Under the pieces are notes generated by a model, which saw only the letters and a program-made list of their open reading frames with translations, had not been told where the DNA came from and did not search any database. From NCBI GenBank assembly GCA_002633005.1, contig NMRA01000981.1, positions 1-64,000 of the forward strand: a stretch of 64,000 nucleotides of DNA, given 5' to 3'. Shown one piece after another: positions 1 through 64,000 of the stretch. Within the stretch, counting starts at the first letter, position 1. Every line of letters begins with the position of its first letter. This DNA is from Phoronis australis. Its lineage: Eukaryota; Animalia; Phoronida. A program made the position numbers and the translations under genes.

Positions 1-1120
1 GTCCCTGCACGGTGGGCAACCAACGCGCCGGTGTGCCGAGAAGCTGCTCAAACTTGATCGTCTAGAGGAAGTAAAACGTATAGCCCAGCCCAATGTAACA
101 TTTCACGTGAAAAGTTACCGCCCTTCAATAAAAAGTTACCTGAAATGTTACACTTCAGTCCTTGAAAGGTTACAGTCGCGTGAAATGTTACTGAAACGTT
201 ACATGAAGTGTGACACACAACTTGAAATTGTTACCTTTTCTATTAAAAAGGCTTAGCTTGTAGAAAATGTTCCTTTAAGACCGGCCGTAAATATTTTCAA
301 GCCTTAAACTCTATTAAACAATTTCATGTAGTCATGCCGCCCGTCTACTGAAATGCTACATTGACGTCGTCCGCCCGTGCCTTGAAGAAGCACTTAAGCC
401 CGTCTTCCATAAAAAATGTTCATGCCTTCATGCATCACCCGTTCGCACACCCGTCTTTTGAAAAGTTCCCACCCAATTATTCCATTCATGCCACTTCCCA
501 TAATAGTCGTTAACTGCCGGAAGACAAGGTACAGGTGATGCAAACGATACTGAAATGAAATACACTTCTATTATTTGTAAGAAACAAAACTGGTGTACCA
601 ATTTTATCAAATATCATATATAATTGTAAATATTACTTTAACCTTTTGCATGTTATATACGCATATCCGTTATGTGGTTCTTATTTTCACAATTTAATTT
701 CTGTACACACTTCTTGTCTGTAATTGCAATACGGAGAACATGTTGCTAAACCCGCATGATGGAAAATTTCATGATGAAATTTTCACGTTTTACGTAACAT
801 TTTCTCCGACTTGCCGTCCTCCTATCGTAACTTTTCCGTCCTTCTAATTCCTTACATTTTTCCATTTCTCACCCTGGATTCACCAGAAGTTGCTTACCAA
901 TGCAATGCTGGAGAAACGCACACATTGCATATGACTAATCGAGGAGTGCATCATAAATATGTTGAAGCTACATACGTAACATTTTCACGATTTTCCGCCG
1001 TTAACCGGTAACATTTTCACATTTTGTTTGCCTCACTATTGGAAAAGTTAGTTGGAACAATGATGTGCGATGCTGAAGAAACTTACACAATACTCGCAAG
1101 GCTGATTTGATGGGAAATGT

Positions 1121-4100
1121 CACCATGAGTGTCTGATATAAGCTTCTAGTCAGACGGAAAATGTTACCAAGGCTGCATAGCACTCAAAAAGAGTGAAAAT
1201 GTTACGGATATAATTACAACAACAAATTAAGCAACATGAAAGAAAATATTAATAAAATATCATTCAAGATATATCTATCATGCAGAACCTGTTTAGTGCT
1301 TCAATGATACACCTGCTTTAAGGCTGTACTTTACTGCGCGTTCCTCAAAAATTGCAGAAACAAACAGATTAATGTCCAAAGTAACTTTTTCAAGACACTA
1401 AATAGTAATCAAAAGGCGAAGAAAATGTGAAATGTTACCAGGGGTACATAATATAGCCTGTTAGAAGGAACTAATTTTTCAAAACACTAAATAGTAATCG
1501 AAAGGCGAAGAAAATGTGAAATGTTACCAGGGGTACATAATATAGCCTGTTAGAAGGAAGTAACTTTTTCAAGGCACTAAATAGTAATCGAAAGGCGAAG
1601 AAAATGTGAAATGTTACCAGGGGTACATAATATAGCCTGTTAGAAGGAACTATTTTTTCAAAACACTAAATAGTAATCGAAAGGCGAAGAAAATGTGAAA
1701 TGTTACAAGGGGTACATAATATAGCCTGTTAGAAGGAAGTAACTTTTTCAAGGCACTAAATAGTAATCGAAAGGCGAAGAAAATGTGAAATGTTACCAGG
1801 GGTACATAATATAGCCTGTTAGAAGGAGTGAAATTACAAACCTTGAGACTACGTTTCAGAGCTTGTTTTGCAGCGTCACGCCACCAAAAACGTTTTTGTT
1901 GTCCTTAATAAAAATTTCAAGTCCCTGAACAGTATTTGCAAGGCGGAGAGAATGCGGATTATTCACGATATAGCTATGTGCTTCAAACATAGACGTAGTC
2001 TGGGATTGCATCATACTGCACGTTTTTTCATTATCATGGCTCCAAACTCGTGTTTAATTATCCTAAATAACTGTTTCACAAAAAAACCACTATTCACAAG
2101 GCGGGGAGAATGTGAAATATTACCACAAGAGCTTGACGAAACCAGTAAGAGGGATTCAAAAACCTGAAAATGTTACCAGCTTTGCATGAAGTTACGTTGA
2201 AGGACTGCAAATTAGTATTAGTGAAAATGTTACGTATATAGGTATGTTAACTAATAAAACAACATAAAAGAATATGGATATGAAACATGATCCACAATAC
2301 TGGTAGGATGCAAAACCTGTTTTGTGCTATAATGATAAATACGCTAAGAGACTGCAACTTACTTTGCGTTTTGCAGTATTGTAACACCATATACAATTAA
2401 AAATGTCTTATGAATCTTTTTCACGACTTTAAATAGTAATCAGGAGGCGAAGAACATGTGAAATGTTACCATAGGTTCCTGATATAGAATATTAAAAGTA
2501 AGGAAAACCTCATGCTCGAGGACTACATTTCACGACATGTTTTGCATCATCAGAGCACCATACACATTGTTATTGCGTTAAACAACTTTTTCAAGTCACT
2601 AAACGGTGTAAGCATGGCTGAGTTGATGGGTAATATTACCATGAGTGTATGATATAAGCCTCTAGAAAGACGGAAAACGTGAAAATGTTACCAAGGTTGC
2701 ATGAAGTTACAATATAGGACTCAAAAAGAGTGAAAATGTTACGTATATAATTACATCAACAAATTAAGCAACATCAAAGAAAATATTAATAAAATATCAT
2801 TCAAGATATATCTATCATGCAGAACCTGTTTAGTGCTTCAATGATACACCTGCTTTAAGGCTGTACTTCACTGCGCGTTCCTCAAAATTGCAATAACAAA
2901 CACATTAATGTCTTAAGTAACTTTTTCAAGACACTAAACAGTAATCGAAAGGCGAAGAAAATGTGAAATGTTACCAGGGGTACATAATATAGCCTGTTAG
3001 AAGGAGTGAAATTGCAAACCTTGAGACTACGTTTCAGAGCTTGTTTTGCAGCGTCACGCCACCAAACTAGTTATTGTTGTCCTTAATAAAATTTTCAAGT
3101 CCCTGAACAGTATTTGCAAGGCGGAGAGAATGCGGATTATTCACGATATAGCTATGTGTTTCAAACATAGACGTAGTCTGGGATTGCATCATACTGCACG
3201 TTTTTTCATTATCATGGCTCCAAACTCGTGTTTAATTATCCTAAATAACTGTTTCACAAAAGACACTATTCACAAGGCGGGAGAATGTGAAATGTTACCA
3301 CAAGAGCTTGACGAAACCAGTAAGAGGGATTGAAAAACCTGAAAATGTTACCAGCTTTGCATGAAGTTACATTGAAGGACTGCAAATTAGTGAAAATGTT
3401 ACGTATATAGGTATGTTAACTAATAAAACAACATAAAAGAATGTGGATATGAAACATGATCCACGATATTGCTAGGATGCAAAACCTGTTTTGTGCTATA
3501 ATGATAAATACGCTAAGAGACTGCAACTTACTTTGCGTTTTGCAGTATTGTAACACCATATACAATTAAAAATGTCTTATGAAACTTTTTCACGACTTTA
3601 AATAGTAATCAGGAGGCAAAAACATGTGAAATGTTATCATAGGTTCCTGATATAGAATATTAAAAGTAAGGAAAACCTCATGCTCGAGGACTACATTTCA
3701 CGACTTGTTTTGCATCATCAGAGCACCATACACATTGTTATTGCGTTAAACAACTTTTTCAAGTCACTAAACGGTGTTAGCATGGCTGAGTTGATGGGTA
3801 ATATTACCATGAGTGTGTGATATAAGCTTCTAGAAAGACGGAAAACGTGAAAATGTTACCAAGGCTGCATGAAGTTACAATATAGGACTCAAAAAGGGTG
3901 AAAATGTTACGTATATAATTATGACAACAAATTAAGCAACATGAAAGAAAATTTTAATAAAATATCATTCAAGATATATCTATCATGCAGAACCTGTTTA
4001 GTGCTTCAATGATACACCTGCTTTGAAGCTGTACTTTACTGCGCGTTCCTCAAAATTGCAGCAACAAACACATTAATGTCTTAAGTAACTTTTTCAAGAC

Positions 4101-4310
4101 CCTAAATAGTAATCGAAAGGCGAAGAAAATGTGAAATGTTACCAGGGGTATATAATATAGCCTGTTAGAAAGAGTGAAAATTGCAAACCTTGAGACTACG
4201 TTTCAGAGCTTTTTTGCAGCGTCACGACAGCAAAAACGTTTTTGTTGTCCTTGATAAAATTTTCAAGTCCAGAACAGTATTTTCAAGGTGGAGAGAATGT
4301 GAAATGTTAC
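1121..4310 (+). repeat. About 1.17 kb tandem repeat (about 2.5 copies) built from two diverged subunits and rich in GAAATGTTACC/GAAAATGTTACC
   Basis: ACCATGAGTGT.TGATATAAGC recurs near 1122, 2638 and 3806. The near-identical ORFs at 1868 and 3046 are by-products of the repeat. Confidence 0.92.
1381..1827 (+). repeat. About 90 bp minisatellite, 5 copies
   Basis: Unit ...CACTAAATAGTAATCGAAAGGCGAAGAAAATGTGAAATGTTACCAGGGGTACATAATATAGCCTGTTAGAAGGA starts near 1381, 1471, 1560, 1650 and 1739. Confidence 0.97.
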
Positions 4311-4709
4311 ACTGAGTGCTGGACATAAAATGCTAGAAGGAAGTTAATCGTGAAAATGCTACGAGGCCTGCAGGAAATCACGATTGAGGGACGGCAAATT
4401 TGTGAAAATGTTTCGTACACAGTTATGCCAACCAATAAATCTACATTTTAGAAAAGGCAATTAACGGATATTCCTCGATATAGCTATGACACTCAACTTA
4501 GCTTAGTGCTGAAAACTTATGCTCACTGTGGAACTATATTAAAATGGTATGATCAATGGGCGTATGCCGATACTTCATTATGGCTGTGAGATATCGAGCT
4601 TTATTAAGGGCGAATGTATTGAAATGCTCCACACAAAATTTGGCAAAGAAATTTAAGATTTGCATAGTAGGGCAATTTCACTGGATGTTAGAGGTGAGAT
4701 GTGTCGTTA

Positions 4710-5726
4710 CAGTGGCGATCTAGGATATTACAAGGGGGGACAACTTTTTGTCCGGCTGTAAGCATTTGCGCAAACTGGGCCACGATTGTAGATGCGCATA
4801 GCACCGAATGGGGGGAGGTCGGGAGGGGGGTTTGCCCCCTCCCGCCCAGGACATTTTTCTGTTTTTACCTCTAAATATCAAGCATTTTCCTTGATTCCTG
4901 AAGTATTATCTAAGAAAAAAAGGCAAAAAAAAAAAAAAAAAACACGGAGAACGTGTCAAACAGGAGAAACTGCAAGTACCAAAGACTCGAACTCGCGACC
5001 TGGAGGATAGCACGCGCGTGCATTACCACTACACCACCACCACTTACTTACTGTTCTTACACTAAGACACTAAGAGACCTACTTGTTTATGGTCCACAGC
5101 GTTTGCGCGCAAAACCTACTTCTTTTTGTTATTCTTATTACACGTTTTATATTTTGTGCAATCGGTTCTTAACAAATTTGTCGTATTTAAAATTGTCTTC
5201 AAATGCCCAAAACACCAAATCCGTTTTTCGTGTTGGCAATAATGACGGAATTGCTTTGGGAATCGTCTTAAGATAAGGTTCGACAAAGAGAGTTTCTGAG
5301 TGATTCACTTAGGCTTCCATTAAAATTCACATCTTACCAGCAGCTTCTGTTTTTCATCGTCACTCAGGTTCCATTTTCTTTAAAAAATGAAGTGAATTTC
5401 CTTCATTGCACAGTGGAGCAGACGACGGAAACGGATTCGTAGTGCGCAGCGCCACTGCCAGTCGCCTGGGATATCGCGGGAGAGCCTATACTTAGCCATA
5501 GTTCCGTTACGAATGCACCGTGTTCCGAATTTGACATTTGAAATTGGATTNCCCCCCCCCCAACGCTAAAACTGCACACATTTAAATCTTTTTTCATTCG
5601 AATAATTTTTATTACCGGGGCTAATTAATAAACTCAACATTTCCCTACGCTCTTACTGTTTTATTTTTTGCGGCAGTCAGGTGGAGAGGGGGCGGGCCCC
5701 CTGGGCCCCCCCTAAATCCGCCTATG
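4710..5726. mobile_element. MITE with CAGTGGCG(G)AT...ATCCGCCTATG ends and an imperfect 6 bp TSD
   Basis: Flanks are tcgtta (4704-4709) and ccgtta (5727-5732). Removing the insert restores the LINE frame. Contains an N at 5551. Confidence 0.75.
4975..5040 (-). other. tRNA-derived (SINE-head-like) segment inside the MITE
   Basis: Minus strand carries an A box TGGTGTAGTGG and a B box GTTCGAGTC at tRNA-like spacing, but no proper acceptor stem. Confidence 0.55.
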
Positions 5727-6194
5727 CCGTTACTCTTTGGTTGCATACCAACTTCCTAGAATTATGAAATATTGGCTAAAACTATTAAAATTGATGCCTC
5801 AAAAATTACATGTTATTGCTATGAATTGGAGTACAGTATGACAGAAAATGCTGAGAAACCGTGCTGGGTTAATGGTGTTAAGAAATTGCTATTTCAGTTT
5901 GGTTTTAAAGAAGCATGGTACAATTAAGGTGTAGGTTCCGAGACAAGCTTCATAACACTTTTTAAACAGAGATGCAAAGATATTGATCAGCAAAAATGGC
6001 AAGAAATTTTGAACAAATCGGTTAAGCTGGAAAGTTACAAAACTTTTAAGTTAAATATATGTTTTGAAAATTATTTAGATATAATTGGCTATGTAAATGA
6101 TAGATCTGATATGCTAAGATTAAGATGTTTAGCGCATACACCAATGAAAAGAGTAGACAACTGAACCTTAGCCGACCAGAAAGGTTACTTTTTC

Positions 6195-6530
6195 ATAGAC
6201 AAAAATTAGTTGTAAGGACTACATGAATTGTGTAATAACTGATTTCGATGATAGTTACACTGGGACGGCGTAATGAGATTCAACAAATTGAAAATCATAC
6301 GTTTGGAACGACTGCTTTCCAAGCCAGCGGCAGGTGATGGCTCGTTCATAGGAGGGTCAGATATCTCACTGTGTGGCTAAACTAAAAACACAATATATGT
6401 TAGCCATTTCACTACGGAGAAGCCCAAAACTCGGTGAAACACAAAATAGTGACCATCGTGGACACTTGATTTTGCTCTTATTTATAATTGTAGACAAATT
6501 AATGTAGCAACTAATGTTTCTTACCCAATT
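6195..6530. repeat. Dispersed repeat; second copy at about 17260-17610 in an intron
   Basis: Shared AAATTAGTTGTAAGGACTACAT...TAATGAGATTCAACAA...CACTGTGTGGCTAAA...GCAACTAATGTTTCTTAC. Confidence 0.85.
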
Positions 6531-7789
6531 TTCCAGCGAATAGTCTGGTGAATGTATTTCTCTTTTTTAAATAATCTTCGTTAAAGGCACGACAAGACTG
6601 TTTGTTAGCGAGCTTGATACTGGTATTTTTGTAAGTTCGGAACAGTCTCCTTTTTCAGGTGTGCAGGTATGAAGTAAAATAGGGAGAGTCATAACAAACA
6701 AACAAATAAAACAGTAGCTATATTTCGTCAAATCAATAAGCAATGAGTGGAAGGAACATATACATGGCGAAATAAGCAGCAAAATACACGTGACAACGGG
6801 AAGAGGGCCATACGTAGGATGCCCGGAGATATTAACAAGACCAGTAAAAGACTTGCATCTGAACACACGCCCAATGTATTCTAAAAATGACACTTTCTGT
6901 TACAATTGAATAGAGCACTCCAATCTACACATATTGCAGGACAATGCTTCCATGCGTGTTTTACCTCACCCAACTATAAAACACAAAGCAATTAACAAAA
7001 TGGTGCATGTAATTATTTTTCAAGCAACACGCCTCGAGAAGTTGTGCCGTGCCTCCCTCTTTAAAAGCATACCTTCAATATTATTAGCGTCATTAAAATT
7101 GTTTATATCTTCATTTTCTTATTCATTGTACACTAGATATTAATATTATGATCAGACCAATAGAGATAATTGTATTTTGTCATATCATTACCACGCTTAT
7201 TATATAGTAGCTTACCCATTCGGTTACCAGTGGCAGTTACAATCAAAAATCACTCTTGAAGTGGCACTGAGATCATTTGTGAAGACAAATCTAGGTGCAC
7301 TGTAAAAGCCGTACAATGCATCGTATTGAGTCATTCAATTGACGAACTTGAGCCATGTTTTTTGTTGGAGTACACTATTGGTGGGCCTATCAGTCACCGC
7401 TTATTCTATGCTAGGGAAACAATACAACTTCGCGAATTTTGACTATATCGATTATTTTTTTGCATCATGAGACAACGAAAGATGGTGCGAATACTGCAGT
7501 CAGTTGTGCAAAAATATGTAGGCGAATTACATGAACATCGAATACGACCACTGAAGCTATGGGCTATTAGTGCGCCTGTTGACCGCCAGGATCTCTAGTT
7601 GTCTTCCGCCTTTAGGCGCCATTGCTGAGACGTTTTCTCTCCACCGGAGACCGCTCGATTGAAATAGTGGTATGTGTCGCTATTGGTCAAGTATATATTA
7701 TCATGTATATGTGCTTATCACATTTACTTTCATGTGGTTTGTACCAGAGAAGTTTTGTTCATGTTTCATTAGAATTTGGTACTTTTGCA

Positions 7790-8380
7790 ATATTTCCCGG
7801 TTGACACTGCCATGTTAGCTCAACTCAAGATTACTGCAACACCTGTTGTTAATGAATGAAACAGCATCGTCGATTCTGAAGTTTTTTGCCCGCACGAGTT
7901 TCCCGCTAATGTTTTCCGGACATAATATGGAGGAACAAGTTGCAGCATTTCACCTTTTTTAATTTTTCTATACTTGTGACCATTTGACCATTTTTCACGA
8001 AATTGTCTGAAGTGATACCATTTTCACCAATATGGACCTTAAAAACAACTTCCGCTTTTTCGCAGACTCGTGCTCTAGCAAATACGTACCAGGGTCACCA
8101 TAGGATCGAATTCAAACCCTTGGGACCGTAACCCAGGCGGGGGATAGAAGGGTCTCAGTCAATTTGACCTTATGAAAAGCGACGATCTGCAGAAGTCTGT
8201 AGATTAGTTCATTTTTTGACCGCCAGGTGACTCCTTCCATTCAACATGGCGGTATTACTACCATGTACGGGGAAATAGTGCGAGCAGAAATTTCACGATA
8301 AAATATGAAGGGAACGGGGTAGGAAAAATTTCCAAAATCATTTGTGTAAGTCAATGTCGTCATATTGTAAACAATTACCA
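7790..8380. repeat. Old diverged duplication; second copy at about 12000-12600
   Basis: Collinear matches such as GAAGTGATACC, GAATTCAAA.CCTTGGGAC, CCGCCAG.TGACTC and ATTGTAAACAATT. Confidence 0.75.
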
Positions 8381-8824
8381 CATAGGGTTATACCGTAATC
8401 GTTCGGGTTAACGCCCATGCTCAGTTAACCGCCCATCCCCGACTTTAAGTGGATTTTCGATTTAACCGCCCACTGCTCGGTTAAGCGCCCCCCTGCGATT
8501 TTTGAAGATTTCCAGTTAAGCGCCCACCTCTCGGCTCGGAGCCCGACCAGGCCCGTCGTGGCCGGCCAGATTGACTCGTTATCCCGGCCAGTGGCTAGGA
8601 AACTGATCAGACATCACGAACATAAACCAGCCAAATTTCAGTGGAAATTAAATTTCCAGTCAAGAAAATACTATACTATTGAACCAAAGTAAAGTGCTGG
8701 TGATTATGTTGGCCCAATTAGCCACGAAACTGCAAATCTACTTACTCGTCGAATTCAGGTTCTGCTTTGGCCACAGCACCGTCAGGGCAGAAGTTGTACA
8801 TTGACAATCATTATTTGAGTAAAT

Positions 8825-9065
8825 GTAAATGTGAATAAAGATTCCCCTAACACCTGGCCGTGATATGGAAATTGAGTTGTTTCACAACAGTTTCTGCTAG
8901 CAAACACTAAATTAGCATGAGCTCACACGGCCTCGGTGTCCTGTCAATTAGTTTTATTGCACCTATAAGCCGGTGATTTATTCATTGCTGGCTTCTCAAA
9001 TCATTTGTACTCACGAACACTCCAATGGCATTACAAATTGCATCGAATGTGACAGACTTTGTTTC
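8825..9065. repeat. Dispersed repeat; second copy at about 40965-41215
   Basis: Shared AATAAAGATTCCCCTAACACCTGGCCGTG...CACACGGCCTCGGTGTCC...CACGAACACTCCAA. Confidence 0.88.
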
Positions 9066-12000
9066 AGTTTTATATAAGTATTGATTAGGGTGAGAATAAT
9101 TCATTTTGAAACAGAACGCTCGGTAATAAATGACAACCCGCAATCCCCGAGCCGACTTAGGACGAGCTAGAGCTCATCAGTCCCGACTTCTCAGGTGGAT
9201 CGTTAAGTTTTACAGACTATCAACTCGAACAAGAATACAGTGATGAAGAAATACTAGAGAGGCGCCGTGAACAAGCTCAAACAACGGAACGTATGTAGAT
9301 ATTTTGGTAAGCCGGCATTCGTCAGGCACGGCTGTCGACGTCTGAAGGCCACAGACATGGAGATGTTTCACGGCCTCATACTTGCTATTTTCTGCGTAAA
9401 TTTCATTCTTCACTACCATGAGTCACTTCCTAAGCATTTCGGACTCTCGAGGAAGTAAAAAAAAAACGATAAACCCCCCTTCCTTGCAGCTGCTTAGTTT
9501 GGACAAGCGGGAGCGATGCACCGCAGCATAGCGGCATTCACTCCTCTGCATATGAACCACTGACATCGCTAGCGTTGTTTCTCACCTTCCTCACAGGTTA
9601 ACGTGACACCTCTTGGTTAGGTAAGGTCGACCGTATGCAAGGTGATGTGGATATAAACCGATTAAGATGGCAAAACAGACTTATTAAATCGGGTGGCATT
9701 CTCCGTTAACTCTCACAGCTAGGTGTCATCGAAGATATGTATAGAAGTAGAAAAGACCAATGATGAAAGTCAAGCACTTTTTCAAATGATAGTTTTAAGT
9801 GTGGAATTTAGTTTTAACGAGGTGAAAACTCAAAATCGGTAACCCAAATCCGGTCACAACCTGTTCAAAATGCATGCAAAGAGATTAGTAGAGAAAGTGA
9901 AAGGAAGTACTGTAGCCCCTAAATGGCCAACCGAGGGGCTTCGTGTTGCCTTACAGAAGACTGGCCAGTAGAGGCGCTCTTTAGTGAATTATGCCTCACA
10001 CTGATTAAATCATCAAAGCCACATTGTTATAAGTACCTTTTGAGCATAGAAGTACATTTCAAGGAGGTCTTCGATGTTTTTAATTCCTTCCAACTTGAAC
10101 GAATACAAAATTTTTATTGCGAAGTCCTTCATTCAGTTCCCTCTCACATTCCCATGGCCCATATATTTTCTTCCTTTAGTGACCTCTAATGATTGAGATC
10201 ATCATCCCGTTCTTGGTGATATGTTGGACTGACAACGCGTCTTTTTCCAACATTTCATTTACTCCTATGCTAAAATTGTTTCGATTTCAGCTTTTACTTT
10301 CCAAACATTTGCCCACAAACGTACTATAGGTGATAGGCTAGAAATTGTTCGTCAATGTGCAGTAAAAGCAATGACAGAATATGCACCTAAGTGGAGAGTG
10401 TATTGTATCCAAATATATATAAACTTAGAAGTTCTTGTGGACTGTTGTAAGATCCTTATGGCGGTAAAGAATTAGCATGCCGTACCATTGGTAAAATTTA
10501 GGATAATCCGTTATAGAGTTGACATGTGATTATAATGAATAGGCTTGTGAAATTAACCTGACACTGACGTTTCATCTATAACTGACAAATTTGCTAAGTG
10601 CAGAGTGCCGAAAATTTCTGTGACAAGCCGAACGAATGAATATGTAAAAGTGTTTATTTGCAAAGTCTTTTAGGTTATTCTTAAAATTGTGTTGGTTTCT
10701 GGTTCCCATTGCCCGACCCTCATGGGAGATGGGTAGGTAAAATATTTTAGTCTTTCACCTTCCGTTATTGGGTAGTGTTCGAAAGAACATATCTTACTTA
10801 CAAGTGGAAAAAAGAATTGTTTTTACACTTGTCCAATAAACTCTTTTGAGTCGCGCACATATTTTACAGGTGGTTCGCTAGAGGGAAACAAGATTATTTT
10901 TTGTTCATGCCTTGTCTTCTCACGTTTCTGTGTGGATATGCTAGCAACATGTACATTTAAAAGATGCTGATCTGAAAAAATAGGCCGATTTATGATGAGG
11001 TTACGCTGGCCACGTGCATATTTGGATGAGAAAGACATTTGCATTCAAAAATGTTAAACATAAGTTACCTTTTCATAGTTACAAGATTTTTCGTCTACAC
11101 CTATGTGGTGAAGTAACCTTTATTTTGCACATAGTCCTTAGGCGGCGGCCCTGCTGGTCACCTTTTATTGATTTTCGACAGTTTTTGACATTATTTTGAG
11201 CATCAGATTTTGGTGAGACATATTTTTGGGCTTTTAAATGATAAAGCACACTAAAAATCTACCAAGAAACTAGAAATCCTTTTAACACAGGTTTTATATC
11301 CCACTCGAACACAGATTATCGTAAACACTCCTTTTATCCACCCAATCAAGGCTATGGAACCAACTGCCTGACGTCATCACTTCAGACCCATAAGTTGAAA
11401 ACTTTGAGTTAACACTTTTGGGTTTTCAAGCCCAACTGTACCTAAAGTGCACAATACTATACATACTTTTTCTGTTAAAATTACATACTTTTTCTGTTAA
11501 AATTACATACTTTTTCTGTTAAAATTGTTGTGTGAATGTTGTGTTCCTGTTTTGTGGTTGTTGAGTATATCTAAGTTTGTTTTTGATATCATATTTATTA
11601 TTCATTTAATGTTTACTTTCACCTAACTGTCATTTCCCTCTGCTCATTACCAAACCAGACAGTATTTTCACCTTGATGGAGTTTAGTTAGATAAACTTGA
11701 TCGAACGATGATGAAGAAAATCTTACAAGTGTATCACCTTATTAATATATGTTTATTAAATTTGGAAATGCTAACAGTAAAATATGAATGATTATCACGA
11801 ACCACTACAATTGTGAAGCATAACAAAAGAATATGGTTTATCAAATTGTCAAAGCAAACCCTGGTAATGGTTTAAAATATTAAGACATTGACCTGCAAAC
11901 ATGATTTTGGTTTTGTTCGATTTTGCCTTTGGTTCTCATTCCGAAAATATATGAATATGTCCCCTACCATGTTTCCTCACTATTTTCTACTCTCTGTTCA

Positions 12001-13122
12001 CACTATTTACCAGTTGACATGGCTATGTTTGCTAAACTCCAGATTACAGCAGCACCTGTTGCTAATAACGAAACAGCGTCATTTATTCTGAATGGTGTTT
12101 TTGCTAGAAGATCCCCAATGAAGTTTTTCTGAGGTGAAATGGAGCAAAATAGGGCAGCATTTTTTGTTTTTCCATAAATCATTTGACTTCTTTTCCACAA
12201 AACTCCTTGAAGTGATACCCATTTCACAAATTTTGGTCTTGAAAAGACAACCCCTTTTTTCATGGATTGTTGTTAGTGTGTGCGTACCGGGGCCACCATG
12301 GGAATTCAAATCCTTGGGACTGTAGCTTGTGCCGGTGAACGGCGGGTTGGTCAATTTGAACTTATGGAAGATTGACGCGCTGCAGACCATGGTTGTTGGT
12401 ACACTAGTCCAGTTCTTGGCCGCCAGATGACTCGTTTCGTTCAACATGAAGGTATAGTGCGAGCAAAAATTGATGACAAAATATTAAAAGAAAGTGGTTA
12501 GGGGACATTTTTGTCTTATTTTTGGAATGACAACAGTGCAAGAAATCAAATGATACCAAAACCATGTGCGAATTTCAATGTTGCCACATTGTAAACAATT
12601 AACCAAACCTTTCTATTAAGCAGTTAACATTGCAAATACAAATTTTGCACTTTGTCAATGATAGTTGACAAGTTAAATGACCATTGACAAAAAGATGTAT
12701 CGTTCCACAAATAAATAGGCTCATGTGATAGAAGTATTTTGTGTGTTGTAAAATCAACTTAATAAAACATTTTCCATGAATAAATTACAGATTATGACTA
12801 ACAGAGACAAAAAGATGAACCTGGAAATCAAATACGAGGAAATTACCAATAAAGGAGAACGTGCTCTTAAAAGAGGATACTTCCTAGTCCTGAGAAGTAG
12901 AGAATAATGTGAAAACTGTCGCTAGGTGGCACAAATGTTGTGATATCCACCAAAAGCCGTCTCTCATTGTCACTTTTGTAGGAAGGTACTTGCCAACTTT
13001 CATGAAGATTAAGCGTTTTAGGCTATACGGACCCAAGATCAGGATCGACAACAAAATGCGCCCCAAAAATGTTTTGTAAGGTCATGAAAATCAAACTGAT
13101 TGTGCGTTGTCAATCAAAATCA

Positions 13123-15921
13123 TCACTGTTTGTGTTTCTGCTTTTTTTTCTTCTGATGACTTTGATGAATGTTTCTCTTCTTTCTTTTCTTTTTAGTGTG
13201 TCCATCATTGTCTCTGGTTGCTTCAGTCCCATCTTCATTGCTGCTGCTATCCTGAAATTCAAAAATCGGTCCACCTTAGAAGTGTAAGTTATGTGTATTT
13301 GATATTCCTACATAACAATGCATTTGTGACCTAGCTCCTTTCCACCAAGGAGCACCCTTCAAGTTTGATGAGTCGGCAAGTTGCAATAAATCTTATTTTT
13401 TTTTGACAAAGAGTTTTCACTTGCATGAATTATGTTTTATTGCTTTGGTTTAATAAACTGAAAACACATGAAATAAAAATATTTCGCTGGTAAAATTTGA
13501 AAGGATCTTTCAGCTACTGATCAAACACAAACATAGACCCTAACCTGTCACTGGTAAATATAGATTACAATTACTGTTTTAAACTTGATAAATCCTTACC
13601 TGGTAAGTTGCTACAAGTTTTTCTTGTATGAGTTCTCTCTGGCTTTTTTGTGACCCCTTGTCATAATAGGTGTCTGCTGTTTTTATACTGTGGGCCATGT
13701 GTTGGGCGAGCGAAATCTGGTCTTCCCTGGAGCCACCACTCTCCCTGATAAGGGTCACAGCTAGTTTGCGAGCTTTTGATGCTGAAAATAAAACCAACAC
13801 TCAATGACCAGACACACAAAAATTTAGTGAACTGCATCAAATAACACTGGGAAATAGATAAGTTGAAAGTTTTATGCATCATAAAAGTGCCAAATCTTTC
13901 CAGCAATGCTCTTTGTGAAATCAACTATAAAATGAAATTCCATATGCCAAGTGGGAAATCCTGAAATGTCCATAGAAACATTGCACTTGATATAATGCAG
14001 GTGAAGAGAATGGCATGCAAGTTAATGTCGCTTCACTGTAACAATTGATGAAACGGCACCGAGCAAGCTCATGGCTGTACAGTCTGAAATGATATGTCTG
14101 TACGATTTTCTAAGTGATGGCATCTTAGCACATTCTTCCATCATTACATTAAAATGAATTTTCCATATTTAAGATTGTTATTTGCCAGCTTTGGCGCAAC
14201 AGAGTGTCAAATCTCACCTGTGAGCTTTGGCCATGGCTTGAATTGGCGTTCCTCATCAGTTAGGGTTTTCCCAAAGCCGTCCCACTCAGCATGTTGTATT
14301 TTGCTGTAATTCTGTAATAGATAACCGACATAATTGTAACGCATTGATTTTGTCAATTGGAAGTGTGGAAAATGGAGAGAAGAGGTGAGGAAAATGAGAA
14401 CAAAACAAACAAATAGAAAAATGGAAAACTTACTGAGGAGTCGATCTTGCCTCCGTTTTTGTGCGACACAAAAACATAGCGACCCTCGCTATTTAAGTGT
14501 CTTGTACACTGTATAAAATTCAACAGCTCTTCGTGTACCTCAACAGGAACAAAGATTGTTGACTTCAGTCCTGCCGCCGCTGTTTTATGATGGGATAGCT
14601 GGAAAAAAAATTAGAGTACTCTTGAGTTCATTTCGCCCATTTGCTAAAGTCATACATTCACTGAAATCAGAGTAACAATATCACATGTTATTGGGTTTAA
14701 GTCTCACAACCACTAATGTTATGCATTCTCTGAAGGTAGAGTAAAATTATTGCAACAGATTTCTTCTCAAATACAACTAATAGCATGATGAGCATGTATT
14801 CAGGCTTCTTGTACTGGCCCTCATTTCATTGACTACGAGAAAAAAACATACGTGGTACTCGTACTGATGGCCCACTATGGGAGCTGTTGCATTTTGAACA
14901 CTCTCTATCTCTAGGTTAGTAATGTCGCCTGCTCTTTTGGCATTGGTAACTTGCAAGAAGAGACAGAGAGCATTCCTTCTGTGCACGAGGTTTTGGGACT
15001 TGCGGTGGTCGGAATGGTAATGGCTATTCAAGTACATCTTTACTTGCCATCGTTGAACACCTTGGGGCAGGGAGATTAGGTCGCTGAAAAAGTGATGGTA
15101 TTTAGTACATGCATCATTATTTCAGATGACTAAATTGCCATGCAAAGACCATTTTGTCACTGAGTAAGGTCTATAGCTGAACAGTCGGCATCTGGCCTTT
15201 TTGCAACTCTACAAAGCGTTCAAAGTAAATTTTTGATTCATAGCCTTCAAAAGCTTAGTTATTTAGCAAACGGAAAAAAATCAACTGTAAAATTTCATAG
15301 GAAACTATAATTTATAGGACACTGTTCCATGTGAAACTGGTCTTACCTTTTCATTTTCTCAGTCTGTACATCCTTTGTTAGACTGACAGCGCAGTTTTTT
15401 ATATAGCCGTATATTCTTTTCATGTCGGCTACTCTTACATTCAGATGGCGCAGCCACCGGGGACTGTTACCCAAAAATTCTAAGAACTTTTGGGTGTAGT
15501 GGAGGTAAATTTTGATGGTTTCTGAGCTAAAATACAAAAGGTTTAGTCATTGTTATCAGGGTGTAATATTCAAATTAGGATTCACTGTCTGAACCTTCAT
15601 TACCTGTTGCAGTTTATTATGATGTCACCAAATGTAAAATAAACAGAACTATTTTTCATCAAGACTAAAACATAGCTTAACTTATTTTTTAAAAGACATA
15701 TGTGACTTGACTGAGAAAATTGTTTGGTAAATTTGATGACTTACGTCTTTCCATTCTCTTGCATAATCTCAATTGTGCCTCCTGGTTTACCTATGGCCTC
15801 GAGGGCCATCAAACCCTCCTTCGAAAATTGCCGCACAATGGCCTTTATCCCGCTCCGGTGGGCGGCCATTGTCTTTTCTCCCCGTCTTTGCCCAGACGAG
15901 CCACGGTCTTTTAAGTCACCA
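13123..15921 (-). CDS. Tyrosine recombinase (phage integrase fold, Crypton-like) exons of the fused gene
   Basis: Seven exons join in frame: ...LCLFLQVTNAKRAGDITNL (catalytic Arg)...LSHHKTAAAG (Lys)...YVFVSHKNGGK...KLTASKARKLAVT (second Arg)...LAQHMAHSIKTADTYY (His and nucleophile Tyr), ending in KKKRKKRNIHQSHQKKKKQKHKQ*. Confidence 0.9.
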
Positions 15922-18900
15922 CTAAAAGAATCAACCAGTTTTTGATATCAAAGAAAGTACAACCTTTTGATCAACAGACTCAGTTATCAAATATTTTGAA
16001 TGTTGTCATTGATGTTTGATATAAGGTTTAATCATTGGCTGTCTGGATGGTTAAACATAAGCCGTTAGGTTGTCAACTACTCACACGTAGTCCTCCAAGA
16101 CTTTGGAAAAACTGTCCATTTCCATGGTCACGGGGGCCAGCACAGCTCTCTTGAGCATGTTCGAGTATTCTGGTGTCCCCTTTTTCAAGCCATGCTTGGC
16201 TTGAAGGTGCTGGTCCACTCTGGTTGTTACCGTTGTGCAACCAGCAAAAGGACACACATGCCTTTTGGTGCTTGACTTTGGTACCTTTTTGTGGTATACA
16301 CTACCATGGACAGTTTCAACATGGCGCTTTAGGTTCACAACCATTGCGCCACACTCCTGGCACTGCCTTTGCTTTCTTTTTGTTTTTTTGTCAGGCACAG
16401 GCTCCTTTAAAAGAAATGAAATACATCGTGATTAAATTTCTTACTTTGAAATTTTTGTGACCATTCACAAATTAATGTCAATGTCTTAACATGCATGACT
16501 TTCACTTAAAGGAGTCCTGAAATGTTATGTTTTTACGAATTTTTAATTTTGGTATGGCTTTAGTTTTAACTTACTGGTTCAGATTCAGACGATGGAAAGT
16601 CTGGTGGTTGTGAAGATAGCTGCAAACAGAAAAGCATTTAATTTGGTGAGAGACAGTTTAGTACATCTTCATGTGTCGTGTTACAATTTGTATGACATTT
16701 TAGTAACTTTAAACGTAACTTTTCGTAGTCTGAAATGTAACATTTCAAGTATTATTGTATTGAAGGGAGGTAGCTTTTTCGTAAAGTGTTAATTTGATCC
16801 AGATGATACATTTCACTAAATCCAAATGTTTCTGAGAAAAGACTGACTGCTTTACAAATATTTCCATCAATTGTTTCATTAATAATAAAAAAGTATTAGA
16901 TTGAGATCAATAAATTGTTTCTGTTTTTTTTGTGATATTGGTGTTATGTCTTTGAATTTTTCTAATGAACCCCATTTCAACTTTTTTATTTCTGTCTTAC
17001 CTCATTTGAGTCTGGGATGTATTCATCGCCTGACGAGCAAATTTCGGGGCTTGATCTTGATGGGCACCACTAGAATTTAAAGAGATGTGGTTCTTCAAAA
17101 ATGTGTAAACCAACTTGCAATGTTTTAAGTTTGCAAAATAAACACACTTACATAGATTTTATGTCTAATATTAAAACTGGCATTTAATTTGGAATGTGTC
17201 AACTATAATCAATGTCTGGTTTAGACATGGCCGTGGTATATGGGACTCGGAATCACAACTAAATTAGTTGTAAGGACTACATAAATTGTGTTTGATAATT
17301 TCGATGATATATATCTGTGTGTTTAGTTACACCAAGATGGCATAATGAGATTCAACAAGCTGAAAACCATACATCTTGAACGACTGGTTTCCAAGCCAGA
17401 GGAGACAAGGTACTTGGTCCAGCGGCAGGTGATGGCTCGTGGACTGGAGGGTCCTCACTGTGTGGCTAAAATGAAAACACAATATATGTTAGCCATATCA
17501 TTACAAAGAACCTCACAACTTGGTGAAGCACAAAATAGTGACCATTGGACACTTGATTTTGCTCTTTTAATTGTTGGCAAATTAGTATAGCAACTAATGT
17601 TTCTTACTCAATTAGGAGAAAAGGAGTGAAGTAACATAGGAGTTCCTAATCTATCCACATTACCTGGCTGGACTCTTCAAGAGTGGTGTCCACTCCTAGC
17701 AACCATTGGTCAGTCTCATAGCTGTCAATATGTGGCTGAAATGATTAAACGGTTTGCTAGTTATTAAATAGTGTGGTGGCAGGCTTGTCCAAATCATGTA
17801 TTCCTAAACACCATCCTGTTGTTAATGAATGCCCCTTGATTTTGGAGATATTGATCTCAGAGCGAAACTTTTTTTCTGACAGCAATGTCAAAAATCTTAA
17901 ATGTGCAACTTACCACATTTGTCAGGTCCTTGTCCAAATACTCTTCCTCTCTAAATTCGTAGACATCCACGTCTGCATTCTAAAATATATTTTCACTTTT
18001 CAGTTACTCTAGAGTGTAACATGGTTTATTGTAATACCAAATGGAAATCTTAATATCCAGCTTTGGTCGTTATGTTTCCTCCATTATGTTACCTAAATTT
18101 GAAACAGATTTGTTTTGTTCAACTGGATGATCACAAAGTTTAGAAACCAATTGGACTGCACGCATTTTCGTATGCAAAAACAGGCTTTGAAATGTTTGTG
18201 TTTTCCACTAATAATATCTATTTGAACTTAATGGTGTAAAGCATCTCAATTTAAAAAAGTCTCTTGCTTCACTTCTGTCTCTTCTTCATACATTGTGTCT
18301 CCTTTGGTTTCTCTCTGATGTAAATATAAAAGATTATTAATCTGATCCTCTTAACATGGAAGTTACATCATCGTATTAATCATTATCATGCTGGAAACTA
18401 AGCTACTTATTTTTAATTACTAACATTAATTTAAGAGTTTAAATGATAATAATTCATGCAGTGTAATATTAGTGTTGTTGTCAATCAATGTATTTTTAAT
18501 AAATGCAAGCAATATTAAATAAATACTACAAATTGGTGTTTTCTTCACGATTATTAGTGTACAATAACATTCACCCCTACCTCAGGCATAGCCCTTGAAC
18601 TTGCATTGAATATGTATGGAGTCTGAAAAACAGACAAAACCACGAATTATGTATCTAAATGTCGTTGGAACGACAGATGCATTAATCTGTGCACAAATAT
18701 TTGAGTTGTTTGAATTGCTTTAAATAATTGTAATCAATTAAAAATGTGGAATGCAAAAGTCTGAATGTATAGTTGTCGAAATTCACACTTTTACCACAGG
18801 TAATAACTTACCTTTCTTTTGTCCGAAATTTGTTCGACTTCAGGCTGAAATGGGTGCAATGCGAAATTGTTAATTTGTATATTTTATAATATAATCGAAA

Positions 18901-21900
18901 TCTTGAGTCATCCAGTAAAAACATATAGGAACAGCTTTAAACAAAAATTAAGCCTGGTATACAAATTTGGAAACTACAAAATTAATTTATAATGAATGTG
19001 CACAAAACAAACACAAATCTGCTGTTATGGAAATTTAGATATAAGATTCTTGAAGGGCTCTTGTCTCCTTCAAAGGGTGTTGTAAATGGTTGTTTGCTGG
19101 ACATCTGGTCAAAAATGATCTTGATCATATCAGGGCTTGGAATTTTCCGCGGAAACGCGGATTTCCGCTTTTTTCAAATGTGTTTTCCGCTTTTTTTATA
19201 ATATTTCCGCGTAAAAAAATAGGATTTGATATAAAATTTCTGCGGGAAATTCCTTTCTTACCGCGGGGTTGCAGACGACGTTCACATCGAAAAGCGGAAG
19301 TTGCTCTTCATGTTTCGGAGGAACGTAAATTGTCATCATTGCCGGGGCATCTGGGACAGCGTGGTGGGAGATTTTCAATGGCGTCTCGTGTTATTGTTAA
19401 GCGCGGCGACAAATACTACCGCTCTGCAGCCAAAAATGTGTGGGTTGGGAGTGGACGGGCGGGTTAAAAGGACGCAGATGCATGCTACTGATGGTGGTAA
19501 CGTTTTTTTTTTCTTTTTTTAGTCCTCCCGATTTTTGTCGGGGAAAGGTTCACACTGACCATTTCAAGGCTGGTTTCCGCGTTTTTTGTCATTGGTCATT
19601 CCAAGCCCTGTCATATGCTTTATGTAATTAGTGGTATCGTCCCATTTCCAGGAATATGCTCAATTTTGAGATACCATGCAGAGAGAAGAACAGGTACCAC
19701 AGAGGAGTTCAAGAGACTATCTACATTAAAACCTTGAAGCCATCCTTCAACAAACTATGTGGCGTTAAGTTGAAGCTGGCCTTGATGATGGCATGGAGTA
19801 CCAAAACAACATGAAGAAGACAATCCATTACTTGAGTTCCCATTATTCACAATCATTCTTTTGAAGAAGGCAAGATATCTCAGAGGATCTAGCAGGTTTT
19901 AAAGGTAAAAAATGTCCAAGTCAGCAGATTTTGTTTCTATAGTGCACGTTCAGGATAATTTAATTTTGTGTCCAAACATATATACCAGGGCTAAATGTAG
20001 TTAAAATGTGCAATATTACTGTGTTCCAAAAAGTTGAGCAAACATGTATTGTGACATTGTGAACATTAGCCTTATAATTCAAATGGGGCTTATTTTTCGT
20101 TAGTAAAGGCAATGCACATTTAAGTTTAACTAGGACCTTATCAACTGTTTCTGAGATGTGCTCCCCAAAGTTAGTCACATATACTTTTAAGTTAAACTAA
20201 TTTAAACATCGCAGCGTTTTCAAGTGTAAAGACGATAGCAGATTAATTGTGAAGTTACTCGTATATGAAAGACAAATACTTACATAGCCCCCGTCTGTTT
20301 TTCTCTTTCGCTTTTTGGATTTGGAATTTTTTACTTCCATCTGAAACACGCAAGAATGCATCTCAGCAAGTTGACCCAAGCTGTTCTCAAATTGAAGTTA
20401 CTAACCCTCTCAGTATATGAATATCACCGGTTATTTTCAGTGTACTATTTTTTCCTGGAATTGTATGCAGGAGCTTCAATCGGTTTTATATTTCTCTTAA
20501 AAATCCAACTCAATACATATGCAATTGGAAAGTATGTATGTGCTGACAAATTTAAAATAGCGATTTTAAGCAAAGTAAGTTTTTCACAGGTAATGGAAAT
20601 CGACTTTCAAACAGAGTGGTTCAGACAAGGTCACGTTTCGAGCATAGCAGCAATATCATCTTAAATCAAATAATGCTTGTATACTCCTAGTACATGCAAC
20701 AACTTACCACTTCGTTGTCCTTCTTTTGATCTGCTGCAGTCTGAAATGCATATGAAATACTGACTGACTCGAAAACCACATGTGATTTCTGATATGTATC
20801 ATAATCCCATTGAAGGTGAATGCCACCCAATTTAGTTAGTCTCTTTTACAGTCTTAATCAGTCTATTTGGTTCACTAGTATAGTGTTTTCTTGGCTGGAA
20901 GTTTTTAACTTTGGCGGGTTTATGTTGGTGGTGTCTTTAGTTTGGTGGTGACGGGTCTGATTGGTTTCTAAGCCACTGGCTGGGATAACTAGTGTGTTGT
21001 GTGTTTAGAACTGAAAAATCACAAATCTAATTATTACAACACTTAGCTATGTTATCCGCCCTGCCTGTACTTCATGGAAGAATAATTCGACTTTATCACG
21101 GAACTGACCCCAAACTCCTGCAACCGAACTCTGTAAGGTTACGGTACTATCATATACTTAAAAATCAGTGACAGTGAAATAATACAACACGTTTGTTCAA
21201 GAACTCAATGTTTTTGTAAATGTTTTACCTCATTAAGCATGTTGTCAACTGCTGACCGACTGCATTAGACGCTCTGACGTCATTGGTTAATTTGAAAACA
21301 TCTGTTTGCCATCAGGTGCCGGGTAAAAGAACTGAACTCATTGTTATCCAGTTGAACTACTCTATCTAAATTGATACAAAACTGGTTGTTTTTCGGTGGC
21401 ATTCTCCCTTAAGGAAATACTTAAATTGCAGTTTAGCTGAAACTAGAATGTGTGTACTTTTATTTTTTCTTCCAAACTTGTATAACGGAGCTCAATTGAT
21501 GTCCAAGAGATTTATAAATTCTACTACAAGTTCTTCAGTCTGAAGGTAAGGATATGTGTAGTGCGAAATTGTGAATGCGCTGTTAATTTTAACCAAGAAA
21601 GTCGATTTGAACTACTGTAAACAGAGCATCAGAATAATTATTTTATTACAGGCAAATAGTACTTACATTTTCCGTGTCCAATTTTCTCTTGGAACCTTTG
21701 GCTTTGGTCTGAAACACACAAATATGCTATTCGAGATGCCAATCAAACCTATTCAGAATAGAGTTGCGAACTGTATTTCAGTTCTTAATTAATTTTATCA
21801 AAGATTATTTTCAACAAATCATTATTTTTTCTCCAAACTCGAACTAGGAAGCAAGACAAAATACTGTTCTTAGGGTCATCTTAAAAACTTCAGTTTTTTA

Positions 21901-24900
21901 CACATGCATTGCAAATTGAAAATGGGGTGAAAACTCTAAGTAACTTAATTTAAATGAGGTTAATTTTAGTCACACCTTTTGTTTTCTCCACCAGAGTGAA
22001 CCAGGATCTCCACGGTAATCATAATGGAGCTCCTCTCCTTTGTCGATATCCCTGCTCGCATACAGGACCAGGCGAGGAGTGTCAGACACTACTTTCAATT
22101 TCATAGTGCTATTGCACTCAGCTGTGCACTCCTCTGCATCATTCACGAGATGCGCAAGTCTTCCAACAGTGTCTTTGGCATCAATGCTACAGAACAAAAA
22201 GAGGAAGTGTGTGAGTATTAAAGTGGAATGGTTGAGTGTTGTGTTACATGTCGATTGTATGATGCACGAACACCATGTGGGTGAGTGTTTGCACTTACCA
22301 CATTTGTTTTCCACTGTATTTGAAGTAATACTGGTAAAATCTAGGGAAAGGTGTATCTGGAGGCACCGATACTTTGACGTCTCTTGCCAGTAACAGTTCC
22401 CCAACATATTCCAGAAGGAAGTCGCCCTTGCTGAAGGTTTTTGTTGTAAAGACACCACGGCCTGAAATATTTTTAAGAACAAAAACGTTGAAACCTCTTT
22501 CACACACGCGCACCCCCACTTCCACCGCCTTTATGTGGCTTGTCTGTCATGTCATGTGCCGCCCCAACCCTGAGTTGTCACCCACTGTCTTCGTCAATTT
22601 TGTACCAATTCTTTTTTGTTAGTGCCGTCCTCTTCCATACTTACTGCTGTCTACCTGTGGCTTCAACATTCCCCTAGCATCATTCACAGTAGATGTTCAC
22701 ATTGCTCTATAGTTAAATTTGAACTTCAATTTCACCTAAATATCATTTTGTAAAACTATCCAAGTCATGACATCACGCAAACAGTTATTAATTTTTCCAA
22801 TAATCATGCATTGTACCAATGTAAAGTTTAATTGCATCCTCTTACATGTATGCTCAAAAACAATTCATGTGAATTAATAAGTTACCTAAGTCTGAAAACA
22901 ATTATACCTCTAGCACAAAAGTAGTGCATGACATCAGTGGCTCGTGTGAGCACTGCAACTATTCTGAGACTGTTCCAACAAATCCTCGGGCTGTAAGTGT
23001 GATGATCACTGTAATAGTTTACTTAAGATTTAAAAGTGCATTACCCTTTTCTTCGGAGACGTATCGGACATCAAAGCCTTCTTGGTCATAACCCGCATTG
23101 CAGAAAAATTGAGCATTCTGCAAACCAAATTGAATTAGTGTAAAGACATTGCCATGTTTAGTTAAGATGTTATATTGTCATCACATGCTGACATGGAAGC
23201 ATTGTTGAGTGCAAAGCAATAACAGATCAGTTCCAGAAGTTGTCGTTTTATCATTGACCAATAAGGGGATAGCATATAAACCCGCTTTCTACCTGAAACA
23301 TGCAATATTATGTGCAGAATGGTAGTCAGTAACATCAAAGGCTTATTTAAGAGGACTAAAGGTCACGGTGTTAATGTTTTGTTTTTCTCCGAATTGGTTG
23401 GGAAGAGATGATTTTATAATTAGAATTTTTACTGCCTCCAAGAAACTTGCAGTTTAGAACTTCATACCATATTGTAGGGTGCTGAAAATGATATACTAAC
23501 AAAAGTCCCTCCAGTGCAAAAGTAGTAGCTGTAGTAGTAAAGTGTATTCTGGATCCATTAACAACATATCTATTTTGTCTCAAGCAAACGTAGTAGCATT
23601 CCAAGTGTTGGGATGATAACAGATTAGCTTTTATAACAGGCAATTAAGGTATTATTTTGATTGCTAAGGCGATAGATCAAGTGAAAAGGTTGTTTTTTAT
23701 GACTTACATGCTCCCTGTCTGTTTCTCTCGTCCTTCGTTTTTTTGTTTGAGAAGTAACGGGTTCCACCTGAAACGTGCATTAATTTGTGTAGGCTTCAAG
23801 ACCACAAAACTCGTTTTAGGAGGTGTATCTCATTTCTTAGTAGCCAAATGTCAAAGATCTCATTCATCTAGTAACATTATTTCTTCCAAACTTGTATAGA
23901 GGAGCTTATTTTGCAAATAGTGATTTTTCAACCCTATTATTTTTTTAATTTTATTATACGTGCGTTGTGAAATGGGAGCAGGCTGAACAGTTCCCACTTA
24001 CAAAATTGAAGTTTTGAGAGCAGATAATTCAAGTTATCATTTTATGGGCAATTTTTACCTCTCTCTTCTCCACATTTTGAATCTGTGTTTTCCTTTTCGT
24101 GTCCTTTTTTTCAGATGCCATCTGAAACATGCAAGAATGTGTATAGAGACAGTAACCAAAGTTGAATTCAGACTAGACTTGTGAATTACCTTTCATCTTG
24201 AACAGTCCCACTATTATTTTTTCAAACAGGTGCTCTCTTGTTCTAGATAAAACAGTTTTCACAGTTTTCTTAAAAGCTTGGTAGATATGCAATACAAAAT
24301 TGTGAATCTGCTGACAATTTTGAAACTAATAACTTTAAACAAAATGTGCGTATTAAATCATGCATTGGCAACTGCATACATGTATATGTTCTGTCTCAGT
24401 CTGTAATTTCTAAGAGCATTTATGACTAACAAGTTGTAACAAGGTTATATTTTCATTTGCTAAGCCAATGGACTTATAATTCAGTCTCATTATAACATGG
24501 AAGCATTTTCAAATGTAAAGGCAATGTTAGTTCGATTCTAAAATTGAAACACAGAAGCTACTTCATATACCTCTCCAGTCTCCGCTTTTTCATGTACCTC
24601 TCCCTTCTCTGCTTTTCTCCGCTTTTTCTTTTTCTTTTTCTTTTTTTCGGAATCCATCTGAAACACGTTGGAATATGTGTTGAGATGTAAAGATGAAATC
24701 AGAATTCAGACTAGAAGTATGAATAGTATCTCAGTAATATTAAATAGTTATTTAACAAATTAAGTTTTAGGTTTTCTTCAAATTTGTGCTTACTACATTG
24801 AATTTTGTGCTTTGATCACAGGCAACAACTTACTGCTCTCTTATCCTTTTGCTTGTTTTGAAACTGAAATGCCTAGGGAAATTTACAGACTAACTGAAAA

Positions 24901-27900
24901 CTCACTGGAATCATGTATCGTGGCCACAGTGAAAAAATATTAAAATCACACTTTTGCTGCTTGGACTGTTTTGCGTGTTCTTTGATATTGAGCTTCCGAA
25001 CTTGTACAGTTGAGTTAAATTGTTCAAGAAGAATGCGATTCCAGAGCAAGTTCGTGAACTGGAGACACCATACCCTGCTAGGGATTGTATTAAAGAGAAC
25101 TTCATAACTCTGCTAATCTACAAGGTAGTGACCATCATGAACACCATAATTTATTGTTTTAATCGTTTATAAAATAAAAAAGCTTCAAATGTTTTTTTCA
25201 ATTGGGATCAAATGATTAAACATAGAAATTCCTCATCTGTTGATATTACCTGTCTGAACTCCTCAACTGGCTCAAACGTGGTGTTCTGTACCGGCAACCG
25301 AGGTTCCTTATCGAAGCTGTCAATGGGCCGCTGAAAGTATCACAGGCTTCCTTGATATTAAAGGGGCGTTATTAGTTATGATCTTTACCTTCGCTCAGTC
25401 ATGGTGATATGTAAAGTAGTTTAAGATTAAATGGTGTAGTAGCAGGCTTGTCAGGAATACAAGGTAGGCTTGAAAATGCTACAGTTTTGGTAGAAAGCAT
25501 CTTCACAATAAGGAAATTCACTTGGTTTTCTTGCATATTGGCTAAATAGTGAAACAACATTTTTCTGGAAAATATTAAATGTCCAACTTACCACTTTCTT
25601 TAACTCCTTATCCAAATACTTTGTTTTCTGTGTTGTGAACAGTGACTTGTCTGTTGTTTTTTCCTCCCTTAGTTCGCACACATCCACATCTGTGTTCTAA
25701 AATATATTTTGCACATTTCATTAATTTTGGTAAAACATACCTTTCCTTACCAAATTGAAGTCTTAGCATGAAAATGTGGTCATCATGTCACCAACTTTTA
25801 AAAGGGATTCAGTGCTTTAAACTTCGTGATCAAAACAGAAACTTTAAAAGTTTAAAAACCAATTGATTTTAGGCGAGAACATTAAACAAATACTGGTACA
25901 AATTGAGGTTTTCCTCACGATTGTTGATCCACAGTGACGTTTCCTTTATCTCAGAAGTAACACTTCCACTCACTTTGATTGTTTTAGGTGGGTGAAACAC
26001 AAAGTTCACCAAAACACCAATTATGCAGCAGTGACCTCATATGAATACGAGATAGCCATAGGAAAAAGTTTTCTGAATGGCAAATGTGTTTACATTTGTA
26101 CTGATTATTGCGCCATTTGCATTGCCTTAAAAAATAGTGATTACAATATAAATATTTGAATTAAGTGGAATGTGAAATCTTGAATATATTGAATGTTTTA
26201 ACCAAAAAATGTGACATTTCTTTTTTCCTGTGTAAAGGAATTTGTTTAAGTATAGTGGCAACAGCGGTTTAACTCAAGTAATTCGTGCTTTTTTCACAAG
26301 CAGTACGTTACTTTTACATTGTTGTCATTTGCTTTATTTAAAGCTGAAAGGTGGGCAATGAGAAATTGTGAATGTATGTATGTAATAGTATTATGGAGAT
26401 GTTGAGCCATGCGGTGAAAACATATTCTTGGAACAACTTTTAGCAAAAATCAACTCTGCAGTTTAAGTTTGGAAACAATGTTTAAGTTCATGAAATTTAG
26501 GCAAAAGAAACACAAATCTGCTCTTTTGGACAGTTTCATAATTAGGTTCTTGGTTAATTGCCGAAATTACAGTCACATGTGATCTTGTTCATGTTACTTA
26601 AGTCATCGGTGCTATCATACCATTTGCAGGAGTTTGAGATCAACAATCAAAATGTCGAGATACCATGCAGAGAGAAGAAACTGGTTCCTTAGGAGAGTTC
26701 AAGAGATCATCTACATTAAAGCCTGAAGCCATCCTTCAATGAACAAAGTGGTGTTAGGTTTAAGCTGCTGTCTGCTTGAGATGGTTGCATGGAGTACATA
26801 GCAACATGAAGAACACTACCCATTACTGGAGTCTCACTGCTCACAGTCATTCCTTTAAAGGTCTTGGAGGTTCTGGGCGTTTTTAAAGGTAAATTTCCAG
26901 AACAACAGATTTGTGTTCTTATAGTGCGCATTGGGTGTAATTATTTTTCTGCGAACTTGATGGGAAGAGCTGATTTTATAATTAGCATTTTTACTACCTT
27001 CTTGAAAATTGCAGTTTAGTATGTTACGGGATACTGTAAAATGCTGAGTGTTATACCGAATTTGCCGCAATAACCGCCTAAGCCCCTATAAGTGCCCCCA
27101 ACGAGTTTTTAGACTTTGCTAAAATAAGCGACAATCCATGAACGTGTACATGCGAAAAATAAATTACCTACAGTCATAAAATTCTACAGTAACATCTTCA
27201 ATTTTTTAAATAATGTCTGACAGTCCTGAAAAAATCATGGTGCGCAGAATTTGTTTACGAGGCTCGCCGCTATCTCGGTATTTAGCCATAACTTTACACT
27301 TCAATCTTCCGCCATGCCTCAAAACCAACACAAAAGTTTTGCTGATCTTATGAGGACCAATGTTCTGGCCTTTCTGAACAGACGTAGTTATAAATGGTTT
27401 ATAATAAGTGCCCCCCTGAAACGAACTTTTCTTAGCTTACTGGGCCGTTATTACGGCAAATACGGTTCTACCAAAAGTCCAACCAGTGCAAAAGTAGTAA
27501 CTTTTTCAAATATAAAGTGTATACCGCATCCATTAACAGTATATCTATTTGATCTCAAGCAAATGTGGTAGCATTTCATGTGTTAAGATGATAACAGATT
27601 AACTCAACAAGTTATCTTTTTGTCATGGACAATCAAGGTATTATTTTGAGTGCTAAGGCGATAGCAGATCAAGTGAAAAGGTTATCTTTTGAGGACTTAC
27701 ATGCTCCCTGCCCCTTTCTGTCATCCTTTGTTTTTTTGTTTGAGAGATTTCGCCCTCCACCTGAAACGTGCATCAATTTGTGTAGGCTTCAAGACCACAA
27801 AACTCGGTTTAAGAGGTGTATCTCATTTCTTAGTAGCCAAATGTCAAAGATCTCATTCATCTAGTAACATTATTTCTTCCAAACTTGTACAGAGGAGCTT

Positions 27901-30900
27901 ATTTTGCAAATAGTGATTTCTTAACCCTATTAAGAATTGCAGTTTAGTATATGTTCTATATCAAATGTGAACGACTGAAAATTTATGTCGCAGAGGATTC
28001 TCAAAAGCCCGAAGTCTTTTATCGACCACTTTACTGAGTGTGAGTTGGCGTCCAGCCATTGTTGGCCAGCCTTTACGAAGGACTATCTCAAACAAAGTTC
28101 TCAGAATCCTTGCGGAGTTCTAAAAAAACAGAAAAAATGAACTTTTGCAAATACAGTAGCCTATTCTAGTGAACAAATGAGAGCAGTTTAATTCAGAAGG
28201 TTATCATTTTATGGGCACTCTTTACCTCTCTCTTCTCCACATTTTGACTCTGTGTTTTCTTTTTCATTTTCTTTTTATCAGATTCCACCTGAAACATGCA
28301 AGAATATGTATAGAGATAGTAACCAAAGTTGGAATTCAGACTAGACTTGTGAATTATCTTTCATCTTGTACAGTCCACTATTATTTTTTGCAAGCACGTG
28401 CTCTTTAAAGTTTATTAGATATGCAATACAAAATTGTGAATTAGCTGACAATTTTGAAGCTAATGAATTTACACAAAATGTGCGTATTAAATCATACATT
28501 GGCAACTGCATACTTGTATGTTCTGTCTTAATCTGTAATTTCTAAGAGCATTTATTACTAACAAATTGTAAAAACGGTTATATTTTCACTTTCTTAGCCA
28601 ATGGACTTATAATTCAGTCTCATTATAACATGGAAGCGTTTGCAAATGTAAAGGCAATGTTAGTTTGATTCTAAAATTGAAACACAGAAGCTACTTCATA
28701 TACCTCTCCAGTCTCGGCTTTTTCAAGTACCTCTCCCTTTTCTGTTTTTTTCTGCTTTTTCTTTTTCTTTTTTTCGGAATCCATCTGAAACATGTTGAAA
28801 TATCCGTTGACATGTAAAGATGAAATCAGAATTCAGACTAGAAGTATGAATAGTATCTCAGTAATATTAAATAGTTATTTAACAAATTAACTTAGGTTTT
28901 CTTCAAATTTGTGCAGATGATACATTTCAAGACAAAATGATGTTTGTACAGTTTTTTTTAAACCTGCAGCTTACTACATTGAATTTTGTGCTTTGATCAC
29001 AGGCGACAACTTACTGCTCTCTTATCCTTTTGCTTGTTTTGAAACTGAAATGCCTAGGGAAATTTACAGACTAACTGAAAACTCACTGGAATGATGTATC
29101 ATGGCCACAGTGATGAAATATTAAAATCACATTTTGCTGCTTGGACTGTTTTGCGTGTTCTTTGATATTGAGCTTCCAAACTTGTACAATTGAGTTAAAG
29201 TGATCAAGAAGAATGGGATTCCAGACCAAGTTCGTGAACTGGAGACGCCATAAACTGCTAGGGATTGCATTAAATAGAACTTCATAACTCTTCTAATATG
29301 CAAGTTAGTGACCATCATGAACACCATATTTTGTTGTTTTAGTCGTTGACTAATTAACAAAGCTTCAAATGTGTTTTTCAATAAGGAGAACATGATTAAA
29401 CATGGAAGTTTTTCATTTATTCATATTACCTGTCTGAACTTCTCAGCTGACTTAAATGTGGTGTCCTGTCCTGGCAACCGCGGCTCCTTATCGAAGCTGT
29501 CAATGGGCCGCTGAAACGATCAAATGGCTTTCTTGAAATTAAAGGGGGCGTTATTAGTTATGATCCTTACCTTCGCTCAGACATGGTGATATGTAAAGTA
29601 GTTTAAGATTAAATGGTGTAGTAGCAGGCTTGTCAGGAATACAAGCTAGGCTTGAAAATGCTACAGTTTTAATGTACTGTTTGGCAAGTCTCGAGGATTG
29701 CGTAGAATGTGTATTGCCAATAAGGAAATTCACTTGATTTTTAGCATATTGGCTAAATAGCAAAACGACATTTTTCTGGAAAATATCAAATGTCCAACTT
29801 ACCCCTTTCTTTAACTCCTTATCCAAATATTCTGTAGTCTGTGTTGTGAACAGTGACTTGTCTGTTGTTTTTTCCTCCCTTAATTCGCACACATCCACCT
29901 CTGCATTCTAAAATATATTTTATACCTTTCATTAATTTTAGTAAAAACAAACATTGCAATACCAAATGGAAATATTAGCCTGAAAGTGTTATCATGTCTC
30001 CATGCATTATGTTACCAACTTTTAAAAGGGATTCAGTGCTTTAAACTTCGTGATAACAACAGAAACCTTAAAAATTTATAAACCAATTGATTTTAGACGA
30101 GAACATTAAACAAATACTGGAACAAATTGAGGTTTTCCTTGTGATTATTGATGGAGAGGGACGTTTTTCTTACATGAGAGGTCCCACTTTGACTCCCTTT
30201 GATTACTTTAGGTGGGTGAAACAAAAAGTTAACCAAAACACCAATCATCCAGTAGGGTACCTCATATAAATATGCGAGCCATAGGAAAATATTTTCTGAA
30301 TTACAAATGTGTTTACATTTGTTCTGATATTTTTGCCATTGGCGTTGTGTTAAATAATAGTGATCCAGTAAAAATATTTGAATAATGTGAAATGCAAAAT
30401 TTTGAAATGTTTTTAACCAAAAAAATATGGACATTACTTTTTCGTGTGTACTTGTTTAAGTATAATGGCAATAGCTGTTTAATTCAAGTAATTCATGGTT
30501 TTTCCAAAGCAATCAATTACTTTTCCATTGTCGTCATTTGCTTTACCTAAAGCTGAAAGGTGTGCAATGAGACCTTGTGAATGTATGTATTCAATAGTAT
30601 TATGGAGATGTTGAGCCATGCGGTGAAAACATTCTTGGAACAACTTTTAGCAAAAATCAACTCTGCAGTTCAAATTTGGGAACAACAAAATTATGTTACA
30701 TTCCCAAATTAAATTACATACCCAAAAGAAACACAAATCTGCTCTATTGAACATTTGCATATGAGATCCTTGGAGAGCTCTCATCTCCTTTCAAAGGTGA
30801 TGGTTAATTGCCGGAATTACAGTCACATGTGATATTGTTCTTGTTACTTAAGTCATTGGTGCTATCATACCATTTGCAGGAGTCTGAGTTATCAATCAAA

Positions 30901-33900
30901 TGTTGATATACCATGCAGAAAGAAGAAACTGGTTCCTTAGAGGAGTTCAAGAGATCATCTACATTAAAGCCCAGAAGCCACCCTTCAATGAACTTGGCGG
31001 TGTTAGGTTTAAGCTGCTGTCTGCTTGAGATGATTACATAGAGTACATAGCAACATGAAGAACACTACCCATTACTGGAGTTCCCGCCATTCACAATCAT
31101 CCTTTGAAGGTCTTGGAGGTTCTGGGAGTTTTTAAAGGTAAATTTCCAGAACAATGGATTTGTGTTTTAATAGTGCGCATTGGGTGTAATTTAATTGCTG
31201 TGTCCAAACTTGTACAGTATGGTTAAGTTTTGTTAAAAGTTAGCGATTCTACAGCTTTCCTAAAAAGTGAAGCTTAGGATGCATGTGATGTGACATTGTG
31301 AACTCACTATTAGTCTTCTAGTTTGAATGAGGTTACTTTTTCGCTTGTAAAAGCCCGCAGCATTTAAGGCTATTTAGGATCTTATTGATAAGTATGTGCA
31401 TGAAGTCAAATATCTAGAAAATTATAGAATATAAGTACAAAATTTCCTAGAAGTAAAAAGTCTGCGGAAATTATACTTTTACTTGATGCCATTCAACAAT
31501 TAAATCGGTCAGTTGTATTCCATGTATTTTAAGAAAAACGACCGAAAATGAAAAGTACTTTCACAGCAAAACAGCGGTATCACTACAATGTCCACATATT
31601 GTTTAATTGAATTGTTCAAGACAAAATCGTCAAAGCACTTTGTTTTTGTTGTAAACCAGTTCTGATTTTTCATGAAAATCCCGAAAGTTATAATTTTTGA
31701 TAGCCCCACAACAGTGGATTATTTTGAAAACAAACCTGAACGGCATTTTGAGAACAGGGCATAAAGAATCAGATCTGAAAGTTTCATATCAGTTCCATCA
31801 GCTGTTTCAGAGATATGCTTTTCCAAATTGTACCAAATTTGGCCACTTTTCCTTCCATCTCCCAGATATCGTTAAGTTGAACTAATCCCAACATGGTATC
31901 ATTTTCAAATGTAAATAAGGCAATTGCTGATTGATTCTAAATTGATCAGTACATGACAGGCATATACTTACATATTCCCTTTTTCTCTTCTTGCGTTTTT
32001 TAGTTTTGGATTGTTTTGGTTCTGTCTGAAACACACAAAATTTGTATTTAAGCTGTTTTCAGATATATAATTAATTTTGATATGCCATTGATTCAATTTT
32101 TGTCTAAATTATATGGAGATGCTTAAATTCTGTTTCCACTCCTCTTTAAAATGCAACTCTGTACATATGCAAGGGAAACTGAACAAGTTGACAAATTTAA
32201 AATAACAATTTTAAATAAAATTAGTTATTCAAGTGTCAAGGAAATCGACATTTAATCAGAGTAATTCACACAAGGTCTTCTTGCAAGAACAGCTATTATC
32301 GCCTCTTAATATGAATAATTCATGTTTTTATCAACAGGCAACAACTTACCACTCCATTGTCCTCCTTTTGACCAGCTTCAGTCTGAAATATGTATGACAA
32401 CATAGACTGACTCGAAAACCGCAATTGAATTATAATTGGAAGTATGCATCATAGCCTCTGTTACAAAATATTTAAATTGCATTTTAGTTGTGTTCTTTTA
32501 TTTTGTGCCTCTTAATATGTATAGTGGAGTTCAATTTATGTTAAAAAAAATTAGTGATTCTTCTGGAAGTTGGACGGCTGAAGTTTAGGATATGTATAAA
32601 GCAAAATTGTGAACAGGCTGTTAAATTTAATTTGAAGAACTCTAATGCTAGAAAAGGCAATAGGCATTTGATTGGAACTAATGTAAACATAGATTCATTT
32701 CCAAGTATAAAGGCAGATTTATTCAAAAAGTTTCATTGCAAGTAATTACACACCTCTCCTGTGTCTGATATTCTCCCCTTCTTTTTCTTTTTTTTCTTTT
32801 TTTGGGACTCCATCTGAAACACACAAGAATATGTATGGGCTTAAATATGAAAGGTGACATCAGACTGCTGTACTAAGTCATACCCTGTGTATAGTGGGAG
32901 GAGATTAAATTAAGTTAAAGGCAAAATATTTTACAGTACTTTTAGTGTTTGAAGTTTCTTATATGTGCCTCGCGAAGTTGTGATTGTGCGGCAGCCATTT
33001 AATTGAAATAGTTCACATTTTTATCACTGACAACAACTTACTGCTGCCTTGTGTTGTTTTTGCACGGCTTCAGTCTGAAACATGTAAGAATATAAGAGTG
33101 ACTCAAAAAACACATTTGGATTGGAACACTAATAATGAATCACACGTGAGCTCACAATGGAATAATAAACCATAGTGCCAGTGTACTAATTTTGGTGAGT
33201 AAATATGCAAATTATATTTTAGCTGAGACAATCTGACTTGCATTCGGTCAACTAAAATGTGACCTAAAGCCAAAGGTCACCAAAAACGACAATGAGGTTA
33301 TAAGCATGGTCAATGCATTTTCACTTTCTGTGTCCAAACCTGTTCACCAGAGCTTAAGTGATGTTCAAGAAAAACTAGTAATTCTACAACTCTTTAAAAA
33401 CTTTAGTTTAGGATTTGTTCAGTGCAAAAATGTAAACATGCCGCACATGTTACACTAACAATCAAACAAGGCTATGTTTTTGCCTGCAAAAGTAAAGGCC
33501 TTTTAATTTGAGCAAATGCAAACATGTTAGCATTTTCAAATGCGAAGACAATGACAAATGGATTCAACAAGTTATCTTTGTATCTCATCTGGGGGAATTC
33601 CTTACTTTTTTCTCGTCTGGTTTTTGCATCCACTTTTTTTTCTTTTTCTCAGAGTCCACCTGAAACATGCAACAAAATTTGTAGACTTAAAAACAATAGG
33701 TGAATTCACTCTGGAATGATTACTTATTTCCCCATGATACAAATTTTGGTGAAAAATATGGCGATTAGGTTTAAGTTGAAACGGTTTGGCTTGACTTGTC
33801 TCATAAGAACTAATGATTAAATTCACAATTGTAAGGTTGCAAAAATCTCGAGCGTATTAATGCTATTTCAGGTGAAAGGGCATCTGTTTAATTCAAGCAA

Positions 33901-34242
33901 ATGCACATGTGATAGCCTTTCCAGTGTTACGGCAATTACTCGATTTCAAGAAAAAATACATCCATGAAATTGGCAGCTCGGTAGTGGCTGTTCATTTAAG
34001 TCTAATAAATTCAATCAGTGACATTTAAGCAATAATTATATGAGGAACGGTCATCCTGATCTCATTTAATGATATAAGCTGTTTAATTTCTTACATGCAA
34101 ATTTACAAAAACCTTGGTGCAATTGTCTTGGAAAAAAAAGTCAGAAATTAACATGTCAGTAGTTCAGAACAATTACCTTTTGGGCATCATCCTGATGCGC
34201 TGAAAAGGGCTTCAAGCTGCTGTAGTCGAATTCAAAGTTCAT
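13123..34242 (-). CDS. Predicted 34-exon gene, about 1069 aa: Lys-rich micro-exon repeats + SETD8/PR-Set7-like SET domain + 2 C2H2 zinc fingers + tyrosine recombinase + basic tail
   Basis: Manual splicing; all introns GT-AG, phases compatible, no in-frame stop. Exons 5' to 3': 34242-34177, 33659-33606, 33074-33042, 32813-32754, 32382-32350, 32025-31972, 29510-29430, 29044-29015, 28784-28704, 28288-28226, 27760-27701, 25330-25250, 24863-24834, 24657-24571, 24121-24059, 23767-23708, 23117-23045, 22461-22299, 22186-21976, 21708-21667, 20740-20708, 20340-20284, 18844-18812, 18622-18581, 17735-17664, 17069-17001, 16404-16085, 15921-15745, 15526-15347, 15083-14852, 14598-14434, 14311-14218, 13781-13600, 13251-13123 (TGA). 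The start codon and inclusion of each micro-exon are uncertain. Confidence 0.72.
16085..16404 (-). CDS. Exon with two C2H2 zinc fingers
   Basis: CQECGAMVVNLKRHVETVH and CPFAGCTTVTTRVDQHLQAKH. Acceptor tttcttttaaag at 16405, donor GTGAGT at 16084, phase-2 join to exon 15921-15745. Confidence 0.9.
17001..21708 (-). CDS. Linker array of 7 phase-0 micro-exons between the SET and zinc-finger exons
   Basis: TKAKGSKRKLDTEN, TAADQKKDNEV, MEVKNSKSKKRKRKTDGGY, PEVEQISDKRK, TPYIFNASSRAMPE, PHIDSYETDQWLLGVDTTLEESSQ, WCPSRSSPEICSSGDEYIPDSNE. All are bounded by AG/GT and are multiples of 3. Confidence 0.72.
19131..19610. mobile_element. 480 bp MITE, hAT-like CAGGG ends, 6 bp TSD
   Basis: Perfect 13 bp TIR CAGGGCTTGGAAT / ATTCCAAGCCCTG with TCATAT on both sides. 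Absent from the paralogous intron sites near 26590 and 30840. Confidence 0.9.
21976..23117 (-). CDS. SET domain, PR-Set7/SETD8 (KMT5A)-like, three exons
   Basis: Spliced: NAQFFCNAGYDQEGFDVRYVSEEKGRGVFTTKTFSKGDFLLEYVGELL...YQYYFKYSGKQMCIDAKDTVGRLAHLVNDAEE...PRLVLYASRDIDKGEELHYDYRGDPGSLWWRKQK. Matches the SETD8 motifs KGRGV, GDFxxEYxG, YxYYF, CxDA, RLxxLxN and RDIxxGEELxYDY. Confidence 0.92.
23370..31190. repeat. Intragenic tandem duplication (about 4 kb period); an older paralogous block lies at about 17650-20760
   Basis: About 23370-26940 aligns with about 26930-31190 (five exon pairs plus introns, e.g. 25250-25330 vs 29430-29510). About 17650-20760 is a diverged copy of about 29420-32420. 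Confidence 0.9.
23708..34242 (-). CDS. N-terminal array of 16 phase-0 micro-exons (30-87 nt), mostly Lys-rich
   Basis: Nearly all follow a tttcag acceptor, end at a GT donor, have a length divisible by 3 and contain no stop. Examples: VDSEKKKKKWMQKPDEKK, MESQKKKKKKKKGRISDTGE, TEPKQSKTKKRKKRKREY, MDSEKKKKKKKKRRKAEKGEVHEKAETGE, RPIDSFDKEPRLPVQNTTFEPVEEFRQ. Confidence 0.72.
27056..27465. mobile_element. 410 bp Tc1/mariner/pogo-type MITE (TA|CCG ends)
   Basis: TIR CCGAATTTGCCGCAATAAC / GTTATTACGGCAAATACGG. Absent from the paralogous site near 23490. Confidence 0.82.
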
Positions 34243-36950
34243 CTGGAACTAAATAAAGAAAACATGACATCAGAGTGTATTCATCAAAATGTTTTGAGTC
34301 ACTGAGAAAAACGTGCCTTGGAAAAATTTAAAAATGTACCTTGTTACATCTTGTACATTTAGTAACAAAGTACCAGCTTTGCACTTTGGCTGGCATTTCA
34401 TGTAGCATTTCACCACCGTAAAAGTAGTATTTTCTGGCCTCCACTTGTAAGTGTTACATGTTCTGCTGACTGCTAAAGTTTTTAAACTGGCAATTACTTT
34501 TCTGGCTAAAATTAGTGTTAAGACATATATTCTCATTCGCAAACATTGTATTGTTGTGCAATTTGACTTAGGTTGAATAACCTATTCAAATCAATTGTGT
34601 ATTTTGCATAATAACTATTGACTGCGTTTGAAAACCAAAAAGTTCGACGAAGCGCCTGCAGCCACGTTTTTGGGTTTTTTCTTCATTTTTAAATGTAATA
34701 CTTTTTGCCAACATGAAAGTAAAAGGAAAACTTTCATGCCCGCATACATAGGAACATACACATTTACATCTTAAAAATAAAATGCCTCAAAATAAACATA
34801 CTATAGGGGCCCATATGTTAACAAAATCTCAGTGAATTTTAGATTATTTTAAAAGAAGTATTGTTGAGTTTTTAAATATTTAAAGGAATCGTGTTTCTTA
34901 TGGTTATCTCTAAACCTATTCACAAAATTTTACAATATTTCACACGTGTCTAGAAAAATACCTTACTTCATTCTCGGGGAACTTCAAATACAAAATATAT
35001 ACTGTGTAGTGAGAAAAACAAATAACAAAACCAGCTTGGAACCGCACAACCTCGTGGATATTTGTTTACTACTTGTCTGAGGTCAAAGGTTAAAGGACCT
35101 TCAATCAAATCGAATCTTATGCCAGGTACAGATCAGCTTTGCATACCCTCAGTCCTTTCATTCACAAAATTTTCATAACATTGAGTCAACGAGGTGTATT
35201 TATAGTAGAATGGTGCCGGGGAAAATGAAGGCAAAACGTAGTTTTGATTGTAAGATAGTTGTGCGTCTACATGCATACGACCGTTGGCGTTGAGAACGAA
35301 TGCTACGGTCGCCTCTGTGGTCGTGAACACAGCAAGTTGTGAAAAGAAACAATTCCTTCATCCAATTAATTGAAATTGACATTTCAATGTTTTGATCTCA
35401 TGCTAACGACATGCTTTAACCACCGACACATGACGTGTACAGGCTATGTGTATAACAATGAACTGTGACCTATTTATATAAAAGTAGGTCAAAGGTCACA
35501 AACAATAGTAAAAATTACCTGGGAACGGTACTGTAGTGAGATGTTTTAGTGATAATTAAGTTAATTACGCACTGCACCGTTGAAATAGCGAACATATTTA
35601 AGGCTTGTATAGATTATGTGTACCGAGTTTCCATCGAATAATTAACCGAATACTTTTAGAAACTTAGGAACACGAGTTTTGCTGAAACTTTCCAGATTTA
35701 ATGTTTAGTCATTAGTCTCAAAAACGATAGTAGGATTTTTGTTATAAAGGCCTATTTTTGCCTAATGTAACGAAGACGAATACGACTTCCGTTTTTTACA
35801 AAGATACCTTACGTTTTGCGAGTTGATTTGTCATAGAAACCAAACGAAAAGACTAATCGAAAATTCCTAAGAGCGTTTTTAGGTAACTAGCAAAGTTTTT
35901 ATTTAAAAAGTTTCATTAAAATCGACTGAGGGGTTATTTTGCTATGGATGTACCTTTCTTAAAAATAAAATTTTGACTTAAAAAGGTTTATACGTAAAAA
36001 TAATAATGGTATATTAATACAAATGTATTTTCATATTCCCTAATCTTTTTTCTTTCAGAAAATGTATACTTTTACTAGTTGTTGATTTACGAGTTAGGTA
36101 TTGTCATCTGGCACTTTTTACATAATGTGCATACATGTGTACCTTTAACTCCAATCTTATGTAAAAAAAGTTTGTTGGTGTGAAACTAATGAGAAATCAT
36201 CTCAACCTAATATCACTAGTAAGAGCAGAGATTTTAAGACAGCAATTTTGTTGAGAGTTAGTGCTTTTCTGGACCAGATCGCAGTCTTTTTGAATTTCTT
36301 TTATCTTCCAAGTGTAATTTAAACCAGCATTGTCGGATACATTGAAAATGAAGTCTATTTCCAAAAAACCTGAATTGACCTAGAGGCATTCCATGGGAGG
36401 ACATTAAGGGTGTTACGTTTGAAGCTTTTCTACCTAACCAGACAGTGCTCTTGAATGGTCTGAGAAATATTAGTAAGCAGTGTGTCGATTCGCACCAGAT
36501 CACAGGCACTTGAGCAAAAAGCCTGAATTGTTTTTCCTGTCATGAATTGTGTATTTCGGGTAATGACAATTGATGATGCATGATGAGGCAATGTGTCTGC
36601 CTGCAGACTTTTTGAACTTCTTTCAAATTTTAAGTTATCATAAAATCAATATTTTTTCAAGTATTGGTTGGCGTTTTTTTAAGACACTGTGTATCAATAT
36701 GAAATTTTCCTAGATTAATTGCATCTTGTCCTTCATTCTTTCCAAAATATATCTAAATTTGAAAGTCCCAACAAGCTTCCGGTTTTGTTTTCATCAGCTG
36801 AAATCCCAAAAGATCTTGCTAAATCACAGTTCAATTACAAATAGGTTTTGTGCTCTGGCTATTTTTTACAAAATGTACATGCATCTGTAACTTTAACTCC
36901 AATGTTATCTCAAAATAAATTTGAAGTATAATTTGAGGATTAGATCTGAA

Positions 36951-37446
36951 TGTAGCAGTAGCGTTGTGTCATGTGTATCTGTCCGTCAATGAGATAATTG
37001 TATTTTGCAGCTATGTGTAGAACACTCAATTACTCTAGTAATATAGCTATTGGCAGTAGCAAAGCGAGGACTGTCTTAATTAGACAAGTGAAAGGTTTAT
37101 ATGGAAGTTAAAAATGTGTGTGTTGCATACACTAAACTTCATGATTCAAGGTTCTACAGGAAATAACAGGAAACAACTGTAGGAATTTTCACAACAATCA
37201 CAACTACTCATTGTCTTTGCCATATATGGTAATGGTCAGCTGTCTCAAGGCAATGATTCTGTGAATGACCATTACATAATCTAGTTTACTTAGAGTTCAT
37301 CAAAAGGTGTGTGGATGCACTGGGTGGACCACAAGTTACTATAAACATCAGTATTCTGCTTATAAAGCAATAATATTAATAAAACTTTCATACCAAAATA
37401 TTATGTGAAATATATCATGAAGATATTGAAAAATATACGTCCTACA
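36951..37446 (+). mobile_element. LTR-like segment (TGTAG...CTACA); inverted homologue at about 54810-55290
   Basis: 5 bp terminal inverted repeat and reverse-complement similarity to 54960-55290. No TSD seen. Confidence 0.5.
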
Positions 37447-37559
37447 ACATAATCTCCTTTCCTTGATGATGATGGTAGAGCCATAAGACGATGAATTAAT
37501 TTAAGTAACAGCAGTGAGAATTCAAAGAATGATGCTGAAACTTCAATCATACTCATTCA

Positions 37560-39116
37560 ATTTGGTGTTCAAAAAGGTACTACTATTGGTTTAGCTGATT
37601 GTTTGAGTAGATTACCTCACAATGGTGATGACAATTATGCTGTCATGGATGATGAACTGATTTTTGTAAGGTTGATTCTCCAGCAAAATGTATGCATGAT
37701 AAGATTGCTATGGCAACATGCGATGATGATGAACTGCATTGTGTAGTGTAGTTAATTTTCAATGGTTGGCCAGAACATAGGTCCCAAGTATTACTGGAAT
37801 TGCAGTGATCAATTGGCTACTTACAATGATATTGATTTCAGAGCAGGTAGGGTATGTCTTCCCAATGTGCTCCTTTGGCACAATCACATACAACTTTACC
37901 TCTGTCTCCGGTAGAAGAAATGCTGTTGTAGATTATATTTTACTGTAACTGACTAAAATTATCTGAAGAATTGTGTATCCCCTTCTATTACTAAGACTTC
38001 TGCTATTATTGTTATTATTGGCTATTCTATTCTTGTTTTAAGGTTTAAAGTTTAAAATTTCCATCGCCTGGTGTATGTTTATCAGGTATCGACACACCTA
38101 GTCTTTGCAAGATTTGAGAAATATGCCAAGTGATGGCATCATTGGGCCCCCAGTTCAATGACTAATGGGTAGACTTACCAAGGCATTATTGCCTACTTCA
38201 TGTGCATTGCTAAAATCTGAAGCAGTTAACCTTGATGAAGTGTGCTCACTACTTTCCAATTTATCAAATGTGACAAAAGAAGTAAAACAGGAATACTAAA
38301 CCATTGTCAGCGTTTAACAGTTCTGAATCTGAACAAGCTGTGCATATAAAAAATTAAGAGTGGTTGGGAATCAGCAGAATTGGTTAAACAGCATTCTGAT
38401 TCATCTTACTGCATCAAATCAGGTGATGAAGTGTGAGAGTATCGACAGAATCGCCAAATGTAACTGTCCACTACAGAATTTGCACATTCAGTAAAGCCTT
38501 ATTTGCCCAGCTCATTGCACCATCAAGCTAACAGACAACTATCTTACTCAACCAACAAGTGGCATTGGTAATGATTCACCAGAGGTTAACTAAAAACAAG
38601 GACAGGAAGGGAAATCAAAAAACCCTCTAGATTTAAGGATTATATAACTTCTTTGCAGTCAATAAGTTTGTATTGCTGAATATTGGTTTACAAGGATAGC
38701 AACGTTTTTAATTAGATTAGTCTGTTATGGTATGGTTAGATACTATTTGTTTACTGTCTTTGCATTTAGCTGACAATCTTGTTTAGTGAAACATTTGTTA
38801 TGATGGTAAATTGTTTATTGTGGATAGCAGTTGTTAATTTAGGTTTCATAGTGCTGCTTAATTGTTTCTGTTTTCAAAGAAAAGGGCTGTAGTAGTATTT
38901 TGGTTTGTACTGGAACTACACTTGCCTTATATGGCACAATTAGTTGGAGTAGTTTGTTACACAACTCTTGCCAAACAGTTCTATGAAATGTTAGTCATAT
39001 GCATGTGGACTTGTGTATTGCCAAAACCTGTTGCTGTACAATAGATAATCATTCCAAAATAAAGTAGTGTTTGAGTAAAGACTTCTTCTTCACGCCTCGC
39101 TCCACGGGACATTACA
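37560..39116 (+). mobile_element. Decayed Ty3/Gypsy pol 3' end, polypurine tract and 3' LTR
   Basis: KGTTIGLADCLSRLP (RNase H end), ATCDDDEL...NGWP, KTRTGREIKKPSRFKDY (integrase tail); PPT AAAGAAAAGGG at 38876-38886; LTR TGTAGT...ATTACA at 38888-39116. Confidence 0.82.
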
Positions 39117-41227
39117 ACTGTGTTTCCAGAAATTAAAAACGCACAAAAAGCGCCTGCCAGAAGACTTTTTGAAATTGCTTAACCCAGATACTGCTGTTAA
39201 ACCCATTCTCAATTGCACTAGTTACAATTCGGTTTGTCCACTTTTAACAGCCCAAGGTTGTCAATGTAAAAAAAAATCGTATGGTGACTAAGAACATCAC
39301 GTATGACAATTCAGGGTTCAGAAGTAAAACAACCCTAGAGTTTTCTAAAAGCGCGTGTGGCGATCAGAAAACTGGAAAATTAAGATAAGTTGATTTTTAA
39401 GGTAACGCCAAACTTCAATCGTAGCACTGCACATTTAGCTAACTAACAACATAATCATATAATTTTACTCCCTAAAGGTATTAGATTTTCTTACAGAAAC
39501 TCTTTAGATTCTGATTTTTATAATATCTGTCTGCCATTAATCGGGACACACGACCGTGTTTTTATTCAATTTAGCCAAAAAAAACGAAGTTACATCCGTA
39601 GCAAGCAAGTTACGATCATTAACGTGATATGAATGTCCGAAGTTAGTCAAATTTGGACATTTTTGTAGGGTTCGACATAACCTTAAATAAATCATAAAGA
39701 AAACTTACCAGTATGTTGGTTCTGTAGTAAACGATTTGTGAAATCTCATAAGCTGTGTGTCGATTTGGATGATCTCTCGCTCTTTTAAAGCAAAAGCCCG
39801 AAACAACGCTACCAACTTTCAACCAATAGCAGTTTCCACAGAGTAAATTACGTTGTCACCCTCCAGTTGGTAGGCGTGGCTTATTGTGATGACGAGTACC
39901 TCTTCTTGACATTTTGGTGCTGCCTGTCGAGCTAGAGTTTATTCACGGACGTAAACCGAGAACGAGAAATTGGTCAAAAAACGCGTAGTTTGAATCTTTG
40001 GATGGCATCATATGAAATAGTTTGAAAAAATCCGTTTTCTTTTGGATCGAGGTGCAGGACCCTTTTATCGGGTGGTCAAAAACATATTCAATGTGAAATT
40101 TCATATCTCCGCAACCATGAATATCGAACAAATAGCGACTGCCCTAAAAATCAAAAGTGCACTGAAAAACTGCAATGCCAAAATGACAGGAAGCCTCAAT
40201 ATATGTTGTGCAACTTACTGCAGACAAAAAGTGACCTTATCATTCTTATAAGTTTTGTGACATCTAGTACTTTATCATTTATGTCATTTATTTAACATAT
40301 ATCATTTAGATTATGATACAGATACATTTCTTGGGTTAACTGTGCACATGCAAATAATACTGTATGAGAAATATTAATAGAATTGTGTAGTGGCTGTTGG
40401 GTAATGAGTTCAATCGTATGCTGGCAAGGTATTCCCCACGTAGCAGATATAAACACTTTGTTGGAAACACGTCGTGCAAAAAGTGTAAAATTGTGGTTGA
40501 CCATCATGAAAATGGGAGCTTTAGAATTTGGACACGTTTTTGGCCACCCAACACGTGTGTTCAGGGGACCGTTTTACTAGCAGCAATTTGTGTACATCCT
40601 CGCCTCATCATTGTACACGTATCATGGGTATTTTAATCTCTTGTCTTCCGCGAAACTAGCGAGCAGGTGACGGGCCAAATAAATATCAAACAACAAAAAA
40701 TGCACAAAAAGTTACACAAAATTTTCACCCGCTTAAGCATGATTTCTGACGAGGATATCAAGTTGTCAGTTTGGCAAAAGTATTTAATTAACTGCTTCAC
40801 AAGCAGTGGCGCTATTGACCGGCGCTGTTGCGAAAAAAAGAAGATTCTATACCGAAAGTTTAAGTAAGCTGCCAAGTTCAAGCTGGTTCTGATTTCTCGT
40901 TCTTTGAATTTGAATATGAAAACCTGGAATGTGGAATATGACAATGATTATTTAAATAATGCATACGTAAATAAAGATTCCCCTAACACCTGGCCGTGGG
41001 ATAGAAAATTGCGTTATTGTTTCACAACAGTTTCTGTCAGAAACGACTGAATTAGCGTGCGATCACACGGCCTCGGTGTCCGGTCAATAAGTTTTATTGC
41101 ACCTAAAGCCGGTTACGCAGTGATTTATTCATTGCTGGCTTTGTCTCAAATCATTTGCACGCACGAACACTCCAAAGGCATTACAACTTGCATCTAATGA
41201 GATGGACTTTGGTTCGCTTTTTCAATT

Positions 41228-43620
41228 TTCAACGGGTCCTAATTTGACAGCTGTGATAAGATTAAACCTTTTGATCAAGGAATAGGAACATTCGATGTAG
41301 CATTTTCAAGAAGACGGGCCTGTAACTTTTTCAAACCCTAAGTTTTTCGCGAAAATGAAAAGGGAAACGATGTCTTTAAGATAAAGCAATAGAATCCTGA
41401 ATTTATCAGGACACTTTTTACTCTTTATAGTTGAGAAAATATTGTATATATAAGTTATCACCATCCTTCGATTTTAATGCGACGAGCAAAAGTTGTCGAG
41501 GCCACCTTACGAACGGTTTCCCGATGACGTCAGATTTCAAAATGGCTGCCTACACGAACGAGCTAGTTGATGGTTGTAGGTTGTCAAATCAAAATCTGCC
41601 TCAAATACGTGGATTACAGCGAGAAGTTTTGGCCATATAAGAAATTTCACAAGGTAGAACAAGTATGTATGATTTGATTGCATTTACCTTCCTTATTTTT
41701 TGAGTTATTTGCGAGAGTACGTTCACTTCCGGGTTCACATCAGCTCATCGGCACCGCTTCTTCAGTAGACCAAGTATTAAATTAAATTACAAATGTTTGG
41801 CAGCTGGGCTCGTTTTAGTGGGGGGAGGGGGAGAAGATGTGACAAAGATGAATGTAGGTTATGCGTGGGTCGTCAGATTTCTAATTGATTTGCCAAATTT
41901 CGTTGAATTAAGCCATTTTGCCTTCACTGTCTGACCCTGTCAGTAACAATGCTGGTTGTGACATACAGCACACATCACGAATTTTTGTCCGACCAGTCGG
42001 AAATTGGTGGACGACTGGTCATCTAGCCGACCAACAACGGTCGGCTGGGAGTCGTCTGCTGAGTCGCCTCTGTGGTCAGCACTTGGGTCGGCTAAGTGGT
42101 CGCCTAGCGTAGACGACCAATTCGGATTAAGCGTGTCCTTGGTCGGCAAGTACCATTTGATGACTTAGCAGGTGAACTTTGGCCAAACAAACATTTAGCT
42201 GTTCGCAGTTCTTTCACTTTGGAAAAACGTGAACGACCAACTGATAAGGGCCTATTTGTACATGTAACTAGCCCAGATTTTAACGTCACCAATGCATGAA
42301 AACGGAATACGCAAAGCTACAATTGGCTGTAGCCTCAACAGTGGTCATTCCCTGTTTGATGTCACTGTCTAAGTTCGTGGAAATCGTAACCATAGTATGA
42401 TTTCGAAGTTAGAGCCATCGAAGTCCGTGGGTTTAGGGCATACTGGACCGTGAATTTTGAGTCTGTACTGCAAGGGTCAATACTATGAAAATAAAATCTC
42501 CTTTAGTGAGAGCTCTTCGTGGTGTAACAACTCACTCACTATCATCATGGGCGCGTGATAGGATACCCGTGAATAACTTTAAAAACGCAAAGAGATGCAG
42601 TTTGCGTTACAGAAACAAAATCAATTGTGGGCAAAGACTGTCAAAAATAGCTGCGTTTATAAAATGACTACAACATTGTATTGACCGGGAAGCAGCCAAT
42701 CTAATGCAATTTTTTAATGTCACGAGTCAAATTAAAGAACAAATGTAAAGAAAACTTTCACGTTTTTATCCAAAACTTGTTGCATTGTCCATAATCCAAG
42801 GTTTACTATTACCGCTTACCTTCAACCTTCGAATTAGTGGTGTTACACAACCGATGTGAACTCATGTAACCGAGACAGTAAAACTAGGTTAATTTATTTG
42901 ACCCTGTGCTAAGACGAATATGCATCGACACGCAAAGTGGTATCAGCAAGTGCTACAATAGCCGACCAGCTGGTCGGCTGATGGCCTGTCGGCTGGGGGA
43001 GTCGCCTTATGAGTCAGCACTGTGGGACTAATTTTTTGCCGAACAGTCGGCTAATTTGACGACCGGTCGACAGCCAGTCGTCGACCAATTTCCGACCGGT
43101 CGGACAAAAATTCGTGATGTGTGCTGTAAAAGCCTAAAGTCGCAATTGAGCTATTTTTAAACGCTCTAGTTCTTCACAATTTTTTTCTGAATACTAAGTC
43201 ACCGATATGCACTGATGCATTTCCATGTCTGTGATCAGGTTGATCTCTCATGTCCACATATAGTTACGCAGTGTGGTAGTTTAAGAGATTGTTCTGAAAC
43301 CCTCTCAACCCCCACACCCCTCGACCCCCACACCCCTCGACCCACGACGCCCTCAAAACCAGGTTTGGCTCCGTCGGGTAATCGACTCAGAATCAGCTTC
43401 GCTTGGTCTGTACAGCTGCACAAACCAGTACTCAACTAGCAGAAGCCACACATTTCAAATGCACTATAAACAATGCGTATATACCGTACTACGCTAAAGC
43501 CAGTTTCAAAAATTATTAGTCAAACAAACACTTTCTCCCTATGCCCGAGTTATGGTGGGGGTATGCCGGCCACCTGGCGATTTCATTGATGTTGACCCCA
43601 AAATTTTGCCCCTATCCCGG
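41228..43620 (+). repeat. Copy 1 of a local interspersed repeat; other copies at about 45055-46470 and about 56950-57762 plus 59593-59748
   Basis: Shared GTGATAAGATTAA...GTAGCATTTTCAAGAAGACGGGC...TGACGTCAGAT.TCAAAATGGCTGCC...GAGAGTACGTTCACTT in all three copies. Confidence 0.9.
41966..43126. mobile_element. 1.16 kb non-autonomous DNA transposon with long TIRs and a TA TSD
   Basis: TA|CAGCACACATCACGAATTTTTGTCCGACC...GGTCGGACAAAAATTCGTGATGTGTGCTG|TA. The empty site GACATAAAAG is in the paralogous copy near 46085. Confidence 0.9.
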
Positions 43621-43839
43621 GTTACGCATTTCATTGATTTCGACCTAAAAATTGGTAGGGATTCTCACCCCTTCCCATGTGCCGGCTTCGTGGGCATTTT
43701 GTTGAGCAAGACCTTTTGGTAAAAATATTAACATAACTTGTAGCTTGTGGGTCAAGGGGGGTATGGGTCAAGGGGAGTTGTGAGTCAAGGTGGTCGTGGA
43801 TCGAGGGCTGTGGGGGCCAAGCGGGTTTCAGAGCAATCC
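43285..43839. mobile_element. TIR element with C-rich/G-rich subterminal repeats (possibly Kolobok-like)
   Basis: TTAA|GAGATTGTTCTGAAACCC...GGGTTTCAGAGCAATCC. A left-half copy starts near 46248. Confidence 0.55.
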
Positions 43840-46800
43840 TAGTTTAAGTTTATTATTTCGGTGTTGTTGATGTTTCTTGTTTGTACTCTTGAGGCCCTTT
43901 CATATTCACAAGGACGCGTCAATGTTTTGGGGAGTTGCAGTCAGTATGAATGGTTAACTTCCTTCTTGGACCGAAGTTAACAGTGCTAGTTAACTTCGCA
44001 ATAAAGAAGTGGATTTAATTGCAGAGCGTCGGCGTTACGCTGCTGTATGAATGGTCAACTTCGGTCCCATCAAAGTTATGGCCCAGAGCCATTGTTATTG
44101 TCAACAATTAATGTGATTGATTCCTCATTTACAATATTCTTTAACATACATAGACAGATGGACAGTTTATTTAGCCAGTCGCAATGCAAATATTTATGCA
44201 TCCGCAAAAGTCATTCCTGCTTATAGTAGCCAAAGGTAAACAACTAGACTAACATGTTACTGAGACTATTGGCATAATAGCTATGATTACTTGCGGATAT
44301 CAAAACATGGAGTCTCTTGCAGGAAAGCCACATACAACTAGTTAGTCAAAAATAAAAAGTAAGCGTTGGTTTCAGCAATTTATCTCACTACGTGAGCAAA
44401 GCAACAACCTGTTGCTTCTATCAGCAAAATGATTATCTATCTTCGTACAATGTGTATACTGTAAACTTGCGGGTTAACACCCTGGGCGCTTAAATTAGGA
44501 AACCCTGAGACAGGGGCTGGGCAGTTACCCAAGCAGCGGTTGCTTAAACAGAAAAATTGGCAAAAAGTAGAGGGTAGGTGATTACTCAAGCAGTTGCTGA
44601 CCTTCCATTTATTCAAATTGATGAAATACTCTTGTGTTTCCCAGGGTAAGAAATGTTGTTGCCATGGTGCCCTTATTACTTACATCCACAATTTATTGGA
44701 GTGTGAAACCTCCTAAGTGAACAGTTATTCTGCAGTTTTTGAGATGCTATTTGAGATCTTATTTGGGGTCATCAATAAGAAAAATGTTGTAGTTGGCAAT
44801 TTATAAACCTCTAAAAAGAAAATGACAATTTAAACATATCAACATTTCTAGATAATATAAATTTGTTGAATAGAAAAATTGGGCAAACCAACTCTGGATG
44901 AGAGGCCCTTGTCCGGAGAATTCTACAACTCTTGTCTTCAAATAGTTTTCTCCAACTCTTACTTTCGCCACTCATTTCTCTTTAGTCTTCACTTATTGAC
45001 AACAGTTTCTACTAATTTAATTAAACAAATTCGGCACTGTCAACAATTGATGCGAGTGTTTCGGAACAAACAACATTTTATATTACAAATTACGATATCG
45101 AATCCTCTAACTGATTAAATAATGTTGTTCAACATAGCTTTTTAACTGTAAGATTCTGAATTGATTGGCTTGATATCATGTAAGCATAAGCCTTAATTTC
45201 TGATTATTGAAATCACAAAACGTATAAACGATAACTTTGGTTAATTTATATCCGGAGTTTTTTAGACGTGGCTGCCATGGAACTGTTATCTGCATACATC
45301 TTTATGCGACATTCATATGTACGACAAATTCCATTTTCAACGGGTCCTAAATTGACAGTTGTGATAAGATTAAGCCTTTTGATCAAGGAATAGGAACATT
45401 CAATGTAGCATTTTCAAGAAGACGGGCGTGTAACTTTTTCAAACCCTAAGCTTCTCCCAAAATTGAAAAGGGAAACGATGTCTTTAAGATAAAGCAATAA
45501 AATCCTGAATTTATCACGGCACTTTTTACTCGTTATAGTTGATTAAATAATGTGTATATAAGTTAATCACCGTCCTTTCATTTTAATACGAGGAGCAAGA
45601 GTTGTGAATGGATTCCATTCTCCAAAAGTTGTTGCTTACGGATGGTTTGCCGTTGACGTCAGATTTCAAAATGGCTGCCTTTAACATGGACGAGTTGGTT
45701 TTCCTAGTTTGACTACTCAAAATCTGTCCCAAATACGTGGTTTGCAGGCAGAAGTTTTGGCCAGATAAGAAAATGGTCAAGGTAGAACAAGTATGTATGA
45801 TTTGATTGCATTTACCTTCTTTATTTTTTGAGTTGTTTTCGAGAGTACGTTCACTTTTAGGTTCACATCAGGTCATTGGCATCACCTCTTCAGTGGACTG
45901 AGTTGCCGCTGCATTAAATTACGAATATTTCCAAATGTACGCCAGCTGGGGTCGTTTTGGTGGTGGGGTAGATGTGGCAAAGATGCATGTAAATTATGCG
46001 TGGACCGTCAGATTTTTATTTGATTTGCCAAAGTTCATTGAATTAAACCATTTTGCCTTCACTTTCAGTAAAAATGCCAGCTGGGACATAAAAGACAAGT
46101 CGCAATTGAGCTCTTTTTATACGCTCTAGACTTCTTCGCAAATTTGCTTCTAAATATTAAGTCACTGATATGCACTGATGCATTTCCGTGTCTGGGATCA
46201 GGTTGTTCTCTCGTGTCCACATATAATTACACGCAGTGTGATAGTTAAGGGATTGTTCTGAAACCCTCTCGACCCCCACAGCCCTCCACCCACGACGCCC
46301 TCAAAGCCGGTTTCGGCTCCCATCAGGTTATCAACTCGCAATCAGCTTCGCTGGGTCTGTACAGCTGTACAAACCAGCACTCAACTAGCAGAAGCCACAT
46401 GTTTCAAATGCACCATAAACAATGCGGTGTTTCATTGATTTTGACCCAAAAATTTTTGCCCCTATCCCGGTGTATGAAAACCTCTTTCAAACACAATTCT
46501 GTGTTACGGTTTTACATGGGTTTATTCTAGAAATCTACAAGATACATCTATTCACTACCTCTCAACTAAAAACTTGTTTGTCAGAACTAGAGATCATATG
46601 GTTGTGAGTCATAATCAGATTTCAGAGAATTGGTTTGCACAACTTTTGCAATCTATGATTGTAGCTACCCGTGCCATATAAGGTTATGTTTTGAACTCTG
46701 CAATTCTAGTGAAAACCATAAACATAATATCCTCCTTTCTCTGAAAGTTCTTGCTCATGGTCCAGTCAGCCACAGTACATGTCATCCAGTGGTGCCCTGA

Positions 46801-47117
46801 TTAATTAATTAAAATATATGTCTTTAGTTTATCATGAGACACAAATTACAGCATACTAACAAATTAGTGTAAACAATCTGTTGAGTTCCATTAGGGGATA
46901 GCCTCAGTGTTCTGGAATCAAAACAAACAAAAGCTACTAGTGGATCATCCTAGTAAACAGTAGAAACTAGCTTCTAAATGTCATCCAGTCAACTCTGGGT
47001 ATACTATCAGAGTTACAAAAAAACAGTAATTGGTATTATTCTGACCAATTTCCTCACTGTGTGTATCTCACTGGTGGTTTAATCACTCTCCCAAATCTGG
47101 TTGTCACAGGCAGGTTA

Positions 47118-47363
47118 TAAAATAAAAAAAAAATAATTGCAGGTGGTCTGATACACGTTGTACCAGACGTGCGCAGGCCTCGCATGTGGGCCCATTGCAC
47201 TGATCACCTGGAAATATTTTTATGCTTTATTAATATATGGTTAAAACCGAGCTGAGGAGCTAGAAACCTGGCTCAAGGGTTTAGCAGTGTGACCTGGTGG
47301 GACTCGAACCCACGACCTCGAGTAAAGAAAGTGGGCACTTATCAACCAGGCCACACTGCCTCC
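47118..47363 (-). mobile_element. tRNA-derived SINE, 246 bp, with a 14 bp TSD
   Basis: Head GGAGGCAGTGTGGCCTGGTTG (A box)...GGTTCGAGTCCC (B box), T-rich tail, TSD TCACAGGCAGGTTA at 47104-47117 and 47364-47377. Confidence 0.92.
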
Positions 47364-47487
47364 TCACAGGCAGGTTAGGTATTACTTCACTTTTGATGGT
47401 GGTGTGTGGGTTGCAGTTTTCTTTGATGGACGTTTCATCAACAATGAAAAACTGTCATCAATACATTCCCATAGCAATTAGTTCTAA

Positions 47488-47970
47488 AGGCCCTTTCATA
47501 TTGACTTAACTCCGGTCTGAGGGGAGCGTCGACGTAAACAGCGCAGTTAACTGGACCGTTCATACTGCTTTCGGAAGTTAATGAACATCGAAGTAAACGG
47601 GAGGTGACGTTGTCGTCATCGAAGTTATTGCAAGGTAGCGCTGCACGCTAAGATTTTTTTCAGTGTGACAATTTGGGAACATTTACATGTGCTCACTGAC
47701 ATTAAACTTATTTCTAAATCGATTGGTTATTATAAGAGCAAAATATAAGCAGCTATTAGTGATGGCACTACCCTGTAATTGTTGACAATATCAGTGGCAC
47801 CTGGCGATAACTTTGATTGGACCGAAGTTAAGCGTTCATACTGCACCGCAGCGTCGACGCTGCAGTCTTAAATCCACCTTTTAACTGCGATGTTAACTGG
47901 AGCTGTTAACTGCTGTCCAGGATCAGGAGTTAAGCGTTCATACTGACCGCAACTCCTCAAACCATCGACA
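47488..47970. repeat. GGCCCTTTCATA-starting DNA element fragments; related pieces at 43893-44110 and 49345-49530
   Basis: Shared GGAGTTGC.GTCAGTATGAA...GAAGTTAACAG, in direct orientation at 43.9 and 49.4 kb and inverted at 47.8-47.97 kb. Confidence 0.6.
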
Positions 47971-48689
47971 TGTCAAAATTAGCATCAAAGGCTCACCAAT
48001 CATTAACTTGCCTGAGCAGCAGGGAAACTAATAAATGATCATAAGCTGCCATAAAAACAGTGCAATATCACTTGCAAGTTATATGTTATATCTTTGTACT
48101 ATCACACCAGAAGCTTTTGATACATCATATCGAACACATGTATTTTTCTCTACTTTGGGGATCGACAATTACTCATGAAGTGGGCACTTAAACCGAAAAT
48201 TGACAACAGAGGGGAAAAAGATCAGCAAGGCAATGTTGGTTACATGTTGGTAGAAGTTGGTCATCCACTGCTCAATCAGAACGCGTTTCTACAACCAACA
48301 TTGACCAAAATTTGCCAACATTCGAAGCAAATGTCATGTGGGTTACCAATATTCGTCACGTGAACGACCAACATTGACCAAAATTCCCACCAGCTGGTAA
48401 CTTTTGATGAGTGTTTACCGCTAGGTGTCAGCAGGGGAAAAATTAATGTCGGCTGCGTTTTGTAGACCAGGAAAGACTGACAGACTGATTTTCCTGTATT
48501 TACGGAAATTAATTGACTTTTGTGACAGGAATTCTTTGCAGATCGCCGACACAGTTTGTTCAAGACAATGGCTAGATCGGCGCTTCGCCAGCTCGGCCCA
48601 CCTTGGCCCGTGAAACTGACCCAGCAGTCAATGAAGGTAGGCCTAATCATTCATATGTTCGTAACTTGTTGATTTTCTAACTGAGAACC

Positions 48690-49220
48690 ACTTTTTTTAT
48701 TAACCCCAGCATCGTTCCGTATACCCTTTGTTGCATTCTAAGGACAGTTAGACCATTCTGCCACCACGTTTGCAGAACATGTTTGAATGTTTGTATTTCA
48801 GTGAAGGGAGCAATTAAAGTTGTCAGGTATCATATCTTGAGTCCTTGTAAGTTGTTTGGTTTCTGTCATCACCACAAAATTAACCTTAAACAGTCTGAGT
48901 TCATGTCCTGGTCACTTTAGAGAGCAACTTTTTATTAACCCCAGCATCCTTCCTTATACCCTTTGTAGCATTCTAAGGACAATGCTCTATGTTTTGTTCA
49001 TTTACGTCAATCGGTTAGACCATTCTGCCACCACGTTTGCAGAACATGTGGTTGAATGTTTGTATTTCAGTGGAGGGCAGAAATTTTGCTTTTCCTGAAA
49101 GTTACCTTTTTAGCAATTAAAGTTGTCACTATCATATCTTGAGTCGTGTAAGTTGTTTGGTTTCTGTCATCACCACAAAATTAACCTTAAACAGTGTGAG
49201 TTCATGTCCTGGTCACTTTA
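48690..49220 (+). repeat. Local tandem duplication of about 0.25-0.3 kb
   Basis: TTATTAACCCCAGCATC...GTTAGACCATTCTGCCACCACGTTTGCAGAACATGT...GAGTTCATGTCCTGGTCACTTTA occurs twice. Confidence 0.9.
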
Positions 49221-49534
49221 CACAAGCGTATCCTGGGCATATGCAAACCATTTTAAGTACAAATTCGGGTGATTCCTTTAAATATCGGTTTTCTACCAAA
49301 CTCTTATTTTAATACTATTTCATTTTTGTCCATAATTCATTAAAGGACCTTTCATACTAACGTTGACACGTCGATGTTTTTGGGAGTTGCGGTCAGTATG
49401 AACAGTGAACTACAGTTTGGTCCTGGATTGAAGTTAACAGCTTCAGTTAACTTAAGTAAACATATGGTTTTCACAGTGGAGCATTCATGCTGCAATATGC
49501 GGTATGAACGGTGAACTTTGGTTCCATCAACGCT

Positions 49535-49995
49535 TCTTTCAGTCTGTACTTTGGTAGTGGTAGATCCATGGGGATCGCATAGGGTCGGCCATTGACTCGT
49601 AGGCACTGAACGCATTTTCGTAGCTCAGACTTGACAATCTGTCGAATTCTTGGTATCCAGTATTGTTGTCTGACTTGAGTAATTGTAGACGCAGTTCCAG
49701 CATGTTTTAACAAATCGTGTGCATGTTTGATGATGGGAATAGAGAATCTGTCGTCAGGAGGAAGTAACATCGGATGGGATATTTGCATTCTCAGTTGGAT
49801 TCTATGAAAGATTAATCGGTATAACGAAATCAGCAATGAAGTAAGTGCTCGGGAAATCATGTGTAACGCTGGACGAACGTGTCACTGTCCTGACAGAAAT
49901 AGAATCTGTCATCAACAACAGACCATTAACATATGTATCAAGTGATAATGACGACCCAACCCCGCTTACTCCATCGCATCTGATCCATGGACTAC
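49535..49995. pseudogene. BEL/Pao LTR-retrotransposon integrase fragments in opposite orientations
   Basis: Minus strand, about 49790-49535: HPMLLP...HAHDLLKHAG...VRQQYWIPRIRQIVKSELRKCVQC...PLP (HHCC zinc domain). Plus strand, about 49795-49995: GFYERLIG...LTEIESVINNRPLTYVSSD...PLTPSHLIHG. Confidence 0.9.
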
Positions 49996-51539
49996 AACAC
50001 TACCCCGCCAGTTTACAGACGAAATTAACTTCATGCGAATTCATGACACATTTTCCTATCTACAACTTGTGTCACATAAGTCCCCTCCACACACAGCCTA
50101 CTCTAAAACAACTTTCACTAGTGCAACTTACCTCACTTTTGCAATAGAAAACCTGTCTACATGTAATCGCAGGTGATAATTACTTCCGCCCTACCCCACT
50201 TTTCCAGCCACGCTGCAGTTACAAGTGGTGCATTAGTTGCCCTAAAACAAGTAACCTCACTTCAATAATGTGGAGTACCCAAAAGTTCTTGTTCCTGGAG
50301 TAACTTTTTCTAGGATAAGTCTGTATGTGAACAGCACTATAGACAATTACCTGTGTTGTTATTTGGCATTGCTCAATATTTTTGTTGCTGTATACACTTT
50401 ATTTCACTACATGGATATATATTGAATAACTTGATTCATTTGCTTTGTGATGAAAATGATGATAATGGGTCTGGTGCTCTCAAGTCCTCTCCCTATTATG
50501 ATAGTGATTCATTTAGAGCTTATGCTGCTGACCTTCCATTATAATTTCAAATTGATAAAACACTTGTGTTTCCCAGGGTAAGAAATGTTGTTGCCATGGT
50601 GCCTTTATTACTTACATCCACTATTTATTGAATTGTGAAACCTCCAAAGTGAACAGTTATTCTGCAGTTTTTGAGATGCTATTTGAGATCTTATTTGGAT
50701 CTATTTTTAAATATGTCTGATCATTTACCTAATATTCCCTTTTGTTTTTTGAGAACATTACAAAAAGCAAAAGCACCCGAAATTGTTTACAAAAATTTCA
50801 TTACAGTTTAGCCCTACAATTAAGCGCATGCGCCTGTATGCGAATCACTGCGTATTTTTGCAAGATTTTTTACTGAAATGTCAGGCATATAGGCGCATGC
50901 GCCTAAGGTGGCACTGAACATTTAGGCTGTTAGGCTGCAGGCATTTTCTAGTCCTTAGAATTTAAATACAGGATGTTTGTCACATTTGGCTGGAGGTTTG
51001 AGGAATTTGTAGAATAAAATTGCCAGGTAACGGATTTACTTGTGTTGTTGAATAAGAAAAGCCAATTTTTTGTAGCCATGACCTACTTTCCATGCAAAAT
51101 AGTGGCTTGCTTTCAACCCCTGTGCGATTTCAGGTGGCTGTCAGACGGATCAAAATTGCGAAAAAAAGTAGCTGGAAAGGGGCGTACTATGACCGCATTT
51201 TTAGAATTTAAAGAAAACGAGCATTCTGAATCTGTTGTCAGATTTTTTTATCACTGGCAGGGAGGTAGAAAATTTGAGGAGAAACTGTAAAAATTGGGGG
51301 TTTTGTCCAATTTTTGTGTGCCGGTAATTTTTCCTGATGTGAATTAGTCGATTAAAAATCTGTAGCAGAATTAAGTTTCAGTTATCATGAGCAGTGCTTT
51401 TGAGTTGGGAATGCCAAAAGTCTTTTGTTGTTTTCAGAATCTCGAAAAGGACGTGAGATAAGGACTCGTCTCCACTTGGGTGTGTGTGTCGGCGGCCAAA
51501 ATCCTGTTGTAACTGTAGTGTGCCTTTTAAACCAGATTG

Positions 51540-52320
51540 CATAATTGCATCTTCCTCGCTTCAGGACCATGACAAGACTGTGCGTAGCTTCAGCAAGGAG
51601 TACGAGTCCAAGTGAGGCTACACTCGCTTTGGAAGATGTCTGGGCCAGAGTTTCCAAGGAAGTCATAAAAGAATTGTTGACCGCATAAGGGATGACCCGG
51701 TACTCTGCTCTATCGACATTCCACTGCCTATCATCAACTCCTTGTCCATCACAATATATTTGAGGAAGTTGGAAAAGTAGGCAAATTGTAGTCAAAAGTG
51801 GTTCCTCACCGAAAGGTATTTTCCAGTCAGGCCCATGCCAGATGCCCCTAGCCTCCCCACTTTGTTACAATTGCCAGATCGACCAGAGGTCTACTATGCA
51901 GCGCATTTCTGGGAATAGATATCTGGTTAAGGAGATCATGGGTGTGGATGAACCAAGGGTCTGTTGCTGTGGCTCCATGTGCTCCAGTTCTGGTCGTGGT
52001 TCCTGCTCAGCCACAGGCACCTTTTGTAAGATTGGAGCAGCAGTCATAGAACCAAAGGAGCTAAAGTACACCTCCGCAACCACTTCCCTCAAATTCAGTC
52101 ATGCGTAAAAAGTCCAAGGATCACTGCGCTGCCTGCAAGCAACCAAAGTGTGGTGGGTTACCTAAGCGGTGCACCACCTCAAAGGACAAGACATCTGGCA
52201 GTCCACAGAAGATGTTCACATTCTGTTTCACCACTGGGAGATCGACTACACCAGGTTGGATGGAGTCTATAAAAGCTTCCAGTGTTTCAAAGAGTGTGGA
52301 TGCAGGTCTCCTGAAAAGAA
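51540..52320 (+). pseudogene. Decayed coding fragment resembling C-termini of uncharacterised transposon-derived animal proteins (DUF6729-associated, from recall)
   Basis: DHDKTVRSFSKEYESK*GYTRFGRCLG...HKRIVDRIRDDPVLCSIDIPLPIINSLSI and later CAACKQPKCGG...QKMFTFC; stops and frameshifts. The family assignment is not verified by search. Confidence 0.45.
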
Positions 52321-52797
52321 ATAATGCCTGTTGATAGGTTTAAACTAAGTCTGATTACAAAGGTTGGAGCTGCAACTATGAACTGAATATTTTTGGTGTA
52401 GTTGAGGTGATTTTAAAGGCAGTTATTAAAGTAGTAAAAGTGGCGATTTAAGAGAATTTTTGTTTATTTTTAGTTCACAATGGAAATGATTTGCTGCATG
52501 ATATGTAAGTTCATATGTTGTGCGTATTTGTGTACCAAATGCTGCTTTACTGCCCATATGTGTGAAGCTTTGTCTTTTCCGCTGCTTTCAAAACATTTTA
52601 TGCCATACTTGGTGTGTGGTTTTTCCTGGGAGCTTTCCTGTAGCTTTTGTCATGGCTGTTGTTGTTTAACCAAACTGACTTTGTTGTTAACACTTGTTGG
52701 GAGTATTGTGTCTGTGTGACCTGAGTTCTGCTTAGCAGTGCAGATTTGTTTGTTTTTCAAATTGGTCGTAAGCAGCTTGGCAGACTCAAAACAGCTA

Positions 52798-52892
52798 CTT
52801 TTATTTATTTATTATTTATTTATTTATTTATTATTGTGATATTTAAAATGAGGGTGGCCTCTTCAGTGATAGCACTGCTTTCCAAGAGGGCT
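52798..52892 (-). mobile_element. Short 3' end of a LINE or SINE with a (TAAA)n tail
   Basis: Minus strand CCCTCTTGGAAAGCAGTGCTATCACTGAAGAGGCCACCCTC followed by TAAA repeats. Confidence 0.5.
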
Positions 52893-53589
52893 ACGCTAGC
52901 TGAATGTTCACATTTCTAAAGTTTTTGTGTAACCCTGGTTTATCTTATATGTGTTTTCAACTGCTTTTTTGTTTGTTATTTACAGAATGCCTGTCTGGCA
53001 TGTACGTTTAATCTTTGTGTTGTAAATAAGGGCTGAGATAACACAGTCATATTGAACGATAATGTTCACTTTTTAGAAAGGCACAACGTGATGTTATGGA
53101 TCGAATCCTGGTGGCTGACCGTGCCTGTTATCTCAGCGTCTAGTTTGTTCATTAATTATATGGCGTTCTGGAAGGAGAATCAATTATTTTCTGAAACGAC
53201 TATGAAATAATAAATCTTTACTACTATGAAATAACGAGACAGTGTAAAGAGATGGCCCAAAATTCAAGCACGTGCGAGGTAAGATAACTAAGGTCTCGTT
53301 TTGTTACTAAATTCCCTTTTTGGTGTTTTTTGTGCTTTTAGCCCCTCAGTGATTGCAGGAAAACAGGATAATCACTTAGGTGGGGGAGTCATGGCCCGGG
53401 AATGGGCAATGACCAAGTCAAGTGCATAAGCGTCGTGGTTTAGTGCACATAACAGGAGTGTCTACACAATTAGCACCAGATGAGAAAACGCTTTAAGCAA
53501 TTTTGTACAAAGATTTTGGATTTACTATGTATGCCAATATTGAAATACTAATCAACTCTGGCACGTCACATACTGGCAATGAATGTTGA

Positions 53590-56500
53590 AAGGGTCTCCA
53601 GTTTGTTTTAGGGTTGGTAACATTTTCAACTTAAGCCGGTCTTTCCGAAACATCTACCTATCTAATAACGACATCACATCCCCTGATTTAGTGATTTGCT
53701 CTGAATATTTTTTTTTAAAGTATGACACATGTGACGTTTATACAATAAAGGTGTATCAAAAGAAATATCCTGAGCGTGATGAATGAAGATTTAGGTAAAT
53801 TTGACCGTTGTTTAATTGCCGCTAAGAATCAACATAAGCAGACTGTCAGAACATGGTTGAAGCCCGGCGCGCTAGAATGGGTGATTATAGCACCCAACAC
53901 CAACTCCAGCACCGTTGCTTGTCTTCACCTATGAAAGCTAAAATGGCCAAGGGAACTCCCTATACTTTTCTATGTAGGAAACATTTTCAAATTAAGCCGG
54001 TCTTTCCGATAAACCTATCTTTTAAAGTGGAGTACCAAAAACGTCTATATGATATAGGGGATTTGTTCAAAATAACTTTCAACTGGAATCATTTTCCATC
54101 CCATATGTGCAAGTTTTAAAACGAACTAATGCAACGCGAAAAGATGAAATATCGTAAATCGTGGAATCGGATATTTTTGTATTCGGAATTTTGTGTATGT
54201 CACAGGCATGTGTTTTCTAAAAACTAGCATACAATAAAAGTAAATTCCTAACCTAAATAGCAAAACAACTGCATCAATACATTGATAAGATATTGTTTAC
54301 CTTAAATATTCACGATGAATTTATAAAAAAGGCTCTTACGTTTTCTAAGTTTGCACTTTGCTTTTCCTTTGTGAAAAAACTTCAATTCTGTCATCAAATC
54401 CCGAGTCTTAATTTTTGATAGCCCTCACACAAAAGTGGAACATTATAAAATAATGCCTATTAATGTAGAGAACAGTACATAAAGAATATTATGTTATTTT
54501 TTCCAAATCCCGTAAGCCGTTTCCCAGATATGCTGTTCCAATTTTACCCGAATTTGACTATTTCCATAAGGTCTTGGAGACCATTAAGATTGCCAAATGA
54601 CGAAGCAAAAAGTTTCCGCCGGGCATGGTCACCTGTCGGGAACTATGAAAGATAAATGGTCAACAGCATTCCCTACATGTTTCTCTGTTGGTAACATTTT
54701 CAAGTTAAGCCCGTCTTTGCGAAAAACCTACCTTCTAAAGCGTGATATTAAAGCCTTATTGTGATTTGGTCAATTCATACAAGCTTTAAACTGTGGGATG
54801 TTGAATGGTGTCACGAAATCCGTGAGATTCATGATATATTATTTAGTGTGATAGTTTGGCAAAATTATTGACATTTGGTGTTTGCTAGCAAATTGTTTGT
54901 GTTTATAGTAACTTGTTTTAGCTGTCAGCTGAGTCAGAGACCAACCCATCCGGCGTGTCCACACATGTCATTCACAGAATCATAGCCTAAAGACAGCTGA
55001 CCATTACCATACATGGCAAACACAACAGAATGGTTCTGATTATTGTTTGTGAAGTCTCTTAGAGTTGCTTCCTGTTATTTCCTGTGGAATCTTGACTCAT
55101 GATCATGTTTAGTGCATGCAACCCACATATTTGTAACTTGTAAATAAATCCGTTCACTTGTCTAATAAAGACAGTCCTCACCTTGCCATTGCCAGTTGCT
55201 TTACTATTGAGTGTTCCACACTTAGTTACTGAATACAACCATCTCATTGACGGACCGAGACAGTCCAGCCACAACACAACAATGCTACTAAGTCAAGTTA
55301 TTCTACTGCCACTGCCACTTGTGTTATACTACATTGTGAATGGATTCCTTTTCTATCACCTATCTGCAAGCTTTCTCATTATTGAATATGTAAAAATTAA
55401 TACAACGCTAAAATAACATATCGATAATCGTTGAATCAGCTGTTTTTCTATGTGGGATTTCGCACATGTCACTGGTATGTATTTTCACAAAAATAACATA
55501 AAGGAAAGGCAATTCCTACCGTAAATAGCAAACCAAGTGTATCAATACATTGATCAGATATTCTTTTACTGAAATGTTCACGATGAATTTTTTTAAAAGG
55601 GATTTTACATTTTAATAAGTTAGGTCTTTGCTTTTGCATTATGCAAAAACCTCATGTTTTCACAAAATCCTAAGTCATCATTTTTGACAGTCTCTAACAC
55701 TAAAGTGGAACATTACAAAATAATACCTAACACAATTTGGAGAACAATACATAAAGAATATTATGTCAGTTGTTCATCAATTCCATAAGCCGTTCGGTTT
55801 CCCAGAGTATGCTGTTCCAATTTTAGCCGAATTTGACCATTTCCAAAAGGACCGAGAGATCCTTAAGATGGCCAAATAACCGAGAAAAAAGATTCCAGGA
55901 CTGCCACCTAACGGGAATTATGAAAGAGAAAGGGTCAATGGCATTGCGTACACAACGGTTTCTCTGCTGGTAACATTTTCAACCTAAGGCCGGTCTTTCT
56001 GAAAAACCTACATTCTAATGTAAAATATGAAACCGTCTTGGTGATTTAATGGTTCAGGTCAAAATGACTTTCATATGGAGATATTTGATGGATTCATTTT
56101 ATATCACGTATGTGCAACTTTTCTCATTATTGAAATTGAAACAATCCACCGCTAAAAGATAAGGTATCCTTAATCTTTAAATCAGCTATTTTTGTATTTG
56201 GGATTTTGCATATGTCACTGGCATGTACTTTCAAAACCCTACCATAAAAGGAAGGTAGATTCCTACCGTAAGTAGGAAAACAACTGTATCCATACATTGA
56301 TCAGATATTTTTGACTGAAAGGTTCACGATAAAGTTTTTAAAGCTTGTTAGGGCTTTCAAATTTAGAGATATTTCTGAAAGATTGAAGGACAACATGCAA
56401 TTAATCTAGATAAATTTCATATTAATGGCCTCTAAGACCATGTGGAAAGGGCTAAATCTGACTAAAATCGGATTAACATATCTGAGAAGAGATTCATAAA

Positions 56501-56790
56501 ATATTTGAAATATTATTCTTTCTTTAAAGTGTTCCAAATTGTTAGACAATATTTCATAATGTTCCACTTTTGTGTGAGTGGCTATTAAACATTAAGACTC
56601 AGTCGAGATTTCATGAAAAATCTGATATTTTTGCATAAAGCAAAGGCAAAACACTAGCTGATCGTGCATTTGTTTAGTTTTTTAATGAGCTTTAAACAGA
56701 AGAGTAACAGTTTGTAAGAGGCGACAATATTCACGCTTCTGTCTTGGTAACATTTTCAGCTTAGCCGGTCTTTTTGAAAAAGCTACGCTT
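53590..56790. repeat. Diverged array of about 0.7 kb units with an inverted partial unit and an LTR-like insertion
   Basis: GG(T/A)AACATTTTCA...GCC(G/C)GTCTTT recurs at 53616, 53977, 54690, 55969 and 56746. About 56430-56650 is the reverse complement of about 54355-54590. Related fragments lie at about 31560-31880 and 36690-36780. Confidence 0.75.
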
Positions 56791-58689
56791 TAATGGAGGT
56801 ATAAAATTTCTGTGATTGATTCGTTTGATTCAAATTAATTTTAAAAACTACACCGAACACAAAGCTTAGGCTTATCGTAAATCGGAAAAGTATTGCCCAT
56901 TTTTGTGAATGGGTTATTCAAATCCGGCACCGCAACTAATTATTGTGAGTGATTCGGAACAAACAACATTTTATATTACGATATCGAATCCTCTAACTGA
57001 TTAAATAATTTGATTCAACTTAGCTTTTTAACTTTAAGATTGTGAATTGATTCGCTTGATACCATGTATGCATAAGCTTTAATTTCTCATTATTGAATCG
57101 CAAAACGTATAACGATAACCTCGGTTAATTTGTATCCGGAGGTTTGCAGATGTCACTGCCATACAACTGTTATCTGCATACATCTTCATGCGCCTTTCAT
57201 ATGTTCGACAAATTCAATTTTCAAAGTTTCCACAATTGATAGCTGTGATAAGATTAAATCTTTTAAACAAGGAATAGGAATACAGTAGCATTTTCAAGAA
57301 GACGGGCGTGTAACTTTTTCAAAGCCTAAGTTTTCCCAAGAATGAAAAGGGAAGGGATGTCTTTAAGATATTATCACGACACTTTTTACTCTTTATAGTT
57401 GGGAAAATAATGTATATTTAAGTTAATCATCGTCCCTCGTTTTTAATGAGACTAGTGAAGAGTGCTGAACCGATTCACCAAAAGTTGTCCAGGGCCACCT
57501 TACGGACGGTTTTGCCGATGACGTCAGATCTCAAAATGGCTGCCTACACGGACGAGTTGATGATCCTAGTTTGTCAAATCAAAACCTGTCTCAAATACGT
57601 GGTTTGCAGCCAGAACTTTCGGCCAGATAAGAAAATGTTCAAGGTACAACAAGTATGTATGATTTCATCGCATTTACCTTCGTTGTTTTTTGAGTTATTT
57701 GCGAGAGTACGTTCACTTCCGTGTTCACATCAGCTCATCGGCACCGCTCCTTCAATAGACCGAGGAACACCTTAGGAGGTTGTCGATGTGTTTAATTCCT
57801 TCCAACTCAAACAAATACTCCCGTTATGAAACTTTTTCTTCGAGCAGACTACCGTTTCTGGTTGTGCTGGCCAGCTGGAGACGGTGGTCACTGTCTACAT
57901 AAAACCCAAAGTGTTTTAGTGCCTGGGCGTTGTTTTCGGTATAGGTGCATCTAATAGCCGAAATATCGCTTATTTTAGCATGTAAAAGTTAAAAAATTAC
58001 ATCTGAGTCTGAAAGTTTAGATATTTTGGAGCGGTGAATCTTCGGAGTGGTGAATTGTTGAAGTAGTGAACCTTCGGAATTAGTCAGTGAACCTTCCGAG
58101 TAGTAAACTTTCAAAATAGTGGGATGTCCCCATTTCCAGCGATGTAAGCAACCAGATAAACAATTTTGTTAAGTCATTCGCCAACTAGACTTCATATTTC
58201 CGTCGGAGTATGCAATGAGGTGTAATCACTCATTTAAGTATGGCTGATTTGAAACTTCGGCAGGAAATAACGCGAGAATGTTCTCTTTTTGGACTACATT
58301 ACATCCTAATTTGTGTCTTGTTCTTTTCGAGCAACCATCACAGCATCCTCGTTTCTGGTATTACAAATTCCGTCTCATCTCATGAACATGAGTTGTCATC
58401 ATGTATACAAATTTGCCTTCCCCCTAATTAAGCTGCGTCAAAGGCATCACCGAAAGCTCTACAGTGTCGACGTTTGCAAAATACCAAGATCCACCGTTCT
58501 TGAAATTCGAACCACCCCCCGCTCAATGCTGGCTACGGGCCTGAATATATATGCATTTGAGTAGAGAGATAGGGGCGTCTAAAAAAGTCGCCCCTACATC
58601 GACCAAACCTCTGCACGCTACTGCCCCACCGCTAAAAATGTCTGTAAAGCATCTTTTGTTGCATGCAGAATGTTGCTCGACATTATGCA

Positions 58690-59440
58690 AATGGTTTCAA
58701 GCGGTTACCTGGCGAGTTGATCTAGCTCAACTCAGGTACTTGGGTGTGTCTGACGAAGATAACCCACCACTATATTTGCCTGGCAGTATTTATTCTTAAT
58801 ACCTGGGCTTACGGCGAATATTTTGCAACTGGTTTTATGTGGTTGCCTCAGGGTTGATCTAGCTCAATTATGTATTTGGGCATGTCTGGCGGGGCTAACC
58901 CACCACTAGATTTGTCTGGCAGTATTTATTAGTGATACCTGGGCTTATGGTGAATATTTTGGAACTAGTTTTAGGCGGTTACCTCTCAGGTTGATCTAGC
59001 TCAATTTTTAACCCTTTTTGATAATCATCTGGCAGGGGCACCCCACCAGTGAAATTGTCTGGCATCTAACTGTTGTTCCATGTCAAGTGATGCTGAACAT
59101 CGTGCAATTGGTTTCAAACGGTTACCTGATGGGTTGATCTAGCTCAATTCTGGTATCTGGGCGTGTCTGGCGGGGGTAACCCACCACTAGATTTGTCTGG
59201 CATTCTTCATTTCGTGATACCTGGGCTTACAGTGAATATTTTGCGACTGGTTTCAAGCGGTTACCTCTTGGATTGATCTAGCTCAATTTTTGTACCCTGT
59301 ATATATATGTTCGTCTGGCGGGTACTCCCCACCACTGAAATTGTCTGGCAGTGACCAATTTTGATACAATGAATGACGTAGCAGGTATTGATGGCAGTTT
59401 TAAGTGGTTACCAGAAAAGTTTATCTAGCTCAATTTGTTA
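58690..59440 (+). repeat. About 140 bp tandem repeat, 6 diverged copies
   Basis: GGTTACC...ATCTAGCTCAA...TCTGGC...CCCACCAC recurs near 58719, 58856, 58993, 59136, 59275 and 59422. Confidence 0.92.
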
Positions 59441-59973
59441 GTGTAATTCTCTTGGCTCCCCTGACCACACCCACCAGAGCGAACCTGCCAGACGGCCATT
59501 TCCAAGCATCAGGATACCCATAGAGCACTGTGGCACCAAAGAAAATTGGTTACCCTTTTCATGCACAAAAAAGCTCTGGGATCCCGGTCTAACATCGGCA
59601 CCGTTTCGTCATTTCAGTAGTCAGTAGACCAAGTTGTCGCTGTAATAAATTACGAATATTTCCAAATATACGCCAGCTGGGCTCGTTTTTTTGGGGAGGG
59701 GGGTGGTAGATGTGACAAAGAATAAAGATGCGTGTAAATTATGCGTGCGCAGTGGCAGGTCTACGATTTCAGTAAGGGGGGGGGGTTAGGATTCGTGCAA
59801 AGGTCGAATCCGAGGCGCGTGGGGCCGAGTGGGGGGAGACAATTTTTTTGTTTTTGTAGCCAAGTAGTGAAGTTTCCATGCATCCTGGTAAGTTTCTAGC
59901 ACTTAACAGGTCTCGGGAATTTTTTCCCAAGATAATTTAAAACCCTTCTTGATTTTCGTCGCATAAGTTTCGT

Positions 59974-62900
59974 TGTAGTCGGCAACATCATTGGCCTTTT
60001 GTTTTTCTGTGGCGTCTTGTGATTGGTCCATTTTGGTGTGTTCCCTGTATGTTCATTACAAAAGAGGTTGGCGCTTCTGGTGATTGTTTTTTTCTTGGAA
60101 AACCGGCAAGGTCTTCCATGCTTGATCTGCTCTCGGCATAAAAGTGAGTATAAAAGTGAGTACTCTTTTGCCTAGCTAGTGAACCTGCAGTAATGCAACA
60201 TTTGGCGTAGTCGGCGCTAGTTAGGGATATCATAAGAGTTCAAAAGGCTTTTACCTGTCCAGGGTTTTTCGTTAGTCCGGGGGGAAAGTTGGAAAGCTTA
60301 GTCGGTGCTCTGCTAACAAGTGGTTAGTGCAGTGACCAAGGGGTTCTTGGTCTTTAGGTGTAGTTTGTTTTAGGTTATCTGGGCCTCATTTTTTGCAGGG
60401 TTTTTTTGTGGTTTATTTTTGGGTCTTTTGTTAATTTCGGGGTATTTGCCAGTTAGAATTGGGTGTGGTTCCATTGACTTAGTCACGTAGTAGGTAGTGT
60501 TTTGGTTATGAATGCCAATTCATTCCCTAACCTTTAGTCCTTATATAAAATATATATATATGTATATATATATATTGCCTTTTGATAGCCAACCATGTCA
60601 GTAGGTTTACGAATCCCCATAAGCTACTGTCGTGAGTCAGACTAGTTAGATTTGCCGGGAGTTGACGAAGATATCGTCGAACAAATAGTTGACTTCCGGG
60701 AAAGGTGTTCTATCGATCACCGTAATATTTGTCACATAGCGGATGATTGGATAGTAACTCCCTTGGTGACTGACCGGGTGGATTATTCTTTAACCCCCAG
60801 TTCAGATTCCCGCACATATAATTTGCCGGCGAGGTTAGCTCGAGTGGCTGACGCTTGCGATATGCTAAATAGGTCCCTTAGTCCTCGTTTAGGTAGAACT
60901 ACTAAGTACCAAGGGGGGTCCCAATACCAGGTAGAGGAGGGTAGGCGCAACAGTGGCATAAGTCCCGGCGATAATACGCCTCCTGTTCGACGCAGGGGGT
61001 ATTCGGAAAATGTAGGAGGTAGGCGTGACAGTGGTCTGGATCCCGACGCTTTTATTTCTCCTGTTCGCCCAATGGGGTACTGGGAAAATAGAGAGGGAAC
61101 GCGTGACAGAGGCGGAAGTCCTGGCGCGAGGAATGCCAGGGGTTATAAAGTTGATTCCCAATGCTCCCAATAATTTAGTTTTCAAGGGCTTGCGAAAGAT
61201 TTCCACTGGAAGTTTAGTCGTTTTGCTAAAGAAAACTTCTGGTCTGGTGATAAATGTTTAGCAGAGCTAAGTCTTTGCTGTGAAGGTGATGCACTCCGCT
61301 TCCTCTGTAATTTTACAGAAAGTCGGCCAGAGGCATTGTATGATGAAGTTGTTGATGCAATGAGAAAACGTTTTGGAGTTGCTTCGGGGGTGCCAGAAGT
61401 AGACCAATTACAATTTCACTCCACATCCCAAAAACAAGCCGAGTCCTTACATCAGTGGGCTGACAGGCTTAATCATCTGTATTTTTTGGCCTTTCCAAAT
61501 CCTTCAGATGGTGACCGCCATCGGGCCATACTCAGGTTTTGTTTGGGGTTAATGGATCAGGATATAGGCAAGCAGTTGTTGAATTGTCGTCCCCAATCCA
61601 TAGACCAGGGCCCGGTCTCCAATCTCCGTACTCAGACTCGAATCATGCTCAAACTCACACTTCATACTCAACTCGAGTACAGACTCCGCTTTGGTGTATT
61701 CAATGTCATACTCGAAAAATCTGTACTCGAAATTTCGAGCACGTACTCAGTTTTCGAGTGTACTCGAACTGAAGTGTATCTTATCTATATTTCGAGTACG
61801 ATTTTGAGTAAAAATTCCGAGTCTATGCTCAAATTTCAAGTTTGGTATGGCAGTGTGCTTGAAATCGTACTCGAAAATAAATACGAGCCAGAGAACAATA
61901 TATCGAAAGGGAACCAAGAAACACAGCAAATCTATAAAAACAAGTCCTCTTACCGTATTTCAGCACTTCAATTTCAGTTCAGAGATAATAGTTTTCATCT
62001 TAAATCTTCTTATTCTTCACCTTATTAACCCGCCGTATCACTGTATGTTATGGCCGCCATTCTACCTCTACAATTCCTGGCAACAAGCGCATTGTAATCC
62101 CTTGTCGGCGAGTCATAACAAGCGTCGAAAGCAGTTGTGGGAAAACTTGCGTGAGAAGTTTGTGCTGCCCTTATTTCGGTATGTGTGCCTACGTTTTGTA
62201 GGGATTCCAAAAGACGAGGGGAGGGAAATTAAAAAAAGTTCGCTTCCCTGTCAGGTACATTTCTCATCATAACGTAATCATCTATAATTCCTCAATCTCC
62301 AAGTGGAATTCCAGATTTTGTTTGCCGATTTCTAAGTAGACGTCTCGTCCCGTTCACTGCCACTGGTGAACTCTGAATGCCTGCACAAGTATTGTTTTTT
62401 AATTCACGTGCCATATGTCAACTCACTTGATACATCCCGGTAAAATACAAAGATACGGTATCAAAGTTTGACATCAGCGTAGGCCTACACAGCAATGGGT
62501 TTTATGTCAAGACTAAATCAGCAACAGAGATGTGNCCACTGGTGAACTCTGAATGCCTGCACAAGTATTGTTTTTTAACTCACGTGCCAAATGTCAACTC
62601 ACTTGATACATCTCGGTAAAATACAAAGATAAAGTATCAAAGTTTGACATCAGCGTAGGCCTACACAGCAATGGGTTTTATGTCAAGACTAAATCAGCAA
62701 CAGAGATGTGATGTGATAAGCTGTTACATATTTCCTAAGACATTTTCGGGACTGGGTGAGGAACTCAAGAAGTAAAGCTTAATAATTGCCAAATGTATCA
62801 AAGAAATGGCATAAGAATATTTATTGAAACTAAAAAATGAATAACAGTTACAGAACACTCAGAATTCCATGTTATAGACATACTCTTGTAGTTGTAGCGA

Positions 62901-64000
62901 CAGCAGACGATAATGTAGGCCTAGTTCTTGGGGTGGTCTATTCCAATAGCTAGGGAGCGATGAATCAGCGTGGCTTTGCGTGATTTTGCATTTCACATCA
63001 TAAAGAGTTCCATACCAACTCGAGTATGAGTGTCAGATTTGAGTACGTTTGGAGTCTACTCGAAATACGACATTAGATACGCTTTTTTGAGTACGACTCC
63101 AGTGAGCACGATTTTGAGTATGAAATCTCGAGTATGAGTCTGAGTACGGAGATTGGAGACCGGGCCCAGAACTACCCTGGCTCTGGGCAATTTCGGGTTC
63201 TACGGAAGAAATACACACAGTGGTACCTTGCTGTACTTTGTCTTTGACGACAGTCTTCATACAGCTAGCTGGCTGGCTACTACTGCATGCTCTTCCAACA
63301 CTGGCTGAGTGAGGCACAAGCAAGTTGCTGGCNGGGAGCGATGAATCAGCGCGGCTTTGCGTGATTTTGCATTTCACATCATAAAGAGTTCCATAGCAAC
63401 TCGAGTATGTGTGTCAGATTTGAGTACGTTTGGAGTCTACTCGAAATACGACATTAGATACGCTTTTTTGAGTTCGACTCCAGTGAGCACGATTTTGAGT
63501 ATGAAATCTCGAGTATGAGTATGAGTCTGAGTACGGAGATTGGAGACCGGGCCCAGGCACTGGATCTAGCCGTGTGGTTCTCCATGACGAGTGTTAGTCA
63601 CGGGTAGATTTTTTGACAGAGGATATCAAAGCTCTGCATAAACAAATGGACAATCTATCTAGGGAGATGAACCAAAATGTCTCTAACTTTCAAGGTCGTT
63701 TTTATAAAATAGACACCAATTTAGAGAAAATGCTGGGTTTGTTAGCTTCGGGTCGGGTGTCCCCTAGAAAATCCCCATCCAGATACCCGGTAATTCTCCG
63801 CGGAGAATCGGAGAGTGTTTCACTTGTGGGGAGACTGGCCATTTCAAATATTCGTGCCCCAATAAACCATCGGCCAATGTAAAACTAGCCTCAACGTCTC
63901 CTGATTGTTTAAACTGGACCGGACTGAAGGACTAGGTCTAAATTCAGTCCAGAATTCCCAATCAGGCCTACCCAAAGACTATTCAACTCTGATAGGTTTG
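59974..64000 (+). mobile_element. 5' part of a Ty3/Gypsy element: LTR end, tRNA-Ser PBS and disrupted gag
   Basis: ...GCAACA at 60200, then TGGCGTAGTCGGC (60203-60215), complementary to the tRNA-Ser 3' end. gag runs from ATG 60595 with stops and frameshifts: LPGVDEDIVEQIVDFR, FHSTSQKQAESLHQWADRL, RFCLGL, and CCHC knuckle CFTCGETGHFKYSC at 63816-63857. The LTR start is uncertain. Confidence 0.85.
61609..63553. mobile_element. PIF/Harbinger-type non-autonomous element inserted in gag
   Basis: TIR GGCCCGGTCTCCAATCTCCGTACTCAGACTC / GAGTCTGAGTACGGAGATTGGAGACCGGGCC with 3 bp TSD CAG (61606-61608 and 63554-63556). Removal restores gag ...RPQSIDQ|ALDLAVW. Confidence 0.92.

Follow-up and report, generated by a model that had tools for sequence, protein, structure and literature searches.

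A Phoronis australis gene predicted to join a SETD8-like methyltransferase to a tyrosine recombinase, likely the mobilising gene of a Crypton-like transposon

The fusion of a SET domain to a transposon enzyme has a precedent in SETMAR (Metnase), a single-copy domesticated primate gene in which the enzyme is a mariner DDE transposase and the SET domain belongs to a family other than the one described here. Transposons that carry their own SET methyltransferase have been described in oomycetes, namely HarbingerS and MuDR (PMC12730594) and proto-Helentron-Pi (PMC4067079), but these are DDE or rolling-circle elements of Phytophthora, and the SET of proto-Helentron is a separate Clr4-like ORF, whereas the gene analysed here is animal, SETD8-like and in frame with a tyrosine recombinase. 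The Cryptons (CryptonA, I, F and S; Kojima and Jurka 2011, PMC3212892) are likewise eukaryotic elements, mobilised by a tyrosine recombinase alone, without reverse transcriptase or DDE transposase; their ends have no terminal inverted repeats or long repeats and at most 4-6-bp direct repeats, a circle-excision model has been proposed for them, and an accessory Ulp1/C48 protease is described for CryptonF and CryptonS. A further group, CryptonV, is named in PMC8869645; its distinguishing features are a recombinase clade of its own and insertion at microsatellites.

SETD8-like genes in high number are known from animals as presumed host genes. Dispersed KMT5A-like genes with an N-terminal SET domain, activated after fertilisation, number 65 in Hydractinia and 61 in sea urchin, compared with one in Nematostella; 13 of the Hydractinia genes are on by 4 h of development, and the recombinase domain DNA_BRE_C is listed for three of these 13 in the S8 table of the study (PMC10368294). 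In Hydractinia, Hydra and sea urchin they encode proteins of 1000-1500 aa with an N-terminal SETD8-like domain and a conserved C-terminal part, and are dispersed and patchy across species; Ayers et al. 2023 read them as host chromatin regulators, in a main text where the words 'recombinase' and 'integrase' do not occur (PMC10368294). A kmt5a expansion to three copies is on record for Capitella (among PMC5753468, PMC3537659, PMC12153100 and PMC4738411).

The window analysed here is a stretch of 64,000 nucleotides of P. australis contig NMRA01000981.1. An earlier note on this DNA had placed SET, linker, two-finger C2H2 and seven recombinase/tail exons in one stop-free frame on a single strand, and this arrangement was borne out: on the minus strand, from 23117 to a stop codon at 13123, three SET exons, 10 phase-0 linker exons, one finger exon and seven recombinase/tail exons are joined by AG/GT junctions throughout. 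The 21 exons encode 825 aa, in place of the 1069 aa with seven linker exons given earlier for the same span. Position 23117, taken then as the outer edge of the gene, carries no start codon and is a splice acceptor in phase 0, and 18 more intact phase-0 exons continue the frame upstream to an ATG exon at 34242 (Table 1). The coding pieces beyond 23117 are therefore not decayed, contrary to the note, which had called the other coding remnants of the window decayed. The full model comprises 39 exons, 38 spliceosomal-type introns and 1189 aa, with the SET domain internal, preceded by a 364-aa extension and followed by 676 aa. Which exon splices to SET exon 1 is uncertain, as no upstream exon was found to end with the 'SP' pre-SET motif of the family. 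Chance splicing as the source of the open frame was rejected, since 15 of 20 mini-exon candidates with a TTTCAG acceptor at 23.2-34.4 kb and six of seven at 16.4-22 kb were symmetric and stop-free, compared with one of 28 over the rest of the window, both strands included; these are counts that include duplicated, non-independent exons.

Most of the upstream mini-exons are tandem-duplicated copies of the post-SET linker exons, and the length differences between copies preserve the frame. The duplicated exons diverge as fast as the introns (436 matches and 75 mismatches, compared with 3820 and 661), with the frame kept, and the internal duplications at the locus are old (68-83% identity). One intron holds a high-copy MITE-like insertion, which is a passenger and no part of the gene; together with the 364-aa extension and the old duplications, it suggests a long-lived locus. 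An array at 1-4450 and one intron site have a 9-bp motif in common, with no tie to the element established.

Table 1. Predicted exons of the gene and other sequence features of the locus, in window positions.
Feature	Position	Strand	Remarks
Likely first coding exon	34177..34242	-	66 nt, phase 0; ATG directly after AG acceptor; predicted from sequence
Upstream mini-exons (17), span	23708..33659	-	Phase 0, 30-105 nt, Lys/Arg-rich, AG/GT, lengths multiples of 3, stop-free
Upstream mini-exons, first part	33659-33606, 33074-33042, 32813-32754, 32382-32350, 32025-31972, 29907-29803, 29510-29430, 29044-29015, 28784-28731	-	
Upstream mini-exons, remainder	28288-28226, 27760-27701, 25696-25592, 25330-25250, 24863-24834, 24657-24598, 24121-24059, 23767-23708	-	
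Frame-shifted 32-nt copy of linker exon 18844-18812	30521..30552	-	Omitted from model
Second frame-shifted copy of linker exon 18844-18812	near 26343-26312	-	Omitted from model
SET exon 1	23045..23117	-	Pre-SET and start of GRG motif; opens at splice acceptor
SET exon 2	22299..22461	-	Pfam SET; Tyr at 22408
SET exon 3	21976..22186	-	N-D motif 22143-22138, YDY motif 22023-22015, WW end
Linker mini-exons (10), span	16575..21708	-	Phase 0; basic, then acidic and Pro/Ser-rich
Linker mini-exons	21708-21667, 20740-20708, 20340-20284, 18844-18812, 18622-18581, 17979-17914, 17735-17664, 17465-17373, 17069-17001, 16619-16575	-	
Intron of antisense spliced transcript	19902..21993	+	Overlaps SET exon 3; 6 reads in 1 of 3 runs
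MITE-like insertion, high-copy	19130..19611	.	In intron 20283-18845; 13-bp inverted ends, 6-bp flanking direct repeat
Zinc-finger exon	16085..16404	-	Two C2H2-type motifs, 16362-16291 and 16254-16192
Predicted DNA-binding part of recombinase (two exons)	15921-15745, 15526-15347	-	Role inferred from position
Recombinase catalytic exons	15083-14852, 14598-14434, 14311-14218, 13781-13600	-	Motif residues
Final exon	13123..13251	-	Acidic then basic tail and stop codon

The SETD8-like character proposed for the SET domain held, as both large SET exons match Pfam SET and human SETD8 is their best solved-structure match, as it is for the family profile. The catalytic and product-specifying tyrosines of SETD8 are kept, and the Tyr at 22408 matches SETD8 Y245. 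In contrast to SETD8/KMT5A/PR-Set7, the domain is not C-terminal and its family is multi-copy; the motif N-H-S reads N-D-A, as it also does in 89 of 97 scorable matches (150 examined), and a Pro-rich insert replaces a helix present in SETD8 and most relatives, two changes that make H4K20 specificity less certain. In the tree, the domain falls within a group of 15 rows (support 95/92), three of which are mollusc SET-recombinase fusions. An ordinary SETD8 orthologue was rejected, given the internal SET with 676 aa after it, the N-D-A motif and the grouping with a recombinase-linked subfamily. A PIP-degron pattern occurs neither in the window protein nor in 11 relatives, but the sole canonical-type control lacks it too, which makes this comparison uninformative.

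Downstream of the linker, the Pfam zinc-finger matches of the finger exon were weak, below cut-off. The recombinase residues R (14935), K (14586), the second R (13770), H (13692) and Y (13665) occur in order and align with 10 relatives; of the R, K, HxxR, H/W, Y set reported earlier, only the first His fails, the HxxR position reading S-K-A-R from the codon at 13779, and T, S or N stands at the same place in 10/10 relatives, a loss that is family-wide. Against a profile of these relatives the catalytic region scored 19.5 bits (best of 500 shuffles, 6.1), with a best identity of 20%, a very long branch and an hhalign probability of only 39%. The AlphaFold model of a SET-free relative, P0215 (mean pLDDT 71), matches XerA (E 5e-5), XerH, integron integrase, lambda Int and Cre, while the fold search with a 945-aa relative gave SET matches only, among those listed. 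The expected recombinase fold was therefore found in a relative, whereas the window's own exons had no Pfam or NCBIfam recombinase match when scanned singly, a search of low power. Neither the two exons that precede the catalytic ones, compared with the equivalent region of the relatives, nor two recombinase exons used in word-index homologue searches, which are weak, gave a match, and none of the 150 SET matches matched the window recombinase. Cluster searches returned unnamed clusters only for the finger exon, and unnamed eukaryotic clusters plus a phage-integrase cluster at 0.92 for the recombinase part of a relative. Linked to the folded relative by the profile and hhalign matches, the window protein is predicted to be a tyrosine recombinase.

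The layout of SET, low-complexity linker, C2H2 fingers and recombinase was found in 10 species from four animal phyla. Among 25 long matches, 13 distinct animal loci were recognised: the recombinase motif set is complete in 10, breaks off behind the first Arg in one and is missing from two that stop short of this residue. Several relatives in the databases comprise SET and linker only, and isoforms differ by whole linker or tail units of 10-25 aa. In Mytilus trossulus, seven gene ids lie on five contigs of 80-113 Mb, among 15 members listed of 38; the recombinase was 99.5-100% identical in all eight copies tested, and the SET domain was full and 98-100% identical in five, partial in two and absent in one. 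Apostichopus has five proteins on five contigs (recombinase 98-100%; full SET 99-100% in 4/5), and Sinanodonta nine members on five contigs (SET 97-100% in 8/9). Copies were grouped by 90%-identity clustering and are similar by construction, so the informative part is their spread over contigs. Near-identical SET-plus-recombinase copies on five large contigs per species indicate that the SET domain moves with the recombinase, and the family does not show the single syntenic copy that would speak against mobility. On metagenome contigs 80 SET loci were found, and a comparison of 93 loci with the recombinase parts of the window gene and of six relatives gave no match.

The gene model and the Pfam matches of its exons include no reverse transcriptase and no DDE transposase, leaving the recombinase as the sole predicted mobilising enzyme; a DIRS- or Ngaro-type retroelement, which would have Gag, RT/RNase H and split or inverted terminal repeats, was rejected, as the 39-exon gene has no reverse transcriptase and no adjoining long ORF of that kind. 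Compared with Cryptons, the gene adds the SETD8-like domain, the mini-exon linker and the C2H2 fingers to the recombinase, and the first His of R-H-R-Y is S, T or N here and in the relatives. No DUF3504 or GCR1_C match was obtained on single window exons (low power) or in 12 full-length relatives, and membership of the CryptonA/DUF3504 group was set aside. We guess that the relatives may correspond to the Repbase families CryptonV or CryptonH. The Ulp1/C48 protease described for CryptonF and CryptonS (PMC3212892) was present in two of 12 relatives scanned. No terminal repeats are evident for the element; when inverted repeats were scanned at 8-44 kb, none of the 25 longest pairs bracketed the gene. 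A literature search returned no description of SET-recombinase transposons as elements, although Repbase Reports and the Kojima review may contain one.

In mussel, clam and sea cucumber, relatives of the same layout occur as near-identical copies on several large scaffolds, and the gene is therefore likely to be the one recombinase gene of a DNA transposon of animals that belongs to the tyrosine-recombinase kind and would move as Cryptons do. The earlier proposal of a Crypton-like element carrying its own chromatin writer, or a domesticated derivative, is thus supported at family level by layout, fold and dispersed copies. The predicted protein would combine a SETD8-derived histone methyltransferase, a long, flexible linker of cassette mini-exons, zinc fingers and a recombinase with its catalytic residues kept. 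The fingers and recombinase would bind the element ends, and the recombinase would excise the element as a circle and reintegrate it through a phosphotyrosine intermediate, while the tethered SET would monomethylate H4K20 in the nucleosomes that package the element or its circle. That the domain is an active H4K20 writer acting in cis appears about as likely as not. Replication licensing would be our favoured purpose, a self-marked circle or insertion being replicated extra times, because excision and reintegration gain no copies and tethered PR-Set7/SETD8 suffices for MCM2-7 loading (PMC5002974); we propose it tentatively, beside anti-silencing or the opening of chromatin at recombination sites.

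Judged by their layout, the KMT5A-like genes and the family of the window gene may be the same set, and transposons of this kind may lie behind the unexplained surplus of 'H4K20 methyltransferase' genes that become active in early animal embryos. Expression of the window gene would probably be restricted to early embryonic stages, as with the Hydractinia and sea-urchin genes. The broadest form of this reading is possible and somewhat doubtful: unrecognised, widespread transposons of cnidarians, molluscs, echinoderms and fish would mark their own chromatin with a recombinase-fused H4K20 methyltransferase that licenses excised circles, the SET domain would have been exchanged between recombinase lineages that are far apart, and the dozens of KMT5A-like genes that turn on at zygotic genome activation in Hydractinia and sea urchin would stem from elements rather than from an expansion of host genes. 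If so, transposons in many animal phyla have a histone writer built into the protein that moves them, and very young copies exist on which to test this; it would offer a testable answer to the puzzle of the uneven gene numbers, bear on the open question of how excise-and-reinsert transposons gain copies, and make the intact recombinases of young elements candidate genome-engineering enzymes.

A domesticated, immobile host gene derived from such an element, serving the animal as a sequence-specific H4K20 writer or recombinase, is unlikely, although it survives best among the alternatives. Internal duplications have diverged to as little as about 70% identity, yet the 39 exons keep their frame; selection for frame, however, also acts on still-moving elements. 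The MITE and other insertions in introns, a SET region near single-copy DNA depth and the long N-terminal extension, compared with the near-N-terminal SET of 10 complete relatives, would fit domestication, and Ayers et al. lean towards host functions for genes of this class (PMC10368294); against this, the family is multi-copy and dispersed in other species, the window also holds two old fragments related to the gene, and the finger/recombinase exons attract divergent reads and contigs. The catalytic set is moreover kept in full, whereas domesticated Crypton recombinases, the DUF3504 genes, lost theirs (PMC3212892).

Less probable still is a pair of adjacent genes within one element or locus, the first encoding SET and linker and the second, with its own promoter, the zinc fingers and recombinase. 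Of the splicing expected across the junctions from 21976 to 16404, only that from the finger exon to the first recombinase exon (to 15921) was seen, with four reads each in two of three RNA runs; no SET-to-linker or linker-to-finger junction was among those listed (best 15 of 24 and best 15 of 70). Sense-strand depth over the SET exons was 0-0.56, and sense reads concentrate at 14-16.4 kb, where over the finger/recombinase exons they carry several differences from the window, so that they and the observed splice may come from a paralogue or another allele. In one DNA run, depth was 174-440 at about 14.9-18.0 kb, 107-135 over the SET exons and 89-128 over the last recombinase exons; the extra depth leaves out SET and gives no sign of SET accompanying the nearest copies in this genome, depth being a poor measure of copy number. 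The relatives that stop after SET and linker would also agree with two genes, as would a 431-aa SET gene and a XerA-like gene with adjacent ids in Hydractinia (HyS0050.112/.113). However, no stop or terminal exon occurs from 21976 to 16404, where all linker exons are open and in phase 0, a strong acceptor begins the finger exon, and 10 relatives are annotated as single proteins whose isoforms vary by whole linker units.

That the gene belongs to a larger composite element or endogenous DNA virus, with the recombinase as integrase, is very improbable: the fold of a relative also matches VLF-1-type integrases of nudiviruses and hytrosaviruses and phage integrases, but these matches have 13-15% identity, no closer than cellular Xer proteins, viral contigs searched with the recombinase exon held no relative and with the SET profile only distant SETs (26-47% identity, E 2e-5 or worse), the seven other window ORFs scanned gave retrotransposon pieces only, and the gene has spliceosomal-type introns.

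Antisense transcription was also recorded at the locus: plus-strand reads dominate 16.9-35.5 kb, and they include a spliced transcript (Table 1) whose strand was set by two spliced junction types.

Splicing by coordinates along the minus strand, starting at 23117 and finishing with the stop codon at 13123, joined 21 exons with AG/GT junctions throughout into a single stop-free frame from SET to recombinase and tail, as an earlier note had proposed. Three exons encode SET, ten phase-0 exons form the linker (seven had been counted), one exon holds the two fingers and seven cover the recombinase and tail; together they encode 825 aa, a figure that replaces the 1069 aa first given for this span. 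Position 23117 is a splice acceptor, and 18 more phase-0 exons, most of them tandem duplicates of linker exons, were predicted upstream, the farthest opening with an ATG at 34242; in full, the model comprises 39 exons encoding 1189 aa. Mini-exon candidates picked by splice signals alone were symmetric and stop-free in 15/20 and 6/7 cases inside the gene vs 1/28 outside, indicating that the mini-exons are not a chance product. The duplicated exons have diverged to the same degree as their introns, yet their lengths differ in multiples of three, except for one 32-nt duplicate copy, which was excluded from the model. Upstream of the SET exons, no exon bearing the pre-SET motif usual in the family was found. 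The gene model itself is real.

Both large SET exons matched Pfam SET and had human SETD8 as best solved-structure match, bearing out the SETD8-like assignment. The tyrosines aligned with the catalytic and product-specifying residues of SETD8 were kept, and the gene reads N-D-A where the motif is N-H-S. A query with the third SET exon against 1.84 billion representatives gave 218 matches, the majority short fragments; N-D was present in 89 of 97 scorable sequences among the best 150, indicating that it is a signature of the SET subfamily. Among these best 150 of 218, none matched the finger/recombinase part of the gene, and an integrase match was found in none of the 26 longer hits scanned. 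The gene's SET clustered with mollusc SET-recombinase fusions (support 95/92). Other database proteins carry tandem SET domains of this subfamily (eight in P0001, five in P0002) or the same SET joined to Ulp1 (P0042), OTU (P0138, weak), C1 (P0113) or FHA (P0169).

A profile of 12 SET proteins of the subfamily, searched against proteins of 551-2000 aa, retrieved 25 hits, comprising 20 animal subfamily proteins (13 distinct loci) and five other SET proteins. The order SET, low-complexity repeats, C2H2-type finger and then a domain with the recombinase motifs F-N-x-R-R, T/S/N-x-x-R, G-H and Tyr was shared by ten loci, each from a different species: seven bivalves, one sea cucumber, one fish and Hydra. 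Of the other three loci, one was truncated after the first Arg and two stopped earlier. Among 12 relatives scanned, Pfam Phage_integrase was detected below cut-off in four and an Ulp1 protease in two. The predicted structure of P0215, a SET-free member, matched XerA, XerH, integron integrase, lambda integrase and Cre. The recombinase call was supported by a match of the gene's catalytic region to a profile of the ten relatives (19.5 bits; 500 shuffles ≤ 6.1), with R, K, R, H and Y in register; of the R, K, HxxR, H/W, Y set read initially, the first His is in fact Ser. The gene's recombinase is remote from the relatives (identity ≤ 20%, a very long branch, hhalign 39%) and its N-terminal part is shorter.

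Cluster look-ups revealed near-identical SET and recombinase sequences on separate contigs. In Mytilus trossulus, one cluster (15 of 38 members listed) contained at least seven gene ids, spread over five contigs of 80-113 Mb, with recombinases 99.5-100% identical in 8/8 copies tested and full SET domains 98-100% identical in 5/8. Apostichopus had five proteins spread over five contigs (98-100% identity in the recombinase; 99-100% in full SET for 4/5), and Sinanodonta nine members on five contigs (SET 97-100% in 8/9). Judged by sequence, these copies show that the SET-recombinase family moves as one unit, in line with the proposal of a Crypton-like mobilising gene with its own chromatin writer, and the gene probably encodes the recombinase of an animal DNA transposon that carries SET. 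Two old fragments in the window (see table) suggest an earlier copy and an element that reaches beyond the gene on its 3' side. P0155 and P0163 were sisters in the SET tree, but the recombinase data reject this pairing (p-AU 4e-5); conversely, SET rejects the trio P0163/P0165/P0166 seen for the recombinase (p-AU 0.01). These conflicts, from tests on 11 rows with groups picked after viewing an earlier SET tree and the alignment, suggest that SET modules were swapped among recombinase lineages.

Seven of the nine other relative clusters were single-member, indicating that young copies are not seen for every relative. At the window's own copy, depth was raised in one DNA run at about 14.9-18.0 kb only, without a rise over the SET region, and an inverted-repeat scan around the gene found no element ends. 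Set beside the dispersed copies of its relatives, a domesticated gene is a rather unlikely reading of this locus. Cryptons were defined by Kojima and Jurka 2011 (PMC3212892), who also set out their circle model and noted that domesticated copies have lost catalytic residues.

RNA data came from three runs of one study, about one-fifth of each sampled, at low depth. In two of the runs, four reads each crossed the splice from finger to recombinase (16085 to 15921); no SET or linker junction was present among the RNA junctions listed. The reads over this splice carry several base differences from the window and so may derive from another copy or allele. Sense depth across the SET exons was 0-0.56. 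Evidence for the SET-recombinase fusion thus comes from the open frame and from the proteins annotated in relatives, which have isoforms differing by entire 10-25-aa units. A locus of two separate genes is unlikely. Reads at 16.9-35.5 kb were mostly antisense (plus strand), covering the 5' two-thirds of the gene and rising towards 35.5 kb, and included a spliced transcript (19902 to 21993; six reads, one run) overlapping SET exon 3; they could represent a host transcript housing the element or a silencing RNA precursor.

For the transposon, the fingers and recombinase would most likely bind the element's ends, and the recombinase, by analogy with its superfamily, would excise a circle and then reintegrate it. 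It would work in the same way as a Crypton; the DUF3504 group is disfavoured, as no DUF3504 hit was obtained for the gene's exons, each scanned singly at low power, or for 12 full-length relatives. SET, on its long variable tether, would mark neighbouring nucleosomes, as the fusion suggests. Replication licensing is favoured as the purpose of this mark: excising and reinserting an element conservatively would not in itself raise its copy number, and PR-Set7, when tethered, is described as sufficient for Mcm2-7 loading (PMC5002974). Close alternatives are anti-silencing and a role in opening the sites of recombination. The putative SET activity has an altered motif and insert region, which may bear on its substrate. 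A degron pattern test was negative for the gene, but also for the control.

The main text of PMC3212892 does not contain the word "methyltransferase", and the SET-carrying transposons in the sections of Kojima 2025 (PMC12730594) covered here are oomycete HarbingerS and MuDR only; a Phytophthora proto-Helentron is a further carrier (PMC4067079). Ayers et al. 2023 (PMC10368294) reported KMT5A-like genes in Hydractinia (65, dispersed), Hydra (24), sea urchin (61) and Nematostella (one), mostly with N-terminal SET and switched on after fertilisation, and read them as host chromatin regulation. Of the 13 genes already switched on by 4 h, nine are longer than 1000 aa and three have DNA_BRE_C listed in table S8, whereas the main text never uses "recombinase" or "integrase"; the domain pair is therefore already tabulated, but without being read as a mobile element. 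Our literature search found no account of a SET-recombinase mobile element; Repbase Reports on CryptonV, outside that search, could contain one. In the fish Parambassis (P0166 cluster), a SET-recombinase protein is annotated as a PAK1 kinase isoform of a gene with longer isoforms, and two SET proteins in the Hydractinia and Hydra tables also have kinase domains; host-element fusion or gene-model merger are possible origins of such combinations.

Coordinates of repeats and remnants in the window
Feature	Position	Strand	Description
Nested tandem array	96-4455		units 89/179-bp and about 1170-bp; rich in a 9-bp motif
Old fragment	6203-6530		75% identity to linker exon 17465-17373 and flanks
Old fragment	7760-8255		68% identity to region 11968-12455, downstream of the stop
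MITE-like element	19130-19611		in intron; 13-bp inverted ends starting CAGGG, 6-bp flanking direct repeat
Retrotransposon remnant	49474-49881	minus	integrase zinc-binding domain
Retrotransposon remnant	61174-62025	plus	PNMA/gag-like frame

The MITE-like element is of very high copy, and its RNA is abundant, from copies elsewhere. The 9-bp motif has 20 plus-strand copies in the array and recurs in repeats at 53.6-56.8 kb; a 120-bp piece related to the array sits inverted in an intron of the gene (16678-16791). Single Ns at 5551, 62535 and 63333 are probably assembly joins, and the latter two are surrounded by tandem repeats of 176 bp and 223 bp that may be assembly duplicates.
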